Positions 1 to 64,000 of a stretch of DNA of 64,000 nucleotides are shown piece after piece; within the stretch, counting starts at the first letter, position 1, and every line of letters starts with the position of its first letter. Location of the stretch: the NCBI GenBank assembly GCA_964500975.1, contig CAZCQW010000004.1, forward strand, positions 9,816 to 73,815, read 5' to 3'. A program made the position numbers and the translations under genes. Source of the stretch: an uncultured Gammaproteobacteria bacterium. Its GTDB lineage: Bacteria; Patescibacteriota; Patescibacteriia; Patescibacteriales; UBA12465. The notes under the pieces are model-generated. The model was given only the letters and a program-made list of their open reading frames with translations. It had not been told where the DNA came from and searched no databases.

Positions 1-56
1 TTTTCTACAAGTTGCGCATAGGTTTTTTGTAGAACTGGAATTTTTGCTTTAGCCAT
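1..56 (-). CDS. 5' end of a minus-strand gene running off the window. The N-terminus reads MAKAKIPVLQKTYAQLVE; the product is not identified.
   Basis: Reverse complement of 1..56 begins with ATG at position 56 and stays open to the window edge. Two copies of the GC hairpin motif at 86..117 lie just upstream of it. Confidence 0.3.
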   Translation of the reverse strand, partial: MAKAKIPVLQKTYAQLVE

Positions 57-85
57 CTTATTTGTTTTGTTTATTCCGCCTTGGG

Positions 86-117
86 CGAGCAGATCCGCCT
101 TGGGTGGATGGGTTTAT
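86..117 (-). promoter_or_regulatory. Two tandem copies of the recurrent GC hairpin motif, CGCCCAAGGCGG followed by ATAAAC, upstream of the minus-strand start codon at 56.
   Basis: ccgccttgggcg at 86..97 and ccgccttgggtgg at 105..117. On the minus strand these read cgcccaaggcgg-aataaac-N14-ATG. Confidence 0.4.
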
Positions 118-271
118 AATTGTTAAATAACCTAAAAACAATATCACAATTAAGCACTATATGTCAATAGCTGAATTTTAGAGTAATTTTACCTTTTTTA
201 TAGTTTGTTTTTTTATCATTTTTATGGTATTTTAGATACTAGAATTATAAAAAATTATTTGAATATATTTT

Positions 272-2209
272 ATGAAAAAAAGTAAGCTCTGGCTAATGAT
301 TAGCTTGGCCCTCGTTTTATTGTTTGGTGGTTTTTGGTGGTGGTCAGCTAGTAAAAATAAAAAAGTTGACTATTCTACGGTTGAGGTAAAATCTGGTCCT
401 CTTATGCAAACAGTTAGCGAAGCAGGGACTCTTAAGCCAGTTAAAGAAGTCGCTTTAAATTTCTTATCTGGCGGGAGAATAAAAACGGTTAATGTTAAAG
501 TTGGTGATAAGGTTGCTAGCGGTACGGTTCTAGCATCTCTTGAAGATAGCTCTTTACAGTTAAGAAAAACTGAAGCGGAGGCTGGCTTAAGTATGGCTAA
601 AGCCACTCTTTCAAAATTAATTGCAGGCGCTAGTTCAGAAACAGTTAGTGTTAGCAGGTCTAGTCTTTCGCAGGCTCAAACTAGTTTATCTTCAGCTAAA
701 ACTGATTTAGATAAAACTAAAAAAACAGTTTCTGAAAATATCCGTCAAGCTGAAAAAACTTTAGCTGATTTAGAGTCAACTAGTCCAAATACGGTCACTC
801 CTCAAGAACAAGCGGTTGCGCTCGCTAAAACTGCCTTAGATAATGCAATAAAGAATGGCCAAAAAAATATCGACAATTCTCGAAGTTCAGCTGTTTTAGC
901 TGTTAATGATAAAATTTTGAATGCAAAAATTGCGCTTGATAATATTAATACACTTCTTGAAGACGATAGAGCTGATAATGTTTTAGGAGCAAAAAATTCG
1001 GCAACACTTAATAAAACTAAAGATGCTCGTCAATCTGCTTTGAGCTTAATTTCAAAAGCCGAGGCAGCTGCTAGCAAGGCTCGTCAACAAACCGATGAAG
1101 CCTCACTTATTTCAGCCGGGGAGGCAGTAAAAAATCTTTTAACTGCCACGGATAACGCTCTTGATTCAGCTTATGATACTTTAGAGGCAAGTATAGTTAG
1201 CTCGTCTTTTTCTCAAACACTGTTGGACTCATATAAAACAATTATTAGCTCACAAATTTCTCAAGTTAATGTTGCTAGCTCCGCTCTTGAATCTTCAGTT
1301 CAGAATTTTAATAACGCAGTTTTAAACAAAGAAACTAGTATTTCAAGCGCCGAGGATAATTTAGGACAAGCTCAGGCTAATCTAGAAAACGCAGTTAATG
1401 CCGCTCGCAATTCTTTGAGTAGTGTAAAATTAAGCGGCGACCAGCAAATATCCTCCGCCCAGTCTCGTCTTGATAGCGCGAGTAATGCTTTAGCTTTATC
1501 CCTTGCTCAATATAACAGTACGGTCGCTCCAGCCAGAAGTCAGGATGTTTCAGTAGCTCAAGCTCAAGTTAATCAAGCCCAGGCAACACTTGATGGAATT
1601 AATCAACAAATAAAAGACACTGTTCTGCTGTCGCCTTTAGATGGGGTTGTTAATCAGGTTAACTATGAGGTTGGTGAACAATTCGGTGGCACTGGTAAAT
1701 CAATGATATCTGTTTTAGTAAACAATAGTTTTAATATTGAAGTTGATATCTCGGAGTCAAATATAAGTAAAGTAAAAATTGGTAATTTAACAGATATAAC
1801 TTTTGACGCCTTTCCTGGGGATTTGATTCTTAAAGGTCAAGTTAGTTTTATTGAGCCAGCTCAGACAGTTATTCAAGACGTAGTTTATTATAAGGTTAAA
1901 ATTGACTTTGTTAATTTAATCGAAACCTTAAGCCTACTTGAGGGTAGGGGTTTAAGTTTAAAGTCGGGTATGACGGCTAACGTTGTAATTATGACAGACA
2001 AACGTGATCAAGCTTTGCAGGTTCCAGCGAGATCTTTAATAGAAAAAGATTCTCAAAAAATTATTCGTGTTTTAGAAAATGGGGTTGTGAAAGAAATTCC
2101 AGTTGAAGTTGGTTTGCAGGGCGATGAAGGTATGATTGAAATTTTAAGTGGAATTAAGGCTGGTGATCAGATAGTAACTTTTGTTAAAACCGCTACTCCA
2201 GCTAAATAA
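272..2209 (+). CDS. HlyD-family periplasmic adaptor of MacA or membrane-fusion-protein type, with a very long Ser/Ala/Thr/Asn/Gln-rich coiled coil.
   Basis: N-terminal TM helix, a long coiled-coil region, and a C-terminal beta-barrel-like segment (LLSPLDGVVNQVNYEVGEQF...GMTANVVI). It sits immediately upstream of an ABC ATPase and FtsX permeases. Confidence 0.7.
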   Translation: MKKSKLWLMISLALVLLFGGFWWWSASKNKKVDYSTVEVKSGPLMQTVSEAGTLKPVKEVALNFLSGGRIKTVNVKVGDKVASGTVLASLEDSSLQLRKTEAEAGLSMAKATLSKLIAGASSETVSVSRSSLSQAQTSLSSAKTDLDKTKKTVSENIRQAEKTLADLESTSPNTVTPQEQAVALAKTALDNAIKNGQKNIDNSRSSAVLAVNDKILNAKIALDNINTLLEDDRADNVLGAKNSATLNKTKDARQSALSLISKAEAAASKARQQTDEASLISAGEAVKNLLTATDNALDSAYDTLEASIVSSSFSQTLLDSYKTIISSQISQVNVASSALESSVQNFNNAVLNKETSISSAEDNLGQAQANLENAVNAARNSLSSVKLSGDQQISSAQSRLDSASNALALSLAQYNSTVAPARSQDVSVAQAQVNQAQATLDGINQQIKDTVLLSPLDGVVNQVNYEVGEQFGGTGKSMISVLVNNSFNIEVDISESNISKVKIGNLTDITFDAFPGDLILKGQVSFIEPAQTVIQDVVYYKVKIDFVNLIETLSLLEGRGLSLKSGMTANVVIMTDKRDQALQVPARSLIEKDSQKIIRVLENGVVKEIPVEVGLQGDEGMIEILSGIKAGDQIVTFVKTATPAK

Positions 2210-2216
2210 TAAATTT

Positions 2217-2939
2217 ATGGCAAAGGCTTTAATCGAATTAACTAATATTGAGAAAACTTATGTTAGTGGTGATTTAGAGACACAGGTTTTAAAAGATATA
2301 AGCTTTGATATTAAAGAAGGTGAGTTTGTTTCGATTATGGGCCCATCCGGCTCGGGTAAGTCGACCCTGATGCATATTCTTGGCTTACTTGAAAGGCAAA
2401 GTGTTGGCTCATATTTTTTTGCTGGCCGTGATATTAGTAAATTAAGTGATGAAGAACTGGCTCATTTAAGAAATAAAGAAATTGGTTTTGTTTTTCAAGC
2501 CTTTAATTTATTGGCTCGAACTAGTGTTTTAGATAACGTTAAGCTACCTCTAATATATTCCGATAATAAACTTAAAATGGATGAAAGAGCTGCTAAAGTT
2601 TTGCGTAGCGTTGGTTTAGAACATCGTCTTAATTATTTTACGAATCAAATTTCCGGTGGTGAAAAGCAAAGAGTTGCCATCGCCCGTGCCTTAGTAAATA
2701 ATCCATCAGTTATTTTTGCCGATGAACCAACTGGTAATCTTGATTCAAAATCAGGTGTGCAGGTAATGGAAATTCTTCAAAAACTTAATGCCGAAGGAAA
2801 AACTATTATCTTAGTTACTCATGAAACATATACCGCTGAACATGCTCAAAGAATAATTCGTGTTCTTGATGGCAAAATCGTTGCCGATGAACTCGTTAAA
2901 CATAGACGGTTTGCGTCTGATGGCGAAAATTTAAAATAA
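2217..2939 (+). CDS. ABC transporter ATP-binding protein of the MacB/LolD family.
   Basis: Walker [13 protein letters not shown] signature [15 protein letters not shown], and Walker [13 protein letters not shown]. The ATG at 2217 is preferred over the TTG at 2181 that the ORF track uses. Confidence 0.85.
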
Positions 2940-2941
2940 TT

Positions 2942-4189
2942 ATGCTAGAAAACTTTCGCCAATTACTTAAGCTAGTTTTTATATCACTTTTGGGCAATAA
3001 AACCAGAAGTTTTTTGACGATGTTAGGGATTATAATTGGCGTTGGAGCAGTTGTTTTAATTATGTCGCTTGGCGCTGGTGCAAAGTCTTTGATCCTTGGT
3101 CAGTTATCCGGTGTGGGCGGAGATTTAATTGGCATTCTGCCGGGCCAATCAGATTCTAAAGGGCCGCCTGCCTCAGTATTCGGGGTTAAAGTTACTAGTT
3201 TAAAAATTGGCGATGCCGAAGCTTTTAAAGACCCTCAAAATGTAGCTCATATTACCTCGGTCGTTTCATATTATCAGACCAGCGCCACTACTTACTGGCG
3301 CGATCAAAGCTACGACGCGACTCTTCAAGGTGTGGTTGGTGATTATTCAGAACTTGAAGGTGGCGAAGTGTCTCTTGGTCGCTTTTTTACAAATGATGAA
3401 CTAAACTCTAGTTTAAATTTTGCTATCTTAGGGAGCACAGTGGCTAAAGAATTATTTGGTGATAATAATCCAGTTAATCAAAAAATTAAAATTAAAAATA
3501 AAACTGCAACTGTTATTGGTGTAATGAAAGAAAGGGGCCAGGTTGGTTTTCAAAGTTATGATAATTTAATAATTACACCTCTTCTTTTTGCCCAAAAAGA
3601 AATTGCGGGTGTTAATTATTTGAGCTCAGTTAGAATAAAAGTTGATAATTCTGAAAATATTGATGAGGCAATGGAAAATATTCGCCAAACTTTAAGAGAG
3701 CGTCACGATATTGATAATCCAACTGATGATGATTTTTCTGTTCGTAGTTTTAGGGACGCACTTGATTTAGTAAATACAATTACCGACTCAATTCGTTATT
3801 TTTTGGCTGCATTGGCTAGCTTATCTCTTCTGGTTGGGTGAATTGGAATTATGAATATTATGTTAGTTAGCGTTACTGAAAGAACGAGAGAAATTGGTTT
3901 AAGAAAATCGTTAGGTGCGACAAATCGCCAGGTTTTAAATCAGTTTCTATTTGAAGCGATTGTTCTTACATTGTTTGGTGGCTTAATTGGTCTACTAGCA
4001 GGAAGTTTACTTTCGTATTTAACAGCCATTATTGTTAGATCACTTGATTATCAGTGGGATTTTATTATTTCTTTATCATCGATTATTGTCGCTGTTAGTT
4101 TGTCGACTTTAATCGGAGTTGTTTTTGGTTATTATCCCGCTAAGCGAGCGAGCTGTTTAAGCCCAATTGAGGCTTTGCGTTATGAATAA
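2942..4189 (+). pseudogene. FtsX/MacB-type ABC permease interrupted by a single in-frame TGA at 3839..3841. It could alternatively be read through or recoded.
   Basis: ORFs 2942..3841 and 3851..4189 are in the same frame. The sequence LLVG*IGIMNIM...ERTREIGLRKSLGAT aligns with LLVGGVGIMNIM...ERTPEIGLRKALGAT in the intact paralog at 4193..5419. The TGA replaces the conserved Gly of the FtsX GG motif. Confidence 0.55.
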
Positions 4190-4192
4190 ATT

Positions 4193-5419
4193 ATGCGTGT
4201 TATTATTGCCTTTAAATTAGCTTTTAATTCGTTGCGCTTAAATCTTGTGAGAACAAGTTTAACGGTTTTAGGCGTGGTTATCGGAGTGGCGGCAATTATC
4301 GTTGTATTTTCAGCTGGTAGTATGCTTAGTAATTTAGTGTCGGGTGAAATTGAATCATACGGAACGAATGTTGTCCAAACTGAAACTAAGGCGCCAGGAA
4401 AAGCGGCCAATGGTTCAGTTGAGGTAACTTCTTTAAAAATTAGTGACATGGAAGCGATCAATAAGCTTAGGAATATTTCCATGAGCTATGCTGCTTCTTT
4501 AGCTCAGCAAAGAGTTAGCTATGAGTCACAAAGTAAAAAAGTTTTTATTTTTGGGACTAGCGCACCTTACGCAAAAATTGATACTAAAACGAAATTAGCG
4601 AGCGGTGAATTTTTTACTGAAGAAGATGATAAAAGTCAGGCCATGGTAGTTGTTTTAGGCTCCGCTCTAAAGGATGAATTATTTGGCAATCAAGATGCTA
4701 TTGGAAAATCCGTTAAACTTGGTACTAAAAAGTTTCAAGTAGTTGGTGTTTTAGAGGAGCAGGGTGGAGGGGCCTCTTTTCTTGATTTTGACAACATGGT
4801 TTATATCCCTATTAATACTTTGCACAAAAGAATTCTTGGTATTGATTATGCGATGTATTTTATGCACGAGGTTAAGGATATAAAGATTGCCGCTGATACA
4901 GCTGACGAAATTAAATCTCTTTTGCGTCAAAGACATGAAATTACTAATCCTGATAAAGATGATTTTAATGTTTCAACAATGGCAGAAATGATAGATACAT
5001 TAAGTACGGTAACTAATGCGGTTACTTATTTGTTGCTTGCCATTGTTTTAATTTCATTGTTAGTTGGTGGCGTCGGAATTATGAATATTATGTACGTTAC
5101 TGTGGTTGAAAGAACGCCGGAAATCGGTTTAAGAAAAGCGCTGGGGGCGACCAGGAAAGATGTTGTTTGGCAGTTTCTAATTGAATCTTTGTTAATTACA
5201 TTTTGGGGTTGGCTTCTTGGGGCTTTTATAGGTGTTTTAATTTCCTATTTATTGAACATAGCTGCCAGATATTTTGGCTTGGATTGGCAATTTAGTTTTC
5301 CTTGGCAGGGAATTGGTGCCTCGTTAATTTTTTCTTTGGTTTGCGGTCTTTTATTTGGTTATAGACCAGCTAAGCAAGCCGCCGCACTTGATCCAGTTGA
5401 AGCTTTAAGAATAGAATAG
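4193..5419 (+). CDS. FtsX/MacB-type ABC permease; the intact paralog.
   Basis: N-terminal TM helix, a periplasmic MacB_PCD-like domain, and a C-terminal FtsX 3-TM region carrying the LLVGGVGIMNIM motif. Confidence 0.8.
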   Translation: MRVIIAFKLAFNSLRLNLVRTSLTVLGVVIGVAAIIVVFSAGSMLSNLVSGEIESYGTNVVQTETKAPGKAANGSVEVTSLKISDMEAINKLRNISMSYAASLAQQRVSYESQSKKVFIFGTSAPYAKIDTKTKLASGEFFTEEDDKSQAMVVVLGSALKDELFGNQDAIGKSVKLGTKKFQVVGVLEEQGGGASFLDFDNMVYIPINTLHKRILGIDYAMYFMHEVKDIKIAADTADEIKSLLRQRHEITNPDKDDFNVSTMAEMIDTLSTVTNAVTYLLLAIVLISLLVGGVGIMNIMYVTVVERTPEIGLRKALGATRKDVVWQFLIESLLITFWGWLLGAFIGVLISYLLNIAARYFGLDWQFSFPWQGIGASLIFSLVCGLLFGYRPAKQAAALDPVEALRIE

Positions 5420-5450
5420 TTTTTATAATAAAAATAAATTAAACACTATA

Positions 5451-5476
5451 AGCGGTTATAAAAAACCGTTTTTTTG
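5451..5476 (+). terminator. Rho-independent terminator.
   Basis: agcggtt-ataaaaa-aaccg hairpin followed by a T7 run. Confidence 0.5.
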
Positions 5477-5497
5477 TAATGTTTTCAGGTATTGGCG

Positions 5498-5547
5498 CAC
5501 ACTACATCTTGTGGTATAATATTATTAACTACCACAATGTGTAGTAT
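5498..5547 (+). promoter_or_regulatory. Putative NrdR operator pair flanking an extended -10 element (tggTATAAT at 5512..5520) of the nrdAB promoter.
   Basis: Two 16-17 nt near-palindromes: cACACTACATCTTGTGG at 5498..5514 and CCACAATGTGTAGTAT at 5532..5547. They are roughly 32 bp apart centre to centre, and the second is the reverse complement of the first. Confidence 0.4.
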
Positions 5548-5574
5548 TTATTAACATAAACTCGAAAACATAAT

Positions 5575-7986
5575 ATGAGTATTTATAAAATTGTTGCTAA
5601 CGATGGCACAATGGAAAATTTTTCCGAAGAAAAAATTGAAGCGAAACTAAAAATCATGGCCCAAGGACTTGATCACATTGATATAAATATAATTCTAAGT
5701 GAAATTAAAAGCAGTCTTTATGAGGGTATTAAAGTTAGTGAGCTTAAAAAAACAATAATTAATGCCGCTACATTTTTAATTGAACGACATTATAATTATT
5801 CCTATTTAGCCGCCCGCCTTTTAATTGACCAGTTATGTGAAGACGTTTTAGGTCTTGATTATGACAAGGAATTATTAGGCGAAGACTTAAGTCTAAAAAA
5901 ATATCGTCAAGGTTTTATCGATTATATTGGAAAAGGAATTAAATATCAGCTTTTAAACCCAGAGCTTGCTAATTTTGATTTAATGAAACTAGCCGCTGCT
6001 ATTGATAAAAATCGTGATAATAATTTTCAGTATTTAGGTGCGCAAACGATTTATGATAGATACTTACTAAAAACCCCTGTTAAGCCGCGCTCTATTTTTG
6101 AATTACCTCAGTGGATGTGGATGCGCATTGCGATGGGGCTTGCTTTAAAAGAAGATAAACGTGAAGACAGGGCGATTGAATTTTATAATTTAATGTCTCA
6201 ATTTCTACTTGTACCATCAACTCCAACACTATTTAACAGTGGAACGGTTAATAGTCAGCTAAGTTCATGTTTTCTAAATACGGTTGAGGATTCATTAATT
6301 GGGATATTTAAAAGTTTTTCTGTTGTTGCTCGGTTATCAAAATTGTCAGGTGGAATCGGGACTGACTGGACACCAGTTCGTTCTATGGGTTCAAAAATTA
6401 AAGGAACGAACGGTGATTCTCAAGGAATAATTCCATTTATTAAAATCTTTAATGATGTGGCGGTTGCGGTTAATCAGGGCGGTAAACGTCGAGGAGCTTT
6501 AGCGGCTTATCTTGAAGTTTGGCATAATGATATTGAAGAATTCTTGGAATTAAAAAAGAATACCGGCGATGAACGTCGTCGAGCTCATGATATTCATCCC
6601 GCCGTTTGGATTCCGGATTTATTTATGAAAAGAGTTTTAAGCGACGAAAACTGGACTTTGTTTTCGCCGAATGAAGTTCCGGGACTTCATGATTTATATG
6701 GAAAAAAATTCGAAGAAAAATACGAGGAATACGAAAGAGAGAATATGCCTGGAGCACGTAAATTGCCAGCCAAAGAATTGTGGAAGAAAATATTAACCAT
6801 GCTTTATGAAACTGGCCACCCGTGGATTACTTTTAAAGACCCATGTAATCTGCGCTCGCCTCAAGATCATGATGGCGTAATTCATAATTCAAATTTATGC
6901 ACAGAAATAACTCTAAATAATTCATTAGAGGAAACCGCAGTTTGTAATTTAGCGAGTTTGAATTTAAGTTTAATGGTTCGTGATGGGAAATTAGATAGCG
7001 ACTTAATTAAAGAAACGGTTGCGACTGGAATGCGTATGCTTGATAATGTGGTTGATATAAATTTTTATACAATTCCAGAAACAGAAAAATCCAATAATCG
7101 TCATAGACCGGTTGGGCTTGGCTTAATGGGTTACCAAGACGCTCTTTATCAGCTAGGAATTGATTTTGCGAGCGAAGAAAATTTAAAATTTGCCGATACT
7201 TCAATGGAGTTAATTTCGTATCATGTATTTTCGGCTAGTTCTGATTTGGCAAAAGAAAGAGGTTCTTACGAAACTTATGAGGGTAGTAAATGGAGTCGCG
7301 GAATATTGCCAATTGATACTTTAGAAATTCTTGAACAAGAAAGAGGGGTTAATTTAACTATTAATAAAGAGAGAACACTCGATTGGGATGCACTCAGAGA
7401 AAAAATAAGAATTCAAGGAATGCGTAATTCAAACTGTTTGGCGATTGCACCAACGGCGACTATTTCAAATATAACTGGTGTCGCTCCTTGCGTAGAGCCG
7501 ATATTTAAGAATATTTATAGTAAAGAGAATATGTCTGGAAGCTTTTTAGTGACCAATAAATACTTAGTTGATGATTTAATTAATGAGGGCTTATGGAATA
7601 AACAGACTTTAGATTTGATTAAATATAATAATGGATCAGTTGCAAGTATTAATTCAATCTCACCAAAATTAAAAAATAAATATAAGGAAACTTTTGAAAT
7701 TGATCCGTATTGGGTTGTTAAAGCGGCCGCTTATCGGGGTAAATGGATAGATCAAAGCGCTTCGACTAATATTTTTGTTTCTACTAGTAGTGGAAAAATG
7801 TTAAGTGATTTATACATTGATGCTTGGAAGACTGGTCTTAAAACTACTTATTACTTAAGAACACTTGCTGCCTCGCAAATCGCTAAAACAATTGAAATGC
7901 CGATTGAGACGACTCCTGAGACAGTTGTAAAAGTTGAGCCTAAAGCCTGTCTTATAAATAATCCAGATTGTGAGGCTTGCCAGTAA
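5575..7986 (+). CDS. nrdA: Ribonucleoside-diphosphate reductase alpha subunit, class I, with an N-terminal ATP cone.
   Basis: ATP cone (IVANDGTMENFSEEKIEAKL), an RNR large-subunit barrel, and a C-terminal Cys pair (CEAC). Length is 803 aa. Confidence 0.9.
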   Translation: MSIYKIVANDGTMENFSEEKIEAKLKIMAQGLDHIDINIILSEIKSSLYEGIKVSELKKTIINAATFLIERHYNYSYLAARLLIDQLCEDVLGLDYDKELLGEDLSLKKYRQGFIDYIGKGIKYQLLNPELANFDLMKLAAAIDKNRDNNFQYLGAQTIYDRYLLKTPVKPRSIFELPQWMWMRIAMGLALKEDKREDRAIEFYNLMSQFLLVPSTPTLFNSGTVNSQLSSCFLNTVEDSLIGIFKSFSVVARLSKLSGGIGTDWTPVRSMGSKIKGTNGDSQGIIPFIKIFNDVAVAVNQGGKRRGALAAYLEVWHNDIEEFLELKKNTGDERRRAHDIHPAVWIPDLFMKRVLSDENWTLFSPNEVPGLHDLYGKKFEEKYEEYERENMPGARKLPAKELWKKILTMLYETGHPWITFKDPCNLRSPQDHDGVIHNSNLCTEITLNNSLEETAVCNLASLNLSLMVRDGKLDSDLIKETVATGMRMLDNVVDINFYTIPETEKSNNRHRPVGLGLMGYQDALYQLGIDFASEENLKFADTSMELISYHVFSASSDLAKERGSYETYEGSKWSRGILPIDTLEILEQERGVNLTINKERTLDWDALREKIRIQGMRNSNCLAIAPTATISNITGVAPCVEPIFKNIYSKENMSGSFLVTNKYLVDDLINEGLWNKQTLDLIKYNNGSVASINSISPKLKNKYKETFEIDPYWVVKAAAYRGKWIDQSASTNIFVSTSSGKMLSDLYIDAWKTGLKTTYYLRTLAASQIAKTIEMPIETTPETVVKVEPKACLINNPDCEACQ

Positions 7987-8028
7987 TTGAGCCAAAATAA
8001 TTAACACATTTATTGATAATAATTGAAC

Positions 8029-8041
8029 CCGCCCTAGGCGG
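8029..8041 (+). promoter_or_regulatory. GC hairpin motif ccgccCTAggcgg, 10 nt upstream of the nrdB ATG.
   Basis: A 5-bp GC stem with a 3-nt loop in an AT-rich context; the same motif occurs at 11057, 17997, 29426 and 53498-53547. Confidence 0.4.
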
Positions 8042-8051
8042 ACATATATAT

Positions 8052-9098
8052 ATGGGAAGAATAATAGGAAAAATGAATACTTTATCTAATGCTGAAGTAA
8101 TAAATAAGCGCCTGGTAATTAATGGTGAAGATGACGGTTTGATGCAGATAGCGCCCTTAAAGCATCAATTTGCTGATGAAATTTTTAAGACTATGCTTAA
8201 AAATAATTGGGTACCGCAAGAAGTTAATCTTCAGGAAGATATTGAGCAATGGCGTAAACCGGATATCTTAACCGAAAATGAACGTCGTGTTTATATGCGT
8301 AGTTTGTCTTTTGTTTCTAATTTAGACGGGATTCAAACAGGGAATTTAACGACTAACATTGTTAATCAGATAACTTCTCCGGAAATTATTTTGGCTATTG
8401 TTAGACAGGCTTATGAGGAAGCGCTTCATGTTCACAGCTATGCAACCATGATTGAGGCTTTAGGTTTTAATCCTGATGAAATTTACGGCATGTATAAGAG
8501 TGATAAAGAACTTTATACTAAGAACCAGTATGTCCTAACGGCAATTAATAAAATTGGTAATCCAAATTTCCAAACGGGAACTCTAGAAAATGACCAATTA
8601 TTTTTAGAAGCTTGTGTGGGCAATGTAATTTTAGAAGGAATATATTTTTATAGCGCCTTCTTAAATTTTTATATTCTTCGTCGTAATAATAAAATGCCTG
8701 GGAGCGCACAGATGATACAGTTTATTAATCGTGACGAAGATATGCACTTGCAACTCTTTATTAACGTCGTAAACACAATAAAAAAAGAACAGCCAGAGCT
8801 TTGGACTGAAGACTTTCAAGAAAGAATTATTAAAAATATTGAAGGTGCGGTTGACCATGAACTAGCCTGGGGAATGTCCTGTATTCAGGATGGAATTCTA
8901 GGATTAAACAAAGAAAATTTAACAGCTTATCTTCATTTCGTAGGTGACTTAAGATTAAAAGTTTTAGGGTTGCCGAAAAAATGGAATAGTGAAAATCCCT
9001 TTCCGTGGCTTGATGAATTTACTCAAGGAAATATGACCGAAAGCAACTTTTTTGAGTCTACGGTTAAAGAGTATTCAACCGGCAGTCTAGAGTGGTAA
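8052..9098 (+). CDS. nrdB: Ribonucleoside-diphosphate reductase beta subunit, a ferritin-like di-iron protein.
   Basis: Ferritin-like R2 motifs (EEALHVHSY, EGIYFYSAF, RDEDMHL). Start placed at the ATG at 8052 because the ORF-track start at 8013 would translate through the GC hairpin at 8029..8041. Confidence 0.85.
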   Translation: MGRIIGKMNTLSNAEVINKRLVINGEDDGLMQIAPLKHQFADEIFKTMLKNNWVPQEVNLQEDIEQWRKPDILTENERRVYMRSLSFVSNLDGIQTGNLTTNIVNQITSPEIILAIVRQAYEEALHVHSYATMIEALGFNPDEIYGMYKSDKELYTKNQYVLTAINKIGNPNFQTGTLENDQLFLEACVGNVILEGIYFYSAFLNFYILRRNNKMPGSAQMIQFINRDEDMHLQLFINVVNTIKKEQPELWTEDFQERIIKNIEGAVDHELAWGMSCIQDGILGLNKENLTAYLHFVGDLRLKVLGLPKKWNSENPFPWLDEFTQGNMTESNFFESTVKEYSTGSLEW

Positions 9099-9126
9099 TT
9101 TAATTATTATAATGATATATTTATAA

Positions 9127-9150
9127 AAGAGTGATGAAAATCACTCTTTT
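9127..9150 (+). terminator. Rho-independent terminator after nrdB.
   Basis: agagtga-tgaaaa-tcactct hairpin followed by a T4 run. Confidence 0.5.
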
Positions 9151-9172
9151 AGTTACTGTTTAAGTTTAGTCT

Positions 9173-9956
9173 ATGGAAACAAAATATTTAATTATTAATA
9201 CTGGCAGTACTTCAAAAAAATATTCTTTTTATAGTGATGAAGAAAAAATTTATACGGCTTAAAGATTCGCGAGAATTAGGATTGCGTCGTTTTGGGTATC
9301 ACGGCATTTCTGTTCAGTCAGTCGTTTCCAGGGCCGCTGAAACTTTGGGCACACTTCCTGAGAAAGTTATAGTTTGTCATTTAGGTGGTGGGGCGAGTAT
9401 TACGGCAGTTAAAAATGGTGAGAGCGTCGACACCTCGATGGGTTTCACGCCGCTTGAAGGTTTAGTGATGGCTACCCGAGTTGGCGATCTTGATCCGGGG
9501 GCGGTTTTGTATTTATCTGAGAAATTAAATAAAGATTATAAAGAGTTAGGGAGGTATTTTAATAATGAATGCGGCTTGCTTGGTTTATCAGGTTATAGCG
9601 ATGATCTTAGGGAGTTGCTCTTAAGTGAAGCATCTGGTCACGCTGATTCAACGCTTGCTTTAAAAATTTATGTTAACCGTATTAAACAATATATAGGGCG
9701 CATGGCAGCTGTTTTAGGTGGCGTGGACTTAATTATTCTAGCCGGAACAGTTGGCGAACGTTCGTTTATCATGCGAGAAAGAATATGTGAGAATATGGAA
9801 TTTTTGGGCGTGGTGTTAAATAAAGAATTAAATAGTAGATCAGAGGGTGTCGAGGTTGAATTAAATAAAACTGGCTCAAGAGTTAAAATTTTAGTTGTTA
9901 AGACTGACGAGATGGAGGAGATTGCAAAAGTAACGTTTAGCTTGGCAAAAAAGTAA
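9173..9956 (+). pseudogene. ackA: Acetate kinase remnant. The N-terminal 29 codons are followed by a TAA, and the C-terminal roughly 240 codons are in another frame. About 150 internal residues are missing.
   Basis: 9173..9262 encodes METKYLIINTGSTSKKYSFYSDEEKIYTA*, the AckA N-terminal ATP-binding motif. 9234..9956 encodes ...LRRFGYHGIS...CHLGGGASITAV...DTSMGFTPLEGLVMATRVGDLDP..., which matches AckA from about residue 190 onward. The sequence between these two parts is absent. Confidence 0.7.
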
Positions 9957-10011
9957 TTTTCGTTTATACTATTAGAGGTTTAAATTTAAATTTATTATAT
10001 AAAAAATATTT

Positions 10012-11040
10012 ATGAACACAAAAATCGTGGCTACAGTTGGTCCTAAGACTGAATCAGAGAAAGATTTGTGTGCCTTAATCGCCGCTGGCGTTGACATGGT
10101 GCGGGTTAACTTCTCTCATGCTTCTTATGAACAATATAGGAGAATTAAAACAATTATTGATTCTCATAATAAAAAAAATAAAGACCATCAAGTTTCTTTA
10201 ATGCTCGATCTTCAGGGGCCTCGTATTCGTGTCGGCAAAATGCCTGAAGATGGAATCATGCTACACGTTGATGAAGTCCATAAATTTACTTACTCAAAGT
10301 TGCCCTATAAACTGGGTGGAGTTATTCCTATTGGCAACGCCGACTTGCATAAATACATGAAAAAAGGAGAGGCATTATTTTTATGTAATGGAGCAATCGA
10401 GTTAACAGTTACTGAAGTTAAAAATAAAATTATTACAGCGCGGGTTATTATTGGTGGTGTATTAAGCTCAAATAAGGGAATAAACGTTCCTCTCACAAAT
10501 ATAAAAAAAGGCGGGATGACGGCCAAGGATTTAGAGGATGTTAAATTTGGACTTAAGGCTGGGATGGATTACATCGCTTTATCATTTGTTCAAACAGAAG
10601 ATGACGTAAATCGTTTAAGAAAAATGCTTGGTAAAAATTCAAAAGTTAAAATTATCTCTAAAATTGAAAGAGGGATTGCGTTAGCTAATATTGATAAAAT
10701 CATTATGGCATCAGACGTAATCATGGTAGCCCGTGGTGATTTAGGAATTGAAGTCCCAATTGAAGAATTGCCTATCGTTCAGAAGAATTTAATTAGACAT
10801 TCTCATTGGCACGAAAAACCAGCTATTTTAGCAACTCAGGTTATGACTTCAATGATTAAGAATCCTCATCCAACTAGGGCGGAAATTAGTGATATTGCTA
10901 ATGCAGTTTTTGATGGTGCAGATATGGTTATGTTATCTGATGAAACTACAGTTGGTGATTATTGCGTTGAGGCGGTTTGTACTTTGAAGAAAGTAATTAA
11001 AAGAACAGAAGAATACCTACACAAAACTTACGTTGCTTAG
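10012..11040 (+). CDS. pyk: Pyruvate kinase, short form (342 aa) that lacks the C-terminal allosteric domain.
   Basis: N-terminus KIVATVGPKTESEKDLCALIAAGVDMVRVNFSHA, and an active-site region MVARGDLGIEVP. Confidence 0.85.
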   Translation: MNTKIVATVGPKTESEKDLCALIAAGVDMVRVNFSHASYEQYRRIKTIIDSHNKKNKDHQVSLMLDLQGPRIRVGKMPEDGIMLHVDEVHKFTYSKLPYKLGGVIPIGNADLHKYMKKGEALFLCNGAIELTVTEVKNKIITARVIIGGVLSSNKGINVPLTNIKKGGMTAKDLEDVKFGLKAGMDYIALSFVQTEDDVNRLRKMLGKNSKVKIISKIERGIALANIDKIIMASDVIMVARGDLGIEVPIEELPIVQKNLIRHSHWHEKPAILATQVMTSMIKNPHPTRAEISDIANAVFDGADMVMLSDETTVGDYCVEAVCTLKKVIKRTEEYLHKTYVA

Positions 11041-11056
11041 TAGTAAAAATTATAAT

Positions 11057-11069
11057 CCGCCCGAGGCGG
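11057..11069 (+). promoter_or_regulatory. GC hairpin motif ccgccCGAggcgg followed by agtaaac, 14 nt upstream of the eno ATG.
   Basis: Identical in architecture to the copies upstream of lemA and parB. Confidence 0.4.
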
Positions 11070-11083
11070 AGTAAACTAATTAT

Positions 11084-12373
11084 ATGAAGATAAAATCGAT
11101 AAAAGCCTTACAAATATTAGACTCAAGAGGAAATCCAACTCTAGCTGCGACGGTTATTTTAGAAAATGGTGTTAGCGGTTGGGCGGCAGTTCCAAGTGGC
11201 GCTTCAACTGGTAGTTACGAAGCGGTTGAACTTCGCGATGGCGATAAAAGTGTTTATGGCGGCGCTAGTGTTTTAAATGCCGTAAAGAATATAGAAGAAA
11301 AGATCGCTCCAGCTTTAATCGGCGAAGACGCAACTGATCAAGAAAAAATTGATGAAATAATGATCGCGCTAGACGGTACTGAAAATAAAGCAGTACTTGG
11401 CGCTAATGCAATTTTAGGGGTTTCTATGGCCGTGGCTCGTGCGGCCGCGACTTCATTAAATCAACCTTTATACCAATACTTATCTAAATTTAATCCTAAC
11501 TTCAACGGTACATATAAAATGCCTGTGCCAATGATGAATGTTTTAAATGGTGGTAAGCATGCTAACTGGGCAACCGATATTCAGGAATATATGATTTTAC
11601 CAGTTGGCGCTAAATCTATTTCTCAGGCTGTTCAAATGTGCGCGGAAATTTATCAAGCTTTGAAAAAAGTTTTGAAAGAGAAGGGATATAGTATTAGCGT
11701 TGGTGATGAAGGTGGGTTTGCGCCTGCAGTTTCATCTAACGAAGAAACTTTTGATTTATTAACTGAAGCGGTTAAAAAAGCGGGTTATGAATTAGGTAAA
11801 GATATTGTTTATGGTATTGATGCCGCTGCTACTGAATTTTTTTCTGAGAATGCTTATCACTTAAAGAAAGAAAATAAAGTAATGACAAGTGAAGAAATGA
11901 TTTCTTTCTATAAAGACTTGAGTGAACGTCATCCTATTAGATCATTTGAAGATATTTTAGCCGAAGATGATTGGACAGGTTTTAAAGCCTTTACCGATGC
12001 TTTCAACTGGGAGGTTCAAGTCGTTGGAGATGATCTATATGTTACTAACGTTAAGAGACTTGAAAGAGGAATTGCTGAAAAAATTACTAATTCTATCTTA
12101 ATTAAATTAAATCAAATTGGGTCATTAACTGAAACTATTAAAGCCGTTAACGAAGCTCAAGCGAGTGGCATGACGGCCGTTATCTCTCATCGTAGTGGTG
12201 AGACTGAAGATGCGTTTATTGCTGATTTAGTAGTTGCACTTGGTACTGGTCAAATTAAAACTGGCGCTCCCGCCCGTAGCGAAAGAACAGCTAAATATAA
12301 TCGTTTAATGGCGATTGAAGCTGAACTTGATGGTAAATCAGAATACGCAAGTTTCCCATTTTTGAAGAAATAG
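11084..12373 (+). CDS. eno: Enolase, phosphopyruvate hydratase.
   Basis: 429 aa. Motifs SIKALQILDSRGNPTL, SGASTGSYEAVELRDGD, IKLNQIGSLTET and SHRSGETED. Confidence 0.95.
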   Translation: MKIKSIKALQILDSRGNPTLAATVILENGVSGWAAVPSGASTGSYEAVELRDGDKSVYGGASVLNAVKNIEEKIAPALIGEDATDQEKIDEIMIALDGTENKAVLGANAILGVSMAVARAAATSLNQPLYQYLSKFNPNFNGTYKMPVPMMNVLNGGKHANWATDIQEYMILPVGAKSISQAVQMCAEIYQALKKVLKEKGYSISVGDEGGFAPAVSSNEETFDLLTEAVKKAGYELGKDIVYGIDAAATEFFSENAYHLKKENKVMTSEEMISFYKDLSERHPIRSFEDILAEDDWTGFKAFTDAFNWEVQVVGDDLYVTNVKRLERGIAEKITNSILIKLNQIGSLTETIKAVNEAQASGMTAVISHRSGETEDAFIADLVVALGTGQIKTGAPARSERTAKYNRLMAIEAELDGKSEYASFPFLKK

Positions 12374-12388
12374 ATTTAGGTAAATAAA

Positions 12389-12418
12389 AAAACCACTTTT
12401 TAGAGAAGTGGTTTTTTT
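12389..12418 (+). terminator. Rho-independent terminator after eno.
   Basis: aaccactt-tttagag-aagtggtt hairpin followed by a T7 run. Confidence 0.7.
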
Positions 12419-12490
12419 ATTGACAGAATAAGAATATTATTATAATATCATCTATTACTTTAACAAATAATTGTATAACTTTAAAAATCG

Positions 12491-12757
12491 TTGGCAATGG
12501 AAAAATTAAAATCACTTTTAGATGAAATGCCTAATAGTAGATTGCTTATGGCTGTGTTTGGAATATTAGGAATAATAAATATTATTTTTTCCCTAATATG
12601 TCGAAATTTCCCGATAGTGGTTGTAAAAATGAATGTTATAAATACTCAGGAAAATTTTGATTTGATGCTAGTGGTTGGACTAACGATCATAGTTTTAGGC
12701 TGGGGTATGGTGGCCTTTGCATGCTTCGTAACACGTTACATTAGACAAAAAAATTAA
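12491..12757 (+). CDS. Small hypothetical membrane protein, 88 aa with two TM helices.
   Basis: Hydrophobic segments, and a good terminator at 12776..12800. Confidence 0.4.
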   Translation: MAMEKLKSLLDEMPNSRLLMAVFGILGIINIIFSLICRNFPIVVVKMNVINTQENFDLMLVVGLTIIVLGWGMVAFACFVTRYIRQKN

Positions 12758-12877
12758 GATTTTAAGTTGGTAAAAGAAGGACAGCTATCCTTCTTTTTTA
12801 TTTTCTCGTAGAATCGACAAATTTGTGCTATTATAGTTACAATAATAATTAATACCCTTTAAGTAGGGTAAAAAAAT

Positions 12878-13615
12878 ATGAACAAATCACAAATCTTTCT
12901 AGCTACTTTAGTTAGTCTAGCAGTGACTGCGATCGTTATTGTGGCCCTTGTTATGGCTAATAAAACTAATAATCTAGAACGTTTTTCTGTAAACGGATCC
13001 GGTACTGTTTACGCTAAAGCGGACATTGCTAATCTTGAAGTTGGTTTAAAAACTGGTGCGAAAAAAACAGCTGCCGAGGCAACTGTTGATAGTACTAATA
13101 AAATGAATAGCATTATTGCTGAGTTAAAAAAATTAGGGATTGAAGACAAGGATATTAAAACTTCAAACTATAATTTAAATCCAGTTTATAATTATACGCA
13201 AGATAAGGGTCAAGAATTAGTTGGTTATGAGGTTAACCAAAATGTAACTTTGAAAATTAGAGATTTAAGTAAAATTGGCGATGTAATTGCCAAGACAACT
13301 GAAAAGGGCGCTAATCAAGTCGGTAATGTTAGTTTTACAATTGACGATGAATTTGCTTTAAAAAACCAAGCTCGTGAATTAGCTATTAAAAAAGCTAAAG
13401 AAAAAGCTGAGTTAATTGCTAGTCAATCAGGTTTGAAATTAGGTGAACTAAAAGGTGTGTATGAAAACGCAGATCAAGGCATGCCAATTATGATGAGTTA
13501 TACTAATGCAAAAATGGAATCAGATGCTATGGGAGGCGGTATTGCTTCGCCAAGTATTCAATCAGGACAGAACGAAATTAAAGTCGATGTTACTTTAACC
13601 TACGAAGTAAAATAA
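12878..13615 (+). CDS. SIMPL-domain (DUF541) protein, a periplasmic or secreted 26-kDa-antigen-like protein.
   Basis: N-terminal TM anchor, and the core ...FSVNGSGTVYAKADIANLEVGL... A paralog lies at 21272..22021. Confidence 0.7.
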   Translation: MNKSQIFLATLVSLAVTAIVIVALVMANKTNNLERFSVNGSGTVYAKADIANLEVGLKTGAKKTAAEATVDSTNKMNSIIAELKKLGIEDKDIKTSNYNLNPVYNYTQDKGQELVGYEVNQNVTLKIRDLSKIGDVIAKTTEKGANQVGNVSFTIDDEFALKNQARELAIKKAKEKAELIASQSGLKLGELKGVYENADQGMPIMMSYTNAKMESDAMGGGIASPSIQSGQNEIKVDVTLTYEVK

Positions 13616-13645
13616 ATTTAAAAAAATTTAGATAAAGTATTAAAA

Positions 13646-13674
13646 AAGAAGGGAATTAAATCCCTTCTTTTTTG
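13646..13674. terminator. Bidirectional terminator shared by the convergent SIMPL gene and greA.
   Basis: aaagaaggga-attaaa-tcccttcttt hairpin, with T runs on both strands. Confidence 0.7.
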
Positions 13675-13693
13675 TTCGTCTATGCTTATATGC

Positions 13694-14191
13694 TTAAGAA
13701 ATATTTAAGATTTTATATATCTTTTCTTTATCATTAATTATAACTTTAATGATATCACCGACTTTATGATTTAAAAGCGCAGCCCCGATTGGCGAGTTGT
13801 GAGAAATTATTCCACCCGTTGGATTAGTTTCTGAACCGCCTAAAATAGTATAGGTTTTTTCTTTGCCATCAGTTTCGATAGTAACTTTGTGGCCAAGTTT
13901 AACGCTTTCTATGTCATTGCTGGGATGAAAAATCACCGCGACTTTAAGATGAGCTTCTAACTCTAAAATTCTTTGGTTTAAGCCGCGTAGTTTATGTTTC
14001 GCATCTTGGTAACCAGCGTTCTCAGAAAAATCACCCATTTCCGCTAAGCGTTTAACTTCTGAAGCGAGTGCGGGGTGAGAAGCTTTCATTCTTTCAAGTT
14101 TATTTTTGAGTTCTAAAAATTTAGCCTCAGTTAAATATGGGTCTGGTTTAGGCTTAACGTATGTTTCTTTGCGGCGATAAGGAGTTTGCAT
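13694..14191 (-). CDS. greA: Transcription elongation factor GreA.
   Basis: N-terminal coiled coil, and the C-terminal FKBP-like motif ISHNSPIGAALLNHKVGD. The ATG at 14191 (MQTPYRR...) is preferred over the ORF-track start at 14242. Confidence 0.85.
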   Translation of the reverse strand: MQTPYRRKETYVKPKPDPYLTEAKFLELKNKLERMKASHPALASEVKRLAEMGDFSENAGYQDAKHKLRGLNQRILELEAHLKVAVIFHPSNDIESVKLGHKVTIETDGKEKTYTILGGSETNPTGGIISHNSPIGAALLNHKVGDIIKVIINDKEKIYKILNIS

Positions 14192-14434
14192 AATCTTTAT
14201 TATTAATTCCTTAATTATACGGCGTCTCTGGCGCAAGGTCAAAATAGTTCAAAAATATGGCTTTTTTTAGCTATTTTTAGGCTTGAAATTTTTTTAAATT
14301 AGGCATAAGATAAAATATAAACTTTCTTTAACAATTAAATGAATTAGTAATAAATATTAACCACTAAAAACGCCAACTGGAGGAGGCAATTTTTTTTAAA
14401 TAATTAATAGTGTAACCCCCCCAAAAAAAATGTA

Positions 14435-15952
14435 ATGGAAACAAACAGAAAGAATAATCAGGTTCCAAAAAAACCAACTTCGGAAACGTTTAAAGAACTA
14501 ACAGGAAAGAATATTTCAGTAGTTGATACGAACATCTTGATTGAAGACCCTGGATCAATAATTGAGCTTCGTAAAGGCGGCAATTTACTTGTTATTCCTT
14601 TAGTGGATATTCACGAGCTTGATAAGCTTAAGAATGATCCTCGCATTGGTCACGAAGTTCGTGAAGCAATTCGCGAAATAAATATTTTACAGGAAGCCGA
14701 AGAACCTACCTTGATTATTGAATCAGGGATGAATTTTTCCGGCTTGAATTTTGATAGGAGTAAACCTGATCATCAAATCATTGCAACGCTTAACTATATT
14801 TATGATCACTTTTTAAAAGGTCATGATCCTTATAAAGGTTATGATAAGGTAAAAATGATTACGAATGATTTAGGCGTTAAGATATTGGCTCGTAGCATTA
14901 ATAAGAAACGACAGATCGTCGTTGAATCTTATAACAAAACACGAACCAAGATTGAAAAGAAAGATTTGGAAATTCCGATGATTGAAGTTCAGAAAGCAAT
15001 TGTTGCTGGAGATTGGAGAAAACATTTTACTTTTCCTGTTAATGGTTTAGGTAAAAAAATTCCCGACGGTTCACCGTTCATTGGATATTCCAATAAACGG
15101 AACGCTAAGAAGGGAGAATTTATTGCCATCAGACGTGGAGACGTTTTTGAAATTATTAATCCGGACATTGAAGCTTGTGGTATTAAGTCAAAAATGTCTA
15201 AAGAGGCTACTCGTCCTAATTGGGAACAGGCAGCCGCTTTATACTACGTCATGAACCCGGATTTTGATTGTGTTTTTCTTCAGGGTGGCGCCGGATCTGG
15301 CAAAACCTTGATATCAATGGCAGCCGCTTTAGCACAAAAAGGTCAAAATCAGTATAAAAAGATTATGATTTTCCGTGTCCCCGAACCGCTTGATCGTAAA
15401 AAAACACTTGGTTTATTACCTGGAGATGCGGGTGCTAAAATTGGTCTATATCTTCGTCCAATCGCGCAAGCTTTGGTTAAATTGATTAAGAATAGTCGGT
15501 CCCTAATGAAAATTGAAAGGGAGGAGCTTGAACTAACTCCTGAGCTAAAAAATGTTGGAAAAAAGAAAAATATTCAGCAACCAGCTCAACAACAAAAAAA
15601 GCCGACGAATCTGGAAGTTCATGCCGATGAAATATTTGAAAAGTATGGTATTGAAATTGCCATCCTTGAATATATCCGTGGCGAAAATCTTGATGAAGCC
15701 TTTATCCTTGTTGATGACGCGCAAAATTTATCCCTTCACGAAATGAAGAGTATGTTGACGCGTGTTGGTGAAAATTCAAAAATAATTTTTACCGGTGACT
15801 TAAATCAGATTGATAGTCCTTATCTTGATCAGAACTCGGCTGGTTTAGCTCATGCTATAAAGAAGATGGGTAGTGATCCAAGAATTGCTGTTGTTACGAT
15901 GACTCAGACTCTGCGAAGTCGAGTTGCTTCTATAGCCGAAAATTCTCTTTAA
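14435..15952 (+). CDS. PhoH2-like protein: an N-terminal PIN domain fused to a PhoH-type P-loop ATPase.
   Basis: PIN residues (VVDTNILIED), and a Walker A motif (QGGAGSGKTLISMA). It also contains an internal low-complexity insertion (KKKNIQQPAQQQKKP). Confidence 0.8.
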   Translation: METNRKNNQVPKKPTSETFKELTGKNISVVDTNILIEDPGSIIELRKGGNLLVIPLVDIHELDKLKNDPRIGHEVREAIREINILQEAEEPTLIIESGMNFSGLNFDRSKPDHQIIATLNYIYDHFLKGHDPYKGYDKVKMITNDLGVKILARSINKKRQIVVESYNKTRTKIEKKDLEIPMIEVQKAIVAGDWRKHFTFPVNGLGKKIPDGSPFIGYSNKRNAKKGEFIAIRRGDVFEIINPDIEACGIKSKMSKEATRPNWEQAAALYYVMNPDFDCVFLQGGAGSGKTLISMAAALAQKGQNQYKKIMIFRVPEPLDRKKTLGLLPGDAGAKIGLYLRPIAQALVKLIKNSRSLMKIEREELELTPELKNVGKKKNIQQPAQQQKKPTNLEVHADEIFEKYGIEIAILEYIRGENLDEAFILVDDAQNLSLHEMKSMLTRVGENSKIIFTGDLNQIDSPYLDQNSAGLAHAIKKMGSDPRIAVVTMTQTLRSRVASIAENSL

Positions 15953-15980
15953 GTTTAACTAATAAGCTTAAAACTCAAAA

Positions 15981-16006
15981 GGCCTGTGCTCTGTACAGGC
16001 CTTTTT
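15981..16006 (+). terminator. Rho-independent terminator after the phoH2-like gene.
   Basis: ggcctgt-gctctgt-acaggcc hairpin followed by a T5 run. Confidence 0.7.
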
Positions 16007-16320
16007 CAATATAAATTAACCCCCTAATAGTTTAATTGAAAGATTAATTATTGAGTTTATCCATAACTCCTCGCTATGTCTGCGGGGCTTATCCAGGAGC
16101 CCTCAGGAAGCCACTAGCGCGTTTAATTCTTGTGTATGTCATAAATCAAGTCTTTCGCCAATTTCTAATAAATAACTTAAAATAGAACCCATGGAGTTAA
16201 TTTGTGATATACTTATTTTTATATTATTATAAAAGAAAATAATATTATTTGCGTATTATTTATATAGATTTAAAAAATAATTAAGAAAAGCTTTATAAAG
16301 CTATAATTTTAAAAAAACAT

Positions 16321-16800
16321 ATGGAAGAGATTAAAAAAGACGATAAAAAGGATTGTTGTGGCGGTGATAATTGCTGCGACGAAAAGAATGCTTGTTGCGA
16401 CGATAAAAAGTCTTGCTGTGAAGACAAGAAATGCTGTAGTTCGACTTGTAAACCATGTCCAACAGCCCATAAAGTTATTAAAGTAATTTTGGCGTTTATT
16501 ATAGTTTTTGCTTTGCTTCGAATTGGCGCTGAGTTTGGCGAAAGACGTTCTTATAAAGACGCATATCGCTTTGACGGAGCTAATAGTTTCAAATCTTGCG
16601 GCATGATGCATGGTGAGCGTGGTGGATGCATGAACGAAGAAAAGCAAGGCGGTTGCCCGATGATGCAAAATGGAGATTCCAAGCAAGGCGGCTGCCAAGC
16701 CTTAAATAATAATGCAGGTGCTCAAGGTGGCTGTCCAATGCTAGAAACCCAAAAAGCTTCAGTGGTCGCTCCAGTGGCACCAACAACTACAGTTAAGTAA
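16321..16800 (+). CDS. Cys-rich small membrane-anchored protein, a putative metal-binding protein.
   Basis: An N-terminal run of CC dipeptides (DCCGGDNCCDEKNACCDDKKSCCEDKKCC), one TM helix, and four GGC(P) motifs in the C-terminal half. The antisense ORF 16309..16698 is regarded as spurious. Confidence 0.5.
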   Translation: MEEIKKDDKKDCCGGDNCCDEKNACCDDKKSCCEDKKCCSSTCKPCPTAHKVIKVILAFIIVFALLRIGAEFGERRSYKDAYRFDGANSFKSCGMMHGERGGCMNEEKQGGCPMMQNGDSKQGGCQALNNNAGAQGGCPMLETQKASVVAPVAPTTTVK

Positions 16801-16820
16801 AATATTAAATATAAACAAAA

Positions 16821-16845
16821 AGCCTGTTTAAAAGCAGGCTTTTTG
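16821..16845 (+). terminator. Rho-independent terminator.
   Basis: agcctgtt-taaa-agcaggct hairpin followed by a T5 run. Confidence 0.7.
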
Positions 16846-16910
16846 TTTTAAAATAAGTTTCTGTTAGAATATAAGCATAAATGTAAGGTCACAAAAACAG
16901 AGCTATTTAT

Positions 16911-17852
16911 ATGTTTAATTTTTATAAAAAGAAAAATATATTTTTAATTTTAGCGGGCGTGATTATAATAATTTCAATTATTGTCTTGTTTTTGTATTTG
17001 GTTGTTAATTCAAAGTTTTCAAAAATAGAAGGTCTAAGTGTTAAGAATAATATTAATTCATATATTAATAATTTTGACATAGCGGCAAAGCTTATTATAT
17101 TAGAGACAGAGAAAAACGCAGAAATAAAAAACGATAGCAAAAAAGCCTCTATTCTTAAGGGGTTTTCAAAAAATGTGCCGATATTAATGTATCATTATAT
17201 TGATTCTGCGCCAGCCTCGTCAACTTTGAAAAGTTTATATTTAGAGCCAAAAATATTTGTCCTTCAATTAGAAGAATTGCAAAAAAATAATTATGAAACT
17301 TTATTTGTTTCCGAAGTTGCTAAGGATATAAAAAATAAAAATAGCATGAACCGTAAAATTGTTGCCCTAACTTTTGATGATGCTTACGAGGATTTTTATT
17401 CAAACGCTTTTCCTCTTCTTAAAAAATATAATACCAAGGCAACTCTTTATGTAATTATTAACGCCTTGGGAACAAAAGGATATTTAACTCGTGAGCAAGT
17501 TAGGGAGATGACTGATAGTGGTTTAGTGGAAATCGGTTCTCATACTTTTAATCACCCTGACTTAAGGAAATTAAAAATTAAGGATGCAAAATTTGAAATT
17601 GAAGCTAGTAAGAAAAAACTTGAAGCAATCTCCGGAAAAACTGTTTTAAGTTTTTGTTACCCCTTTGGTCTTTATAACAAAGATTTTTTTAGCATTCTGA
17701 GTGAAGCCTCATATTTAACGGCTATATCAACTATTCCTGGTACAAGACAGGGAGAGGAAAATATTTGGATTTTAAGAAGAATAAGGCCTAATGATAGATC
17801 GGGGCAGGTATTTATAAACTGGCTTCAGGAATGGGAAAAATCGGCTTATTAA
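16911..17852 (+). CDS. Polysaccharide deacetylase with a NodB homology domain and an N-terminal TM anchor.
   Basis: NodB motifs ALTFDDAYEDFY, IGSHTFNHPDL and LSFCYPFG. Confidence 0.75.
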   Translation: MFNFYKKKNIFLILAGVIIIISIIVLFLYLVVNSKFSKIEGLSVKNNINSYINNFDIAAKLIILETEKNAEIKNDSKKASILKGFSKNVPILMYHYIDSAPASSTLKSLYLEPKIFVLQLEELQKNNYETLFVSEVAKDIKNKNSMNRKIVALTFDDAYEDFYSNAFPLLKKYNTKATLYVIINALGTKGYLTREQVREMTDSGLVEIGSHTFNHPDLRKLKIKDAKFEIEASKKKLEAISGKTVLSFCYPFGLYNKDFFSILSEASYLTAISTIPGTRQGEENIWILRRIRPNDRSGQVFINWLQEWEKSAY

Positions 17853-17985
17853 TTTTGTAAAATTTAATTAGTTAAAATACGGACTAACTTAGTCTGTTTT
17901 CTTGTTTTTTCTCAAAAAATGTGCTAAAATATTGGAGTATTAAATATAAAAATATAAATAAATTAAATTAAAATATCCATCCAGT

Positions 17986-18009
17986 GCGGACTAGTCCGCC
18001 CTAGGCGGA
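17986..18009 (+). promoter_or_regulatory. Two overlapping GC hairpins (gcggactagtccgc, then ccgccCTAggcgg) followed by agtaaac, 11 nt upstream of the lemA ATG.
   Basis: The same motif family as 8029, 11057 and 53498. Confidence 0.4.
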
Positions 18010-18020
18010 GTAAACAAATT

Positions 18021-18596
18021 ATGAATAAAAAAATTATTATTTGGTTATCAGTTTTAGGGGTTGTTGTTTTATTGATCGGCTGGTTTTGGAGCTCCTATAA
18101 TAAGCTCGTAACCGTTAGTGAACAAGTTGATGGCCAATGGGCTCAAGTAGAGGTTCAATATCAAAGACGTTTTGATTTAATACCTAATCTTGTTAATTCT
18201 GTTCAAGGTGCTATGGGTCAAGAACAAAAGATTTTTGGTGATTTAGCTGCTGCTCGTCAAAACTATAGCGGAGCTAATACTGCTAACGCTAAGGTTGAAG
18301 CCGCTTCTCAAGTTGAAGGCGCTTTAAGCCGTTTGCTTGTTATTATGGAGAATTATCCTCAACTGAAGTCTATGGACGCGGTTAATACTTTAATGGCTCA
18401 GCTTGAAGGAACAGAAAATAGAGTAAGTGTTGAACGTGGTCGTTTTAACGAAGAAGTTAAGGGGTACAATCTTTTAACAAAACGTTTTCCAATGAGTTTA
18501 ATGGCTTCAATGTTTAATTTCTCTGAAAAGTCATATTTTGAAGTTGCGCCAGTTGCCGCTGAAGCTCCAAAAGTTGATTTCCAAGTTACTAAATAA
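18021..18596 (+). CDS. lemA: LemA family protein.
   Basis: N-terminal TM helix and conserved LemA core, ...QVEVQYQRRFDLIPNLV... Confidence 0.85.
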   Translation: MNKKIIIWLSVLGVVVLLIGWFWSSYNKLVTVSEQVDGQWAQVEVQYQRRFDLIPNLVNSVQGAMGQEQKIFGDLAAARQNYSGANTANAKVEAASQVEGALSRLLVIMENYPQLKSMDAVNTLMAQLEGTENRVSVERGRFNEEVKGYNLLTKRFPMSLMASMFNFSEKSYFEVAPVAAEAPKVDFQVTK

Positions 18597-18598
18597 TC

Positions 18599-19528
18599 TT
18601 GGCCTCTCAAACTAAAAAAAATATCATGCGAAAAATTTTCTTATATATATTTACTTTTTGCATACTCATATCGGTCGGATTTTCTGCTCGGGCTTATTCT
18701 AGTCCTGGAAAACCGACCGGTTTTGTTAATGATTATGCTAGTATTTTAAGTTCAAGTGAAAAAGCAGATTTAGAAAATAAACTAACCCAGTTTAGCAAAG
18801 AAACCAGTAATGAAATAACGGTGGTTACTATTAAAAGTTTAGATGGCGACTATATTGAAAATTATGCGGTTAAATTATTTGAAGATTGGAAAATTGGTAA
18901 GGATAAAAAAGATAACGGCGTTTTGCTTTTAGTTTCATTGGACGATAGAAAAATGCGTATTGAAGTTGGGTATGGTTTAGAAGGCGCGCTACCTGACGCG
19001 ACTGCTTATCAAATTGTAAACAATACTTTGAAACCTGCTTTTCAGAAGAGTGAGTATTATAGAGGAATTAATGAGGGGATTGATAAAATAATTTCCGCCA
19101 CTCATGGTGAGTATACTGCCGACCCAGAGCCAGTTGCTAAAAAGGGTTGGAATTTAAGTTTTGAGGCTTGGATATTTTTATTAATTGTTTTCTTTAATTT
19201 GATTATTTCTCTTTGGCGTTACTTGGCGAAAAGTAAACATTGGTGGGAGGGCGGAGTTTTGGGCCTAATTATCGGTCTTATAATTGCTCTTATTTTTCTT
19301 AAGACGCTAATTTATTTTATTATTTTACCACTAGTAGTTGGTGCTTTTGGTTTGCTGGCTGACTATTTAGTATCACGTGTTATTCCTCAACCAAAAAACA
19401 CCAAAGGATCTAACGATATCTGGTTTTTTGGCAGTGGGGGGTTTGGCGGAGGAAATTCAGGTGGAAGTGGTTTTGGTGGTTTTGGTGGTGGCGGATCAGG
19501 TGGTGGCGGTAGTAGCGGAAGCTGGTAA
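18599..19528 (+). CDS. TPM-domain (YgcG-like) protein with a C-terminal TM region and a Gly-rich tail.
   Basis: TPM domain after a signal peptide, paired with lemA in the usual way. The C-terminus reads GGFGGGNSGGSGFGGFGGGGSGGGGSSGSW. Confidence 0.7.
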   Translation: MASQTKKNIMRKIFLYIFTFCILISVGFSARAYSSPGKPTGFVNDYASILSSSEKADLENKLTQFSKETSNEITVVTIKSLDGDYIENYAVKLFEDWKIGKDKKDNGVLLLVSLDDRKMRIEVGYGLEGALPDATAYQIVNNTLKPAFQKSEYYRGINEGIDKIISATHGEYTADPEPVAKKGWNLSFEAWIFLLIVFFNLIISLWRYLAKSKHWWEGGVLGLIIGLIIALIFLKTLIYFIILPLVVGAFGLLADYLVSRVIPQPKNTKGSNDIWFFGSGGFGGGNSGGSGFGGFGGGGSGGGGSSGSW

Positions 19529-19545
19529 AAAAATATTTGTAGTTT

Positions 19546-20007
19546 ATGTTGGATATTACTTTAGTTACAATCGGAAAGGCAAAAGATAAATCATATTTAA
19601 GCTTGATTTCTGATTATCAAAAACGTTCTAAACCATACTTAAAGCTGAAAATAGTTGAGCTTGAGAGTTTATCTTTTTCTGAAAAGACTAAGGATAAAGC
19701 TAAAGAGTTTGAAGCAGAAAGAATTCTTAATTATTTAGATAAGCAGAAAGATAATGCCGCTGTTTACTTATTAGCCGAACGTGGTGAAATTTATGACTCA
19801 ATTAATTTTGCTAATTGGTTAAATAAAAAATCTCCTTTAATTTTAGTGCTCGGTGGTTCTTTGGGGTTTAGTGATACTTTATACAATATCTACCCAAGCC
19901 TATCTTTATCACCCCTAACTTTTCCTCATGAGCTAGCCAGGGTTGTTGTAATGGAGCAGCTATATAGAGCGGCTACTATCTTACAAAAAAAGAATTATCA
20001 TTATTAA
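19546..20007 (+). CDS. rlmH: 23S rRNA (pseudouridine1915-N3)-methyltransferase RlmH, a SPOUT-fold enzyme.
   Basis: 153 aa with SPOUT MTase architecture, ...LILVLGGSLGFSD... Confidence 0.75.
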   Translation: MLDITLVTIGKAKDKSYLSLISDYQKRSKPYLKLKIVELESLSFSEKTKDKAKEFEAERILNYLDKQKDNAAVYLLAERGEIYDSINFANWLNKKSPLILVLGGSLGFSDTLYNIYPSLSLSPLTFPHELARVVVMEQLYRAATILQKKNYHY

Positions 20008-20011
20008 TAAT

Positions 20012-20725
20012 ATGATTAATTTAACAAGTATTATAAAGGAATTAAAAAACGCCCAGAATAAGCCTCAGGCCTCTAATTTACAGCGCTTTTTTAAGACCGC
20101 CAAAGGTCAATATGGTTATGGCGATGTTTTTTTAGGAATTAAAGTACCGGTGACGCGTAAGATTGCTAAAAAATATACTAATTTGGAATTGAGTGATGTA
20201 TCGGTTTTATTAAAAAATAAAATACATGAATTTCGTTTAGCGGCATTACTCATTTTAGTAGAAAAGTATCAAAAGTCTAAAGACAGAAAAACTCAAGAAA
20301 AAATTGTTAAATTTTATTTGAAACACACCCCTTACATAAATAATTGGGATTTAGTTGATTTATCTGTTTATAAAATTTTGGGCGCTTATTTAATCCTAGA
20401 AGAGAAGAGAATGGAGGTTTTAGAAAAACTCGTTAAATCAAAAAATCTTTGGGAACGACGGATGGCGATGATTGCTACTTTTGCATTCATCCAAAAAGGA
20501 AGAGCGGAAGAAACAATATATTTAGCCAAGAAATTATTAAAAGATGAGCACGATTTAATGCATAAAGCAGTCGGTTGGATGCTAAGAGAAGTTGGTAAGC
20601 GAGTAAATAGAAAAACATTAACCGATTTTCTTGATGAACATGTTAAAAATATGCCTCGAACCGCTTTACGCTACGCCATTGAACATTTAGAACCCAAACA
20701 TAGAGAATCTTATTTAAAGAGGTAA
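20012..20725 (+). CDS. DNA alkylation repair protein, an AlkC/AlkD-like HEAT-repeat glycosylase.
   Basis: HEAT-like repeat architecture, with NNWDLVD and WMLREVGKR motifs typical of AlkD-family proteins. Confidence 0.65.
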   Translation: MINLTSIIKELKNAQNKPQASNLQRFFKTAKGQYGYGDVFLGIKVPVTRKIAKKYTNLELSDVSVLLKNKIHEFRLAALLILVEKYQKSKDRKTQEKIVKFYLKHTPYINNWDLVDLSVYKILGAYLILEEKRMEVLEKLVKSKNLWERRMAMIATFAFIQKGRAEETIYLAKKLLKDEHDLMHKAVGWMLREVGKRVNRKTLTDFLDEHVKNMPRTALRYAIEHLEPKHRESYLKR

Positions 20726-20755
20726 ATTTGCTCATAATTTGAGCTTAATAATCAT

Positions 20756-21172
20756 ATGAATAAATACGAATCTGGTGGAGCTTTTTCCAAAGACAATCGA
20801 GCGGCAAAGTTAGAATTCGATAAGCTTTATAATGAGTTTAGGGAAATTGTTTTAAATAATAAGGATTATGCTCTTGGTAAGGCTCGCGATATTCTTGATG
20901 CGATGGACGAGAAAGATGCTAGAAAAATATTCGAAATGTTTAATTATCAAGAAGGGGCGCTGCCAGACAATTTAGCGGCTGAATATGTTAAATTAATATA
21001 TTCACCTGAAAGCCTTAAAACAAAAATGGCTCTAGGCAAAACATTTTATGAGGCTCTATCGGTAATTGCGTGGGAGATAAAAAATGCACATATAGAACTC
21101 AACCAAGATTTAATTGATGCTCAGGTTAAGATGAGCGCCAAAGAGTTGGACGCAGAGAAGCAAGAAGAATAA
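20756..21172 (+). CDS. Hypothetical protein, 138 aa.
   Basis: Intact ORF in the co-directional gene array; no recognisable motifs. Confidence 0.4.
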   Translation: MNKYESGGAFSKDNRAAKLEFDKLYNEFREIVLNNKDYALGKARDILDAMDEKDARKIFEMFNYQEGALPDNLAAEYVKLIYSPESLKTKMALGKTFYEALSVIAWEIKNAHIELNQDLIDAQVKMSAKELDAEKQEE

Positions 21173-21271
21173 TAAGCGGTGGATAAATGGCCTGTTTTTT
21201 GACTGTTAAATGCTGGTCTTTTTAAAAAAAGTGTTATAATAAAAATAATAATAATTAATTAGAAAAAATAT

Positions 21272-22021
21272 ATGTTAGAGTGGAAATCACCAAAAGTTTT
21301 TATCATAATTCTTGCTATGATTCTTTTTTCAGGAATCGTTGGATTATCTATTGTTCGCGATAGACTTGTTAATCAACAATTTAAAACAGTAACCGTTAAT
21401 GGTCAGGGCAAGGTTTTATACGTTCCTGATTTAGCTATTGTTACCCTAGGTGTTCAAATCGATAAAGTCGCTAAGCCGGAAGAAGCTTTGGGTCAATTAA
21501 ATGGCAAGGTGACTGGAATTGTTAAGGTTTTAAAAGATCTTGGAATTCCTGAATCAGATATTCAGACTCAAAATTATTCACTTCTACCTCAATACGATAT
21601 CAATAAGGATGGCGTGTCGGCTGTTTCTGGCTATAATGCTAATCAACAGTTGGTTGTAAAGATTGTTGACTACGATAAAGATCCTGGTAAATTAGGTTCT
21701 GTTATCGCTTCGGCTTCTAAGGCTGGTGCAAATCAAATTAATAGTTTAAATTTTGATTCTTCAAAAATCAACGACTTAAAACAGCAAGCTAGAGTTTTAG
21801 CAATAAGCGATGCTAAAAATAAAAGTAACGCACTAGCAAGTTCTGCTGGAGTTGAATTGAAAGAGATTACGGGGTGGTATGAGAATCTTATTAGTCCAGT
21901 TCCTTACTATGGCGCCTATAATCAGGGCGGTATGGGTGGCGGTCAAATGTCTATTCCTGGCGTTCCAATTAGTAATCGTGAGGTAGTAATAGAGATAGGC
22001 GTAACATATAATATTAAATAA
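21272..22021 (+). CDS. SIMPL-domain (DUF541) protein, a paralog of 12878..13615.
   Basis: N-terminal TM anchor, and the core ...VTVNGQGKVLYVPDLAIVTLGV.... Confidence 0.7.
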   Translation: MLEWKSPKVFIIILAMILFSGIVGLSIVRDRLVNQQFKTVTVNGQGKVLYVPDLAIVTLGVQIDKVAKPEEALGQLNGKVTGIVKVLKDLGIPESDIQTQNYSLLPQYDINKDGVSAVSGYNANQQLVVKIVDYDKDPGKLGSVIASASKAGANQINSLNFDSSKINDLKQQARVLAISDAKNKSNALASSAGVELKEITGWYENLISPVPYYGAYNQGGMGGGQMSIPGVPISNREVVIEIGVTYNIK

Positions 22022-22026
22022 ATACT

Positions 22027-24495
22027 ATGAATGGGAATGGAAATTCTGATATTAGCCGTAATCCCTTAGTTGGCAAAACGGTTTTAATAGTTAATAGTAC
22101 TGGCGCGAGTGATCCACTGCACTCAAAAAAGCTCTTTATTAAAAAAGTGAAGAATTTGGGAGTGAAAATAATTATTTTAAGTAAGGAGGCGAGTAGTTTT
22201 CAGCCTTATGTTGATTATTCCGTTTCAGCTGACACCGCTAACTATCCCGAGGCGATGGGTGCGCTTGATAAGTTTTTGAGCAATAATCCCGGAATTAAGA
22301 TGTCGGGTGTAATTACTTTTTTAGAAGACGATGTTCTCCTTACCGCTAAAATAGCTGATAAATATCATTTAATTAATACTCCATATAAAGTCGCGGCTCA
22401 GATTAGAAATAAATTTTCTTTTCGTGAATTTTGTGCGGCCAATAACTTGCCAACTCTTAAGTTTAGAGCTTTAAAAAACCCTAAAGATTTAGAAGAAGTA
22501 GTTAAACTATTTAATTTCCCCTTAGTTGTTAAACCGGCCTATGGTGCGGCTAGTGCTTTTGTAGTTAAAGTAAATAACGAAGAAGAGCTTAGAGAAAGCT
22601 ATGATTATATTAAGAAGAATATTTCACCTAAAGTTGAATCCGCCCTTGCTGATGGATTAGAAGTTTTTGTTGAAGAATATATTGATGGTGATGAGGTTGA
22701 TTTAGATATCTTAGTTCAAAATGGAAAGATTAAATTTTGTGCAATTAGTGATAACGGTAAAACCAAAGAGCCTTTCTTTATTGAAACGACACGCATGACC
22801 CCGTCTAGTTTGCCGGAAAAGCATCAAGCTGCTTTAAGCGTTATGGCTGATGAAACTTTAGAGAAATTAGGTGTTTTAAATGGTTGTATTCACTTTGAAG
22901 CTAAGTTAGCAGCAAATGGTCCTATCCCTCTAGAGATTAATTTACGTCTGGGTGGGGATGAAGTTTATCCTAGCGTGAAAGCTGCTTGGCATGTTGATTT
23001 AGTTGAGAACATGGTTAAAATCGCCTGCGGAGTCTATATTCCTAAATTTGAATTTCCCGCTGGTCCTTATGAATACTTAGCAGCTGAAACATTCTCCTCT
23101 GATTATTCCGGTATTATTGTTAATCTTGATATTGATGAAGATTTAAAACGTCGCCCTTTTGTTAAAGAGTTTGAGTTTGAAAAGAAAATTGGTGACTCAG
23201 TTTTATGTCCACCAGATGGTTATGAGTATTTAGGCTGGGTATTAGTATCGGGAAATAATCCCCTTGATGCTCAGGACAATTTACGTGAAGCGGAAAAAGC
23301 AATTTATTACGAAGTGGCTAAATTTCATCCCGCTTCTTCAATTGGTAAAACAACTCGTCGTTCTCCATTTTCAGCTTCGGCAATTAATGTTGATATTTTA
23401 AAACGGCGTTCAAAGATTGAAAAAATTCGTCAAATGGCAATTTCTAACCAAAGAAATTTACATGTTGGTATTGCTTGTAATATGTACGAAGAATCGGGCG
23501 ATGATCAAGAAACGGTGGTTGAAAAGGATTTAACCGTTATTGGGGTTGATATTGAGAAAACTTTACGTGAACGCGGGTATAAAGTTAGCTTTTTTGATTT
23601 TAATGATGTTAGTAAAGCTTTTAATGATTTAAAAAATAGTGACGTTGATTTAGTTTTTAATGTTTGTGAACGTATTAATAACTCAAGTTTATTAGAGCCT
23701 CATGTCGCCTCTATTTTAGATACCTTACAGATTCCGTATACCGGCTCTAACCCTTTTACGCTTGGTTTATGCATTGATAAGATTCGGGTTAAAAAATTAT
23801 TAAGTTATCATAAAATACCGACCCCGGAATGGGATTATGTTTATTCTTTAGACGACGATATTCGCGATGATTTAAAATATCCTTTAATTGTTAAGCCAGC
23901 TAACACGGATAATTCTATTGGTATCACTAATGATTCTGTTGTTAGAAATAAAGAGGAATTGAATCGTCAATTAGAAGTAGTTTTAAAACAAATTGGTCGC
24001 CCAGCTTTAATTGAAGAATATATTGATGGTGATGAGTATGATGTGCCAATTATTGGTTCCGAAGAAGATGATTTACGTATTTTGCCACTCGCTCGTTCAA
24101 CTTTTGATAATTTACCGTCTAATTTGTGGCATATTTATCCTTTTGAGGCTAAATATACTGATGGCGGTGAATATAATAAAATTGTTGTTCAACGTCCGCC
24201 AAAAAATATTGGTAAAAAATTAGAACAACTTTTGGGAGAAATTGCGCTTGATACCTATAATATTTTAGATTGTCATGATTACGGTCGTATTGAAATTAGA
24301 GTAGATAAAAATAATAATCCTTACGTTTTAGAATTAAACCCGAATCCATCTCTTGATGCCGAGGGAACTTTTTCTGCTTCTGCTGAAGTTATCGGTATGG
24401 ATTACGGCGATTTCTTAGAAGAAATTATTCGCTTAGCAATTAAGCGTTATAAAGATAATCCTCCTTATTACCATCTCCAAGCTAACGTAATGTAA
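22027..24495 (+). CDS. Tandem ATP-grasp ligase, 822 aa. The N-terminal module is a carboxylate-amine ligase type, and the C-terminal module resembles D-Ala-D-Ala ligase.
   Basis: Two complete ATP-grasp signatures: FPLVVKPAYGAASAFVVKV...EEYIDGDEVDLDIL in the first, and YPLIVKPANTDNSIGITND...EEYIDGDEYDVPIIG...LELNPNPSL in the second. A 4-nt gap separates it from the next gene, implying an operon. Confidence 0.65.
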   Translation: MNGNGNSDISRNPLVGKTVLIVNSTGASDPLHSKKLFIKKVKNLGVKIIILSKEASSFQPYVDYSVSADTANYPEAMGALDKFLSNNPGIKMSGVITFLEDDVLLTAKIADKYHLINTPYKVAAQIRNKFSFREFCAANNLPTLKFRALKNPKDLEEVVKLFNFPLVVKPAYGAASAFVVKVNNEEELRESYDYIKKNISPKVESALADGLEVFVEEYIDGDEVDLDILVQNGKIKFCAISDNGKTKEPFFIETTRMTPSSLPEKHQAALSVMADETLEKLGVLNGCIHFEAKLAANGPIPLEINLRLGGDEVYPSVKAAWHVDLVENMVKIACGVYIPKFEFPAGPYEYLAAETFSSDYSGIIVNLDIDEDLKRRPFVKEFEFEKKIGDSVLCPPDGYEYLGWVLVSGNNPLDAQDNLREAEKAIYYEVAKFHPASSIGKTTRRSPFSASAINVDILKRRSKIEKIRQMAISNQRNLHVGIACNMYEESGDDQETVVEKDLTVIGVDIEKTLRERGYKVSFFDFNDVSKAFNDLKNSDVDLVFNVCERINNSSLLEPHVASILDTLQIPYTGSNPFTLGLCIDKIRVKKLLSYHKIPTPEWDYVYSLDDDIRDDLKYPLIVKPANTDNSIGITNDSVVRNKEELNRQLEVVLKQIGRPALIEEYIDGDEYDVPIIGSEEDDLRILPLARSTFDNLPSNLWHIYPFEAKYTDGGEYNKIVVQRPPKNIGKKLEQLLGEIALDTYNILDCHDYGRIEIRVDKNNNPYVLELNPNPSLDAEGTFSASAEVIGMDYGDFLEEIIRLAIKRYKDNPPYYHLQANVM

Positions 24496-24498
24496 TTT

Positions 24499-25395
24499 AT
24501 GTTAAGTATTAGAGAGGTAAATGACTTAAAAAACGCCGAGAGTTTATGGCGTGCCTTGTCGCCAAGCAAAACCATTTTTGACGAATGGGATTTTCGTTAT
24601 TGTTTTTATAAATATGCACCACTACCACTAAAGTTTTTAGCCGCTTATGAGGGCGAAGAGTTGGTTGGTTTAATGCCACTACAGATTCATCCTAAACACG
24701 GCTTTGAATTTTTTGCCGAAGATCCTTGTGAAGAAAATCGGCCATTTATTAAAGATGGTTATGAGAAAATTATTCCCGATTTATATAAATCGATAACTGG
24801 GCCAGGGAAGGCTTATGATATTACCGGCGACGATGAGTTTACCACTAAGTTTGATTTAGAAGATTATAAGTATGTTTTACCTTTAAAAGATATAAAAAAA
24901 TTTGTCGATTTTCTTGAATCAAGATTAGATTCAAAAAGACGTCGAAGTTTGGCTAGGGAAATAGCTGTGGTTGAAGCTTATGGAGTTAAAGTTGAAATTG
25001 TTGTGCGTGAAGATTATTTAGATGTCCTTGAGTTACTATTCGGTTTTAATACTGGTAATTTTAAAGAAGAATCGTATTTATTGGAAAACGACAGAGCGCC
25101 GTGGCGAGATTTAATGTCTTTAGATTATTCTTGGCGAGTTATAGCCTTAAAAATAAAAGGTAAAATACAGGCGGTTTCTTTAAGTGTTTTGTATAATAAT
25201 GAATGGCATTATTTAATTACAGGTACGAGTTTTAAAGATTTTCCAGGTTTAGGGAAGTTGCTAGTTAAAATTAATATAGAACATGCAATTGAAAGTAAGG
25301 CTGAATTTTTTGACGCGGGTCTCGGTGATTGTGGCTGGAAACATCTTTGGCATTTTGATAAAATATCACAATACTTATTTATTAAAGAAGAATAA
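24499..25395 (+). CDS. GNAT-fold protein of the FemAB/BioF2-like acetyltransferase type (Acetyltransf_6-like).
   Basis: 298 aa. Fold assignment is by pattern only and is weak. It is co-operonic with the ATP-grasp and SET genes. Confidence 0.35.
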   Translation: MLSIREVNDLKNAESLWRALSPSKTIFDEWDFRYCFYKYAPLPLKFLAAYEGEELVGLMPLQIHPKHGFEFFAEDPCEENRPFIKDGYEKIIPDLYKSITGPGKAYDITGDDEFTTKFDLEDYKYVLPLKDIKKFVDFLESRLDSKRRRSLAREIAVVEAYGVKVEIVVREDYLDVLELLFGFNTGNFKEESYLLENDRAPWRDLMSLDYSWRVIALKIKGKIQAVSLSVLYNNEWHYLITGTSFKDFPGLGKLLVKINIEHAIESKAEFFDAGLGDCGWKHLWHFDKISQYLFIKEE

Positions 25396-25404
25396 ATTAA
25401 TCTT

Positions 25405-26148
25405 ATGTTTTTATTATCTCCTGATTATTACCAAATTAAATCCGTTCATAAAAAAGGCCGTGGCGTCTTTGCGAAAAAAGAAATTCCGGCCGGAACTATT
25501 CTTGGTGATTACGTTGGCCTTCTTGTTAAAGATGAAAAAATTGATGCTTTAGAAAAGAAGTATGGCGCATGTTATGCAATGGATTATTGTGATAATGGTT
25601 TATCAATTTTACCAGTTGATATTAAAGCGACTGGTATTCATTTAATTAATCATTCTTGTGCGCCTAATAGTGATACATATTATTACTTTGGTCATACATT
25701 ATTTTTTACTCTGCGTAAGATTTTAGTAGGCGAAGAAATTACCATTGATTATGGTTTTGATCCTGATAATGAGGGGCAAAGAGATTTGCTTCATACTTGT
25801 TTTTGTGGATCATTACTTTGTCGCGGCACAATGTATACAAGCGACGAACGTCTAAGACGTTATGGAAAATTCTGTCGCGCCCAAACCAAGAATCAAAAAT
25901 TTAAAATTTTAAGTGCTGGAGAAATTTTACCACCGCTTGAAAAATATCCTAAAGAAATAAAAGATAATAAGGTGTTTAATTTATTTGCAAATAATCATGT
26001 CGCTCCAGTCATTTTAGATGATAAAAAAATTTCTAGCGTCATAGAACTCCGAAAGAAAATCAGAGAAACGGGGAAGGCTTTAAAGTTTATAAATATAGGA
26101 TTAAAAGTTATTGCAATTGACGACGGTAGAATAATTGCCGATAAATAG
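25405..26148 (+). CDS. SET-domain protein, a putative protein-lysine N-methyltransferase.
   Basis: SET signature motifs: GRGVFAKKEIPAGTILGDYVG, NHSCAPN, EEITIDYG, and a post-SET Cys cluster CFCGSLLCRG. Confidence 0.75.
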   Translation: MFLLSPDYYQIKSVHKKGRGVFAKKEIPAGTILGDYVGLLVKDEKIDALEKKYGACYAMDYCDNGLSILPVDIKATGIHLINHSCAPNSDTYYYFGHTLFFTLRKILVGEEITIDYGFDPDNEGQRDLLHTCFCGSLLCRGTMYTSDERLRRYGKFCRAQTKNQKFKILSAGEILPPLEKYPKEIKDNKVFNLFANNHVAPVILDDKKISSVIELRKKIRETGKALKFINIGLKVIAIDDGRIIADK

Positions 26149-26382
26149 TTGCCCTGTGCAAAAAACCCCTTGTATTATTGGCATTATATTTTAGGTGTGC
26201 TATAATATCCTTATAAACATTGAAGTTTAAAAAACGACCTGTTGAAAACCCCGATAAATACAGCTTGAATTTCAACGGTCCATTAAGAAATTGTTAATTA
26301 ATTTTAATAACAATCATTTATAAATGGACACCTAGTATTAATTTCTTTATGAGATTATTGCTGGGAGCCCCATGCAAAAATT

Positions 26383-26664
26383 ATGTCAAAAATGACTAAA
26401 TCACAAATGATTGCTAATTTATCCGAAGCAACTGGTCTAAGCAAAAAAGACACAGCTGGATTCATGGAAAAGTTAGCAGACGTAGTTTACAAAGAAGTTA
26501 AAAAAGCTGGTGAATGTATCGTTCCTGGTTTTGGTAAATTAGTAAAGGTTAAGAGAAAGGCACGTGAAGGCAGAAATCCTGCAACAGGTGCAACTATCAA
26601 GATCCCAGCTAAGACGGTTGTAAAATTCCGTCTAGCCAAAGCTGTAAAAGATACAGTTCTATAG
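26383..26664 (+). CDS. hup: HU/IHF-family nucleoid-associated DNA-binding protein.
   Basis: 93 aa. Signature motifs GFGKLVKVKRKAREGRNPATG and IPAKTVVKFR. Confidence 0.9.
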   Translation: MSKMTKSQMIANLSEATGLSKKDTAGFMEKLADVVYKEVKKAGECIVPGFGKLVKVKRKAREGRNPATGATIKIPAKTVVKFRLAKAVKDTVL

Positions 26665-26702
26665 TATTTTGAATAGTTCGAAATTAGTTTCTCAAATATA
26701 AA

Positions 26703-26734
26703 GGCCATCCCGTCGGAATCCGGGATGGTTTTTT
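26703..26734 (+). terminator. Rho-independent terminator after hup.
   Basis: ccatcccg-tcggaat-cgggatgg hairpin followed by a T6 run. Confidence 0.8.
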
Positions 26735-26801
26735 ATTTACTTGACTCTAGGGTTATCTTTTGTTAAACTAAAGATAACCCTAAATATTAAATAATATACA
26801 T

Positions 26802-27026
26802 ATGGAAAACATAATTGCCTTGAAGGAGTTAAGACTTAATATGGAAAAATACGCCAATGAAGTTAAGAGTGGAAAGTCATTTATCGTTCTAAAACAGAGT
26901 AAGCCTATTTTTAAGTTAAGTCCGGTTGAAGAATCTGGTGAAGACGAGCGTTGGGAAGAGGTAGTAAACTTCACCAAGATTAAAAAAGGTGGAGTTGATA
27001 TTGATTCCTTATTGGCTTCTTTGTAA
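26802..27026 (+). CDS. Type II antitoxin of the Phd/YefM family.
   Basis: 74 aa. Motif ...KSFIVLKQSKPIFKLSPVEE..., and the stop lies 8 nt before the start of the toxin gene. Confidence 0.55.
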   Translation: MENIIALKELRLNMEKYANEVKSGKSFIVLKQSKPIFKLSPVEESGEDERWEEVVNFTKIKKGGVDIDSLLASL

Positions 27027-27034
27027 TTTTTGAT

Positions 27035-27280
27035 ATGGACAAAATTGCCAAGGCCTTACAAAGTCTATCAAGCAAAGAACGTGAACTTATTAAAACTATT
27101 CTTCTGAAAATAAAGAGTGGGTTTTTAGACGGACTTGATGTTAAAAAATTAAAAAACTGTGAAGATATATATAGGGCTAGAAAGGGAAAGTTGAGGATTA
27201 TTTTTAAGCGAACTGATGATAAAAATATTTATATCTTAGCGATTGAACGACGATCGGATAATACATACGGTAAATATTAA
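27035..27280 (+). CDS. Type II toxin of the RelE/ParE family.
   Basis: 81 aa. Motif DVKKLKNCEDIYRARKGKLRIIFKRTDDKNIYILAIERRSDNTY, matching the RelE/ParE pattern ..KLKG...YR.R.G.YRIIy..d....I.il.i.hR...Y. Confidence 0.6.
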   Translation: MDKIAKALQSLSSKERELIKTILLKIKSGFLDGLDVKKLKNCEDIYRARKGKLRIIFKRTDDKNIYILAIERRSDNTYGKY

Positions 27281-27292
27281 AACCCACAAAAA

Positions 27293-27320
27293 AACTGACC
27301 CCCAATAGATCAGTTTTTTT
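27293..27320. terminator. Bidirectional terminator between the toxin gene and the convergent HTH gene.
   Basis: actgac-ccccaataga-tcagt hairpin followed by a T7 run. Confidence 0.5.
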
Positions 27321-27364
27321 GATTAACACTTGCTTTCCACCTAGACCTTTTATTGTCTAAATTT

Positions 27365-27637
27365 CTATTTTAAATTTTTCCACTCACTAACATATTGACC
27401 CAAGCCAAATTCAGTAAATTTATTTTTTAACTTTGTATTTTTATTTAAAAAAATTAGAAGCGAGGAGAGTTCAATTTGGTATCTATTTTTTACGATCTTG
27501 TATTTAAGGTTTGGGTCTGACTTAATTGCTCTTCTAATCGTCTTACCTTGGACACCACCTAAATCGGCCGCTTCGGATACTGAAACCCAAATCGGATATT
27601 TAACTTCATTAACTTCAAAACTAAGGCGTTTTTCCAT
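27365..27637 (-). CDS. Excisionase-family helix-turn-helix DNA-binding protein.
   Basis: Motif WVSVSEAADLGGVQGKTIRRAIKSDPNLKYKIVKNRYQIELSSL, which fits the excisionase/MerR-like HTH pattern ..s..EaA.lLGVs..TirR.ik.g.l...kiG.r..i. Confidence 0.5.
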   Translation of the reverse strand: MEKRLSFEVNEVKYPIWVSVSEAADLGGVQGKTIRRAIKSDPNLKYKIVKNRYQIELSSLLIFLNKNTKLKNKFTEFGLGQYVSEWKNLK

Positions 27638-28028
27638 TTTTAAGTATTTAAGTCCAAGCTAGTTTAGACTAAAGTCGGACTTTATTTCTTTTATTTTTAG
27701 GTATTTGTTTTTTAAGTCCATAACAAACTAGACTTAAGTCTTATTATTTTAATCTTTCTAAAATAAATGTCAAGCCTAAAAGGAGCTTGATGTTTATGAA
27801 TGTTTGAGCTCTTGCCCGTAGTCCCTTAGATTTTATTAAGTTATTCTGCGTACTAAATTTAGATATATTTCTAGAGAAATTTAGAATGAATTTTAGTCAA
27901 ATTTTATCTCTTTACAGTATTCTTTTTATGTCCTATTTTGGCTTATCAACAGTTGATTTATACTTAATCATATGATAAGCTAAAACAACCTAATCTCAGA
28001 AAATCTAAGCATGACATTATAAAAATAA

Positions 28029-28631
28029 ATGCCTAATACTTTGGTCGAAAAATTTAAGAATAAACAATCCATAAGCAGACTGAAAAGTCATGACAAAGAC
28101 GCTTTTGTAAAAGCTTATGATGAGAGTGTAAATGATATTTATCGCTTTGTTTATTTTAAGGTAGGGAACAAGGAGGAGGCTAATGATATTACCTCCATGG
28201 TTTTTTTGAAGACCTGGAATCATATTCAAAATAATAGTCTTGAGGATAGTAAAACTTTAAGAGCTTTGCTCTATAAAATAGCCCGTACAACTATTATTGA
28301 CCACTACCGCGAGACGGGAAATAAAATTAGTGTTTCACTTGATGATGAAGAAAATAAAATTGATGTGGTTGATGAGGTTCAAGACCCTCAAGATAGGATT
28401 GATCAAGCTGCTAATTTAGAACTTATTAAAAGTAAATTACCTTTACTTAAGGAAGAATATCGTGAGGTGATTATCATGAAGTTTATCAATGATTTAACAC
28501 TTGAAGAAATCTCGGATATTACCGGAAAGAAGAAGGGAAATATTAGAGTATTACTCCATCGTGCCTTAGGTGCTCTTAAGGAGCTAGTCGGCGAAGAAAA
28601 GGCTGAAAATGAGCCAAGCGCTAAACTGTAA
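28029..28631 (+). CDS. ECF-type RNA polymerase sigma-70 family factor.
   Basis: Region 2 (VNDIYRFVYFKV...TSMVFLKTW) and region 4 (LTLEEISDITGKKKGNIRVLLHRAL). Confidence 0.85.
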   Translation: MPNTLVEKFKNKQSISRLKSHDKDAFVKAYDESVNDIYRFVYFKVGNKEEANDITSMVFLKTWNHIQNNSLEDSKTLRALLYKIARTTIIDHYRETGNKISVSLDDEENKIDVVDEVQDPQDRIDQAANLELIKSKLPLLKEEYREVIIMKFINDLTLEEISDITGKKKGNIRVLLHRALGALKELVGEEKAENEPSAKL

Positions 28632-28663
28632 CACTTTTCCTATTTATACGTATACTAAGGTGT

Positions 28664-29416
28664 ATGACCGATAAAGATTTAATCTCAAAATTAAATAGCC
28701 TAAAATCAATTAAACCCGATTCTACCTGGATGACCAGTAATCGGGATCTTTTGTTGTCCCAGATTTCTAATTCCGGAGCTCGCGATTTGAGTGCTTGGCA
28801 GCTTTTTGTTATTAACTTTAATAGCCTTGCTAAGGCAGTCGCTCAACCGGTTTATGCACTTGGCGCTTTTGTTTTAATTTTGATTTCTGGAAGTTTATTT
28901 AGTCATCAAGTTTTCAGTAGCGCTAAACCTAATGACTCTTTGTATATCGCGAGGATAATTTCTGAAAAGGCAAAATTAAATACAATGTTTAATTCTGACG
29001 AACGCAATAAGATGGCGGTTCAATTTGCAACCGAACATGCTCAAGATATTTCTAATGTTTTAGCTGACCCTAAATTTAATACTGAGGAGAATAAAGATCA
29101 GGTTGCAAAATTAAACGAAAGTTTTGATCAAGAAATTAAAACTGTAAAAAGTAAAATTAGCTATCTAATACCTAAAAGGGTTGTTAGTCCTGAACCAGAT
29201 AAATCTACTACTAGCGATGAGGTTATAATGGCGGGAAGTGAAAAGGCTACTAGCGGTGTTCAGGTTTTGGAAGTTGAAGTTGTTGCTGACGAAATTAAAA
29301 TTCCTGAAATAAAATCTGAAGAAACAATTATTAATGAAGCTAAAGTTTTGTTTGATAATAAAGACTACTCGAAGGCTTCTGATAAATTAAAGGAAGTTGA
29401 CGAGTTAATAAAATAG
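28664..29416 (+). CDS. Single-pass membrane protein, a candidate anti-sigma factor for the preceding ECF sigma.
   Basis: Immediately downstream of the sigma gene with a 33-nt gap. A cytoplasmic N-terminus, one TM helix (LGAFVLILISGSLF) and an extracytoplasmic C-terminus. No recognisable catalytic motif. Confidence 0.4.
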   Translation: MTDKDLISKLNSLKSIKPDSTWMTSNRDLLLSQISNSGARDLSAWQLFVINFNSLAKAVAQPVYALGAFVLILISGSLFSHQVFSSAKPNDSLYIARIISEKAKLNTMFNSDERNKMAVQFATEHAQDISNVLADPKFNTEENKDQVAKLNESFDQEIKTVKSKISYLIPKRVVSPEPDKSTTSDEVIMAGSEKATSGVQVLEVEVVADEIKIPEIKSEETIINEAKVLFDNKDYSKASDKLKEVDELIK

Positions 29417-29436
29417 TTAGTAAATCCGCTAGAGGC

Positions 29437-29484
29437 GGACTTCGCTCGCCCGAGTCGGACTTCGTCCAACCGAGTCGGACTTAG
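29437..29484 (+). repeat. About 2.4 copies of a 20-bp direct repeat, GGACTTCGYYCRMCCGAGTC, preceded by a GC-hairpin copy at 29426..29438.
   Basis: ggacttcgctcgcccgagtc, then ggacttcgtccaaccgagtc, then the partial ggacttag. Confidence 0.6.
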
Positions 29485-29943
29485 TAAGTGCACGTTTGTT
29501 AGTTTATCTCCCCTTACGCTCACTCCTGCTTGGAAGATTATTTCATCCTTCATGGACAAGTTATGGAGATATGCTAACAAATCCGCATTTATGTGGATTG
29601 GTAAACCTGGTAAAGGCCGAGTCTCCTGATGGAGATGGTTTATCCTTAAAAAATCTTATTATTTCAATTCAAAGCGCGAACGATTTATCAATTTTAGAAT
29701 AAAATGTAAATCGGTTAAGCTTTTCTCCAGCATGCGGACAACACGCGCAGCTGGCAGAACTTATTACAAGATCAGTCAGGCGGCGCCTTAAGTCTAAAAC
29801 AGGCTGGCGGAGCGGGATTCCGACTGATTTACTAATAAAGTAAAAAAAGATATCTCTAGTAGAGTAGAGAATTGAACAATTCTTCTATCTTTACTGTTTA
29901 AACTACTATTGTTTAGACGTGAAGAAAGAAATTAAAAATTATT

Positions 29944-32900
29944 ATGAATAAATTACGCAAGTTTTTAGTTATCGGCGTAATGGTACTTACAGTTTTCTCA
30001 GTTTTTGGTTCTATTGCTCCAGCAGGCGCTTCTGCATCTGCAGGTGATTTAATCAAAATGGCTGGTAATTCTTCTGTATATTACCTAGGTTCCGATGGCA
30101 AAAGATATGTATTCCCAAATGCTACTGTTTACATGTCTTGGTACAACGACTTCAGTGGCGTTGTAACAATCCCTGACTCAGAAATGTATACTTACCAATT
30201 AGGTGGTAACGTTGTTATGAGAGCAGGTACACAATTAGTTAAAATCACAACTGATCCTTCAGTTTACGCTGTTGAACCAAATGGCGTTTTAAGAAAGATC
30301 CAAAGTGAAGCACAAGCTGCAGCTTTATACGGCACCAACTGGAACAAGAGAGTTGTTGACGTAGCTGATTCTTACTTCACTAACTACACTATCGGCACTG
30401 CTTTGGCTAATGGTGCTACTCCAGCTGGTTCTTTAGTACAAAAGACTGGTGAAGCTGCTATCTATTACTATGATGGCACTAACTACCGTTCTATTGCTTC
30501 AGAAGCTGCTTTCAACGCAAACAGATTCAAATTCGCTAATGTATTATCAACAACAGCTACTTTAGCTGCTGGCGGTACTGCAATTGCTAATGCTGAATTA
30601 GTTAACGTTGCACAAAGTGGTGCTACAACTGGTGTTGTAGTAACTGGTTCTGGCTTAATGGTTTCATTAAGTGCTAATACTGCTGTTTCTAACTCTGTTA
30701 TTAACGGCCAAGCTTTAGCTGACTTAGCTTCTTTCAACTTCACAGCCGCTAATGATGGCGCTGTAACTGTTAAGGCTTTAAAGTTAAAGAGAATTGGTAT
30801 TTCTGCTGATGACTCAGTATCTAACGTTTATCTTTATGATGGCGTAACTAGATTAACTGACGGCGCTTCTTTCTCTAACGGTATGGTTTCTTTCTCAAGT
30901 GGTACTGGTCTTATGACTATTGCTGCTGGTCAAACAAAAACTATTACTGTTAAAGCTGACATCGCTTCAGCAACTGGTAATATTGGTGTAGCTATCAATG
31001 CTGCTTCTGATATTATGTCTACTGGCGCTGCTACAACAGGCGGTTTCCCATTAAATGGAAACTTAATGTCAATGACTAGTGCTACTGGCGTTTCAGCTGT
31101 TGCTTTCACTGATACTCTATCAGGTTCAACAGTTAAAGCTGGAAACATGAATACAATCGTTTGGTCTGAATCAGCTTCTGTTACAAACAAAGCTGTTGAC
31201 TTCAAATATATTGCTTTCAAACAAGTTGGTTCAATGAACGTTGATGACTTAGCAAACCTAAGTTTATATGTTGATGGTACTAAAGTTGCTACTTCTAACT
31301 TAGACAGTAACAACAGTGTTGCTTTCAGTTTAGCTACTCCAGTTAGATTGAATACAGGTAACCACACTATTGAAATGAAAGCTGATATCATTAAAGGTTC
31401 AAGCAGAACTTTTAGCTTCCGCATGGAAACTGCAGCTAATGCTGTTTTCACTGATACTAACTACAACATTAATGTAGCTCCTACTGGTGATTTCGCAGCT
31501 ATTAATGATTTCACAATTGGCGTTGGAACTTTAAGCGTTTCTTCTGATTCTACTTTCAGTGACACTCAAGTAGTAAAAACTGCTACTAACGTTACTTTAG
31601 GTAAATTTAAGATCAAAGCTTTTGGTGAAGATGTTAAGATCAATACTTTTGGCGTTGACGTTGTAACAGTTGGTACTTCTTCTGCTACTTCAACTGAAAA
31701 AGTTAACGATTTAGCTGTTGTTGTAAACGGCAGTCAAGTTGGTTCTTCTAAGTCTTTCACTATTGCTTCAAGCTCTCCAGCTGGTTCAAACAAGTCTAAT
31801 ACTCAATCTTTTGGTACTACTAACTTGTTTACTATTCCTGCTGGTACTGAAGTTATTGTTGAAATTAAGGGTTCTTTAGCTCTTGATTCCAATACAGTAA
31901 TGCAAAGCATTAAGGCTAACATCACTGGTATTACAGCACAAGGCTCAACATCATACTCTTCTGTAACTGGTGCTGCTGCAGCTTCTAACAATACTCTATC
32001 TATCGTTTCTGGTAGCATGACTGTTGCTAAGAATACCAACACACAAAACATGAATGTTTCCAAGAATTCCCAAAAGGTAAAGATTGGTTCATACATTGTT
32101 TCTGCTGGTTCAGCTGAAGGTGTAAATATCTCTAATGTTAGAATCAATGTTACTACTTCTGGTAGCCTTGATAACATCAGTAACCTATACATCAGCGAAA
32201 ATACATCACCAGTTAACCCTCAAGCTAATAACGACTTCAATACAAATTTGACAGTTGATAAGAGCCAGAGCAAGACCATTGATGTTTACGCTGACTTAGG
32301 CGACATTGCAAACAATGTTACTATTGATACTGCTTTAATTGCTACTTACAAGACTACTGTTACTCAAAGTTTTGGCACTTCAGCTTCAACTGCGGGTCAA
32401 CAAATGACTTTAAAGACAGCAACTTTAGCAACTCCAACTAATGTTTCTGATAGCCCAACATCTAATTTCGTATTAGGTGGTACTACCGCTACTGCAGCTA
32501 AATTAAAATTTGTTGCAACTGACGGTGCTGCTACTATTAACGAATTATATTTCACAGTAAACGCAACTAATACTCCTATTAGCCAAATTACTGTTGACGG
32601 TGTTACAGCTCCTGTTGTAGGAACTTCTGTTACTATGACTGGATTAAACACTGTTATCGCTGCTGGTTTACAGGGCGTTCAAGTTGAAGTAAAAGCTGCA
32701 TACAATAATGTTACTTCCGATGGTCAAGGTGGTGTTTCCACTGGCGCTTTATCGCACCTAACATTAACAGGTATGAAATATACTATTAATGGTACTCAAA
32801 CCACTTCTGGTACATTAGCTGTTACAACAAATGACATGAAGTTAGTATCTGCTTACCCAACAGTAGTTGACGCTTCTTCATATGGTACAAATCCAAACTT

Positions 32901-33315
32901 AGTACCAAGCGGTAAATCTGAAGTAATGAGATTCACTGTTGCCAACACTGGCAGCAACCCAGTTAACTTGAAACAAGTTAGCTTGAAACCTTACTTTGAT
33001 TACACTATTCCTGCTGCTACTAGTTCAATTAAGATTTACGATGCTAATGACTTAGCAACTAACTTAGCTACATCTACTGCTGTATTTACAACAAGTGGTG
33101 TTACTGCTAACGTTGCATTTGCTAATGACATTACTGTAAATGGAACACGTACTTTCGTTGTCTATGCTGACAATACAGGTACTGCTTCTACAACTGGTAA
33201 CTACTTCCGTATGGATATGGTTAATACTGGTTATTCTTGGAACGATTCTACAATCACAGGTTCTATCGATGGAACTTATGTTAAAGAATTCCAAGGTACA
33301 ACATTTAAGAAATAA
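29944..33315 (+). CDS. Giant secreted Thr/Ala/Ser/Gly/Val/Asn-rich protein with no Cys; a candidate S-layer or major surface protein.
   Basis: Signal peptide (MNKLRKFLVIGVMVLTVFSVFGSIAPAGASA). 1123 aa of low-complexity beta-rich sequence. Codon usage is strikingly biased toward gct, act, ggt, gtt and tct, unlike neighbouring genes. The gene has its own roughly 500-nt leader and a strong terminator. Confidence 0.6.
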   Translation: MNKLRKFLVIGVMVLTVFSVFGSIAPAGASASAGDLIKMAGNSSVYYLGSDGKRYVFPNATVYMSWYNDFSGVVTIPDSEMYTYQLGGNVVMRAGTQLVKITTDPSVYAVEPNGVLRKIQSEAQAAALYGTNWNKRVVDVADSYFTNYTIGTALANGATPAGSLVQKTGEAAIYYYDGTNYRSIASEAAFNANRFKFANVLSTTATLAAGGTAIANAELVNVAQSGATTGVVVTGSGLMVSLSANTAVSNSVINGQALADLASFNFTAANDGAVTVKALKLKRIGISADDSVSNVYLYDGVTRLTDGASFSNGMVSFSSGTGLMTIAAGQTKTITVKADIASATGNIGVAINAASDIMSTGAATTGGFPLNGNLMSMTSATGVSAVAFTDTLSGSTVKAGNMNTIVWSESASVTNKAVDFKYIAFKQVGSMNVDDLANLSLYVDGTKVATSNLDSNNSVAFSLATPVRLNTGNHTIEMKADIIKGSSRTFSFRMETAANAVFTDTNYNINVAPTGDFAAINDFTIGVGTLSVSSDSTFSDTQVVKTATNVTLGKFKIKAFGEDVKINTFGVDVVTVGTSSATSTEKVNDLAVVVNGSQVGSSKSFTIASSSPAGSNKSNTQSFGTTNLFTIPAGTEVIVEIKGSLALDSNTVMQSIKANITGITAQGSTSYSSVTGAAAASNNTLSIVSGSMTVAKNTNTQNMNVSKNSQKVKIGSYIVSAGSAEGVNISNVRINVTTSGSLDNISNLYISENTSPVNPQANNDFNTNLTVDKSQSKTIDVYADLGDIANNVTIDTALIATYKTTVTQSFGTSASTAGQQMTLKTATLATPTNVSDSPTSNFVLGGTTATAAKLKFVATDGAATINELYFTVNATNTPISQITVDGVTAPVVGTSVTMTGLNTVIAAGLQGVQVEVKAAYNNVTSDGQGGVSTGALSHLTLTGMKYTINGTQTTSGTLAVTTNDMKLVSAYPTVVDASSYGTNPNLVPSGKSEVMRFTVANTGSNPVNLKQVSLKPYFDYTIPAATSSIKIYDANDLATNLATSTAVFTTSGVTANVAFANDITVNGTRTFVVYADNTGTASTTGNYFRMDMVNTGYSWNDSTITGSIDGTYVKEFQGTTFKK

Positions 33316-33340
33316 TATTTCTTAAATAAGTATTCAAAAA

Positions 33341-33365
33341 AGAGCCCCTTCGGGGGCTCTTTTTG
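33341..33365 (+). terminator. Strong Rho-independent terminator.
   Basis: agagcccc-ttcg-ggggctct hairpin followed by a T5 run. Confidence 0.85.
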
Positions 33366-33457
33366 TTTGGCAAAAACTCTGCTTTATCTTTTCTTCATAA
33401 TCACTTTGCCAGACTTCTTGTTAGCAGATAATAGCGGTGATATAATTATATAAATAT

Positions 33458-34225
33458 ATGAATAACAACATTTTTGAAGAAATAAAAAAGATCAATGATT
33501 ACGGCAGTGAATACTGGTCAGCCCGTGATTTATACAAGGTTTTAGACTAAAAAGCTAAAGAGGCTTGTAAGAATAGTCAGCAAGATATCCACAACCATTT
33601 TGTTGAAGTCAACGATATGGTTGTAATAGGTTCTGGGGCAGAAAGACTCGTTGATACAGTGCATCTATCTAGATATGCTTGCTATTTGATTATTCAGAAT
33701 TCTGATCCAAGTAAAGAAGTCATTGCTATGGGGCAGACTTACTTTGCAATACAAACCAGAAGACAAGAAGAGGCCGATAGTTTGATAGAAGATCAAAAAC
33801 GTTCTACTTTAAGAGGTGAAATTAAAAAACATAATTCATCTTTAGCTGAAGCGGCTGAGGATGTTGGTGTCAAAAATTATGGAAAATTTCAAAATTATGG
33901 TTACCAGGGTTTGTATGGCGGGCTAGATGCTTCCGGAATACATAAAATAAAAAATTTAAAAAAATCTCAAAAAATACTTGACCACATGGGAAGTGAGGAG
34001 CTAGCGGCTAATTTATTTAGAGCTACTCAAACAGATGCTAAATTAAGAAGAGAAAACATTCAAGGTGAAATGATTGCAAACTTAACTCACTTCAGTGTTG
34101 GTCAAAAAGTCAGAAAAACGATTGAAGAGCTTGGCGGAACAATGCCTGAAAATTTACCAGTGGTTGATAGTATCGGAAAAGTTAAGACAAGGATTAAAAG
34201 GAGTAAAAATAAATTATTGAAGTAG
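33458..34225 (+). pseudogene. dinD: DNA-damage-inducible protein D homolog, interrupted by an in-frame TAA at 33548..33550 and carrying a deletion of about 12 codons.
   Basis: 33458..33547 encodes MNNNIFEEIKKINDYGSEYWSARDLYKVLD. After the TAA, the same frame continues KAKEACKNS...LSRYACYLIIQNSDPSKEVIAMGQTYFAIQTRRQE...QNYGYQGLYGG...KILDHMGSEELAANLFRATQT..., co-linear with DinD. Confidence 0.7.
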
Positions 34226-34290
34226 ATAGTAATCTTTTTTTCATGATGCAAATATGCTATAATATTTTTATATCAATTTAAAATAATAAT

Positions 34291-36447
34291 ATGAAAAAAA
34301 TTGTAGCTTTTTTATTGGTCTGTGGAGTATTTTTTTCTTTACAGATTAACCTGGCTAACGCAGCCACGCCAAGTCTTTCTTTATCAAATACCGGAGAAGG
34401 GGATAATGTTCAACTCACTGTTTCAGGGGATGCTAACTCAAGCGTTATTCTTAGTTTTCAGAAAACAGACGGAACCTCACGTCTTCAATATCTAAGTAAT
34501 ACTAATGCGAGTGGTTATTATTCTGGTACAATTAGTACTTCTGAATATGGGATAACTCCTGGTTCATCTGTTCTTGTTAAAGTTAATAATATTCAATCAT
34601 CTACAGTTGCTTGGCCTTATACCGTTACGTCAGGTAGTGGTGCAATTACGCTTAGTAATACCGGCCTAATAATGACGGTTGGCTCAAGCAATACAATCAC
34701 TGTTAATAATACTGGCTCAAATAAATTATACCTTTTAAATAATTCCAATCCTCAGGTTGCTAATGTAAATCTAAGTAATTCTCAGGCAACTATTTATGCC
34801 AATACTTTTGGTCAAACAGTTGCAACTATTTGTGTTTTAGGAACAACTTCTAATTGTGCTTCCGCTTATATAACAGTTCAAAATTCTGGAGCTAAGGCAT
34901 TAACTCTTAGTCAAAGTAATTTAACTATTGCTTATAACCAAAGTTCCCAGATTACTATTTTAAACAGTACTGGCTTATATTCCGTCTTAAACAATTCAAA
35001 TCCAAATGTAATTACTGCCAGTATAAAAGATCAAACAATAACTTTAGTAGCGAGCAGTAACGGCGGGTCTGCTTCTATTACAGTTTGTTCAACTGATATG
35101 AGTACTTGCGGAATTATCAATGCCAGCGTTGGCTCAGTTAGCTCAACGGCCATAACTTTCAATCAAACCGCTCCAACTTTAGGCGTTGGTCAAACTTTAA
35201 ATATCGCAATCGCGGGTGGAAGTAATTATAATATTTCTTCAAATTCAAATTCAAATATTGTTAATGCTTATATTGCAAATAATGCTCTAACTTTAGTTGG
35301 TAGCAGTGTTGGTTCTTCTGTGGTAACGGTTTGTGCGTCTAATGGAAACTGTAATTCATTGACGGCGGTTGTCAGTTATACTTCCACTGGCGGACCAATT
35401 ACTCTTAGTCAATCAAATCTTTGGCTTCAGGTTGGTCAAGCGGTTAGTGTAGTAATTTCTGGTGGTAGTGCTCCTTATAGTTTTATTAACGACGCTAATT
35501 CAGCTTCATATTTTTCAACATCATTAAACACAAATATTTTAACTTTAACGGGCGCTAAAGCGGGTTCCGCATCTTTAAGTGTTTGCTCAGCGGGCGGCGC
35601 TTGCACTCAACTATCCGTGCTTGTAAATGGCGTTAGCGCTAATACTCAGTTAACTTTTGGTAGTAATAATTTAAGTTTGAAAATTGGGGCGACTTCCGAC
35701 GTTTCTTTGTACGGAACTGGTAGCTATTATATTTCCAGTACTAATAATCAAAATGTGGCTACTTTTGCGGTTAATGGCTCTAAAGTTACCGTAAACGCAA
35801 TTAGCGCTGGTAATGCCAATGTTTCTATTTGTCAAAGTGGTGGTCAGTGTGGAATTATTTATGTAGCCGTTACTTCAAGTGATGTTAACAATCCAATTTT
35901 TTTTAGCAGCACTAATCCGTCAATTTTAGTCGGTCAAACTTTATCAATCGCGATTAATGGCGGAACGGGAAGTGCTTATTATATTTCTTCAAATTCAAAC
36001 CCTTCAATCGCTCAAGTTAATTTAAGCGATAGAAATTTGGTTTTACTTGGAAAAGTTTCCGGCTCTTCAGTGGTCACTGTTTGCTCAGCTACTAATAGTT
36101 GTTCTTCTTTGGCGGTGACTGTGAATGCGCCCGTAGTTTCAACTCCAGCAACCGGATTAACCGTAACTCCAACTACGCCAGTGGTAATAACGCCGACAAC
36201 TAATATAATTACCCCGACCACAGCCAAGCCTAAATATAAATTTACTAAGTATCTTTCCATGGGCGCACTTGGGGCGGAAGTAAGCGCTCTACAAACACGT
36301 CTCCTTTATGAAAAGGTATATACTGGTCCAGTAACTGGTAAATTCGGTGCTCAGACTTACGCCGCAGTTAAGGCTTATCAGAAAAAGAATAAAATCACTC
36401 AATTAGGAGTAGTTGGCCCAGCGACTAGAGCTTTGTTAAATAAATAG
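34291..36447 (+). CDS. Secreted repeat protein of 718 aa with a C-terminal peptidoglycan-binding domain (PG_binding_1-like).
   Basis: A signal peptide, then about eight roughly 80-aa Ser/Thr/Asn-rich repeats, each with a Cys pair. The C-terminus reads LQTRLLYEKVYTGPVTGKFGAQTYAAVKAYQKKNKITQLGVVGPATRALL. Confidence 0.6.
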   Translation: MKKIVAFLLVCGVFFSLQINLANAATPSLSLSNTGEGDNVQLTVSGDANSSVILSFQKTDGTSRLQYLSNTNASGYYSGTISTSEYGITPGSSVLVKVNNIQSSTVAWPYTVTSGSGAITLSNTGLIMTVGSSNTITVNNTGSNKLYLLNNSNPQVANVNLSNSQATIYANTFGQTVATICVLGTTSNCASAYITVQNSGAKALTLSQSNLTIAYNQSSQITILNSTGLYSVLNNSNPNVITASIKDQTITLVASSNGGSASITVCSTDMSTCGIINASVGSVSSTAITFNQTAPTLGVGQTLNIAIAGGSNYNISSNSNSNIVNAYIANNALTLVGSSVGSSVVTVCASNGNCNSLTAVVSYTSTGGPITLSQSNLWLQVGQAVSVVISGGSAPYSFINDANSASYFSTSLNTNILTLTGAKAGSASLSVCSAGGACTQLSVLVNGVSANTQLTFGSNNLSLKIGATSDVSLYGTGSYYISSTNNQNVATFAVNGSKVTVNAISAGNANVSICQSGGQCGIIYVAVTSSDVNNPIFFSSTNPSILVGQTLSIAINGGTGSAYYISSNSNPSIAQVNLSDRNLVLLGKVSGSSVVTVCSATNSCSSLAVTVNAPVVSTPATGLTVTPTTPVVITPTTNIITPTTAKPKYKFTKYLSMGALGAEVSALQTRLLYEKVYTGPVTGKFGAQTYAAVKAYQKKNKITQLGVVGPATRALLNK

Positions 36448-36471
36448 CTACTTTATACTAAATTTAGAGAA

Positions 36472-36497
36472 AGAGCTTGTAAAATAGCTCTTTTTTA
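36472..36497 (+). terminator. Rho-independent terminator.
   Basis: agagct-tgtaaaat-agctct hairpin followed by a T6 run. Confidence 0.7.
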
Positions 36498-36661
36498 TTT
36501 AATTTTAGTAAATTGAATCGTAACTAAATTGGTGTTATACTATTTTTTATCCTCCTTAAATCACTTTTTAACACGATCTCAAGTAAGGAACCGGAGGCAA
36601 TTATTAATTAATTGCCGAAGCTATTTAATACTAAGGGGTTTAAATAGCGGGCCACAAAAGT

Positions 36662-37171
36662 ATGCAAACTTTAGCACCAGTAATGCTAAGCGCAGAGCAG
36701 TTTAGTCAGTTAGCAACTAAGGATTACATCAAGGATTATCTTGATGAAAGATTAAGTAATTTTGCCACGAAAGACTATCTTGATGAAAGATTAAGTAACT
36801 TCGCGACGAAAGACTATCTTGATGAAAGATTAAGTAACTTCGCGACGAAAGATGATCTTAAAAACTTCGCGACGAAAGATGATCTTAAAAACTTCGCGAC
36901 GAAAGATGATTTCAAGAGTCTTAGTAGGGATATTGATATCGTTAAAAAAGATGTTCGTAATATGAAGGTAGATGTAAGCGGTTTAAAAACAAGCACAAGC
37001 AAGCTAGAGCTTTTAATTGATAAATTATCTTATGATATGGATATGAGATTCCATGACCTGGATTATAAACTTGATACAACCTTTGATCATTTAGAAGGAT
37101 TAATCACAGAAAAGACCGAAGAACACGAATTAAGAATTAAAAAACTTGAAGCAGTTGTTTCTGTAAAATAA
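36662..37171 (+). CDS. Small coiled-coil protein whose sequence is built from perfect tandem repeats: ATKDYLDERLSNF three times, then ATKDDLKNF three times.
   Basis: The protein repeats are encoded by near-perfect DNA tandem repeats at 36731..36922. Confidence 0.5.
   Translation: MQTLAPVMLSAEQFSQLATKDYIKDYLDERLSNFATKDYLDERLSNFATKDYLDERLSNFATKDDLKNFATKDDLKNFATKDDFKSLSRDIDIVKKDVRNMKVDVSGLKTSTSKLELLIDKLSYDMDMRFHDLDYKLDTTFDHLEGLITEKTEEHELRIKKLEAVVSVK
36731..36922 (+). repeat. Tandem repeats inside the coding region: a 39-bp unit three times, then a 27-bp unit three times, with only 1-2 mismatches between copies.
   Basis: gc(c/g)acgaaagactatcttgatgaaagattaagtaa(t/c)tt(t/c) three times, then gcgacgaaagatgatcttaaaaacttc three times. 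Confidence 0.85.
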
Positions 37172-37258
37172 AAACTCTAAACCCTAATAGCCGTCGACAT
37201 GCAGTCGGCGTCTATGTTATAATAAAAAAGTTATATATATTGCTAAATAATCAAAATT

Positions 37259-39514
37259 ATGTCACCAAAAACTTACTTACGTATTCTTCGTGGCGGTATT
37301 ATTGCCTCCTTATTTATTATTCTTTGCGTTTTTAAAGACCTCCTTTTTCCATTTATTACCTCTAAACAATTACTATTTAATATTGTGATGGAGTTTTTGT
37401 TAGCTATTTGGCTTGTTTTTATTTTACGCTATCCAGAATACAGACCAAAAAAGAATTTCATTTCCTATGGTCTTATTTTTTATTTTTTAGCAATTTTAGC
37501 ATCGTGTTTTGTTAGTGTTGATTTTAATTTGAGTTTTTGGGGTGATGCTGAAAGAATGCTAGGTTTTTTTCATTTAGCTCATTTCTTAGTCTTATATTTT
37601 ATTTCAATTACCGTTTTTCGTAACTGGAATGATTGGCGTTTATTTTTTCAGGCTTCAATTTTTGTTGCTACTATTATTAGCTTGATTGGTTTATTTGGCG
37701 CTGAATCATATAGTACGATAGGTAACACCGCTTATGTTAGTGGGTATTTAATTTTTAGTATTTATTTTACAATTCTGCTTTTCTTCCGTTCTTCTAGTAA
37801 GCTTTGGCGTTATTTGTATATCCTGCCTTTAATTCCGATGATTTTTGAATTTAAAAACATGCACACATCAGGAGCAATTATTGGCTTAACTTTAAGTCTA
37901 CTTTTGATGATTCTGCTTCTTGGTTTTTCTCATGTTAACAAAAAAATTAGACGTGGTTCGTTAATTTTATTTATCGTTGCTGTGATTGCAATAGTTGGCA
38001 TTTTTTCTCAAAGTCAGGCGGTTTGGTTCCAGAACAGTTTCTTGAAAAATTTAACTTCTCAAAAAGCAACTTTTCAAACCCGTCTAATTTCTTGGCAGGC
38101 AGCTTTCTCCGACTTTAATAATCACCCCATTTTTGGTAACGGATTTGGAAATTATGCTAATACTTTTGACAAGTATTTTGATTCAAAATTTTATGATTAT
38201 TCAACTAGTGATACATATTTTGATAGGGCTCATAATAATTTAATAGAAATTTTATCTACTACTGGCTTAGTTGGTCTTGTGACATATTTGAGCATTTTCT
38301 TAGCTGCCTTATATTACCTCTGGCAAGAATTTAAGCTTAACGGGAAGAGAAGTGGTGGTGATGCCAATGGATTAAATAATATTGAAATTATTATTATTGT
38401 TTCACTGTTAAGTGCTTATTTTATTCAAAATTTAGCCATCTTTGACTCTTTCTCAACCTTCTTGGGATTGATGACGATTTTAGCCTTTGTTTATTGGTTA
38501 GATTTCCGTCGTAACCATAGTGCTCTTGAGGAAAGTAATTCGCGTTTAGTGATTAAAAGTGAAGGCGGTGAATTAGCTGCTCTTATCGGATTCGTTTTAA
38601 TCGCATATATATTTACAAATCAATTCAATATTAAACCTTGGAAAATGTTTATAGCAACTATTGATGGCTATTCAAGCATTGCTTCAGGAAATTTAGTAAC
38701 TGGGGTTAATTATTATAAAGATAATTTAGTTGGCGCGCCCCTTGAAAGAGACTCGCGAACAACGTTAATGAATCTAGTTATTACTAATCCAGCCTTGTTT
38801 AGTAATTTAAATGCCGAAAAAGCGCAGGAGATTCTTGATTATGTAGTAAGCCTGGCGAAAATTAATGTTGCTTACAATCCTTATGATAGTATGATGCAGA
38901 TGCAACTAGCTCAAATTCTTGATACAGCTGCTCGCTTTAATTATCGCAACATTGAGAGATTTAATTTTTACTCAAGTCAGGCTATGCAAGCAATTGAATT
39001 TTCGATAGAATCTAGTCCGAAAAGGGCGACAATTTATTTTACTAAAGCTCAACTTCAGCTAATGAGAATGGAAAATGATGAGGCAGTCGCAACCATGAAG
39101 CAGGGCATAGTCTTAAATACTAATTACTATGAAGGGTATTGTCGTCTGTCTCAAATGTATTTTATTCTAGATGATAAAAAGTATGAAAGTGAGAAGAAGT
39201 TTGCCTTGGACAACTGTTTTGATAAAGGGGGATTAAGCTCTGTTAGCTCAAGTAATTTATTAAAGCTAGCTGTTAACTTCTATTCTGATGTGAAGGATTT
39301 TAATAAGGCAGCACAGGTTTCAGAGCGTATAGCTAACTTGTCCGACAATGATCCTGAGGCTTGGTACAATTTAGCCCAGTTATACTTAATTATTGGCAAT
39401 GATGTAAAGTCGGAAGAGGCTTTTCAAAAAGCAGTTGCCCTCGATCCTAATTTGATAAAGGGATGGCAGGCTTTCAAAGAGGCTATTCAGTTGAACAGAA
39501 AAGTCGTCAAATAA
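37259..39514 (+). CDS. O-antigen-ligase-like (Wzy_C) polytopic membrane protein with a C-terminal TPR-repeat domain; a candidate O-oligosaccharyltransferase or ligase.
   Basis: About 12 TM helices, a Wzy_C-like loop (RAHNNLIEILSTTGLVGL), and a C-terminal TPR region (EAWYNLAQLYLIIGNDVKSEEAFQKAVALDPN). Confidence 0.7.
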   Translation: MSPKTYLRILRGGIIASLFIILCVFKDLLFPFITSKQLLFNIVMEFLLAIWLVFILRYPEYRPKKNFISYGLIFYFLAILASCFVSVDFNLSFWGDAERMLGFFHLAHFLVLYFISITVFRNWNDWRLFFQASIFVATIISLIGLFGAESYSTIGNTAYVSGYLIFSIYFTILLFFRSSSKLWRYLYILPLIPMIFEFKNMHTSGAIIGLTLSLLLMILLLGFSHVNKKIRRGSLILFIVAVIAIVGIFSQSQAVWFQNSFLKNLTSQKATFQTRLISWQAAFSDFNNHPIFGNGFGNYANTFDKYFDSKFYDYSTSDTYFDRAHNNLIEILSTTGLVGLVTYLSIFLAALYYLWQEFKLNGKRSGGDANGLNNIEIIIIVSLLSAYFIQNLAIFDSFSTFLGLMTILAFVYWLDFRRNHSALEESNSRLVIKSEGGELAALIGFVLIAYIFTNQFNIKPWKMFIATIDGYSSIASGNLVTGVNYYKDNLVGAPLERDSRTTLMNLVITNPALFSNLNAEKAQEILDYVVSLAKINVAYNPYDSMMQMQLAQILDTAARFNYRNIERFNFYSSQAMQAIEFSIESSPKRATIYFTKAQLQLMRMENDEAVATMKQGIVLNTNYYEGYCRLSQMYFILDDKKYESEKKFALDNCFDKGGLSSVSSSNLLKLAVNFYSDVKDFNKAAQVSERIANLSDNDPEAWYNLAQLYLIIGNDVKSEEAFQKAVALDPNLIKGWQAFKEAIQLNRKVVK

Positions 39515-39550
39515 ATAGTTAAAAAAATAATAAAGATAATTATTAAAAAA

Positions 39551-39575
39551 TCAGACCACGCGGTCTGATTTTTTA
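39551..39575 (+). terminator. Rho-independent terminator.
   Basis: cagacc-acgc-ggtctg hairpin followed by a T6 run. Confidence 0.8.
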
Positions 39576-39707
39576 TTTGTTAAAAGAGATTGAGTTTAAT
39601 TGGCAAATTTTAGTTTTATGAACCAGATACATTTTATAACTATTTTTAATTTCTATCATCAGTCTTTTGCTATTCTAAAATGACTAATAATTAAGATATA
39701 AATATTT

Positions 39708-40682
39708 ATGAAGATTATTAAAAAGCTTTTAGCTGGTCTTGTAAAATCCGTAAAAACTTTATTTGCGAGTAATAAATATATTCGGAGTAAGGCGGGTAAA
39801 TTAATTATATTTTCATGTTTTATGGTCCTGATTTGGCTTGGATATATTGCATTTTCTATGTTTAGTCTTAGTCCTTCTCAAATCGCCCTAGCTGAACTTG
39901 AGAAATCATATACAACAGAAAAAATATGTCATGAAGAATGCTATCTTTGGCGTCAAGGTAAGGAGTCGTTAATAGTTAGTAATTTAATTAATAAAAGATC
40001 AGACACAGAAAAAGAACTATATAAATACTGGATTTCAGAAAACACCGATTTAGATTTCAAGAAAGAAGTGGTCCGTTTAAATTTTTTAGCATATGGGAAA
40101 GGGGGTGTCCCTGAATATTTAAAAAGATATATCAATGACGAGAACTATGAGTCTAGCCTCGCCACGTTAATTATTTCATTATTTGACTTAGATCTTAGTG
40201 ATTTAACATCATTAGATTTTGCGCTCAATAATAAATTTAGTCTAGCGACTTCTAGCGCCGAAAAAATTGAAACACTAAAAGTGAAGGCGAGTTTAGGAAA
40301 TGACCTTGAAATTGATACGTATTTCTCGTTATTAAACACTAGTGGAGAAAATGACGTTAAAAGGGAGTTAATTAAAAATATTAGTTCAATTAGAGAGAAA
40401 AATAATTTTTATACTTTAAGTCAGCTAGAAATAATAAAAAGTATTATTCTTAACCCAGAAACAGATATTCGCGTACGCCAAGACTTAGTTTTATTAATTG
40501 GTGATTATTATTTAATCTATCCTGAAGAAAGCGCGACACTCTGGTTTGAAATATATAATAACGAAGCCCTTGATAATATTAGTCGATTATTTAGTGCGGA
40601 CAGTTTAAATCATTTAAAAAAATTAAATTTAAGCCTGCCTGAAGTTAGTGAGATAGATTGGGAAGCTTACTATAATCAATAA
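39708..40682 (+). CDS. Hypothetical N-terminally anchored protein, 324 aa.
   Basis: One TM helix; 5 nt upstream of the giant LTD/LamG gene, so probably co-transcribed. Confidence 0.4.
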   Translation: MKIIKKLLAGLVKSVKTLFASNKYIRSKAGKLIIFSCFMVLIWLGYIAFSMFSLSPSQIALAELEKSYTTEKICHEECYLWRQGKESLIVSNLINKRSDTEKELYKYWISENTDLDFKKEVVRLNFLAYGKGGVPEYLKRYINDENYESSLATLIISLFDLDLSDLTSLDFALNNKFSLATSSAEKIETLKVKASLGNDLEIDTYFSLLNTSGENDVKRELIKNISSIREKNNFYTLSQLEIIKSIILNPETDIRVRQDLVLLIGDYYLIYPEESATLWFEIYNNEALDNISRLFSADSLNHLKKLNLSLPEVSEIDWEAYYNQ

Positions 40683-40687
40683 AATTT

Positions 40688-43600
40688 ATGAAACAATTAA
40701 AAATAATTAAATTAATCTTTTCACTATTTTTTAGCATTTCACTCTTAATAATTAGTCCATCATTTTGCTTGGCGATGCCGCCGGGAGCCCTGCTTTATAG
40801 GACTTCTGGTGAAGGAAAAATGTTTGGCTATAGTAGCGACCCTCTAGTGTATTCCGAAAAAGCGATCGTAAAGAATATATATTCTGGACATGTTGGTATA
40901 TATATTGGTAAGGAAAATGGAGTGGACTATATTGTTGAGGCTTTGAGTAATGGAGTTGTTAAAACGCCGGCTGATAAGTTTGTAAATTTAGCTGAGGGCG
41001 AGAAATATTTAGGTGCAAAAATTCCTAAAAACCTATCAAGTGTCCAGCAGGCCAAGGTTGTTGAAATTGCTAAAAGTTTAGTTGGGAAAAACTTGGCTTA
41101 TGATTATGATTTTAAAAATCAAAAAGGGCCAAATAGTGGTGATTGGACCTGCGTGGGCTTGGCTGAAAAGTTATATGAAAGCGCAAATATATCTAATCCC
41201 AATAATTTACAATCGCTTGAGTATGATAAAAATTATTATGCTATAAATATTACGCCCGATGGTTTTGATAATTATACTAAAGTAAATGATTACGGCGATT
41301 GTTTCTCGCCAAATTTTGAATTCTCGAAATTTGGAAGACGAACAGATATTTTAATTCCTGCGCCTGAAATAATAGGCTTTAATCTTGGTTTAGAAAAAGA
41401 AGGTGAGCGATATATATTTTTGCCATATACTCAATATTTGCAGCCGACTTTAAATAATGTTCAGACTGATATAAAAATTTCTTCTTCATTTTCAGGTTCT
41501 GAAGTACGTGGTGCGGTCAATACCAGCGCCTTAGTTTTGCGTTGGAGTCTAGTTAATAATCCTGTTTCATCGGTCAAGATGATTGCAAATAAAGTCGCTG
41601 ATGTTTTTGTGAGTTTAAAGGATAGTATTTTCGGTGGCGGCAGTGAGCTCACTAAGGTTGTTCTAACCGACGCCTTAGAAGACGTGAGTCCTGAAACAGT
41701 AGCCGCAATTAAGGTTGGTGCAATGGTAAATAAAGCTATAAAAGAAAAAGTAGCATCAGCTAAATCAACGGCCACTAAAACAACTAGCGTCAATTCGGCT
41801 GGTAATTCTAAGGGAGTAACGATTAATACCAATAAGCAAAACAGTGCGCTTGTAAATAAAGCAGACTCAAGTAGTAAGGTCGATGTTCTAAAAATTGATA
41901 ACTCTAAAACTAATAATACTAAAACTGACAATACAAAAAATGACACAGTTAAAGCCGCAGCGACGAATAAATCAACTTCAAGCACTACTACTTATTATAA
42001 CCCTTCTAAAACCGCCACGAAGGCCGCCACAAGCTCTCAAGCAGCAAATAGCGGTTCCAGAGCGGGCGCTAGTAGCTCTTGGAGCAGTTCCGGCTCAAGT
42101 TCTTCGGGTGGAAATAGTACTAACGATAACTCTCCTAAAATAGCAACGATTAATAAAATATACAGTACCGGAAATAATGATTTTATAGAGTTATATAATC
42201 CTGGTGAAAAAGACTTTGATTTAAATACGGCTGGATATCGTTTAGAAAAAGCCAAAACCGCTGAAGATCCAAGTTTAATGATTAGAATTGGTGATACTGA
42301 TGACGCGTCGTATCCAGGCGGAACAATTATTAAAGCAAAAAAGACATATTTAATTGTTAGCAATAAAGCTAGTCTATATTGGCAATCAAAAGCAGATGCT
42401 GTTGTTAATCGTGAAGAGTTTACTTGGCCGGACTCAGGATACACAATTTACTTAGGTACGGGCGCAATTAGTTCTAGTAAGGATGTTGATATTCTTGAGG
42501 CGATCGGTTTTGGTTTAGACGCTACATATTTTCAAGGAGAATCTCCAGCCGCAGAGATAAAAAATTATTACATATTAAATCGAGTAAAAAGCTCAAATAA
42601 TAATAAAGTTGATTTTAATTTAATCAAATCAGACGACCCAAGTATTGATTGGTCGTCTTTAGTTTCCGCCAGCAGTACGGATAAAATCGCTAGCTCTAGT
42701 GATGAAGTTGCTAGCTCTAGTGATGAAGTGTCGACTGCTACTTCTAATCTACCAAGTTCTACGCCGCTAATTTTAATTAATAAAATTTATAGCACTGGAA
42801 ATAATGATTGGCTTGAATTATTTAATTTCAGCGATTTCGATTTTGATTTGGCGAGTAATACCTACCGTCTAGAAAAATCTAAAACTGCACTGGACCCCGC
42901 ATTAATTATGAGGATAGGAGATGCGACTGATGGACTATATCCTGGCGGAACAATAATAAAAAGTAAAAGTAGATACTTAATTGTCTCAAGCGAAGCTAAT
43001 GACTTCTATAAATCACAGGCTCAGGCGATTGCCACTAGAACTGACTTTTCATGGTTTAATTCCGGCTATTCTATATATTTAGGAAATGCCCCCATTAGTT
43101 CGAATACTGATAATAATATTGTAGACTTGGTTGGTTTTGGTGCCGATGCTAGTCGCTTTAGTGGATATGCGCCTGCAAGCGAGATTACTGATAACTATAT
43201 TTTAAATAGAATAGGAACGAGTTCGAATAATAATTTGGATTTTAATTTAATTAAGTCTAGTGACCCAAATATTAATTGGAGCGCACCAAGCCCTGAAGAC
43301 GAAAATATAAATGAGATATATAGTTTTTCCGCTTCTTCTTATAATTTGTTTCCAGCGCCTAATCCTATAAATTCAGAAGGATTAACTTATCTCTGGCATT
43401 TTGATGAATGCTTTGGCTCTGAGGCAAGAAGCTTTGTTGGGTCATCAACTTTAAGCGTTGGTGATTATTGGCTTCCAGGAAAGTTTGCCTGCGCTAAAGA
43501 GAATTCTTATAACAAGGGAGTTAGTGGTGGGGTGTTAGAAGATGAGCTTGATATTAATAATTTTTCAATTAGTTTTTGGTTTAAAAGTTCTGGCAGTTTT

Positions 43601-44602
43601 CCGCGACTTAGCTTATCTATGAGAAATAATAGTGAAGAAGCTATTAATGTGACCCTAGAACCAGGTTTAATGCAGTTTAGTGGATTATCCTCACCCGATT
43701 GGCGCGCTTATGACCCAAGTTTTTCTTTTGATAATACTTGGCGTCAGGCAACCTTAGTTGTTAATCGAAACGAGGGTTACTGGTCCTTATATATTGATGG
43801 AATAGTTAAATATCATGTTAATACTTATAAACTATTGTCGAAAATTAATTACTTAGAATTTGGTGGTGATAACAGTGCTTACGCGCTCGATGAGGTTGCG
43901 GTTTGGGATAGAGCGTTGTCTGAAAATGAAATAGCTAGTATTAGGACCCAAGAACAAGTAAATAATCCAGCACCACTATATATTCCTCAACAAAAAGCTG
44001 TTTTAAAGCACTTCTGGAATTTTAACGAGGGAATAGGTACATCAAGCATTGATTTAATTGGAGATTTGAAAATGAATATTCTCCCTACTAATTGGCTGAG
44101 TACAAGTTTGACTAATAGTGTTCTGGCTAGTGCCTGGAGGGATAGATTTAATTTAAATTTGCCGACTATAAATTCTAGAGATTTATCTTTGACACTTTGG
44201 TGGCGTTCTCCGAAAATGGATGAGGAGGGGAGAGTTAAAATTTCATTAGGTAATGAAGTTAAGCCTAATTTATTTAGTTTAATGGCTAGCTATTATATTT
44301 CATCTTATAATTTTAGTAATAATTCTGGGTATTTTAGTTTTGGTGAAAATTTAACCATTCCACATGATTTAAATTGGCATCATTTAGCGATGGTTTACGA
44401 TTCGTATAGAAATGAATTAAATTACTATGTTGACGGGGAATTGAGTCGTCAGGAACATTTTCTTTGGTCAGCTGATAACTCCATTATTAACTCCTTGGAG
44501 ATATTGCCGGAAAATTGGGGAACAGAAATTGATGATTTAGGTATTTGGCAGGGAGCTTTAAGTCCTGCTCAAATACGGGAAATATTTGCTAATAATAAAT
44601 AA
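40688..44602 (+). CDS. Giant secreted multidomain protein of 1304 aa: a permuted-papain-like (YiiX/C92-like) N-terminal domain, a Ser/Thr-rich linker, two lamin-tail (LTD) domains and two LamG domains.
   Basis: Signal peptide. N-terminal domain motifs GHVGIYIG and WTCVGLAEKLYE. Duplicated LTD modules (INKIYSTGNNDFIELYNPGEKDFDL and INKIYSTGNNDWLELFNFSDFDFDL). Duplicated LamG modules (LDEVAVWDRALSENEI and IDDLGIWQGALSPAQI). A 21-bp tandem repeat at 42689..42730. Confidence 0.6.
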   Translation: MKQLKIIKLIFSLFFSISLLIISPSFCLAMPPGALLYRTSGEGKMFGYSSDPLVYSEKAIVKNIYSGHVGIYIGKENGVDYIVEALSNGVVKTPADKFVNLAEGEKYLGAKIPKNLSSVQQAKVVEIAKSLVGKNLAYDYDFKNQKGPNSGDWTCVGLAEKLYESANISNPNNLQSLEYDKNYYAINITPDGFDNYTKVNDYGDCFSPNFEFSKFGRRTDILIPAPEIIGFNLGLEKEGERYIFLPYTQYLQPTLNNVQTDIKISSSFSGSEVRGAVNTSALVLRWSLVNNPVSSVKMIANKVADVFVSLKDSIFGGGSELTKVVLTDALEDVSPETVAAIKVGAMVNKAIKEKVASAKSTATKTTSVNSAGNSKGVTINTNKQNSALVNKADSSSKVDVLKIDNSKTNNTKTDNTKNDTVKAAATNKSTSSTTTYYNPSKTATKAATSSQAANSGSRAGASSSWSSSGSSSSGGNSTNDNSPKIATINKIYSTGNNDFIELYNPGEKDFDLNTAGYRLEKAKTAEDPSLMIRIGDTDDASYPGGTIIKAKKTYLIVSNKASLYWQSKADAVVNREEFTWPDSGYTIYLGTGAISSSKDVDILEAIGFGLDATYFQGESPAAEIKNYYILNRVKSSNNNKVDFNLIKSDDPSIDWSSLVSASSTDKIASSSDEVASSSDEVSTATSNLPSSTPLILINKIYSTGNNDWLELFNFSDFDFDLASNTYRLEKSKTALDPALIMRIGDATDGLYPGGTIIKSKSRYLIVSSEANDFYKSQAQAIATRTDFSWFNSGYSIYLGNAPISSNTDNNIVDLVGFGADASRFSGYAPASEITDNYILNRIGTSSNNNLDFNLIKSSDPNINWSAPSPEDENINEIYSFSASSYNLFPAPNPINSEGLTYLWHFDECFGSEARSFVGSSTLSVGDYWLPGKFACAKENSYNKGVSGGVLEDELDINNFSISFWFKSSGSFPRLSLSMRNNSEEAINVTLEPGLMQFSGLSSPDWRAYDPSFSFDNTWRQATLVVNRNEGYWSLYIDGIVKYHVNTYKLLSKINYLEFGGDNSAYALDEVAVWDRALSENEIASIRTQEQVNNPAPLYIPQQKAVLKHFWNFNEGIGTSSIDLIGDLKMNILPTNWLSTSLTNSVLASAWRDRFNLNLPTINSRDLSLTLWWRSPKMDEEGRVKISLGNEVKPNLFSLMASYYISSYNFSNNSGYFSFGENLTIPHDLNWHHLAMVYDSYRNELNYYVDGELSRQEHFLWSADNSIINSLEILPENWGTEIDDLGIWQGALSPAQIREIFANNK

Positions 44603-44617
44603 AATATTAAGTAAAAA

Positions 44618-44641
44618 AGGCTGCCTCAAGGCGGCTTTTTA
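44618..44641 (+). terminator. Rho-independent terminator.
   Basis: ggctgcc-tcaa-ggcggc hairpin followed by a T5 run. Confidence 0.7.
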
Positions 44642-44683
44642 CTTGATTTATTTATAATTTTCTTGTATTCTATAAATGTTATT

Positions 44684-45060
44684 AAGGTAAGCGGGCAATC
44701 GCTCTTTTTTAAAGTTTTTACTTTTTAGAGGAGAGGAAAGTCCGGACTTCGCCGCTTATTTATAAGCGAAATGATAGTGGGTAACGCCCACCGTCCGCTT
44801 CGCGCGGATAGGGACAGTGCCACAGAGACAATACTAATTTTGTAATTTATTACAAAATGAAAGGTGAAAAGAAATTAGGTGTTTTTCGAAGCTACTAATT
44901 TCGGCCTCCGGTGACGGAGATGCCGTGGTAAACCCTATCAGAAGCAAGAGCAAACATTTATGTTTACATAAATGACAAAGTAGCTCGCACGAGCTTATTA
45001 GCAATAATAAGCCAAGATAAATGATTGCTAGAACAGAATCCGGCTTATAGCTGCCTTAAT
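44684..45060 (+). ncRNA. rnpB: RNase P RNA, bacterial type A (M1 RNA).
   Basis: Universally conserved elements present: GAGGAAAGTCCGGACTTC (P4 5' strand), GGGTAACGCCCACC, ACAGTGCCACAGAGAC, AAACCC...AAGCAAG, and ACAGAATCCGGCTTATAG (P4 3' strand). A P1 stem pairs ttaaggtaagc with gcttat..gccttaa. Confidence 0.85.
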
Positions 45061-45086
45061 AATAAATGTATTTATTAAATTTATAT

Positions 45087-46502
45087 ATGAAAAAAATTGA
45101 AACTTTTTTTTCGGTGCTATTTATACCCGTGGATTTTGTTTTACTAGTTTTAGCCGGCTTATCCGCTTATAATTTAAGATTTTCGGAGTGGAGTGCGAGC
45201 GTTAGACCGATTATTTTTGATTTGCAATTTTCTAATTATTTTCAATCTTTATTATTCATTTCTTTTTTATGGATAATAATTTTTGCGCTTGCTGGTTTAT
45301 ATAGTATTCGTAGCGCACGTAAGTTAGCTCAAGAAATAAATAAAATATTTATTGCTTGTGCGGCTGGATTAGCATTAATTGCGATTATTATTTTCTTTAA
45401 ACGCGATTTATTTGATTCTCGTTTTATTGTTTTAATGGGGGCCGTATTTGCTTTTTTCTATATATCTTTAGCCCACGCATTTATTCGTTGGCTTCAAAGA
45501 CGTTTATATCAATACGGAATTGGTGTTCATAAAGTTATTTTAGTTGGTAATTCAAAAACAACGGATAATTTAATTGCTGAATTTTCAAGTAATAAAAAAT
45601 CAGGCTTTGAAGTTATTAAAAGATTTAGAGATTTTTCTCTTGAAACAGTTCAGGAATTAACTGAGTTTATTTCCGGTCGCGAAGTTGATGAAATTATTCA
45701 AAGTGATCCTAATATTAGTAAGGTCGAAACTTTACGTTTGTATGATTTCGCAAATGAAAATCATATTACTTATAAATATGTTGCCGACTTGCTGGAGGTA
45801 AAAGTTTTGCGTACCGAAGTAGCTGAAATTATTGGCGTTCCGGTTGTTGAGGTAAAGCGTACAACGCTAGAAGGTTGGGGGAGAGTTTTTAAACGTATCT
45901 TTGATATAGTTGGTTCTGGTCTTTTAATTTTAATTTTATCACCAGTTATTTTATTAGCCATGTTGGCGATTGTACTTGATTCTAAGGGACCTATTTTCTT
46001 TTCACGACGAGATGATGGGAATCCAGTTTATCGTGTCGGACAAGGCGGAAATCCTTTTCGTTACTTTAAATTCCGATCCATGATTCCTAATTCTGATAGC
46101 ATGCGTTATAAAGAATTAGCCGATAGAAATTTGCGGAGTGAAGGGCCACTCGTAAAAATTAAAGACGACCCGCGCGTCACTCGCGTTGGCCAAATAATAC
46201 GTCGTTGGTCGGTTGATGAGCTACCTGAACTATTTTTAGTTTTTATGGGTCGCATGAGTTTAGTTGGCCCTCGTCCACATTTGCCAGAAGAAGTAGCTAA
46301 GTATGAAAATTATCATCGCAAGACCTTAACTGTTAAGCCGGGAATTACTGGTCTAGCTCAAGTTTCTGGTCGTAGCGATTTACTTTTTGAAGAAGAGGCT
46401 AAACTTGATATTTATTATATTGAAAACTGGTCTTTGCTTCTTGATATTTCAATTTTGTTTAGAACTCCACTTGCGGTTTTTAAACATCGTCAAGCTGAAT
46501 AA
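45087..46502 (+). CDS. Polyprenyl glycosylphosphotransferase, a WbaP/WcaJ-like priming sugar transferase.
   Basis: N-terminal TM helices, a CoA-like linker, and the C-terminal bacterial sugar-transferase motifs FKFRSM, ELPQLFLVFMGRMSLVGPRP and KPGITGLAQV. The ATG at 45087 is preferred because the ORF-track start at 45066 abuts the rnpB 3' end. Confidence 0.85.
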   Translation: MKKIETFFSVLFIPVDFVLLVLAGLSAYNLRFSEWSASVRPIIFDLQFSNYFQSLLFISFLWIIIFALAGLYSIRSARKLAQEINKIFIACAAGLALIAIIIFFKRDLFDSRFIVLMGAVFAFFYISLAHAFIRWLQRRLYQYGIGVHKVILVGNSKTTDNLIAEFSSNKKSGFEVIKRFRDFSLETVQELTEFISGREVDEIIQSDPNISKVETLRLYDFANENHITYKYVADLLEVKVLRTEVAEIIGVPVVEVKRTTLEGWGRVFKRIFDIVGSGLLILILSPVILLAMLAIVLDSKGPIFFSRRDDGNPVYRVGQGGNPFRYFKFRSMIPNSDSMRYKELADRNLRSEGPLVKIKDDPRVTRVGQIIRRWSVDELPELFLVFMGRMSLVGPRPHLPEEVAKYENYHRKTLTVKPGITGLAQVSGRSDLLFEEEAKLDIYYIENWSLLLDISILFRTPLAVFKHRQAE

Positions 46503-46517
46503 ATTATTTTAAATCAA

Positions 46518-47630
46518 ATGAAAGTTGCTTTAATCCATGATCATTTAGCCCAAGATGGCGGTGCCGAAAAAGTCTTAAAAGTTTTTTCGGATATGTTTCC
46601 GGATGCGCCAATTTACACCCTTCTTTATGAAGACAAGCAGGTGGCTAAATATTTTAAAGACAGACACATTGAAACTTCAATTATTCAAAAACTACCCGGT
46701 GGCGTTAAACATTATCAATGGTATTTAATGTTTATGCCAATGGCGGTTGAATTTTTTGATTTGTCTGAGTTTGATATTGTAATTTCAGATACCAGTTCTT
46801 TTGCTAAGGGAGTAATTACAAAACCAAACTGTTTACATATTTGTTATTGTCACACCCCAACCAGATATTTATGGAGCGACACCCATCAATATATAAATGA
46901 ATTGAAGTATAACAAATGGTTTAAGAAAATCATCGGGATGGTTTTGTGCAATATTCGCGCTTGGGATAGATTAGCGGCCGACAGAGTTGATGTTTTTATT
47001 GCTAATTCCAAAACTGTTCAAGATAGAATTGTTAAATATTATCGCCGTAATTCTACCGTTATTTATCCACCAGTTGAAACTGATAAATTCTCAATTCTTG
47101 ATTTAAGTAATCAAAAATCCGAAGAAAAATATTTTTTGGCTGGTTGTCGTTTAGCGCCATATAAAAGAATAGATTTAGTAATTGAAGCTTTTAAAAATTT
47201 AGGATCTAATTATAAGTTAAAAATCTTTGGCGATGGCGTTGATTTAGAGCGTCTGAAGATGATTGCGTCTGGTGCCTCAAATATTGAGTTTTTAGGCCGT
47301 GTGAGCGAGGAAGAGAAGGTTAAGCTCTTTGAAGGCGCTCAAGCCTTTATTAACCCTCAGGAGGAGGATTTTGGTATTACTGTCGTTGAGTCTATGGCCG
47401 CCGGACGTCCAGTAATCGCTTATCGCAGTGGCGGAGCAACCGAAACAGTAATTGAAGAAAAAACTGGTTTATTTTTTGATGCTCAGACTAGCGAATCACT
47501 TGAGCAAGTTTTAAAAAAATTCTCTAGCTATAATTTTGACTCAAAAGAAATTAAAGCCCATGCTGAGCAGTTCTCAATCAAAAACTTTACTGAGCAAATT
47601 GAAGAATTTATCAGTTCTCATAAAAAATAG
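46518..47630 (+). CDS. Glycosyltransferase family 4.
   Basis: GT-B fold, with an EX7E-like region (...GITVVESMAAGRPVIAYRSGGATETV...). Confidence 0.8.
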   Translation: MKVALIHDHLAQDGGAEKVLKVFSDMFPDAPIYTLLYEDKQVAKYFKDRHIETSIIQKLPGGVKHYQWYLMFMPMAVEFFDLSEFDIVISDTSSFAKGVITKPNCLHICYCHTPTRYLWSDTHQYINELKYNKWFKKIIGMVLCNIRAWDRLAADRVDVFIANSKTVQDRIVKYYRRNSTVIYPPVETDKFSILDLSNQKSEEKYFLAGCRLAPYKRIDLVIEAFKNLGSNYKLKIFGDGVDLERLKMIASGASNIEFLGRVSEEEKVKLFEGAQAFINPQEEDFGITVVESMAAGRPVIAYRSGGATETVIEEKTGLFFDAQTSESLEQVLKKFSSYNFDSKEIKAHAEQFSIKNFTEQIEEFISSHKK

Positions 47631-47633
47631 TTT

Positions 47634-48782
47634 ATGAAAGTTGGTGTTGACGTCAGAGTTTTAATGGATAAATACTATAGCGGCGTTTCTGAATACACCG
47701 CTAATTTATTAAAGGCAATTTTTGAAGCTGATAAGGAAAATAACTATAAATTATTCTTTAATTCATTCCATGACCAAAGCGAGCGGCTTGGTAAATGGAA
47801 TAAGGATAATTCTGAGTTAATTGGACTAAATATTCCTAATAAAATATTTAACTATTTTTTTCAAAAAACTCTATCCTATCCCAAGCTAGATAAAATTTTA
47901 GGCGGAGTTGATGTTTTTTGGTCACCACATTTTAATTTTACAAAACTAAGCAAGGATACAAAAAAAGTTATTACCGTTCATGATTTATCATTTTTAAGAT
48001 ATCCAGAATTTTTTAGTGCGAGAAAAAACTTTTGGCATAGAGCCCTTGATGTTAAAAAAACTTTACTAGAGGCTGATAAAATTATTGCTGTTTCGGAAAA
48101 TACTAAAAATGATATTGTTGAACTTTTAGGAATTAATGAGGATAAGATTCAGGTTGTTTATTCCGGAAATAATGTTATTAAAAAGGAAGTTAAAGTTGAG
48201 GATGTTCAAGAATTTTTAGCTAAGAAAAAAATCTCAGGACGCATGCTTTTGTATTTAGGAACAATTGAACCTAGAAAAAATATTATAAATTTGATCAAAG
48301 CTTATAATAGCTTGAGGATGAGCGGGGAAGAATATGGTGATGTAAAACTTGTTTTAGCTGGTGCTAGTGGCTGGAAAAATCGTTTAACTTATAGAGAGTG
48401 GCAGATGTCGCCATATAAAAATGATATTCGTTTCTTGGGTTATGTTAATCAGTTTGATAAGGATATTTTATATAGCCAAGCAAGCTTATTTGTTTACCCG
48501 TCGTTTTATGAAGGCTTTGGCTTTCCGCCGCTTGAGGCAATGACCTATGGCGTGCCAGTAATTTGCGCAAATGTTTCTAGCTTACCCGAAGTAGTCGCTG
48601 ACGCTGCCTTAATGATTAATCCTTATGAGTTTACTGAAATTTGTGAGGCATGCAAATTAATCTTGAATAATAAAGACTTGCGTGACTCACTAGTTTCTAA
48701 AGGATTAAAAAGAGCTGGCGAATTTACTTGGGAAAAAACAGCTAGAGAATATTTAGAAGTATTCAAAAAACTAACATGTTAA
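47634..48782 (+). CDS. Glycosyltransferase family 4.
   Basis: GT-B fold motif FVYPSFYEGFGFPPLEAMTYGVPVICANVSSLPEVV. Confidence 0.8.
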   Translation: MKVGVDVRVLMDKYYSGVSEYTANLLKAIFEADKENNYKLFFNSFHDQSERLGKWNKDNSELIGLNIPNKIFNYFFQKTLSYPKLDKILGGVDVFWSPHFNFTKLSKDTKKVITVHDLSFLRYPEFFSARKNFWHRALDVKKTLLEADKIIAVSENTKNDIVELLGINEDKIQVVYSGNNVIKKEVKVEDVQEFLAKKKISGRMLLYLGTIEPRKNIINLIKAYNSLRMSGEEYGDVKLVLAGASGWKNRLTYREWQMSPYKNDIRFLGYVNQFDKDILYSQASLFVYPSFYEGFGFPPLEAMTYGVPVICANVSSLPEVVADAALMINPYEFTEICEACKLILNNKDLRDSLVSKGLKRAGEFTWEKTAREYLEVFKKLTC

Positions 48783-49870
48783 AGAAAAATATAAAAAAGA
48801 AGGGAAAAGTATTGGTTGCTATGTCTGGAGGCGTTGATTCCAGCGTGGCGGCGCAACTTTTAAAAAATCAGGGCTATGATGTGGCTGGAGTGTTTTTGCA
48901 TTTCTGGAAAGACGAATCGGCGGGCGCTAAAGCAGAAAATCGCTGCTGTTCTTTAGAGTCACTACTCGACGCTAAGGCGGTTGCTGCCAGAATTGGAATT
49001 CCTCTCTATACTTTTAATTTTTCTAATCAGTTTAAAGAAGCTGTGGTAGATAATTTCTTAAGTGAATACGAAGCGGGAAGAACACCGAATCCTTGTGTGG
49101 TTTGTAATAAAAAAATTAAAATTGGTCTGCTTTTGCGCCATGCTAGAGCCTTAGGTTATGATTATGTTGCGACCGGCCATTATTTAAGCATTAAAAAAGT
49201 TGGGCGTGATTATCGGCTATTTAAAGCGAAAGATAAAAATAAAGACCAGACATATTTCCTGTATACTTTTGGGCCCGATGAATTAAAACATTTATTATTT
49301 CCGCTTGGCGGATATATAAAACCTCAGGTAAGAAAATTAGCGGCGAAGTTTGAGTTAGTCGTAGCAGGAAAAGCTGAAAGTCAGGATATTTGTTTTTTAT
49401 CTGGCGATCATAATAATTTCTTGAAAAAGTATTTGGAATTAAAACCAGGGGATATTAGAATCCTTGAAACCAGTGAAAAAATTGGTGAACATCTTGGACT
49501 TCCGCTATATACAATTGGTCAACGTCGCGGTTTAGTTGGTGGTACTGGTCCATATTATGTTGCTAAATTTGATTATAAGAAAAATATTCTTTATGTTGTT
49601 AAAGAATGGAATCAGGATATCTTATATCAACCCGGTTTAATTGCGAAGAAAGTTAATTGGTTAAGTGGACGATCTCCAAAAAGAACTTTAAATTGTGAAG
49701 CAGTTATTCGCTATGGTCACAAAGCGGTTAAGTGCAAAGTTACTCCAAAAAATAAAACTGATTATATTGTTGAATTTAAGGAGAAACAAAGAGCAGTGAC
49801 ACCCGGTCAAAGTGTTGTTTTTTATAATAAAAAACAAGTATTAGGCGGTGGGATAATTGATGTGCTATAA
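48776..49870 (+). CDS. mnmA: tRNA-specific 2-thiouridylase MnmA.
   Basis: PP-loop SGGVDSS, and the conserved motifs CCS...NPCVVCN and DQTYFLY. Confidence 0.9.
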   Translation: MLKKNIKKKGKVLVAMSGGVDSSVAAQLLKNQGYDVAGVFLHFWKDESAGAKAENRCCSLESLLDAKAVAARIGIPLYTFNFSNQFKEAVVDNFLSEYEAGRTPNPCVVCNKKIKIGLLLRHARALGYDYVATGHYLSIKKVGRDYRLFKAKDKNKDQTYFLYTFGPDELKHLLFPLGGYIKPQVRKLAAKFELVVAGKAESQDICFLSGDHNNFLKKYLELKPGDIRILETSEKIGEHLGLPLYTIGQRRGLVGGTGPYYVAKFDYKKNILYVVKEWNQDILYQPGLIAKKVNWLSGRSPKRTLNCEAVIRYGHKAVKCKVTPKNKTDYIVEFKEKQRAVTPGQSVVFYNKKQVLGGGIIDVL

Positions 49871-49907
49871 TAGCTTTTGTATTTAAAATTAATTTACAAA
49901 TAATATT

Positions 49908-50264
49908 ATGTCACAACAACTTCCTGATGTTTTTAAAAGAATCCAAGAAAAGAAAAGAGAACAGCGCGATTTAAAAACTATTTATCGCGACGCTCTATCG
50001 GTTAATGGTCAGTACCAAGATGTACTTGAAGAACTTGAAGCTTTGAAATTAAAAAAGAAGAAAATTTTAGATAGTGTTCAAGCAGAATTTAAAGAGGAGT
50101 TTGATAAGTTAGAGGGGTTGAAACTAAATATTGCAGGAGACAATCAATTATTAAGCGACTTAGCTTTGAACCAATTAACTAAAGGGGAACTCGTTAAAAT
50201 CGTTGATGAAAATAAAGTAGAGTACGAACCAGTCTTTACGGTTAGATTCAAAAAAACTAACTAG
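49908..50264 (+). CDS. Hypothetical coiled-coil protein, 118 aa.
   Basis: Intact ORF with a terminator at 50294..50319. Confidence 0.4.
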   Translation: MSQQLPDVFKRIQEKKREQRDLKTIYRDALSVNGQYQDVLEELEALKLKKKKILDSVQAEFKEEFDKLEGLKLNIAGDNQLLSDLALNQLTKGELVKIVDENKVEYEPVFTVRFKKTN

Positions 50265-50293
50265 AGATTAAAAAAGGCTAATATTAAATAAAA

Positions 50294-50319
50294 ATACGTC
50301 TAAATGAGGCGTATTTTTT
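50294..50319 (+). terminator. Rho-independent terminator.
   Basis: atacgtc-taaatgag-gcgtat hairpin followed by a T6 run. Confidence 0.6.
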
Positions 50320-50336
50320 GTAAATATCGCGTGGTA

Positions 50337-50400
50337 TTGACATTTTCTAATATATGTGATATAATGCTCTTGTTCGTGTAAATTGGGTGGCACGATAAAC
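50337..50400 (+). promoter_or_regulatory. Consensus sigma-70 promoter (TTGACA-N17-TATAAT), followed 7 nt later by a conserved 28-nt inverted-repeat leader element.
   Basis: ttgaca at 50337..50342, tataat at 50360..50365, then TTCGTGTAAAttgggtggCACGATAAAC at 50373..50400, in which TCGTG and CACGA form an inverted repeat. Confidence 0.6.
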
Positions 50401-50475
50401 GCTATGTAAATAGCTAAGGGCCGTCAAAGCCTGGAAAGACATCCAAAAAAAAGTTCATTAAAAAATCAATTTATC

Positions 50476-51831
50476 ATGAAAAAAAGTTCAAAGGGAATCA
50501 TTAATTCGATTCTAAGTTTCGTTTTTCTTTTTGCTTTACCAATTATTATTGTGGCAATTATGTTTATAGCTCTTAGCAAATCATTTGCGATTGGGCTTAC
50601 CGTTATTATTTCATTGCTTGTTGTTGAGCTATTGCTCGGCCGGAAATATCGTGAATCATTTTATTGGTCAGAATACAGAAATTTTAGATTCTGGGGAATG
50701 ACGGGAGAAGCTAAATTTAACAAGTACTTAAACATATTGTTTAATGCTACTAAGGTTATAACTGTTCTCGGACTGCTTTGTCTTATATGTCAAAATTTTT
50801 CGGAAATACTAAATCCTTTCGGAGGCTTAGGCAAGACTATCCTGGTTTGTTCGACACTGATCGGAATTCTTATTGTGTGTTCTGGCGGTTATAATAAACG
50901 TGGTAATTATTTCGAAAGCTATGAAAAAGTTAGGGCAAGTTTTGCCCTCGCAATATTACTAACGATTGTCAGTTTTGTCTATATGACTTTTGGAACACAG
51001 TTAATCTGGATTCCACTTCTCGCAACTATAATGCTTACGTTGTTTGAGGGTTATGAAGAACTTGGGGAAAGATTTAATCAGGAAGAATATGCTTTTGGAG
51101 TATATTCGGCTGGTGCAGCTTTTTCTGCGGCGATAATAAGCACAATTATCCAATTCTGGTCTCACATTGCTTATTTCTTTGTTACTATCTGGAATTTTAT
51201 TGTAAAAGTTGGAACTTATGAGATTATTTCCGGCGGACAAGTTTGGGTAGCTGTATTAATTATTAGTATGTTTGTTACTCTAATTTCTGTTAGCAGAAGT
51301 CGAGGAAGAAAAGATAGAGCTAAGAGAGAGGCTCTAAAATTACAAAACGAAAAAGAAGCCGACGCTAAAAGAGAAAGAGGAATTAAGGAAAATGAAAAAA
51401 TTGCGGCAAAGGAGGCCGAAGAAGCTTTTAAGGAAAAAACTATTAAAATGGTTGAAGCATTAGTAGATTCTACCAAAGACAGGGATGCTAAAATAGATGA
51501 AATAGTTATGCTTTCTAAAGCAGTGTATAAGTTTGGCTATAGTTACCTCAATCGCTTTTCCGTGAAATCTCTCGCAGGTATCGTTTTAAGTAATTTTTTT
51601 ACTATATCTGAAATTAAAAAGAGGATAGTCTGGGGCGCAGATTTTGAATACGTTTTGTGTATGTACGCAGATTTGTATCAAAGAAATTACGAAGACGCTG
51701 ACTTAGACAAAATTATTAGCTTGTTTAATTGTCTGGTTAGCTATCTTAGCTCTTCAAAAGAATTTTCGGGATATACAAAAATTGTAGAAAAAATTCAGGA
51801 AACAAAAATCCCGGTAAACTGGGAAAAATAA
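50476..51831 (+). CDS. Hypothetical polytopic membrane protein of 451 aa, with a charged coiled-coil insert (KREALKLQNEKEADAKRERGIKENEKIAAKEAEEAFKEK).
   Basis: Multiple TM helices and no recognisable catalytic motif. Confidence 0.4.
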   Translation: MKKSSKGIINSILSFVFLFALPIIIVAIMFIALSKSFAIGLTVIISLLVVELLLGRKYRESFYWSEYRNFRFWGMTGEAKFNKYLNILFNATKVITVLGLLCLICQNFSEILNPFGGLGKTILVCSTLIGILIVCSGGYNKRGNYFESYEKVRASFALAILLTIVSFVYMTFGTQLIWIPLLATIMLTLFEGYEELGERFNQEEYAFGVYSAGAAFSAAIISTIIQFWSHIAYFFVTIWNFIVKVGTYEIISGGQVWVAVLIISMFVTLISVSRSRGRKDRAKREALKLQNEKEADAKRERGIKENEKIAAKEAEEAFKEKTIKMVEALVDSTKDRDAKIDEIVMLSKAVYKFGYSYLNRFSVKSLAGIVLSNFFTISEIKKRIVWGADFEYVLCMYADLYQRNYEDADLDKIISLFNCLVSYLSSSKEFSGYTKIVEKIQETKIPVNWEK

Positions 51832-51856
51832 AGTTCAAAACGTTCAAAATATAGCA

Positions 51857-51879
51857 GTAGACCTAGTCTACTACTTTTT
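51857..51879 (+). terminator. Rho-independent terminator.
   Basis: gtagac-cta-gtctac hairpin followed by a T5 run. Confidence 0.7.
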
Positions 51880-51887
51880 AATTAGTG

Positions 51888-51950
51888 TTGACATATTCTA
51901 ATAATCATTGTATAATTTATTATTCGTGTAAAAAGACTAACACGATAAAC
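51888..51950 (+). promoter_or_regulatory. Second copy of the same cassette: TTGACA-N17-TATAAT, followed 6 nt later by TTCGTGTAAAaagactaaCACGATAAAC.
   Basis: ttgaca at 51888..51893, tataat at 51911..51916, and the element at 51923..51950. Its two 10-nt arms are identical to those of the copy at 50373..50400. Confidence 0.6.
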
Positions 51951-51982
51951 ACAAATTTAATGTTAATTAAAAATAAGTAATC

Positions 51983-52501
51983 ATGACAGCAAATAACGTT
52001 TCTATTGAGCAGGTAATCCTGAACGTTTCGAAAAAAATTGTCGATAAGAAAAAAACAAGAATTATGTTTTTTATTATCTTCTTAATTTTTTCGATTATCG
52101 TATATATTTTTTTGCCAGAATTTCGTGCAGCCTCTGAAAAAAATGACTCAGAAATGACCATTTTAGCTTTGGCAATGAGTGGACTTTTCTCAATTGCTGG
52201 TGTAAGTTTATTATTTACAATTTTACCAGCACGATTAAATTTTCATGCTAAACCGAAAGAATTAATTGCGGAAATTGATAATGCTCTTGATGAGTATTTA
52301 ACCGAAATGAATATCACTCTTTACCGCTACAAGAACTCTCTTGAAGCACTTAAGAAAATTAAAAATCAATCACCAGAAATTAGAAAAAAAATTTCTGAAG
52401 TTGAAAAGGATATTTGCCGCATTAAAGTACACCTTGAAAAAATCGATCAGAAACTTGATTCAATCAAGAAAAATACGGTCGATTTAGCTCTAGCTAGTTA
52501 A
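51983..52501 (+). CDS. Hypothetical membrane protein, 172 aa.
   Basis: One or two TM helices followed by a coiled coil; it shares the promoter and leader cassette with 50476..51831. Confidence 0.4.
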   Translation: MTANNVSIEQVILNVSKKIVDKKKTRIMFFIIFLIFSIIVYIFLPEFRAASEKNDSEMTILALAMSGLFSIAGVSLLFTILPARLNFHAKPKELIAEIDNALDEYLTEMNITLYRYKNSLEALKKIKNQSPEIRKKISEVEKDICRIKVHLEKIDQKLDSIKKNTVDLALAS

Positions 52502-52524
52502 TTAGCTAAACTAACAAAAACACA

Positions 52525-52556
52525 AAGGCCATCCTTTAAAAAGATGGCCTTTTTTA
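52525..52556. terminator. Terminator, probably bidirectional, between a membrane-protein gene and the convergent tRNA-Leu.
   Basis: aaaggccatc-ctttaaaaa-gatggcct hairpin followed by a T6 run. Confidence 0.8.
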
Positions 52557-52560
52557 ATTG

Positions 52561-52644
52561 TACCGCGAGAGGGACTTGAACCCTCATGGTATCGCTACCA
52601 CACGAGTTTGAGTCGTGCATGTCTACCAGTTCCATCATCGCGGC
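52561..52644 (-). tRNA. tRNA-Leu with anticodon CAA; type II, with a long variable arm.
   Basis: The minus strand reads GCCGCGA-TG-ATGGAACTGGTAGACAT-G-CACGA-CTCAAAC-TCGTG-TGGTAGCGATACCAT-GAGGGTTCAAGTCCCTC-TCGCGGT-A. It has a 7-bp acceptor stem, an anticodon loop CU-CAA-AC and a T-loop TTCAAGT. CCA is not encoded. Confidence 0.85.
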
Positions 52645-52732
52645 TTTCTAATTACAAAATTTAGTATAATAAATATTAGTTCAATTGTCAAAGATTTAGC
52701 TTTAAGATATAATGAACTTATCAATAAATTTT

Positions 52733-53497
52733 ATGGGAAAAATCATTGCCATTGTTAATCAAAAAGGTGGAGTCGGAAAGACTACGACCTCTGTAAATTT
52801 ATCAGCCTACTTAGCCAATCTTGGCAAAGAGGTTCTTTTAGTTGATCTTGACCCGCAAGCGAATGCAACTTCAGGTTTAGGCCTTGATCACCGCAGTTTA
52901 GAAGCAGGTATTTATGAATCTTTAGTAAGTCATAAACCAGTTCACGAAATTATTAAAAGAACGCTTCAGAATGGTTTGAAAGTTGCTCCTGCGACTCTAG
53001 CTTTAGCTGGTGCTGGTGTTGAGCTTGTTAATCTTGAAAATAGAGAATTCCGCTTGGCAATGATTTTGGAAACAGTTAGAAATGATTTTGATTTTATAAT
53101 TATTGATGGCCCACCTTCTTTAGGCCTCCTAACTATTAATAGTTTAGTGGCGGCCGATGAAGTTTTGATTCCGATTCAAAGTGAGTATTATGCTCTTGAA
53201 GGCTTGAGTCAGCTCTTAGAAACTATTAGTTTGGTTCAGACTAATTTAAAGCCTGAACTAGAAGTGCTTGGTGCGGTTATTACTATGTTTGATAAACGCA
53301 ATAAATTGTCAGATGCAGTTATGGAAGAACTTTATAAATTTTTTCCAAATCGTATTTTTCGTTCAGTTATTCCGCGTAGCGTAAGACTTGCCGAAGCGCC
53401 GAGCTATGGTCGTACAATTTTACAATATGATCCAAAATCACGAGGTGCCAAGGCTTATGAAAGTTTAGCTCGTGAAATTTTAAGTATAGAAAAATAA
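52733..53497 (+). CDS. parA: Chromosome-partitioning ATPase ParA/Soj.
   Basis: Deviant Walker A KGGVGKTTT, plus DLDPQANAT and IIIDGPPSLG motifs. The ATG at 52733 (MGKIIAIVNQKGG) is preferred over the one at 52712. Confidence 0.9.
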   Translation: MGKIIAIVNQKGGVGKTTTSVNLSAYLANLGKEVLLVDLDPQANATSGLGLDHRSLEAGIYESLVSHKPVHEIIKRTLQNGLKVAPATLALAGAGVELVNLENREFRLAMILETVRNDFDFIIIDGPPSLGLLTINSLVAADEVLIPIQSEYYALEGLSQLLETISLVQTNLKPELEVLGAVITMFDKRNKLSDAVMEELYKFFPNRIFRSVIPRSVRLAEAPSYGRTILQYDPKSRGAKAYESLAREILSIEK

Positions 53498-53547
53498 CCC
53501 GCCCAAGGCGGGCGTGCCCGCCCAAGGCGGCTTGCCCGCCAAAGCGG
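53498..53547 (+). repeat. Three tandem copies of the GC hairpin motif (cccgccCAAggcggg, cccgccCAAggcgg, cccgccAAAgcgg), followed by tataaac, in the parA-parB spacer.
   Basis: Direct reading of the sequence. These lie 14 nt upstream of the ATG at 53562. Confidence 0.6.
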
Positions 53548-53612
53548 TATAAACAAAATATATGCCTCAAGGTTTAGGCCGTGGACTCGGCTAGCTTATC
53601 CCAAAAAAAACT

Positions 53613-54455
53613 ATGACTTACGGACAGAATCCGTTTAAGTCTGAAGTTTCTGAAGAAGAGACGGTTGTTTTTCATGATAGTGATAGAATTCTAAAAGTTA
53701 ATCCAGAAAGAATTGCTATTAATCCTCATCAGCCTCGAACCAGTTTTAATGACAATGCTTTAAATGATTTAGCAGAATCAATTCGTCAACACGGAATTAT
53801 TTCTCCATTAATTGTCACGCGTAAAGGTGATGACTTTGAATTAATCGCTGGCGAACGTCGTTTAAGGGCTTCTAAAATTGTTGGTCTAAAAGATGTGCCA
53901 GTTATTGTTCGTGAAGAACAAGATCAAAAAAAATTGGAAATTGCTTTAATTGAAAATCTACAGCGTGAAGATTTAAATCCTCTTGAAGTTGCTCGTTCAT
54001 ACCAAAGATTAATCGATGAATTTAATATTACCCAGGAAGAAGCAGCTAAAAAGGTTGGAAAGGCTCGCTCAAGCGTTGCTAATGCTTTACGTTTATTAAG
54101 CTTGCCTTTAGAAGTTCAAGAAGCGCTAGCGAGTGGAAAAATTACTGAAGCTCATGCTAAGTATTTATTAGGACTTGAAGGAGAGGCGAAGCAGATAAAC
54201 ATGCTTAAAAAAATTATTCGTCAGAACTTGACCGTAGCTGATACTGATAAGGAAATAAAGCGTCTTGGCGGAACTAAAGCTTCTAAAACTAAAGATTATT
54301 TTGATAGAGCTAAAGAGGAGGAATTAGCCGATTATTTAAGTACAAAAGTCGAGTTAAAACGTCAGGGCAGGGGCGGGAAACTAGTTATTGACTTTTATTC
54401 AGAAGAGGAGTTAAATGAAATAATACGTAAAATAAGTCAAGGGAAACATATTTAA
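53613..54455 (+). CDS. parB: Chromosome-partitioning protein ParB/Spo0J. The conserved N-terminal peptide is encoded upstream (53562..53591) but separated from it by an in-frame TAG.
   Basis: ParB box LIENLQREDLNP, the HTH region, and GERRLRA. Upstream, in the same frame, ATG at 53562 gives MPQGLGRGLG, then TAG at 53592..53594, then LIPKKT, then M at 53613. Confidence 0.85.
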   Translation: MTYGQNPFKSEVSEEETVVFHDSDRILKVNPERIAINPHQPRTSFNDNALNDLAESIRQHGIISPLIVTRKGDDFELIAGERRLRASKIVGLKDVPVIVREEQDQKKLEIALIENLQREDLNPLEVARSYQRLIDEFNITQEEAAKKVGKARSSVANALRLLSLPLEVQEALASGKITEAHAKYLLGLEGEAKQINMLKKIIRQNLTVADTDKEIKRLGGTKASKTKDYFDRAKEEELADYLSTKVELKRQGRGGKLVIDFYSEEELNEIIRKISQGKHI

Positions 54456-54512
54456 TGTATCTATAGTTATTTCAAAATAAAATAAATCACAATAACCAAA
54501 AAATCCAGTCTC

Positions 54513-54749
54513 ATGAAGAAATTTAAACTACTTAATCGTGATCAAAAAAAGCTCCGCGTTATCCTGGTTATATCTATTATAATAGGATTAGCAGTTCAGA
54601 TTAATTACCTTATTGATAGCGTTAGCAATGGCTTAAACTTCGATTTAAGTTTATTTACTGACTCTTTTTTATTGGGTCTTGCTTGTGCTGTTGGATTATT
54701 TTTCACAGCAATTATTGCTTTAATGGAAAAAGAAAAATCTGTTCTCTAA
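54513..54749 (+). CDS. Small hypothetical membrane protein, 78 aa.
   Basis: Two hydrophobic helices, with a terminator at 54773..54803. Confidence 0.35.
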   Translation: MKKFKLLNRDQKKLRVILVISIIIGLAVQINYLIDSVSNGLNFDLSLFTDSFLLGLACAVGLFFTAIIALMEKEKSVL

Positions 54750-54772
54750 TTTGGTATCTTGTATAAAATTTT

Positions 54773-54803
54773 AAGTGGCTTGTTAAAACTAAGCCACTTT
54801 TTT
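54773..54803 (+). terminator. Rho-independent terminator.
   Basis: aagtggctt-gttaaaact-aagccactt hairpin followed by a T6 run. Confidence 0.8.
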
Positions 54804-54863
54804 AATACTAAAAATGTGATTTGCCAACCTTAGTTTCTTATACTAAAATGTAGGAACAACTAT

Positions 54864-57800
54864 ATGTCTTTTGTCCATCTCCACAATCATAGCCATTATT
54901 CATTACTTGACGGTTTAACTAAACTGGACGAGATGATTAACTATGCCAAAGAACAGGGGTCGCCGGCGGTTGCGCTTACTGACCATGGTTCTATGTATGG
55001 TATTATTGAGTTTTATCAAAAGGCTAAGAAAGCTGGTATTAAGCCTATTCTTGGGGTTGAGACATATTTGGCTCAGAATTCACGTCATGATAAAAATACT
55101 CGTGAAGATGGTCGTAGTTTTCATCTCATTCTTTTAGCAAAAAATGAAACTGGTTATAAAAACTTAATTAAGCTTGTTTCCCATGCCTACATGGAGGGGT
55201 TTTATTATAAACCAAGAATTGACTGGGAATTACTAAAGGAGCATGCCGATGGTTTAATTGCTTGTAGCGCTTGTTTAGCCGGGGAAATACCAAGACTGAT
55301 TAGATCCGAAAAACTTGAAGAAGCGAAAAAAAGAATTCTTGAATATAATGATCTTTTTGGACAAGATAATTATTATTTAGAAATTCAAGATCACCCAGAA
55401 CTTGCAGACCAAAAAATTGTTAATGATCAATTGATTAAGTTTTCTAAAGAATTAAATATTCCGCTCGTTGCAACTAATGATGTTCATTATTTTAAAAAAG
55501 AAGATGCTGAGGCGCAGGATATTTTATTGTGTCTTCAAAATAAAAAGAAAATTACTGATACCGATAGAATGACTATGATAGGTTATGGCGATTACTCAAT
55601 GCGAAGTAACAGTGAAATGATTGCCGCCTTTAAAGATACTCCAGAAGCAATCAGTAATACTTTGAAAATCGCGGAGATGTGTAACGTTGAAATTGAGCTA
55701 GGAAATATTCAGTTGCCATATTTTGAAGTGCCTGAAGGATATGATGGAAATTCATATTTAAGAGAGTGGTGCGAGCAGGGAATTTTAACTAGATTTCCGG
55801 GTGCGTCTGAAGATGAACTTAAAGTTGTTAAAGAAAGACTAGACTACGAATTGTCAGTAGTGACAAAAATGGGTTGGCCGTCATACTTTTTAATTGTAGC
55901 TGACTTTATTAAATGGGCGCGCGACAATAAGATTGTGGTTGGCCCAGGTCGTGGTAGTGCAGCCGGGTCTTTAGTTTGTTACTTAACTGGAATTACTAAT
56001 CTTGACCCCTTAAAGTACGAATTACTGTTTGAACGTTTCTTAAACCCAGAACGTATTTCCATGCCCGATATTGATATGGATTTCGCCGATATTCGTCGTG
56101 GTGAAGTTTTAGAATACGTGGGTCGTAAATACGGTCAGGATCACGTTGCGCAGATTATTACTTTTGGAACTATGGCGGCTCGTGCGGCTGTTCGGGATGT
56201 GGGGCGAGTACTTGATGAACCTTATGAATTTTGCGATAAGATTTCTAAGAGTATCCCAATGTTTACAAAGCTTGCAGAAGCTATAAAAACTGTTCCCGAA
56301 GTAAAAGATTTATATAAAAACGAACCAGCTGCTAAAAAAATTCTAGACTACGCTCTTCGCTTAGAGGGCGTGGCTCGTCATTCTTCTACACATGCTTGTG
56401 GTGTTTTGATTACCAAGGACCCTTTAACTGAGTATGTGCCCACACAATACGCTTCATCAACTGATAGAAGCATTATCTCTCAATATTCACTTCATCCGAT
56501 TGAAGATCTTGGTCTTCTTAAGATGGACTTTTTGGGTCTAAAAAATCTCACGATTATTGAATCAGCTTTAAAAATTATTAAAAATACTCGTGGTCTTGAT
56601 ATAAATATTGATGATATTCCACTAGACGATGTAGCTGCTTATAAATTATTTCAAGATGGTGAAACCACCGGCGTCTTTCAATTTGAATCATCCGGCATGA
56701 AACGTTATTTACGAGAACTTAAGCCAACTGTTTTTGAAGATATTATCGCAATGGTGGCACTGTATCGTCCTGGTCCTATGGAATGGATTCCTGATTATAT
56801 TGATGGAAAACATAAACGTAAAAAAGTTGTTTATCTTCATGAAAAATTAGCACCAATTTTAGAAAAGACTTACGGCGTGGCGATTTATCAAGAACAAGTT
56901 ATGCAGATTGCTCGTGATCTTGCTGGTTTTACCATGGGTCAAGCTGATGTTTTGCGTAAAGCCATGGGTAAGAAAATTGTTTCGTTGCTAGCCGAGCAGA
57001 AGGAAAAATTTATTGAGGGCTGCGTTAAAAATGGTGTTTATAAGGAATTAGCAGAAAAAGTTTTTTCATTCATTGAACCTTTTGCTGGATATGGTTTTAA
57101 TAGATCTCACGCTGCCTGCTACGCGATGATTGGTTACCAAACTGCTTATCTTAAGGCTCATTGGCCCGTTGAGTTTATGGCAGCACTTTTAACCGCTGAT
57201 CAAGGTGATAGTGATAGAGTTGCAATCGAAATTGAGGAATGTCGTAACATGAATATTAAAATCATGGCACCGGATATTAATGAATCATTTGGAACATTTA
57301 CCGTGGTAACAGCTGGAACAAAAGAAAATAGAATTGTTGGTGAAAATGAAAAAGCCGATACAATTCGCTTTGGTTTAAAAGCAATTAAGAATGTTGGCGA
57401 GCATATCGTTGATACTCTTATTCATGAGCGCAAAGAAAATGGACCATTTGATGATGTTTTTAATTTGCTAGAAAGAGTTACTGATAAAGATTTGAATAAA
57501 AAGTCCTTAGAAAGTCTGATTAAAAGTGGTGCGATGGATAGTTTTGGTGAACGCGGGGAGCTTCTCGCCAATATGGAGAAATTATTGAACTACAACAAGG
57601 AATTAGCGAAAGCCAAAGAAAGTAAGCAGACAAGTTTATTTGCTGACATGCCGGCTTCAAGCGGTCTTCATAAAGCCGCCTTAACTCCGGCTGCCCCAGC
57701 CGAACAAAATGAAAAATTAATTTGGGAAAAGGAATTACTTGGTTTATACGTTAGCGAACACCCTTATAATATTTATAGGCCATATTTAGTAAACTATACC

Positions 57801-58469
57801 GTGCCATTAGTTAAACTTAAACAGCACAAAGGATCAGAACGAGTTATCACGGCCGGAGTTGTTTCAACTATTAAAAAGATTTTAACTCGCAAGGGAGAGT
57901 CAATGCTTTTTGTTAAACTTGAAGACGCAACTAATTCAGTTGAACTTTTAGTATTTCCACGTCTTTATAAGGAAACTGTGAATATTTGGGTTGATGGCCA
58001 AGCAGTTATTCTTGACGGTAGCGTTTCTGAAAAGGATCAAGATGTTAAATTTTTAGTGAATCGCGTTGTTGTTTTAGAAGCTGATAAACCGAAAGAATCC
58101 GTTGATAATTTTAAAAGACTGATGATGGAGGCAGGGCCCGCTAAACCAAACTATAGAAATAAATATATTAATGCAAACAATAATAAATCAGCAGAAAGTA
58201 CTATCAAGTCAGCTCAGGAAGTGGGTTCTAATAATTTACCACCAAAAAATCCTTTGAGAATTATTTTTATGACTGATTTGGAGCCGGCTGATGTTGTAAA
58301 TTTGAAAAATGCTTTTTCAATATATCCTGGAGAAGATGAGGTGTATTTTAAAATTACCGAAAACGGAAAAGCAAAAATTATTAAGACCGCCTTTAAGGTT
58401 GAAAATACCAAAGATTTAGTCGATAAACTAAAGGAAGATTTTCGTGAACTGTTAAAGATTGCTGAGTAG
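54864..58469 (+). CDS. dnaE: DNA polymerase III alpha subunit.
   Basis: PHP domain (HLHNHSHYSLLDG), a polymerase core (GPGRGSAAGSLV, MPDIDMDF), and an OB-fold region. Length is 1201 aa. Confidence 0.95.
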   Translation: MSFVHLHNHSHYSLLDGLTKLDEMINYAKEQGSPAVALTDHGSMYGIIEFYQKAKKAGIKPILGVETYLAQNSRHDKNTREDGRSFHLILLAKNETGYKNLIKLVSHAYMEGFYYKPRIDWELLKEHADGLIACSACLAGEIPRLIRSEKLEEAKKRILEYNDLFGQDNYYLEIQDHPELADQKIVNDQLIKFSKELNIPLVATNDVHYFKKEDAEAQDILLCLQNKKKITDTDRMTMIGYGDYSMRSNSEMIAAFKDTPEAISNTLKIAEMCNVEIELGNIQLPYFEVPEGYDGNSYLREWCEQGILTRFPGASEDELKVVKERLDYELSVVTKMGWPSYFLIVADFIKWARDNKIVVGPGRGSAAGSLVCYLTGITNLDPLKYELLFERFLNPERISMPDIDMDFADIRRGEVLEYVGRKYGQDHVAQIITFGTMAARAAVRDVGRVLDEPYEFCDKISKSIPMFTKLAEAIKTVPEVKDLYKNEPAAKKILDYALRLEGVARHSSTHACGVLITKDPLTEYVPTQYASSTDRSIISQYSLHPIEDLGLLKMDFLGLKNLTIIESALKIIKNTRGLDINIDDIPLDDVAAYKLFQDGETTGVFQFESSGMKRYLRELKPTVFEDIIAMVALYRPGPMEWIPDYIDGKHKRKKVVYLHEKLAPILEKTYGVAIYQEQVMQIARDLAGFTMGQADVLRKAMGKKIVSLLAEQKEKFIEGCVKNGVYKELAEKVFSFIEPFAGYGFNRSHAACYAMIGYQTAYLKAHWPVEFMAALLTADQGDSDRVAIEIEECRNMNIKIMAPDINESFGTFTVVTAGTKENRIVGENEKADTIRFGLKAIKNVGEHIVDTLIHERKENGPFDDVFNLLERVTDKDLNKKSLESLIKSGAMDSFGERGELLANMEKLLNYNKELAKAKESKQTSLFADMPASSGLHKAALTPAAPAEQNEKLIWEKELLGLYVSEHPYNIYRPYLVNYTVPLVKLKQHKGSERVITAGVVSTIKKILTRKGESMLFVKLEDATNSVELLVFPRLYKETVNIWVDGQAVILDGSVSEKDQDVKFLVNRVVVLEADKPKESVDNFKRLMMEAGPAKPNYRNKYINANNNKSAESTIKSAQEVGSNNLPPKNPLRIIFMTDLEPADVVNLKNAFSIYPGEDEVYFKITENGKAKIIKTAFKVENTKDLVDKLKEDFRELLKIAE

Positions 58470-58599
58470 TTAGATCCTGATAATTATTTAATAAAAAATT
58501 TAATAACATAAATTGCCGCCAATATAAAATTCTGTTATAATAAAGTTAATGTAAATGTTAACTTTTTTTTAAATTAAAAAAAATAATTTTTTTGATACT

Positions 58600-60276
58600 A
58601 TGCCCAAAGCGAAAAAAACTTCAGAAATAAAAAGCGAAAAGAAAATCGCACCTGCTCGAGGCAAGACAGGTAATTCTGAAAAAAAACCAAAAGCTAAAAC
58701 CAAATCTTTGGTTAAAAAAAAGACAGTCGTTTTAAAAAAAACAGCACCAACAGAAAGAGACGATAATTATAAGAAAAAGATTAAGTCTGTTATCGTTGAT
58801 GTTATAAAAGATGAAGATGATGTATTTCCAGATTTACCTTCAGTATATTCATTTCATGAAAATCGTGATTTAACAAGTAATAATGATGATAGCGATGAAG
58901 GTCAAGGTGAAGATGATGAAGATAATAATGAAAGTCATGATGATTATAAAACACAGAAAACCTCTGGTTTAGATTGTAGTGATGATGTTCGAGAAAATAT
59001 GTCAGCAGAGGCAAGTAATAGTGAAAGAAAAAAAGAAGAAGATATTGATAAACAAAAATTATTTTATTCTCAACTTGTTAGTGAAATAAAAACTAAAGAT
59101 GTATCTAATATTGAAAATAGTGCTCCAAGCGCTAAACACATAAGTCTGTATCGCGGTTTAGTTTGGAAATTTTTATCGTTTACTGTGGTTTTGCTTCTGG
59201 TTGTTTTGTATTTCTCTTTTGCGACTCTAACTATAGTTATTTCACCAAAAGGGGAAGAGATAAATGACAGCTTTTTGTTAAAGATAGAATCAGGAAAGAC
59301 AGATAATTCTGGCACACTTTCAGAAACTGATTATAGAGAGCTTATTCCTGGTGAAATTAAAGAAGTATTTTTAAACGACGAAAAAATAGTAACATCAAGT
59401 GGAGAAGAATTTATTGGCGACGAAATATATGGACAAGTCACTCTTGTTAATAATTCAAATAAGCCTCAAGTTTTAGTTGCAAAAACAAGATTGCTTAGTA
59501 CTGATAATAAACTATATCGTCTAAAAGAGGGTGTTACTATTCCGGCTGGAGGAAAAGTTGAAACGGAAATTTATTCTGATATTGCTAACGAAGATATGGC
59601 GATTAATGCTAGCACTTTTACTATTCCAGGTCTTTGGCTCGGTCTTCAAGATAAGATATTCGCTAAGAGTGAAAAGCCTTTTGTTTATAGACAAAAAGTT
59701 AAAAAATATATTAAGGCTAGTGATATTGAACAAGCAACTAGTGAGATGAATAATTCTTTAGTCTCTAAGCTTAAAGAAAAGGGCGGTAAAGTATCAAGTG
59801 ATCAAGTTTTTCTCCATGAAAATCTTGATAATTCGAGTGTCTTAAGTGATGGTAAGGCTGGTGAATCCAAAGAAAGCTTTACTGTAAGAGCGTCGAGTAG
59901 TTTAGTATCGGTTGTATTTTCTAAATCCGATGTTTCTAAATTAGCGGCTGCTAAATTGTCCCTACTTGTTCCAGATGATAAAGAACTGGTTGATTATAGC
60001 CAGGATAATATTAAATACTCCTTGGATCAGTATGATGTTGAGACTGGAGTAGCTACCGTCAAGGCTACTTTTACCGGAACAATGGTTTTGAAAAGCGACG
60101 CTAATATTCTTGATAAAAAACAATTAGTAAACTTAAGCCAACAACAGCTAGAAAATTATCTTAAAACATTTCCTGAAATCAGGAGTTACAAGCTTAAATT
60201 TAACCCTTCATTTATTACCCGAGCTCCGCGTTTACCTGAAAAAATACACGTTCAGGTTGCAGGTTTGGAAAAATAA
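58600..60276 (+). CDS. Hypothetical single-pass membrane protein of 558 aa, with a Lys-rich N-terminus and an acidic Asp/Glu-rich segment.
   Basis: A basic N-terminus (KKTSEIKSEKKIAPARGKTGNSEKKPKAKTK), an acidic stretch, one TM helix, and a large extracytoplasmic domain. Confidence 0.4.
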   Translation: MPKAKKTSEIKSEKKIAPARGKTGNSEKKPKAKTKSLVKKKTVVLKKTAPTERDDNYKKKIKSVIVDVIKDEDDVFPDLPSVYSFHENRDLTSNNDDSDEGQGEDDEDNNESHDDYKTQKTSGLDCSDDVRENMSAEASNSERKKEEDIDKQKLFYSQLVSEIKTKDVSNIENSAPSAKHISLYRGLVWKFLSFTVVLLLVVLYFSFATLTIVISPKGEEINDSFLLKIESGKTDNSGTLSETDYRELIPGEIKEVFLNDEKIVTSSGEEFIGDEIYGQVTLVNNSNKPQVLVAKTRLLSTDNKLYRLKEGVTIPAGGKVETEIYSDIANEDMAINASTFTIPGLWLGLQDKIFAKSEKPFVYRQKVKKYIKASDIEQATSEMNNSLVSKLKEKGGKVSSDQVFLHENLDNSSVLSDGKAGESKESFTVRASSSLVSVVFSKSDVSKLAAAKLSLLVPDDKELVDYSQDNIKYSLDQYDVETGVATVKATFTGTMVLKSDANILDKKQLVNLSQQQLENYLKTFPEIRSYKLKFNPSFITRAPRLPEKIHVQVAGLEK

Positions 60277-60296
60277 TATTTGCTTAATTAAAAAAA

Positions 60297-60327
60297 CCTC
60301 TCTTTAACTAAGGAGAGATTTTTTTAT
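60297..60327. terminator. Terminator between convergent genes.
   Basis: cctctc-tttaactaag-gagag hairpin followed by a T7 run. Confidence 0.6.
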
Positions 60328-60403
60328 TTTATCATATGCGCCGAAGACATTTTTTATTTAATAAATTCATTACTCAATCTTTTTAGATTTGCGAAGCCGC
60401 TTC

Positions 60404-61306
60404 TTATATCAAATTAAAAATATTAAAACTAGATTTTTTTTTGCCATGGATAATTGACTTTAAGTCACTAGCTAATTTTATAGCCTCAGTTAGCGGTCTT
60501 TGGTGGAGATTTCTTCCTATGGCTAGTCCATGGGTATTAGAAATTTCTAATTGATCTCTTGTAGTAGCGGCCATTTCTTTGCTTAATCGCATGCTTCCGC
60601 CAACACAAATTACCTTTGTTCTTCCGGCCGCCTTTGTGACTTCGGTATATTTTTCGGCCGTAATTTTGTTATTTTTTGCTCCATATGGATATTTCAATTT
60701 TACAAAATCCGTATCAAGGCAGGCAGCCACACCAGCTCCGCCAGATATTGTATGAATATCTTCTTCTTTAATATTTTTTCCTCGTGGATATATCCAGAGA
60801 ACACTTATTAAACCATTTTTGTGAGCTTCAAAAATTGCCTGAGAAATCTTGGCCATCATTTTTGACTCAAACTTGGAGCCAAGATAAAGAGTGTAGCCTA
60901 TTCCAACTACATTTAGATTGGATTGTTTTTTAAAATTAACAATGTCGTTTATTTTTAGCCAACAATCGCTTGAATCCTTTTCATCATTTGGCCCAATATT
61001 TGTCTTACCGTTAATTTTGATAATATATGGTATATTTTTATATTGCTCTCCATACCTCGAAACTAATCCAAAATGAGTCGCAAGCACAGCTCCTTTAGTT
61101 GCGTTCGCTATTTTGAATAAATGCTCAGGAGAAGAATCTTCTTTTGATATTTGTGGTCCAAAAAAGTCATCATTTAAATGTTCGATTTTTTGATCACCGG
61201 CAATTAATAGCATTTTTCCGGTACCTCCAGTTGCTAATTTATAGTTATTTCTGTATTCGGATCTTTTTGACTTTGGGACGCTAAGAGGAATTTTAATGTT
61301 TAACAT
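60404..61306 (-). CDS. Class I fructose-bisphosphate aldolase of the DhnA/FbaB archaeal type.
   Basis: 300 aa TIM-barrel of the aldolase family. The recognition is a pattern match to DhnA-type class I aldolases, with the Schiff-base lysine region ...VLWIYPRGKNIK...VKLKYPYG.... Moderate confidence. Confidence 0.6.
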   Translation of the reverse strand: MLNIKIPLSVPKSKRSEYRNNYKLATGGTGKMLLIAGDQKIEHLNDDFFGPQISKEDSSPEHLFKIANATKGAVLATHFGLVSRYGEQYKNIPYIIKINGKTNIGPNDEKDSSDCWLKINDIVNFKKQSNLNVVGIGYTLYLGSKFESKMMAKISQAIFEAHKNGLISVLWIYPRGKNIKEEDIHTISGGAGVAACLDTDFVKLKYPYGAKNNKITAEKYTEVTKAAGRTKVICVGGSMRLSKEMAATTRDQLEISNTHGLAIGRNLHQRPLTEAIKLASDLKSIIHGKKKSSFNIFNLI

Positions 61307-61368
61307 GTATTTTATATAATTATTATAATATGCTATGCTAAGTATGTTAATGTAATTATAACATAATT

Positions 61369-62253
61369 ATGTCAAAAAATAAAAATGATGAAGCAAGTGA
61401 TTTAAAAAGATACAAAGACTCAAGCGGATTGACTATTCAAAAATTAAATTTTGGTCTTTGGTTGTCGGAAAAACGCCAAAAAATTACAAAGCTTTTTGTT
61501 TTGTTTTTGATTGTTTTATCGGTTACTTTGTTTGCGTATTCATCGTATAATTATATCGTTTATTTTTCCGACGACTCTGATTATAATATTGGTAGTCTTA
61601 ATTTAGTAACTTCTCCAAAAAATTTAGTCTCCGATTTAGAGATTTCTAGACCAATAATATTGAAAAATGAAGATAATTACGATCTTGCCGTACTAATTAA
61701 AAATCCAAATAATTATTTTGTTGCGCGCTTTAAATACTGTTTTGTTATAAGCCAATCGGAGAATTTGTGCTCAGACGGTTTTATTTTTCCGAACGAAGAA
61801 AAGTATTTTAGCGTTTTGGGAAGAAAGTCTGATAGTGGGTTTGGTGATGTTGGATTAGTTTTAAATGACCTGTCTTGGAGAAGAATTGATGCTCATGCAA
61901 TTCCTGATTGGGGGGTGTTTACTCGCGATCATTTAAACTTTGCTATTGATAATGTAGAGATTTTTTTAGCAAACGAAAAATCAACCTCGAATAATACCGA
62001 CACGCTTAGCTTTGTGGCCACTAATCGCAGTCCATATTCTTATTATGAATTGCCACTGACGATTGCTTTTTATAATAATGAAAATCTTATAGCTATAAAT
62101 ACATACTTGCTTCAAAAATTTTTGTCAGGAGAGAAAAGGGAAGTCCGTTTAAGTTGGCCGGGCTACCTGGCTGGAGTTACGAGAACTCAGATAACGCCTC
62201 ATCCAGACCTGTTTAATAATGAAATCTATTTAAAATATCAGGGCGCCAATTAG
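61369..62253 (+). CDS. Hypothetical N-terminally anchored protein, 294 aa.
   Basis: One TM helix and no recognisable motif. Confidence 0.4.
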   Translation: MSKNKNDEASDLKRYKDSSGLTIQKLNFGLWLSEKRQKITKLFVLFLIVLSVTLFAYSSYNYIVYFSDDSDYNIGSLNLVTSPKNLVSDLEISRPIILKNEDNYDLAVLIKNPNNYFVARFKYCFVISQSENLCSDGFIFPNEEKYFSVLGRKSDSGFGDVGLVLNDLSWRRIDAHAIPDWGVFTRDHLNFAIDNVEIFLANEKSTSNNTDTLSFVATNRSPYSYYELPLTIAFYNNENLIAINTYLLQKFLSGEKREVRLSWPGYLAGVTRTQITPHPDLFNNEIYLKYQGAN

Positions 62254-62271
62254 TCTGTAATATTAATAATA

Positions 62272-63378
62272 ATGTTAAACCGTTTTAGGCTATACTTAAA
62301 AAATTTTGACTGGCTGATATTATCATCAGTCGTTCTTTTATTGGCCTTTAGTTTGGTTGAAATATATAGCGTAGCCTTGGGTCAAGAAAGGTTGAGTTTG
62401 CAAAACTTTCAAAAACAGTTTGTATTTGCGCTCATAGGGCTTTTTTTGTTGTTTGTATTTTCTTTTATAGATGTATATTCTATAAAAAGTTTTAGTCGTT
62501 ATTTTTATATACTAGCCGTCCTGGTATTAATTGCGGTATTAATTTTTGGCTCAACTAATCGTGGGACCAAGGGTTGGTTTAATATTTTTGGTTTTGGCTT
62601 GCAGCCGGTTGAATTTGTTAAGATAGTTTTAATACTGTTTTTGTCTAAGTTTTTTTCCGGATTAGCCACAAAAGTTAAAACTTCGCATCATTTTTTTGCC
62701 TCCGCTCTTAGTGCTGGTTTTTTAATTTTCTTAGTCTTATTGCAGCCAGATTTTGGATCTGCTTTAATTCTTGCGGCAATTTGGCTTATTTTAATTATCG
62801 CCGCAGGATTTCCTAAAAGGTATTTATTAATCATTGCTGTAACTGGCGTAGTAGTCTTTACGATTGCCTGGTTATTCTTATTTAAAACCTATCAAAAAGA
62901 GCGCATTCTGACATTTCTTGATCCAACGGCCAATTCTCTTGAATCTGGTTATAATATTTCTCAGGCCATGATTGCGGTTGGTTCGGGAGGTGTTATGGGT
63001 AAAGGGGTTGGATTTGGCTCTCAGTCACAGTTAAAATTCTTGCCAGAAGCTCAAAATGACTTTATTTTTGCAGTTATTGCTGAAGAATTAGGCTTATTAG
63101 GGGTATTATTAGTCTTGGGTTTCTACGTAATTTTCTTTTATCGTTGCTTCTCAGCCCTAAAGAAGGTTGGCAATGATTTTGGCATATATTTCATAATTGG
63201 AGCAGCAGGCTTGATTTTTATTCAAATGTTTATTAATATTGGTATGAACATAGGAATTATGCCGGTAGTGGGTTTACCTCTGCCTTTTGTCAGTTATGGC
63301 GGCAGTTCCTTATTATCTTTGCTAATATTGGTGGGGATAATTGAAAATATAATTATTAAATCAAAAATTAGCTATTAA
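62272..63378 (+). CDS. SEDS-family peptidoglycan glycosyltransferase, FtsW/RodA.
   Basis: About 10 TM helices, and the SEDS motifs QPDFGSALIL and FLPEAQNDFIFAVIAEELG. Confidence 0.85.
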   Translation: MLNRFRLYLKNFDWLILSSVVLLLAFSLVEIYSVALGQERLSLQNFQKQFVFALIGLFLLFVFSFIDVYSIKSFSRYFYILAVLVLIAVLIFGSTNRGTKGWFNIFGFGLQPVEFVKIVLILFLSKFFSGLATKVKTSHHFFASALSAGFLIFLVLLQPDFGSALILAAIWLILIIAAGFPKRYLLIIAVTGVVVFTIAWLFLFKTYQKERILTFLDPTANSLESGYNISQAMIAVGSGGVMGKGVGFGSQSQLKFLPEAQNDFIFAVIAEELGLLGVLLVLGFYVIFFYRCFSALKKVGNDFGIYFIIGAAGLIFIQMFINIGMNIGIMPVVGLPLPFVSYGGSSLLSLLILVGIIENIIIKSKISY

Positions 63379-63382
63379 ATCT

Positions 63383-64000
63383 ATGGAATTTAAACTAAAA
63401 GCAGAAAAAAGAGAGAAAAATGAAAAAATAAGTGCTGATCTTATTCCAGCAGTTGTTTACGGAAATGGCATTGAAAGTCAGAGCTTAAAATTAAAAAAGG
63501 TTGATTTTGAAAAAGCTTTTTCTTTGGCTGGAGAATCCAATCTAATTGATTTGGATTACGGCACTGGCGTTGTTAAAGTTTTAGTAAAAGATGTTCAACG
63601 TGATGTTTTAAAATATACTTTTTCTCATGTTGATTTTTATCAAGTTAACATGAAGGAAAAGGTTACCGCTGAAATCAGACTTCACTTTGTGGGCGAATCA
63701 AAAGCTATTAAAGAATTGGGCGGTATGTTAATGAAAGAAATTAATGAATTAGAAGTAGAGTGTTTGCCAACTGATTTAGTAGATCATATTGATGTAGATA
63801 TTTCTGTTTTAAATACTTTTGATGATGTTATAAAAATTGCAGATTTAAGCTTGCCGGCCGGTCTTAAATTAATGAACCATAATGGAGAGGGTGTAGTTGC
63901 AATGGTTGTTGAACCTAAGGCTCACGAAGAAGAAGTAAAACCGGTTGAAGCTGTTCCAGCTGCCGCTCCGGCTAAGGACGCTAAAAAAGAAGAAGTAAAG
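63383..64000 (+). CDS. rplY: 50S ribosomal protein L25, the general stress protein Ctc form. The 3' end runs off the window.
   Basis: MEFKLKAEKREKNEKISADLIPAVVYGNG...VLVKDVQRD...HVDFYQV, with a C-terminal Ala/Lys/Glu-rich tail typical of Ctc. Confidence 0.85.
   Translation, partial: MEFKLKAEKREKNEKISADLIPAVVYGNGIESQSLKLKKVDFEKAFSLAGESNLIDLDYGTGVVKVLVKDVQRDVLKYTFSHVDFYQVNMKEKVTAEIRLHFVGESKAIKELGGMLMKEINELEVECLPTDLVDHIDVDISVLNTFDDVIKIADLSLPAGLKLMNHNGEGVVAMVVEPKAHEEEVKPVEAVPAAAPAKDAKKEEVK

Follow-up and report, generated by a model that had tools for sequence, protein, structure and literature searches.

Short G+C-rich stem-loop cassettes that recur a fixed distance upstream of start codons in an AT-rich genome of the Patescibacteria (CPR) are probably REP-like RNA elements of a new kind, with a link to the start of translation. 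In its full form, the reading that we prefer is of a lineage-specific, REP-like and self-spreading RNA stem-loop cassette that would act on leaders at translation starts, and we put the probability of this reading at roughly one half. The 64-kb stretch of DNA that was analysed as a whole is referred to below as the window.

The cassette unit reads T-CCGCC-CNA-GGCGG-A, usually with GTAAAC directly 3′ of it, for a total of 21–22 nt. It folds into a G+C-rich 6-bp stem with a 3-nt loop, the palindrome itself measuring 13–15 nt. Exact matches to the pattern CCGCCNNNGGCGG (CCGCC-N3-GGCGG) were found at positions 8029, 11057, 17996, 53499 and 53518 of the window; these 5 matches compare with 0.02 expected, and none of 100 shuffles reached 5. 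When up to 2 mismatches were allowed, 18 matches were detected in the window vs. 3.3 expected. A covariance model with 26 copies as input, used to search the window with filters off, matched on the sense strand only and identified ~12 units at six loci (68–108 on the minus strand, 8026–8049, 11054–11077, 17993–18016, 29423–29486 and 53496–53555), with no others in the window. The recurrent GC-rich hairpin described in the initial annotation of this DNA is therefore well founded, as both the exact-match excess and the six model loci attest. Each locus carries either one unit or a direct tandem of 2–3 with a period of about 18–20 nt; units within tandems are separated by 4–7 nt, and the maximum is 3 units per locus. 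Two regularities initially ascribed to every copy apply to most. The RTAAAC tail, which can also begin with T, lies 3′ of the proximal unit at 4 of the 6 window loci, but the nrdB copy ends in ACATAT and the array at 29426 likewise has no TAAAC tail; a 5-bp stem with a 3-nt loop describes most units, but not the third unit at parB. None of the hairpin loci matched an Rfam family, either with the gathering threshold or when the whole window was scanned at E values up to 5.

At the left end of the window, two units precede a minus-strand gene with its ATG at 56..54. The proximal unit (75..89, minus strand; C-TCGCC-CAA-GGCGG-A, then ATAAAC at 73–68; 27.3 bits in the covariance model) has its stem end 19 nt before the ATG. 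The distal unit (94..108, minus strand; T-CCACC-CAA-GGCGG-A) is degenerate and contains an A.C mismatch, and a second ATAAAC (118–113) precedes the pair. A promoter-like site farther upstream (140..167, minus strand; TTGACA, 16 nt, TGnGATATT), identified by consensus match only, would place both hairpins in a 5′UTR of ~75 nt. In the nrdA-nrdB spacer, a single unit (C-CCGCC-CTA-GGCGG-A; 8028..8042, plus strand) lies 10 nt 5′ of the nrdB ATG (8052), counted from the last stem base as throughout. The pyk-eno spacer holds a full cassette (TCCGCC-CGA-GGCGGA-GTAAAC; 11056..11076, plus strand; 33.7 bits) 14 nt 5′ of the eno ATG (11084). Upstream of a SIMPL gene, the 5′UTR contains a variant hairpin (TACCCT-ttaagt-AGGGTA; 12853..12870, plus strand) that is 7 nt 5′ of the ATG at 12878 and occupies the site of a CCGCC-type unit in relatives; an extended −10 promoter upstream of it (TGcTATTAT; 12826..12834, plus strand) is kept in five relatives.

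The site that was originally flagged is a full cassette (TCCGCC-CTA-GGCGGA-GTAAAC; 17995..18015, plus strand; 32.6 bits) located 12 nt 5′ of the lemA ATG (18021). A degenerate distal unit (TCCATC-CAG-TGCGGA; 17976..17990, plus strand) stands before it, and upstream of these hairpins is an extended −10 promoter (TGCTAAAAT; 17922..17930, plus strand) that is kept in the relatives L081 and L084. The overlapping palindrome at 17986–17999 was correctly placed in the initial annotation, and it is formed by the 3′ arm of the degenerate unit together with the 5′ arm that follows and the CTAG spacer between them; the coordinates of the lemA hairpin itself shift from 17997–18009 to 17996–18008, and those of the minus-strand pair from 86..117 to 76–88 and 94–108. 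Between the parA stop (53495–53497) and the parB ATG (53562), the locus (53498..53554, plus strand) has three tandem units that recur every 18–19 nt, as first listed at 53498–53547, and then the tail TATAAAC. The third is a variant with a 4-bp stem and a 4-nt loop, and the stem-to-ATG distance is 14 nt.

The remaining locus is an exception in that a conserved non-coding block, with no annotated gene, lies downstream of it. A real locus had been recognised at 29426, although as a single copy: it comprises three units in tandem, repeating every 20 nt (29425..29479, plus strand; TCCGCT-AGA-GGCGGA, TCGCC-CGA-GTCGGA and TCCAAC-CGA-GTCGGA), beginning 9 nt past the stop at 29416 and ending 6–8 nt before the block, which opens with a conserved GTG/ATG 8–9 nt past the stem. 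Neither ARAGORN nor Rfam identified anything in the block (29486–29840), and a tmRNA was rejected because its apparent tag, ANDLSILE*, is not an open frame in the relative L112.

The position of the cassettes relative to start codons is strongly constrained. The proximal stem ends 10–20 nt 5′ of a same-strand start at 5 of the 6 window loci, as the initial annotation had proposed (P = 1.3e-7, against a background in which 3.0% of oriented intergenic positions fall 10–20 nt 5′ of a same-strand start). Metagenome contigs with a cassette provided an unbiased test, and real ORF starts were found 10–21 nt past the stem in 12 of 19 cases, the 12 including one adk contig recovered twice. The downstream genes are eno (twice), adk, frr, nusA, rplK, trx, LOG, SBP, SIMPL and one unknown. 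Extra copies in the flanks of metagenome contigs keep the same distance (nusG, a second gene in L088, and SIMPL). In relatives and metagenomes together, start-proximal placement was seen at ~15 genes beyond the window loci. All copies are sense to the downstream gene, and orientation is set by gene direction and not by chromosome strand, as checked at the minus-strand gene of the window and at two divergent L088 genes. Even in spacers of 120–215 nt, copies are no more than 20 nt from the ATG and away from the stop codon. Approximately 10% of genes bear the cassette, which rules out a general initiation signal.

Extended −10 promoters upstream of the hairpins, conserved at SIMPL and lemA and present as a consensus site at the minus-strand gene, suggest that these copies reside in leader RNA, and by promoter consensus alone we infer that the cassettes are transcribed. 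From the inferred transcription start to the 5′ edge of the hairpin is 18–45 nt. A leaderless promoter with TAAACT or TAAACA as its −10 element was considered and rejected as a general explanation: with 6 nt to the ATG, the geometry suits only eno and rplK, the spacing elsewhere is anywhere between 3 and 13 nt, and the essential final T is missing from TAAACA.

Base pairing is conserved among copies and at orthologous sites. In the alignment of copies, 95.5% of cells are paired, a value matched by none of 500 shuffles. At the outer pair, 19 copies have U-A and 3 have C-G; at the inner pair, C-G, U-G and G-C all occur. Orthologous sites retain the hairpin through double compensatory changes across ~20% nucleotide divergence, although this covariation is based on few genomes and some of the “orthologous” hairpins may be independent insertions at the same spot. 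At nrdB, the 5′ arm changes from CCGCC to CCCAC and then to TTGCG with pairing kept, and pairing is also kept among the orthologues of SIMPL (CCGCT vs. CCCT) and among those of lemA (CCGCC vs. CCGCG). Wobble pairs follow the sense reading, with 7 U.G pairs in the sense strand and 0 in the antisense. Against an RNA-level role, the A.C mismatches in distal units of dimers (2 cases) would pair on the antisense strand only. Among the roles suggested in the initial annotation, a translation-modulating 5′UTR hairpin has such support as sequence analysis can give, given the promoters upstream, the exclusively sense orientation, the fixed distance to the start and the maintenance of pairing.

The cassettes also vary in presence and number between close relatives. 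Three relatives have 0, 1 or 3 units between parA and parB, differing by a clean 22-nt indel, and the site at 29426 holds 3, 1, 1 or 0 copies. Even genomes with enolases that are 95–97% identical differ in whether the sites at lemA, nrdB and SIMPL are occupied, and two coding sequences contain in-frame 21-nt copies. The suggestion of a REP-like insertion element thus gains from dispersal, polymorphism in presence and copy number, the 22-nt indel and the copies inside genes, but the defining features of REPs are not shared. In an outgroup with a SIMPL protein identity of only 75%, a perfect consensus copy occupies the same site; near-identical copies at 25% protein divergence would fit better with active copying or a sequence-specific factor than with pure structure.

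Searches for the exact motif in 80 enolase loci of GTDB genomes gave zero matches. This could suggest a recent insertion, an explanation that was dropped because the same sites in close relatives turned out to contain diverged hairpins, which also means that the exact pattern is too strict. The covariance model, applied to the more distant relatives L002–L021 (enolase ≤87% identical) and L084 (90%), produced nothing better than E = 0.25, and at the loci searched the cassette family is, as far as such matches indicate, limited to a narrow clade. Locus L102 points to a patchy wider distribution of the family. Viral contigs that were scanned contained only chance matches, in contigs of 52–62% GC. 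A DNA-uptake sequence was rejected on the basis of density (only about one locus per 10 kb), intergenic placement and single orientation.

These patterns raise the possibility of a purely selfish mini-element without host function, akin to REPs, MITEs or GC clusters; its orientation and distance to starts would then be explained by target choice (for example, of A-rich RTAAAC-like sequences) and by purging of harmful insertions. Patchy presence in close relatives, the clean parB indel, consensus-identical copies across divergent genomes and the in-frame copies in two coding sequences are all consistent with such an element. Flanking direct repeats 6 nt or longer were seen at 16 of 25 loci vs. 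22% of control sites, including the 9-nt AAGTGCGCG in L112; empty sites often retain TAAAC-like sequence; and a CTACG 3′ flank, which in antisense gives the REP tag GTAG, is present in two copies only (L001:19935 and L097:7). As evidence for target-site duplication, however, flanking repeats are weak in A/T-rich DNA, and the empty parB site indicates plain insertion without duplication. No transposase or RAYT gene was detected in the 64-kb window by Pfam or among the called genes in ~130 kb of relatives, and at 21 nt the unit is smaller than any element that, to our knowledge, is mobilised. Selfishness by itself also sits poorly with hairpins that persist through compensatory change and with copies that stay near the ATG in long spacers. 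We regard this explanation as the most serious competitor, though one with perhaps half the appeal of the RNA-cassette reading.

Comparison with known repeats places the cassette near, but outside, described families. According to Di Nocera et al. 2013 (PMC3733652), REP sequences are imperfect palindromes of 20–40 bp that carry an unpaired terminal tag, GTAG or CGTC; most units lie 3′ of coding regions, and they often form pairs of opposite orientation. Shared with REP/BIME elements are short G+C-rich palindromes, intergenic dispersal, RNA hairpins, occasional copies in genes and strain variability, along with the theme of an effect on mRNA stability, which REP/BIME elements are thought to exert. 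The cassette differs in its 13–15-nt palindrome, in most copies being without a GTAG or CGTC tag, in forming direct tandems and never inverted pairs, in lying upstream of starts, including the 5′UTRs of divergent genes, and in that no RAYT gene was seen in the window or among the called genes of relatives. Size, tag, and placement and pairing all argue against REP membership. Mycobacterial MIRUs reportedly are intercistronic tandem repeats of 40–100 bp that do not form hairpins, and are said to carry small ORFs overlapping the flanking stop and start codons. They resemble the cassette in their direct tandems in operon spacers, fixed orientation to transcription and variable copy number between close strains, and differ from its 21–22-nt hairpin units in size and structure.

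Stem-loops that act as 5′ stabilisers or processing barriers include the ompA 5′ hairpin, the Bacillus subtilis aprE and ermC leaders and the post-cleavage cggR-gapA stem-loop. Like the cassette, these are stable hairpins just before the ribosome-binding region, and they protect or decouple the downstream message, as the cassette may do; they are, however, single gene-specific structures at or near the 5′ end, whereas the cassette is repeated and lies 18–45 nt past the inferred start, such that protection of the 5′ end would need earlier trimming or processing. The GC clusters of yeast mitochondria are comparable G+C-rich palindromic elements. Repetitive hairpin-forming elements (RHEs) are found in the A+T-rich mitochondrial genomes of sponges (PMC2800124). 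Both share with the cassette a very short G+C-rich hairpin that invades A+T-rich spacers in a patchy manner and for which no mobilising enzyme is known, but they are organellar, and they have not been reported to keep a fixed distance to starts or a strict sense orientation. The 3′ part of the type I-E CRISPR repeat (stem plus ATAAAC) presumably resembles the cassette. A CRISPR array, with repeats of 23–50 nt, unique spacers of comparable length and, as a rule, adjacent cas genes, was rejected since units are 4–7 nt apart with no more than 3 per locus and the window has no cas domains. TIGR-Tas systems have long arrays of 36-nt units with two 8–12-nt spacers, box C/D motifs and a Nop-domain Tas gene (PMC12045711); with a period of 18–20 nt, 1–3 units per locus, no variable spacers and no Nop-domain protein in the window, the loci described here are not TIGR arrays.

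The proximity of the cassette to start codons raises the question of Shine-Dalgarno (SD) pairing. Of 51 genes, only 4 have an SD-like 4-mer ahead of them, and in 2 of these it is supplied by the cassette itself. The proposal that the hairpin sits in the SD position does not hold, as the stem ends farther 5′ than an SD sequence would and SD-like 4-mers are this scarce. GGAG is found in the eno and lemA copies with a GGAG-to-ATG spacing of 10–13 nt, and it varies to GGCGGAA, GGCGGAC, GCGGTA or CGCGGAC in others; the cassette was rejected as a conventional SD site (a complement of CCUCC 5–10 nt upstream) because GGAG occurs in some copies only and is too distant. The anti-SD motif is absent in about half of Parcubacteria, and those without it still keep h26, a 16S helix that touches the SD helix and whose role is called unknown (PMC9297842). 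This leaves room for a more speculative version of the RNA-cassette reading, to which we give little weight, in which the self-propagating 21-nt cassette would be a cis-encoded substitute for the SD helix in a lineage that has abandoned SD pairing, its 6-bp helix 10–15 nt 5′ of the start codon docking on the 30S platform beside h26. Initiation on selected genes would then be boosted or positioned, and spread by insertion would allow expression to be retuned through cassette gain, loss and tandem amplification.

A plain ribosome-binding signal, either an SD sequence masked within the stem (GGAG in GGCGGAG) or a 6-bp helix in the SD/anti-SD pocket of the 30S platform, appears slightly less probable still. 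GGAG in two copies, the narrow distance to the ATG, a stem sized like the SD helix and the conservation of h26 in Parcubacteria without an anti-SD (PMC9297842) speak for it. Against it, GGAG is variable, its distance to the ATG exceeds functional SD spacing and a minority of genes bear the cassette.

Of nearly the same low standing is a DNA operator, in which the 6-3-6 inverted repeat TCCGCC-N3-GGCGGA would be bound, between promoter and start codon, by a dimeric transcription factor controlling a housekeeping regulon. The inverted repeat is perfect and operator-sized, its sequence is itself conserved across divergent genomes, the tandem period of 18–20 nt approximates two helical turns and would allow cooperative binding on the same face, and sites lie downstream of promoters, as for a roadblock repressor. 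The arms, however, evolve asymmetrically or jointly. The 5′ arm shows 7 C>T changes and the 3′ arm 0 equivalent G>A changes, and orthologues keep pairing and not sequence. Strand specificity also marks the CNA loop and the 3′ tail, which without exception are in the sense of the gene, and copies occur within operons right after a stop codon and also inside coding sequences. On these grounds, the asymmetric and joint arm changes and the strand-specific loop and flanks above all, membership among palindromic operators, whose equivalent half-sites should evolve symmetrically and work on either strand, was rejected, and the binding site for a global regulator envisaged in the initial annotation is disfavoured.

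Least probable is a role at the 3′ end of the upstream gene, as a non-canonical terminator, attenuator or stabiliser whose closeness to the next start is a by-product of short spacers: four window loci do lie 0–42 nt past a stop (parA, pyk, nrdA and the 28664–29416 gene) and in other bacteria 3′ exonucleases are stopped by G+C-rich stems such as the REP in malE-malF, but no T-run (U-tract) follows any copy on the sense strand, each of the copies at lemA, SIMPL and the minus-strand gene lies 3′ of a promoter of its own, either in a divergent spacer or past a separate terminator, and in long spacers it is the start and not the stop that copies hug. Operon ends in the window have separate terminators composed of an A-tract, a stem and a T-tract. 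Intrinsic termination was therefore rejected.

According to the RNA-cassette reading, the cassette would be transcribed within mRNA leaders and intercistronic spacers and act as RNA, its sense stem ending 10–15 nt (rarely ~20 nt) 5′ of the start codon. On mRNAs without an SD sequence, a stable hairpin at this position would most probably mark and insulate the unstructured A/U-rich initiation region. It could do so by blocking upstream RNA from pairing with the initiation region and setting the 5′ boundary of the 30S subunit, and/or it might halt 5′-to-3′ decay at the near edge of the ribosome-binding region. Either way, output of the downstream gene would be raised or uncoupled. New copies would arise by insertion of whole cassettes and by tandem duplication, with losses on short time scales. 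The repeat family, with its orientation, position, conserved pairing and polymorphism, is established; the RNA-level role, the direction of its effect and the manner of spread are what this reading proposes.

How start sites are chosen and tuned without SD pairing is an open question for Bacteroidota and part of the CPR, and a hairpin cassette at a fixed distance from the start offers a testable handle on SD-less initiation in uncultured organisms. The range of REP-like elements would be widened to far smaller, strictly sense and start-proximal units, in a host with a symbiont-type genome of roughly 1 Mb, a setting with little selfish DNA. Polymorphism in copy number could serve as a strain marker for the clade in metagenomes. 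If the cassette is merely selfish, it would be among the smallest insertion units described, and the means by which it is mobilised would then be the interesting part.

The recurrence of the CCGCC-N3-GGCGG motif noticed in the initial annotation is real: the window contains 5 occurrences against 0.02 expected, and 18 against 3.3 expected when up to 2 mismatches are allowed. No Rfam family matches the motif. A covariance model built from 26 copies and searched over the entire window with filters off identified six loci, matched on the sense strand only, and no further significant match in the whole window. One locus of 2 units lies on the minus strand (68-108); the others lie on the plus strand before nrdB (8026-8049), eno (11054-11077) and lemA (17993-18016, with a degenerate extra unit at 17976-17990), at 29423-29486 (3 units) and before parB (53496-53555, 3 units). 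Some of the hairpin coordinates assigned earlier were exact, while others were displaced by 1-10 nt. Each unit, T-CCGCC-CNA-GGCGG-A, is a stem of 6 pairs capped by a 3-nt loop that folds at about -9 to -10 kcal/mol, and (A/G)TAAAC usually lies directly 3′ of the proximal unit, the one nearest the start codon. Where a locus has several units they form direct tandems, spaced 4-7 nt apart with a period of 18-20 nt, and the 5′ arm of a unit is able to pair with the 3′ arm of the unit before it; the second palindrome described at lemA (17986-17999) is thus explained as an alternative pairing between adjacent units.

The family is oriented. Read on the strand of the downstream gene, every copy has a C-N-A loop and its tail on the 3′ side, including the copy before a minus-strand gene (56..54) and two copies before divergent genes on one metagenome contig (L088), and orientation therefore follows the gene and not the replication strand. 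Position relative to the start codon is also fixed. The distance from the last stem base to the ATG is 10 nt at nrdB, 12 at lemA, 14 at eno and parB, and 19 at the minus-strand gene. Of all oriented intergenic positions in the window, only 3.0% fall 10-20 nt upstream of a start on the same strand, and the presence of five of the six loci in this zone thus has P = 1.3e-7. An exact search of JGI metagenomes with the 20-mer pattern TCCGCCCNAGGCGGAGTAAA, which includes no start codon, recovered 19 contigs. Twelve are A+T-rich, and in all 12 a real ORF starts 10-21 nt past the stem, encoding enolase (two), adenylate kinase (two, one contig being recovered twice), frr, nusA, rplK, thioredoxin, a LOG-family protein, a solute-binding protein, a SIMPL protein and one unknown product. 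Extra copies detected in contig flanks by a plain hairpin scan keep the same rule, before nusG, a second L088 gene and SIMPL in contig L101. Two unrelated contigs from the search, with 47-49% GC (L091, 9989-10138; L103, 10989-11028), carry a double-hairpin repeat of their own, CCGCCAACGGCGG-gttttgatcggaac-CCAGCGTTGCTGG, a unit that recurs ~110 nt apart.

Base pairing within the stem has been maintained. Standard pairs occupy 95.5% of cells across the 26 copies, a level reached by 0 of 500 shuffles, and the paired fraction falls to 31-54% when the partner columns are slid. The outer pair covaries (U-A in 19 copies, C-G in 3), and the loop is closed by C-G in 21 copies, U-G in 4 and G-C in 1. 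Two A.C mismatches occur, both in the distal (further upstream) units of dimers. At orthologous sites in relatives diverged by ~20% at the nucleotide level, the hairpin is kept with both arms changed: CCGCC/GGCGG at nrdB in the window corresponds to CCCAC/GTGGG in L081 and GCTTGC/GCGAGC in L001, CCCT/AGGG at SIMPL to CCGCT/GGCGG in L001, and CCGCC/GGCGG at lemA to CCGCG/CGCGG in L001. Filled sites have folding energies of -8 to -13 kcal/mol, versus -1 to -4 for empty sites.

The window has 32-37% G+C, a GC skew that is positive all along and genes nearly all on the plus strand; the proteins nearest to its enolase and ParB are from uncultured Patescibacteria, several labelled Falkowbacteria. 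About 50 ORFs are ordinary housekeeping genes by Pfam, with no transposase among them, and the only RNA genes recognised are RNase P RNA class A (44683-45062, 195 bits) and tRNA-Leu(CAA) on the minus strand (52560-52644). Regions upstream of genes contain ~20% G+C, and GGAG, GAGG or AGGA occurs at -20..-4 in only 4 of 51 genes, two of these contributed by the cassette itself, which suggests that Shine-Dalgarno pairing is used rarely, if at all, in this organism. A published survey is in line with this: it detected the anti-SD motif in just 48% of Parcubacteria, while the part of 16S rRNA in contact with the SD helix, helix h26, is conserved for unknown reasons (PMC9297842).

Putative promoters precede several hairpins. 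Six genomes share an extended -10 element (TGcTATAAT or TGcTAAAAT) at the SIMPL gene, 20-25 nt before the hairpin site; TGCTAAAAT is conserved upstream of the lemA hairpins; and at the minus-strand gene both units are preceded by a TTGACA-16-TGnGATATT site. Because these are consensus matches, they suggest rather than demonstrate that the hairpins are transcribed in leaders. The hairpin probably acts in RNA.

No annotated start lies near the array at 29425-29479, which stops 6-8 nt short of a 355-nt non-coding block (29486-29840). This block shares 87% identity with the related locus L112, whereas the flanking genes share 75% and 65%; it folds more stably than every shuffle (z = -5.0) and contains one compensatory pair; Rfam, tRNA and tmRNA searches of it gave no match. 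It may represent a novel sRNA, or else serve the 1123-aa gene at 29944 as a long regulatory leader. The block begins with a conserved GTG (ATG in L110) 8-9 nt past the stem, and a stop comes after three further codons (M[H/R]VC*); this stretch may be a mini-ORF or only one strand of a long helix; given this conserved codon, the array may obey the start-proximal rule after all. In L110, L112 and L114, a phage-type Bro-N domain gene lies between the HU and ECF sigma-factor genes, and the corresponding place in the window (26664-28029) holds small ORFs only.

A hairpin that acts as a decay barrier against a 5′ exonuclease would account for all loci, the non-coding one included, but would require prior trimming of 18-45 nt of leader. 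The upper limit on the distance between stem and ATG is strict even in spacers of 120-215 nt, and this favours a role tied to initiation over that of a generic stabiliser. In serving the downstream initiation region, as we infer, the hairpin could insulate an unstructured A/U-rich landing site, provide a 5′ stop for the 30S subunit or dock on the 30S platform. The 10-nt lower limit would fit the length of mRNA that the 30S exit channel accommodates, as established from ribosome structure.

Copies are gained, lost and amplified rapidly. The parA-parB spacer contains three units in the window, one in L107 and none in L105 and L106, which are closer relatives by ParB identity yet lack the copy; empty and single-copy sites differ by one clean 22-nt indel, CCCGCCCAAGGCGGGGTAAACA. 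The 29426 site contains three units in the window, one each in L112 and L114, and none in L110. The lemA site is filled in the window and L001 and empty in L081, the nrdB site is filled in the window and empty in L082, and the SIMPL site is filled by a variant in the window and empty in L082 and L084. The eno site, filled in the window, is filled at all enolase identities of at least 95% and empty at 90%, and the covariance model detected no copy in 21 more distant Patescibacteria loci. The SIMPL protein of L102 is just 75% identical to the whole clade and L084, yet a perfect consensus cassette occupies the same 5′UTR site. Two 21-nt copies lie inside coding regions, both in frame and sense: one in L105 (15081-15101) encodes SARGGVN in a Lys-rich N-terminal region, and one on the minus strand of L087 (about 206-226) encodes IRPRRSK ahead of a membrane helix. 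In the window, the orthologue of the L105 gene (58600-60276) carries a decayed cassette, CCTGCTCGAGGCAAG, at the corresponding position. Near-identical copies across diverged genomes, together with the in-frame coding copies, argue that the cassette also undergoes active copying, or else recognition by a sequence-specific factor; no copying enzyme was found in the window and related loci examined. The mode of copying is likewise an inference. At 16 of 25 loci the flanks share direct repeats of 6 nt or more, versus 22% of control sites, and these repeats are weak evidence of duplication because the parB site shows no target duplication at insertion. The only clear target-site-duplication candidate seen is in L112 (10715-10753), where a single hairpin insert, TCCGCCAGAGGCGGATTTCAC, lies between exact 9-nt direct repeats, AAGTGCGCG.

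Apparently disrupted genes were also observed in the window. In parB (53562-54455), codon 11 is an in-frame TAG (53592-53594; MPQGLGRGLG*LIPKK), which reflects a nonsense mutation or else an error in sequencing; in three relatives this codon specifies Ser (TCT or TCG) and ParB has 297 aa, and the public annotation of the contig starts ParB at 53613 (280 aa). An in-frame TGA (3839-3841) divides a MacB-like permease into halves that share a frame (ORF 2942-3841 with MacB_PCD, ORF 3851-4189 with FtsX), next to an intact paralogue (4193-5419). A truncated acetate kinase (9234-9956), covering profile positions 167-391 only, lies 135 nt from nrdB; ackA at this place encodes 395-396 aa in L082 and L084, and a 111-aa ORF follows it in L082 and L083.

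Among known repeats, REPs are defined by a set size, a GTAG/CGTC tag, inverted pairing and a position downstream of genes (PMC3733652); the cassette behaves alike but differs from them in all of these features. In the lemA copy of L001 (19935-19954) and the nusG copy of L097 (7-26), CTACG replaces GTAAAC 3′ of the stem, apparently the classical REP tag when read on the antisense strand, as GTAG directly before the stem. MIRUs share orientation, operon-internal position and copy-number variation with the cassette but differ in size and content. The cassette is not a symmetric operator: in each of the seven wobble pairs the U lies in the 5′ arm, so that they pair in the sense RNA but would be A.C mismatches in the antisense, and the mirror change of G>A in the 3′ arm, which would be equivalent for a symmetric DNA site, was never seen in the 26 copies. 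It is not a terminator either, as no T-run lies 3′ of the CCGCC hairpins and separate canonical terminators (A-tract, stem, T-run) follow nrdB, the eno operon, the MacB genes and others in the window. Nor is the cassette a Shine-Dalgarno site, a CRISPR array or a TIGR array (PMC12045711).

We rate the cassette as a novel variant of short dispersed hairpin repeats. If the array at 29425-29479 does break the start rule, the hairpin would be a general marker of the 5′ edge of RNA units. The cassette is unusual in lying close to start codons, and in the sense direction only, within an apparently Shine-Dalgarno-less CPR genome.

Follow-up and report, generated by a model that had tools for sequence, protein, structure and literature searches.

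A SET-domain protein with a basic, lineage-restricted C-terminal domain in Patescibacteria is a predicted protein-lysine methyltransferase

Results

The SET gene and its motifs

The window, by which we mean the whole stretch of 64,000 nucleotides analysed here, is chromosomal: it carries genes for ribonucleotide reductase and DnaE together with RNase P RNA and tRNA-Leu, and nearly all of its genes lie on one strand. At 25405..26148 on the forward strand there is a complete, ATG-started open reading frame that encodes 247 amino acids, the stop codon being included in the interval. An earlier note, made from the sequence alone, had placed a gene for a SET-domain lysine methyltransferase at this position, and the reading frame was found exactly as described there. 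A 100% identical protein exists in the databases (P0001), as do full-length homologues.

Each of the motifs on which the note had based its assignment could be located in the translation, all on the forward strand. The GxG motif of the SAM-binding stretch, G18-R19-G20 (25456-25464), lies in GRGVFA at residues 18 to 23. The NHSCxPN motif reads NHSCAPN and occupies residues 82 to 88 (25648-25668), and EEITIDYG is found at residues 110 to 117 (25732-25755), with EEITIDY (residues 110 to 116, 25732-25752) ending in the catalytic tyrosine Y116. The post-SET CxCxxxxC motif is CFCGSLLC at residues 132 to 139 (25798..25821), identified from its invariant cysteines, C132, C134 and C139, and from alignment with the post-SET segments of KMT2A and KMT2B. 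The SET core also contains a D35-Y36-x-G38 motif, recognised as an alignment column, and a short i-SET insert that consists of a helix (residues 43 to 53) and the invariant residues Y57, Y61 and P70.

The SET core was delimited as residues 1 to 123 (25405..25773) from the Pfam match at residues 18 to 117, the alignment with MLL1 and MLL2, and the invariant columns described below. The profile search with PF00856 that the note had proposed placed the protein in the SET family and nowhere else above threshold, with a score of 66.2 bits against a cut-off of 22.4 (E 4.1e-18) and coverage of profile positions 1 to 105 of 105. The other Pfam match, to the related PRDM PR domain, was sub-threshold. 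When all PDB chains were searched with phmmer, the SET domain of KMT2B was matched at E 4e-14, and the matches between E 4e-14 and 1e-11 comprised the catalytic domains of KMT2A, KMT2B, KMT2C and SETD2 (6e-12), with alignments that span residue 17 to the post-SET cysteines at residue 141. The match to the SET family is far beyond chance. We consider the gene to be a real and intact one, whose product is a SET-domain protein-lysine methyltransferase of predicted activity.

Conservation and predicted fold of the SET core

Key columns were counted in an alignment of 43 homologues that share 39-74% identity. Within the core, G18, G20, D35, G38, Y57, Y61, P70, N82 and C85 are invariant (43/43), as are H97, F101, R104, E110, E111, Y116, C132, C134 and C139, while Y36, H83, S84 and N88 are each present in 42 of the 43 sequences. 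The earlier note had made its proposal depend on conservation of the catalytic tyrosine and the NHSC residues, and the alignment bears this out: Y116, N82 and C85 are found in every sequence and H83 and S84 in all except one. Because these columns are invariant or nearly so, the SAM-binding residues, the catalytic tyrosine, the four cysteines and several i-SET residues must be under strong constraint. The invariance of Y57, Y61 and P70 in the i-SET insert suggests that the family presents one conserved substrate surface.

An AlphaFold2 model built with the 43 homologues as input reached a pLDDT of 92 and a pTM of 0.90. Its first 146 residues or so adopt the SET fold, as they superpose on the SET domains of MLL1, MLL2 and SETD2 (Foldseek E 8e-11) with a TM-score of about 0.66-0.72, normalised to the target, and an rmsd of 2.7-4.6 Å. 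C85, C132, C134 and C139 align with the post-SET cysteines of the KMT2 enzymes. In established SET structures the post-SET cysteines bind zinc, and C85 together with C132, C134 and C139 would be expected to form the corresponding zinc site here.

Conservation in the 43-sequence alignment begins at residue 1, with M1 and L3 followed by the SET-N strand. No signal peptide is evident in the protein, the conserved N-terminus being part of the SET fold. Position 114, which by pairwise alignment falls on Y3942 of MLL1, the first Tyr in 'TYDY' and the Phe/Tyr switch of that enzyme, is Ile in the protein of the window and varies across the family (Ile in 23 sequences, Val in 12, Phe in 6 and Ala in 2), with Tyr never seen. 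By analogy with that switch, a residue other than Tyr at this position would allow more than one methyl transfer.

A basic C-terminal domain specific to the family

The SET core and post-SET segment are followed by a C-terminal domain (CTD) at residues 145 to 247 (25837..26145, forward strand), delimited by the predicted structure and by invariant columns. The note had described a C-terminal extension of roughly 90 residues with no obvious homology. Its length is in fact about 103 residues, and the absence of homology holds for known families only: the CTD has no match in Pfam, where the only signal was sub-threshold noise to DUF2726 (E 0.027), and no fold match in the PDB by Foldseek at E<1. 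In every family member listed, the extension is conserved from end to end.

The model shows the CTD as a helix (residues 147 to 161), a long ordered loop that carries Y181-P182, and a beta-alpha-beta-beta-beta unit that carries R216, R220 and G223. Its pLDDT exceeds 90 both in the full-length model and when the domain is modelled alone. Y181, P182, R216, R220 and G223 are invariant, and G172, L175, L178, D187 and P210 are nearly so. The window's protein has the complete architecture of the family, that is, a full length of about 245 residues with Y181-P182 and R216, R220 and G223 in the CTD. Some members of Microgenomates type are only 187-216 residues long and lack the final 50 residues or so; the CTD therefore has two parts, the helix with the YP loop and the terminal alpha/beta unit. 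The domain is strongly basic, with a mean net charge of +9.2 (pI 9.6), as against an average of -2.9 (pI 6.3) for the SET core.

A profile of the CTD matched 117 proteins in a search of 1.84 billion representatives, and essentially all of these are SET proteins of about 245 residues, in which the match sits at residues ~138-245, or short fragments. Matches in long proteins of other architecture (P0171, P0178, P0222 and P0224) were rejected as spurious, having arisen in highly repetitive sequences from the summing of weak partial matches. The suggestion in the note that the extension confers substrate specificity is plausible for a domain that is conserved, basic and family-specific, and the most likely role, as judged from these same properties, would be to offer a surface on which the substrate, or else a polyanionic partner, can dock.

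Distribution, composition and origin of the family

A family search of 5.8 billion proteins yielded 216 clusters, and the best 120 of these have proteins of 238-276 residues with query coverage of 96-100%. Among the matches listed, every member with a named source comes from a Patescibacteria MAG, and several carry the NCBI name 'SET domain-containing protein-lysine N-methyltransferase'. When a single genome was scanned for each species, 122 loci that encode family members came to light, and 80 of them were kept; the titles of these include Falkow-, Levy-, Gribaldo-, Roizman-, Curtiss-, Davies-, Gottesman- and Jorgensenbacteria, Parcubacteria and Microgenomates, among others. Many binchicken MAGs are titled 'uncultured Gammaproteobacteria', apparently a placeholder, and two loci bear the odd titles Methylomirabilota and Desulfobacteraceae. 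The closest genome copy (L007, 'Patescibacteria group bacterium') is 90% identical, and full-length orthologues occur in at least 9 named CPR lineages. Apart from a few oddly titled bins, then, the family is found essentially only in Patescibacteria (CPR). The remark in the earlier note that SET proteins are sporadic in bacteria understates the case for this phylum, where the family that combines SET and CTD is widespread (216 clusters; 122 species-representative hits). We found no paper on SET proteins of the CPR.

A neighbour-joining tree splits the family into two groups, which are paralogous subfamilies; one MAG carries one copy of each (L034 and L052), and CPR genomes carry one to three SET genes.

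The note had asked whether the gene was acquired horizontally or inherited vertically. Its composition and distribution argue against recent transfer, and the deep origin is not settled by these data. The GC content of the SET gene is 0.328, as compared with 0.346 for the window, and its GC3 is 0.21, as compared with 0.24 for its neighbours. No phage homologue of the gene was found by tblastn, PHROGs returned noise only, and PADLOC gave no match to a defence system. The only plasmid matches were to small SET proteins of Burkholderiales and Leptospira, which are 26-34% identical across the core and reach tblastn E values as low as 3e-10. Since the eukaryotic enzymes lie at a similar distance (27-31%), there is no pointer to a recent eukaryotic transfer. 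Some of the plasmid matches seemed to reach into the CTD (to query residues 184-200), and these extensions were dismissed on the example of the Caballeronia hit (H1), whose record is annotated: its gene encodes a SET protein of 147 residues, and its extension is tblastn read-through past the stop codon.

Upstream genes and the ATP-grasp linkage

The SET gene is the last of four closely packed genes on the forward strand. The first is a SIMPL gene at 21272-22021. It is followed at 22027..24495 by a gene for an 822-residue double ATP-grasp fusion, assigned from Pfam, NCBIfam and PDB matches, in which an L-amino-acid-ligase type half precedes a D-Ala-D-Ala-ligase type half; the N-terminal half matches the L-amino-acid ligase BL00235 (3vot) at E 6e-27 and the C-terminal half a D-Ala-D-Ala ligase (3r23) at E 7e-26. 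The third gene, at 24499..25395, encodes a 298-residue Acetyltransf_6 protein (FemAB-like GNAT; Pfam PF13480, E 3e-8) and ends 9 nt before the SET start codon. The successive gaps between the four genes are 5, 3 and 9 nt.

When the neighbours of 86 SET loci were clustered, an ATP-grasp gene was found to adjoin the SET gene in at least 20 loci, in several arrangements and in one subfamily only, group 1, to which the window belongs, and homologues of the GNAT-like gene adjoin the SET gene in at least 17 loci. The order ATP-grasp, GNAT-like, SET (AG-GN-SET) is shared by the window, L003, L051 and L044, the SET gene of the last being intact. A small SET gene is inserted before the SET gene (AG-GN-smallSET-SET) in L001 and 6 others, the GNAT-like gene follows the SET gene (AG-SET-GN) in L035, and L018 has the pair alone (AG-SET). 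In L052 the ATP-grasp and SET genes are divergent, and in L040 they share a neighbourhood. The linkage is kept at SET identities down to 35%, with otherwise unrelated flanks, and the adjacency of ATP-grasp and SET genes in group 1 is more than chance. Small SET paralogues also occur inside ATP-grasp operons (L040, L142 and L145).

The reciprocal comparison gave a different picture. The SET+CTD gene is present in none of 80 metagenomic loci that encode relatives of the ATP-grasp protein, as a six-frame search confirmed, and small SET genes occur in only two distinct loci among the 80, about the chance expectation. The regular partners of the ATP-grasp gene are instead a 452-457-residue protein with no Pfam match (SFGKDS, PP-loop-like), an MR_MLE epimerase and the GNAT-like gene. 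In paired comparisons the ATP-grasp and SET proteins show identities of 92% vs 64% and of 88% vs 44%, respectively. Because the SET+CTD gene was absent from all 80 loci, a strong operon hypothesis was downgraded.

In the tree and the neighbour comparison, an ATP-grasp gene was never seen near a group 2 SET gene; group 2 loci show only local synteny, with RecQ, a treble-clef zinc-finger protein, YGGT, LapA and NUDIX. Across the 86 loci no universal operon partner that could name the substrate emerged, the candidates ATP-grasp, GNAT-like and HU each being confined to one subfamily or clade.

A promoter-like site and an HU gene downstream

The best consensus match to a promoter in the region (11/12), TTGGCA-17-TATAAT with a TG, lies at 26178..26206 on the forward strand, between the SET stop codon and a gene for a 93-residue HU-type DNA-binding protein (26383..26664, forward strand; Pfam Bac_DNA_binding, E 8e-27). 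The HU gene starts 235 nt 3' of the SET gene, and a terminator scan placed a terminator-like hairpin 3' of it at 26700-26733. With the promoter-like site situated after its stop codon, the SET gene seems to close the ATP-grasp unit and the HU gene to form one of its own; the consensus match thus suggests that the SET gene comes last in its transcription unit. An HU gene is found downstream of the SET gene in 19 loci of one collinear clade and in none of the more distant loci.

Discussion

The reading that we favour, and hold with considerable confidence, is that the window encodes a cytoplasmic, SAM-dependent class V SET protein-lysine N-methyltransferase that is predicted to be catalytically competent and that belongs to a CPR family. 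The protein is probably active as a protein-lysine methyltransferase. By homology, the SAM pocket would be formed by the GxG stretch (G18-G20), by N82-H83 of NHSC and by the post-SET zinc cluster of C85, C132, C134 and C139. Y36, Y116 and the post-SET segment would line the channel into which the substrate lysine enters to be methylated on its epsilon-amine. With Ile at the switch position 114, where the family has I, V, F or A, di- or tri-methylation is probably possible, and the CTD may serve to dock the enzyme onto its substrate or onto a polyanionic partner.

As for the substrate, we lean towards an endogenous protein, and it is probably one associated with nucleic acid, such as a nucleoid protein of HU type or a protein of the ribosome or of translation. 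A target of this kind is favoured because the CTD is basic, because the i-SET residues are invariant, and because there is a precedent in the action of cpnSET on Hc1 and of Go1-SET on MC1-alpha. The gene context does not name the substrate, since no neighbour is conserved across the whole family. The idea that HU itself is the target rests on analogy, because HU is linked to the SET gene in one collinear clade only and has a promoter-like site of its own; that HU is the substrate seems rather unlikely.

One could envision that the SET protein is a component of the operon that it closes, and that it methylates a lysine-type amine in a peptide or protein handled by the ATP-grasp and FemAB-like enzymes, or else those enzymes themselves, the peptide perhaps being peptidoglycan-stem-like or some other small one. 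The tight packing of the four genes, with the best promoter-like site placed after the SET gene, fits this scenario, as do the adjacency of ATP-grasp and SET genes in differing orders and orientations within group 1, at SET identities down to 35%, and the small SET paralogues in the ATP-grasp operons of L040, L142 and L145. FemAB-type and SET enzymes, moreover, both act on lysine epsilon-amines. The link, however, is one-sided: none of the 80 ATP-grasp loci has the SET+CTD gene, small SET genes are no commoner there than chance would give, and the steady partners of the ATP-grasp gene are the 455-residue PP-loop-like protein, the MR_MLE epimerase and the GNAT-like gene. Group 2 SET genes are never near an ATP-grasp gene, and the ATP-grasp protein is far more conserved than the SET protein, which argues against tight co-evolution. 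We also know of no SET enzyme that methylates a non-protein substrate. On balance, we consider it improbable that the SET protein serves the operon. A broader conjecture, in which we place still less trust, is that the CPR SET enzymes, both the SET+CTD proteins and the small paralogues, are tailoring enzymes of an undescribed peptide-building module, in which they would N-methylate a lysine-type amine, either on a cell-wall-related or other non-ribosomal peptide or on a protein that the ligases modify. Such a module would comprise the fused L-amino-acid-ligase/Ddl-type ATP-grasp protein and the FemAB-like transferase and, in other lineages, the PP-loop-like protein and a dipeptide-type epimerase.

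CPR bacteria are commonly episymbionts, and for the most part the hosts known for them are bacterial or archaeal and not eukaryotic. The first of these points would suit an exported effector of the type of chlamydial NUE, Legionella RomA/LegAS4 and Bacillus BaSET that methylates proteins of a host cell, but the second would not. Secretion as an effector has been described for several of the bacterial SET proteins that have been characterised (PMC3980110). The protein of the window does match the LegAS4 model weakly and locally, over the SAM-binding stretch, yet its 22 bits fall far short of the equivalog cut-off of 550. No signal peptide is evident, the N-terminus being conserved from Met1 within the SET fold; there are no ankyrin repeats; and the genes annotated within ~10 kb to each side include none for a secretion system, the HlyD-family membrane-fusion protein and MacB/FtsX-type permease lying only at a distance of ~20 kb upstream (272-5419). 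Broad and stable presence in CPR lineages and a conserved substrate surface fit a housekeeping target better, and we regard an effector role as very improbable. We give even less credence to a recent gain from a eukaryote or a mobile element, or to a decaying or inactive SET pseudoenzyme. The nearest solved structures are indeed the eukaryotic KMT2 and SETD2, but the 27-30% identity to eukaryotic SET domains is no closer than that to the Burkholderiales and Leptospira proteins (26-34%), and the composition of the gene equals that of its neighbours. It has no phage match and no defence-system or informative phage-family match, and its surroundings (ribonucleotide reductase, DnaE, RNase P RNA) are chromosomal. 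Full-length orthologues in at least 9 named CPR lineages, two old paralogous subfamilies and the invariance of all catalytic residues likewise stand against it. The preferred reading is the one given at the outset, a competent cytoplasmic lysine methyltransferase that probably acts on a protein of its own cell.

Bacterial SET lysine methyltransferases have been known for two decades. Public annotation already recognises the family described here and names it automatically, and its core is fairly ordinary; the finding of the SET core adds no new biology, because annotation pipelines already name the family. What sets the family apart is its CPR-restricted basic CTD, its division into two paralogous subfamilies and a linkage, in one direction only, to an unusual ATP-grasp operon. 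Very small CPR genomes still keep one to three SET genes, including two old paralogous subfamilies with a lineage-restricted basic CTD of unmatched fold. Once the substrate is named, be it HU, a ribosomal protein or a target linked to the ATP-grasp and FemAB-like enzymes, it would become clear whether minimal uncultivated cells use lysine methylation as a layer of regulation, and a small protein with a confident model (pLDDT 92) may be tractable for expression and substrate screening. If the conjectured peptide-building module proved true, it would link a SET enzyme for the first time to the chemistry of peptides or of the cell envelope and not to chromatin or translation proteins.

Among known SET systems, the KMT2 (MLL/SET1) and SETD2/NSD enzymes are the best matches in both sequence and fold (phmmer E 4e-14 to 6e-12; Foldseek ~1e-10), with 27-31% identity over residues ~14-145, and they have the GxG, YxG, NHSCxPN, ELxxDY and CxCxxxxC motifs in common with the window's protein. 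They differ from it in having N-SET/WRAD or AWS/pre-SET modules of their own, whereas the window's protein starts at the SET-N strand, and in lacking its basic CTD of about 103 residues. MLL1 has Tyr at the switch position where the window's protein has Ile, and these enzymes act on histone H3, whereas the organism here is a bacterium without histones. The protein does not belong to the KMT2/SET1 or SET2/NSD families, as the flanking modules are absent and Pfam finds no other domains; it is close to them in sequence only.

The nucleomodulins, represented by Chlamydia NUE, Legionella RomA/LegAS4 and Bacillus BaSET, likewise have a SET catalytic domain in host-associated bacteria, but the window's protein has no secretion signal, ankyrin repeats or nuclear localisation signal. 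Nor is it a member of NCBIfam NF043024 (AnkI/LegAS4), which it matches at residues 16 to 60 only, with 22.2 bits against a cut-off of 550. A further comparison is with the small bacterial SET proteins known from Burkholderiales, Leptospira and others, which are 26-34% identical to the SET core and bear the same annotation, 'SET domain-containing protein-lysine N-methyltransferase'. The CTD is not common to them, given that the 147-residue Caballeronia protein ends after the SET core and several other plasmid matches end at query residue ~143-150.

To our knowledge, cpnSET of Chlamydia pneumoniae and Go1-SET of Methanosarcina are also without this CTD. Our likening of the window's protein to these two is by description, together with the HU gene 235 nt 3' of the SET gene in the window, a linkage that holds in one collinear clade. 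Both are small stand-alone SET enzymes of organisms without nucleosomes that methylate basic nucleoid proteins, Hc1/Hc2 in the case of cpnSET and MC1-alpha in that of Go1-SET (PMC3980110). The methylation of Hc1 by the former and of MC1-alpha by the latter provides a precedent for prokaryotic SET enzymes that act on the chromatin proteins of their own cell (PMC3980110).

Paralogues and shorter relatives of the SET protein

Two metagenome-assembled genomes (MAGs) each carry two genes for SET proteins with the C-terminal domain, at loci L034 and L052 of farmington ... bin.38 and at loci L020 and L027 of La2_metabat2.105. Because each of the two major subfamilies is represented once in bin.38, these copies indicate that the subfamilies are old paralogues, and it is possible that the paralogues have different substrates. 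Some family members are shorter, at 187-238 aa and usually 187-216 aa. They are encoded at loci L049, L053, L055, L059, L061, L064-L069, L071-L073 and L075-L085, the majority in MAGs of the Curtiss-, Davies-, Roizman- and Gottesmanbacteria type. In most of these short proteins, the C-terminal domain retains the helix and the loop containing the invariant Y181-P182 pair, but its final ~50 aa are missing.

Eight related genomes carry an additional, smaller SET gene, encoding 167-191 aa, directly upstream of the gene for the SET protein with the C-terminal domain (L001:5494-5997, L013:4466-4999, L010:4779-5318, L011:4430-4975, L015:4776-5351, L016:4770-5318, L008:4401-4973 and L019:4426-4965); no such upstream gene is present in the window. 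The small proteins carry their own NHSC, ELFxDY and CxCGxxxCRG motifs and end in a different tail. Minimal SET proteins without the post-SET motif were also seen at L006, L040 and L046.

Other genes of the window

Downstream of the HU gene, two small forward-strand ORFs weakly match a Phd/YefM antitoxin (26802-27026, E 0.006) and a ParE toxin (27035-27280, E 0.004). The pair, which is bounded by HU on one side and a conserved HTH gene on the other, is absent from the syntenic loci L001 and L003, and thus 26802-27280 is probably an inserted toxin-antitoxin module. Four sizeable forward-strand ORFs gave no significant Pfam match: 29944-33315 (1123 aa), 39708-40682 (324 aa), 50476-51831 (451 aa) and 58600-60276 (558 aa). 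A Lamin-tail/Laminin_G_3 surface-type protein of 1304 aa is encoded at 40688-44602. The PIN-PhoH fusion gene (14435-15952, forward strand, 505 aa) and the GreA gene upstream of it on the opposite strand are ordinary CPR housekeeping genes.

The double ATP-grasp gene and its neighbours

The 64-kb window contains two SIMPL/DUF541 paralogues on the forward strand, at 12878-13615 and 21272-22021. The second, which is syntenic in L001 and L003, is separated by only 5 nt from the double ATP-grasp gene that follows (22027-24495, forward strand), a fusion of L-amino-acid-ligase-type and Ddl-type units. Other copies occur at L035:2532-4955, at L052:2367-4796 (reverse strand) and in the metagenomic loci L087-L166, and the fusion measures 805-822 aa across copies. 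Its conservation is extreme, as the CPR proteins share 77-97% identity, compared with 46-90% for SET in the same comparisons. In other lineages, its neighbours are a FemAB-like gene, an MR_MLE dipeptide-epimerase-type gene and a gene for a 452-457-aa protein that has no Pfam match and contains a PP-loop-like motif, SFGKDS. The double ATP-grasp gene and its partners look like an undescribed peptide-building module, possibly one related to the cell wall.

Follow-up and report, generated by a model that had tools for sequence, protein, structure and literature searches.

Among riboswitches, preQ1-II/III, SAM-II/V, and guanidine-III have compact pseudoknot aptamers, through which translation initiation is controlled with no terminator involved. 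In H-type pseudoknot riboswitches, even the sequence of the helices can be conserved, since the loops form triples with them. A further kind of structure at the beginning of transcripts are 5'-terminal stem-loops, which protect bacterial mRNAs, e.g., in the ompA and ermC leaders. In the fluoride riboswitch, an A-U "linchpin" pair is held by the GAUGA and CCUAC blocks (PMC8752731). Concerning the Patescibacteria (CPR), the regulation of which is very poorly understood, riboswitches surfaced in the literature searches solely as a genetic tool that had been proposed (PMC11665869); no native riboswitch class specific to this group was encountered there.

In the window studied here (i.e., the whole stretch of 64 kb that was analysed), the gene of a 451-aa membrane protein is probably preceded by a new riboswitch-like cis-regulatory RNA. 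Judging from the sequence comparisons, a 28-nt element described earlier for this locus would constitute the P1 hairpin and first junction of this RNA, and the second copy of the element, in front of the gene of a 172-aa membrane protein, would be an internally deleted duplicate (Table 1). General hallmarks of riboswitches are found in the leader, namely a structured aptamer backed by covariation and a uniform sense-strand location within the 5' UTRs of one coherent gene set. This is the same type of evidence (covarying intergenic structure, in sense, with one gene family) as for the orphan riboswitch candidates of the Breaker/Weinberg motif collections (PMC7266159, PMC11109978), among which the leader was not found by Rfam 15 and literature searches.

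Table 1. Features of the two promoter-leader regions and their surroundings (positions refer to the window)
Feature	Position	Strand	Remarks
Terminator-like hairpin and T-run closing the upstream 118-aa gene	50294..50319	+	ATACGTC/GGCGTAT stem, then T6; read from sequence
Promoter 1, TTGACA-N17-TATAAT with TG at -15/-14 (extended -10)	50337..50365	+	12/12 hexamer match
Predicted transcription start, purine	50372	+	7 nt past -10 hexamer, 2 nt 5' of P1; from promoter geometry
P1 hairpin, UCGUGU (50374-50379) : GCACGA (50390-50395), loop AAAU + UGGGUG	50374..50395	+	inverted repeat of the original prediction
Pseudoknot 5' strand UGGGUG within P1 loop	50384..50389	+	partner 50440-50445
J1/2 junction UAAAC	50396..50400	+	UAAA in 15/16 leaders; L010 has UAGA
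P2 hairpin GCUAU-GUAA-AUAGC, GNRA-type loop	50401..50414	+	six helix variants in family
P3 hairpin GGGC-CGUCAAA-GCCU, A-rich loop	50418..50432	+	all six modelled pairs vary on both sides
J3 (GGAAAGA) and pseudoknot 3' strand CAUCCA (50440-50445)	50433..50445	+	
Conserved tail (GUUCAUUAAAA motif, 50453-50463) and A/U-rich, Shine-Dalgarno-less, unstructured run-up to start codon	50446..50475	+	
Gene of 451-aa polytopic membrane protein	50476..51831	+	~7-8 TM segments, charged coiled coil, C-terminal ~110-aa domain
Intrinsic terminator after 451-aa gene, AGCAGTAGACCTAGTCTACTACT then T5	51853..51879	+	stem sequence kept in related loci
Promoter 2, TTGACA-N17-TATAAT without TG motif	51888..51916	+	12/12 hexamers; 22/29 positions as in promoter 1
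Copy 2 P1 and J1/2, UCGUGU-AAAAAGACUA-ACACGA-UAAAC	51924..51950	+	pseudoknot strand gone from loop
Rest of short leader 2: remnant of P2 5' half (ACAAATTTAAT), GTTAATTAAAAA tail, TAAGTAATC run-up	51951..51982	+	global alignment with copy 1
Gene of 172-aa protein	51983..52501	+	two TM segments and coiled coil
Hairpin terminator common to 172-aa gene (+) and tRNA-Leu (-)	52524..52552	.	13-bp stem, scan lists - strand; T-runs on both sides

The basic arrangement of the locus agrees with the original prediction: both ORFs are real membrane-protein genes (for their hydrophobic segments see Table 1), each is preceded by an exact TTGACA-N17-TATAAT promoter, and a 28-nt inverted-repeat element, TTCGTGTAAA-N8-CACGATAAAC, follows the -10 hexamer after 7 nt (copy 1, 50373-50400) or 6 nt (copy 2, 51923-51950), with 10-nt arms identical at 10/10 positions each and a centre identical at 2/8. 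The perfect promoter pattern occurs at just these two sites of the window, and 7 matches exist at one mismatch, with 1.1 expected. Both promoters are predicted to be strong and of the sigma-70 type. The 28-mer, if up to three mismatches are permitted, is found in the 64 kb at the same two sites only (0.04 expected; two sites in 0/100 shuffles), as is the TCGTG-N8..16-CACGA core in a scan of the window. The terminator-like hairpin in front of promoter 1, which is absent from the list of the terminator scan, precedes the promoter in syntenic loci too and isolates the promoter-leader unit from the upstream gene.

The element had been regarded as a self-contained cassette; in copy 1, however, it forms P1 and J1/2 of a pseudoknotted leader of about 90 nt (50372-50463), which further comprises P2, P3, and the pairing of the P1 loop (UGGGUG) with a CAUCCA strand 50 nt downstream. 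The inverted repeat lies, as had been proposed, at the very 5' end of the predicted mRNA: P1 begins 2 nt after the predicted +1, a position occupied by G or A in 15/16 leaders. Its five pairs are (nearly) invariant, with UCGUG/CACG unchanged in 16/16 leaders, and P1 is closed by U-G in 14 full leaders, by U-A in one, and by C-G in one (P1 energy -5.6 to -6.0 kcal/mol). Unpaired A residues are invariant in J1/2 (UAAA), J2/3 (AA), J3 (AAUA), and the A-rich L3, and invariant unpaired nucleotides amount to about 20 in the leader. The tail follows the consensus G-U-W-C-W-U-U-W-A-A-A; in most minimum-free-energy folds of the leaders no pairs form in the run-up, and 21-45 nt separate the pseudoknot from the start codon. 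The terminator scan of the window revealed no intrinsic terminator inside the leader, and none of the window's 38 long ORFs has a Shine-Dalgarno sequence upstream.

Further instances of the 28-mer, the search for which had been suggested in the original prediction, do exist. Exact matches numbered three in a scan of 185,579 species genomes; the metagenome scan yielded one real locus and one chance match in a coding region, and the viral scan none. All real matches are situated behind TTGACA/TATAAT-like promoters and run on into the same leader of ~85 nt. A second survey, which used no DNA pattern, started from the 451-aa protein, whose family comprises 157 cluster representatives at E<=1e-3. 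The same leader and type of promoter were present directly upstream of 15/15 other homologues fetched (protein-derived leader loci: L006, L009-L012, L014, L015, L017, L018, L021, L023), including homologues merely 24-28% identical, some of them in other gene neighbourhoods (e.g., L021). All 16 full leaders are located in sense between promoter and 451-aa homologue, in at least three distinct neighbourhoods, and in L011 each of two tandem paralogues possesses its own leader. A sigma-70-type promoter (TTGACA-like -35, 17-nt spacing, TG-n-TAnnnT) is kept before 15/16 leaders, L021 exhibiting a less clear -10 region. The leader family is confined to Patescibacteria-type genomes.

A covariance model, trained on 13 leaders, scores the 16 full leaders, three of which lay outside the training set, at E = 4e-8 to 7e-23. 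Concerning covariation, which was counted over these 16 related sequences in an alignment partly fitted to the model, 92.6% of the cells are paired, compared to 29-43% with slid partners; 12/23 pairs vary on both sides, and 0/500 shuffles matched the observed covariation score. RNAalifold on its own predicts the long-range helix, P2, and P3. The pseudoknot helix (15-20:80-85 of alignment A7) is paired in 97.9%, with two pairs varying on both sides and pair 18:82 realised as G-U, G-C, or A-U. In a manual parse checked against the sequences, the P2 helix takes the forms GCUAU/AUAGC, AUCGCU/GGCGAU, AACC/GGUU, GUUAC/GUAAC, GCAAU/AUUGC, and CCUUC/GAAGG, all of which pair, and P3 is paired in every cell. 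Folding and covariation, proposed earlier as a check, thus uphold P2, P3, and the pseudoknot, all with strong covariation, and the predicted fold of ~90 nt with P1, P2, P3, and pseudoknot is demonstrated by it. P1 is nearly invariant, such that there is little covariation support for P1 itself; near-invariance across proteins of 24-28% identity is unusual for a plain helix.

Copy 2 lacks the 3' half of P2, P3, J3, and both pseudoknot strands. In a global alignment, 50337-50478 and 51888-51985 correspond from end to end except for a gap of 41 nt, and the family model assigns 28.4 bits (E = 2e-4) to copy 2 versus 99 bits to copy 1. The remaining hairpin has an energy of -5.6 kcal/mol (z = -2.2). 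Copies restricted to P1 were found in none of the other fetched loci, so that copy 2 is unique so far; in L010 and L011, homologues of the 172-aa protein (53-56% identical) are encoded behind a 451-aa-family gene and lack a separate promoter and leader. The best explanation of copy 2 would be an old duplicate of the whole promoter-leader-start region with an internal deletion of 41 nt. Since the parts forming pseudoknot, P2, and P3 are missing, the two genes cannot respond alike to whatever the full leader senses, and the tight co-regulation by a shared operator or leader that had been suggested for them is not upheld in that form. The conservation of the arms at 20/20 positions in spite of this loss of the sensor implies that P1 and UAAAC have a role without the pseudoknot; for this, a trans-acting factor is no worse an explanation than a ligand.

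Among known RNA classes, the architecture of the leader is closest to that of the fluoride riboswitch (crcB motif). In both, an H-type pseudoknot arises from base pairing of the 5' hairpin loop to a 3' strand, the intervening sequence containing one or more hairpins; both have an A-rich J1/2 ending with AAC ahead of the next helix, and an AUGG opens the pseudoknot strand in each. Both are also located in the 5' UTR of membrane-protein genes. Yet the leader has a second internal hairpin, where the fluoride riboswitch has a single one, and the sequence 5' of its pseudoknot strand is longer by 3-7 nucleotides. With regard to the blocks GAUGG, CUGAUGA, and CCUAC of the fluoride riboswitch (Rfam consensus used for comparison: GGcGAUGGaGUU.CgCC..uuAACCGCC..GGCUGAUGACUCCUAC), only AUGG and AAC are shared, whereas GAUGA and CCUAC are absent (GGAAAUA-CAUCC-AAA in the leader). 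Furthermore, the leader has no terminator platform, and its downstream genes are not CrcB or CLC-F and match no Pfam or NCBIfam family, whereas the fluoride riboswitch controls crcB, eriC-F, eno, and others.

Rfam 15 contains no match to the leader, either at the gathering threshold over the whole window or at E<=10 on the leaders; only chance matches (snoZ39, 6A) appeared, none of them recurring at the leader. The fluoride riboswitch model (RF01734) found nothing in the window at its gathering score of 34 bits, and relaxing the cutoff to E<=10 gave no match either in a 171-nt stretch containing leader 1 or in L009, L010, L017, and L018. As a positive control, the same search detects true fluoride riboswitches at 50-54 bits in L025 and L029, and the leader model, in the reverse test, does not find these genuine ones. 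The first plasmid crcB loci inspected contained no fluoride riboswitch. Equally to the leader, preQ1-II/III, SAM-II/V, and guanidine-III are compact pseudoknots without a terminator; all of them are included in Rfam, however, and the leader matches none. These H-type riboswitches sequester the Shine-Dalgarno sequence in the pseudoknot, whereas the leader has none and its pseudoknot is clear of the start codon.

If the leader is a riboswitch-like RNA, the near-consensus extended -10 promoter would fire constitutively, and the transcript would start, according to the promoter geometry, 1-2 nt before P1. The RNA would then adopt its three hairpins P1 to P3, with the 3' half of the P1 loop engaging a CAUCC-type strand ~50 nt downstream in the pseudoknot, and this compact H-type pseudoknot with its invariant unpaired A residues would represent a putative aptamer dedicated to one membrane-protein family of Patescibacteria. 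As the leader contains no terminator and no Shine-Dalgarno sequence is used, regulation by the folded or ligand-bound state is inferred to take place once transcription has been initiated: the loading of 30S subunits on the A/U-rich leader 20-45 nt downstream might be altered or, alternatively, the mRNA 5' end might become more or less accessible to decay. In copy 2, the strong promoter, the 5' P1 hairpin, and the A-rich tail are kept, and the pseudoknot can no longer form, such that the 172-aa gene would be driven without the sensor; there, the retained P1 probably stabilises the 5' end or provides the site of a P1-recognising factor.

More tentatively, and with somewhat less than even probability, the leader may belong to an undescribed riboswitch class specific to Patescibacteria for a small molecule or ion, maybe distantly related in structure to the fluoride aptamer and extended by a hairpin. 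Such a riboswitch would turn on the family of ~440-aa membrane proteins, which would transport or sense the ligand, and the P1-only copy would have a separate, sensor-independent role.

Several ways in which the leader might act on the start codon were also considered. A sequestration of the start codon, either through the 5' arm (UUCGUG:CAUGAA) or through CACGAUAAA:UUUAUCAUG, seemed attractive in the window, where a C at position -1 is rare (3/38 genes) and two of the three genes having it are the 451-aa and the 172-aa gene. Most leaders, however, show duplex energies no better than background; the pairing of 5' arm and start codon ranks 1st of 36 in the window only and lies within the bulk in other leaders, and sequestration is kept as a weak candidate idea. 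An upstream ORF in the tail (ATGTTCATTAAA) was rejected, the ATG being present in only ~7 of the first 13 leaders, as was a pairing of GUUCAU in the tail with AUGAA, which is not conserved (GUACUUU variants).

Instead of sensing a ligand, the leader could bind a protein or a trans-acting RNA. A factor would recognise the invariant P1 and UAAA, with pseudoknot, P2, and P3 modulating or competing, and copy 2 would have kept the binding site, placing both genes under the same factor. The unchanged UCGUG/CACG next to the freely covarying P2, P3, and pseudoknot is consistent with this, and the arms of copy 2, preserved in full amid nearly random neighbouring positions, have the look of a sequence-specific site. 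A regulator linked to the element, for which a search had originally been proposed, was however not found in the fetched loci, RNA-binding candidates included. The upstream 118-aa gene has a syntenic counterpart in only some members of the family (absent in L017, L018, and L021), and the domain search detected no nucleic-acid-binding domain in its product. Moreover, dense invariant unpaired A residues and a compact pseudoknot are typical of self-contained aptamers, and helices engaged in base triples in H-type pseudoknot riboswitches are conserved in sequence likewise. Overall, a factor-binding leader is considered unlikely.

Quite improbable is the explanation that P1 is a mere 5'-terminal stabilising hairpin and the remaining leader a structured, non-switching spacer, with constitutively high expression of both genes. 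Like the ompA, ermC, and aprE stabilisers, with the protection of mRNA by the 5' stem-loops of ompA and ermC as precedent, P1 starts in all copies 1-2 nt from the predicted 5' end, and it is the sole structure remaining in copy 2. For stabilisation, however, a stem suffices, and those hairpins, unlike P1, are neither invariant in sequence nor part of a conserved pseudoknot; the pseudoknot, the two covarying hairpins, and the invariant unpaired nucleotides kept across such divergent proteins would be unneeded.

The original prediction had left open whether the inverted repeat acts as an RNA hairpin or riboregulator or as a dimeric operator, and the former part of this alternative is better supported: the extensive compensatory changes with G-U pairs, together with the U-G, U-A, or C-G closing pair of P1, point to RNA of the + strand rather than to DNA. 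An operator of a dimeric repressor overlapping +1 and holding off two very strong promoters would agree with a TCGTG-N12-CACGA repeat that spans +2 to +24 in each of the two consensus promoters and with conserved arms around a centre variable between the two copies of the window. Family-wide, however, this centre shows conservation and has its pairing partner in a remote strand. The conserved flanks are asymmetric, with TAAA found on one strand as the 3' neighbour of each half-site (inside the left arm, outside the right one); the mirrored position is T/G in 14/16 leaders, which breaks the DNA palindrome and retains an RNA U-G pair; and with 17 bp between their centres, the half-sites face different sides of the helix. 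The lack of a linked regulator gene in the fetched loci applies here as well, and an operator is regarded as very improbable. A recent local duplication that left two copies of the 28-mer without functional constraint is hardly credible, since copy 2, although alignable with copy 1 over its whole length, agrees with it in only 1/6 positions of the discriminator, 2/8 of the centre, and 22/29 of the promoter block (hexamers and spacer), in which the hexamers are identical, versus 20/20 in the arms, with unrelated sequence farther upstream instead of the equally identical flanks expected for a plain duplication, and the element is conserved in 16 leaders from many genomes.

A riboswitch-like leader would add to the little that is understood of regulation in Patescibacteria and would provide a direct experimental handle on an opaque membrane-protein family of many CPR genomes. 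The identity of its ligand would point to what the membrane protein handles, as the fluoride and guanidine riboswitches revealed transporter functions. It would also be an example of how post-initiation control might work without a Shine-Dalgarno sequence, and the internally deleted copy 2 offers a natural "sensor-less" control, in which the role of the 5' hairpin is separated from that of the pseudoknot.

Concerning the proteins themselves, searches of Pfam, PADLOC, NCBIfam, and PHROGs assigned neither the 451-aa nor the 172-aa protein to a known family. Neither a PDB profile search nor Foldseek against the PDB with the AlphaFold2 model (pLDDT 64.6; about 50 in the TM part) yielded a significant match. 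An RNA model of the leader would also improve annotation with respect to mis-started ORFs; gene callers place the ORF start too early, inside the leader (P0002).

As the original prediction had it, the genes for the two membrane proteins of 451 aa (50476-51831) and 172 aa (51983-52501) are both preceded by an exact consensus promoter (12/12 hexamer positions with N17 at each site), and no other complete match occurs in the window. Each promoter is followed by a 28-nt element, TTCGTGTAAA-N8-CACGATAAAC, whose arms are identical between the copies (10/10 each) and whose centre differs (2/8); this duplication is confirmed. There is no third site with up to three mismatches in the 64 kb (0.04 expected), nor does the bare core TCGTG-N8..16-CACGA occur in the window outside the two elements. 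Equally identical flanks, as a recent duplication without functional constraint might leave, were not found, since the sequence around the elements is less alike than the arms. The actual feature is a well-supported new family of structured leaders and a riboswitch candidate, of which the window contains one full copy (copy 1, 50372-50463) and one truncated copy (copy 2). Of the earlier interpretation, the promoter combined with an RNA element holds, whereas an operator common to both genes does not.

Features of the window and structural elements of the leader
Feature	Position	Strand	Description
RNase P RNA, bacterial class A	44683-45062	+	195 bits
Promoter, 451-aa gene	50337-50365		TTGACA-N17-TATAAT
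28-nt element, copy 1	50373-50400
Terminator 3' of membrane gene	51853-51879		stem CAGCAG...CUGCUG
Promoter, 172-aa gene	51888-51916		TTGACA-N17-TATAAT
28-nt element, copy 2	51923-51950
tRNA-Leu(CAA)	within 52560-52713	-	promoter TTGACA-N17-TATACT, 52691..52663
parA promoter	52685-52713		TTGTCA-N17-TATAAT
P1			UCGUGU/GCACGA
J1/2			UAAA(C)
P2			4-6 bp; loops mostly GNRA-type
P3			4-6 bp; A-rich loop
Pseudoknot			3' six nucleotides of P1 loop (UGGGUG) with CAUCCA

The exact 28-mer was sought in one genome per species, which yielded three MAG contigs, and a metagenome scan gave one further real locus, identical to one of these three; a second metagenome match lies inside a coding region and is due to chance. 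All real matches are preceded by a TTGACA/TG-n-TATAAT-like promoter, continue for about 60 nt that can be aligned to copy 1 and not to copy 2, and have on their 3' side a gene encoding a homologue of the 451-aa protein. To escape the bias of DNA patterns, a protein-first route was also taken: nine relatives were obtained by word-indexed search, one more by profile search of the same index, and 157 cluster representatives (E<=1e-3) by exhaustive profile search. Contigs were fetched for part of the family (protein identity from 54% down to 24-28%), and in all these loci promoter and leader are situated directly 5' of the gene, which lies in a conserved neighbourhood (GT4-GT4-MnmA-118aa-[gene]-tRNA-Leu-ParA-ParB-DnaE) or in one of at least two others. 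Locus L011 (4867-8425) possesses tandem paralogues of 455 and 435 aa, 28% identical and each with its own promoter and full leader, one of a-type and one of a divergent b-type that is also found at locus L023; a 177-aa homologue of the 172-aa gene lies just 12 nt further on.

Concerning single loci, the public gene call for the homologue P0002 (477 aa; L006, 4990-5095) begins at an ATG within the P1 loop, and its first ~30 residues are therefore translated RNA element; the ATG near 5091 is the true start. At L004 (3529-4794; equal to L003), the gene is split into ORFs of 271 and 105 aa behind an intact promoter and leader, by frameshift, as a pseudogene or through assembly error. At L001, two ORFs at 29-2705, one Rep-like and the other a 513-aa serine recombinase, lie 1.7-4 kb 5' of the leader, and for the ~2.2 kb 3' of the gene (5742-8000) the + strand listing contains no ORF of >=60 aa; this leader-gene unit may lie beside or on a mobile element.

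The leader folds into four helices: P1, P2, P3 and a pseudoknot. Because MAFFT and the covariance model mis-register P2 in four sequences, all 16 full leaders (copy 1 and those of 15 homologues) were parsed by hand, each parse being verified against the DNA. In the alignment (n=16 sequences), standard pairs occupy 92.6% of cells, as opposed to 29-43% in slid-partner controls; 12 of 23 pairs have changed on both sides, and no shuffle reached the observed covariation score (a 13-sequence version was also run). In the hand parse, all pairs are formed in each of the six different P2 helices and in P3, which shows 3-5 pair types at most of its positions, and every pseudoknot position is paired in 15-16 of the 16, with exchanges of U-A to C-G and of G-C to A-U. 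RNAalifold, incapable of pseudoknots, picks the long-range helix, P2 and P3 unaided. The folding and covariation check proposed earlier thus bears out P2, P3 and the pseudoknot as covarying, with P1 near-invariant: four pairs are invariant, one is absent in two sequences without the A, and the closing pair is U-G in 14 leaders, U-A in one and C-G in one (U-A in copy 2). The G-U pairs and this closing pair favour a + strand RNA over a DNA palindrome. P1 and the long-range helix appear compatible as an H-type pseudoknot, with a first loop of 3-7 nt, 0 nt between the helices and a long third loop. A covariance model trained on 13 leaders scores all 16, including three outside the training set, at E = 4e-8 to 7e-23, and its only further credible match in the 164-176 kb of window and loci is copy 2 (28 bits).

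Aligned globally, 50337-50478 and 51888-51985 correspond from the -35 hexamer through the start codon, interrupted by only one gap, of 41 nt, which takes out the 3' half of P2, P3, J3 and the 3' strand of the pseudoknot, its 5' strand in the loop of copy 2 being decayed (2/8 identical). Both arms including UAAAC are identical (20/20) and the GTTMATTAAAAA tail is retained, with 22/29 identities in the -35 to -10 block and 1/6 in the discriminator; at the level of sequence, P1 and J1/2 have survived selectively. Copy 2 exhibits a-type features (AAAA loop start, CACGA-UAAAC) and hence derives from a copy-1-like leader, not from the b-type of L011 and L023. At L010 and L011, homologues of the 172-aa gene follow directly 3' of the large gene without promoter or leader of their own, and, copy 2 apart, no leader reduced to P1 occurs in the fetched loci. 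From the alignment, the decay pattern and this absence elsewhere, copy 2 is an old, lineage-specific, internally deleted duplicate. The survival of P1 and J1/2 would reflect a P1 function independent of the pseudoknot. That the leader is bound by a protein is improbable, a model retained mainly because P1 is near-invariant and persists in copy 2.

As to the riboswitch candidate, both the strong promoter and the pseudoknotted, covarying RNA between promoter and gene are conserved. No intrinsic terminator was found in the leader, nor any Shine-Dalgarno signal upstream of 38 long ORFs of the window, whose run-ups are A/T-rich; the leader's own run-up to the start codon is unstructured, A/U-rich and 21-45 nt long. 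At -1, 29 of these ORFs have T, and only the 451-aa gene, the 172-aa gene and one other have C. Transcription would be constitutive, and the RNA fold would exert control after initiation, on 30S loading or 5'-end-dependent decay, a putative ligand stabilising the pseudoknot and triggering the response. The most obvious expression platform would be base-pairing between the start-codon region and either the 5' arm or the 3' arm plus J1/2; it stands out in the window but family-wide does not exceed background.

No Rfam 15 family matches the leader at the gathering threshold, nor at E<=10 on short stretches, and a literature search for riboswitch motifs of CPR/Patescibacteria gave none corresponding, which is absence of evidence within the literature covered only. 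The closest known architecture, compared through genuine examples and the Rfam consensus, is the fluoride riboswitch: the topology is common to both, and in each the pseudoknot strand opens with AUGG and AAC precedes P2, whereas the GAUGA block, CCUAC block and single-hairpin layout of the fluoride riboswitch have no counterpart in the leader. By analogy the leader may work like this class, of which it is not a detectable member; its covariance model does not detect the two genuine examples. These, used for reference only, are L025 (610-676) and L029 (234-303, - strand); one comes from an A. baumannii record labelled plasmid though 4.09 Mb long, the other from a Pantoea plasmid, 5' of a DHHA2-USP-eno-gpmA-crcB operon.

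In the 451-aa protein, about 7-8 hydrophobic segments are accompanied by a charged coiled coil and, at the C-terminus, a confidently predicted ~110-aa domain; the 172-aa protein combines a coiled coil with two TM segments. Neither meaningfully matches Pfam, NCBIfam, PADLOC, PHROGs or PDB sequences, and Foldseek against the PDB gave nothing below E = 0.1; one homologue carries the NCBI label 'Patescibacteria group bacterium'.

Among the neighbouring features, the terminator stem is conserved in the same position at seven loci (L001, L006, L009-L011, L014, L015), at L010 without a T-run and with a 170-aa gene directly after it. The first ATG (45066) of a 478-aa sugar-transferase ORF follows the end of the RNase P RNA by 4 nt, and the true start of this ORF is therefore probably further downstream. 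The tRNA-Leu and parA promoters stand back to back with overlapping -35 hexamers, a layout kept at L006, L011 and L012; the listed parA start (52712) falls within the -10 hexamer, so that the real one probably lies ~20 nt downstream.
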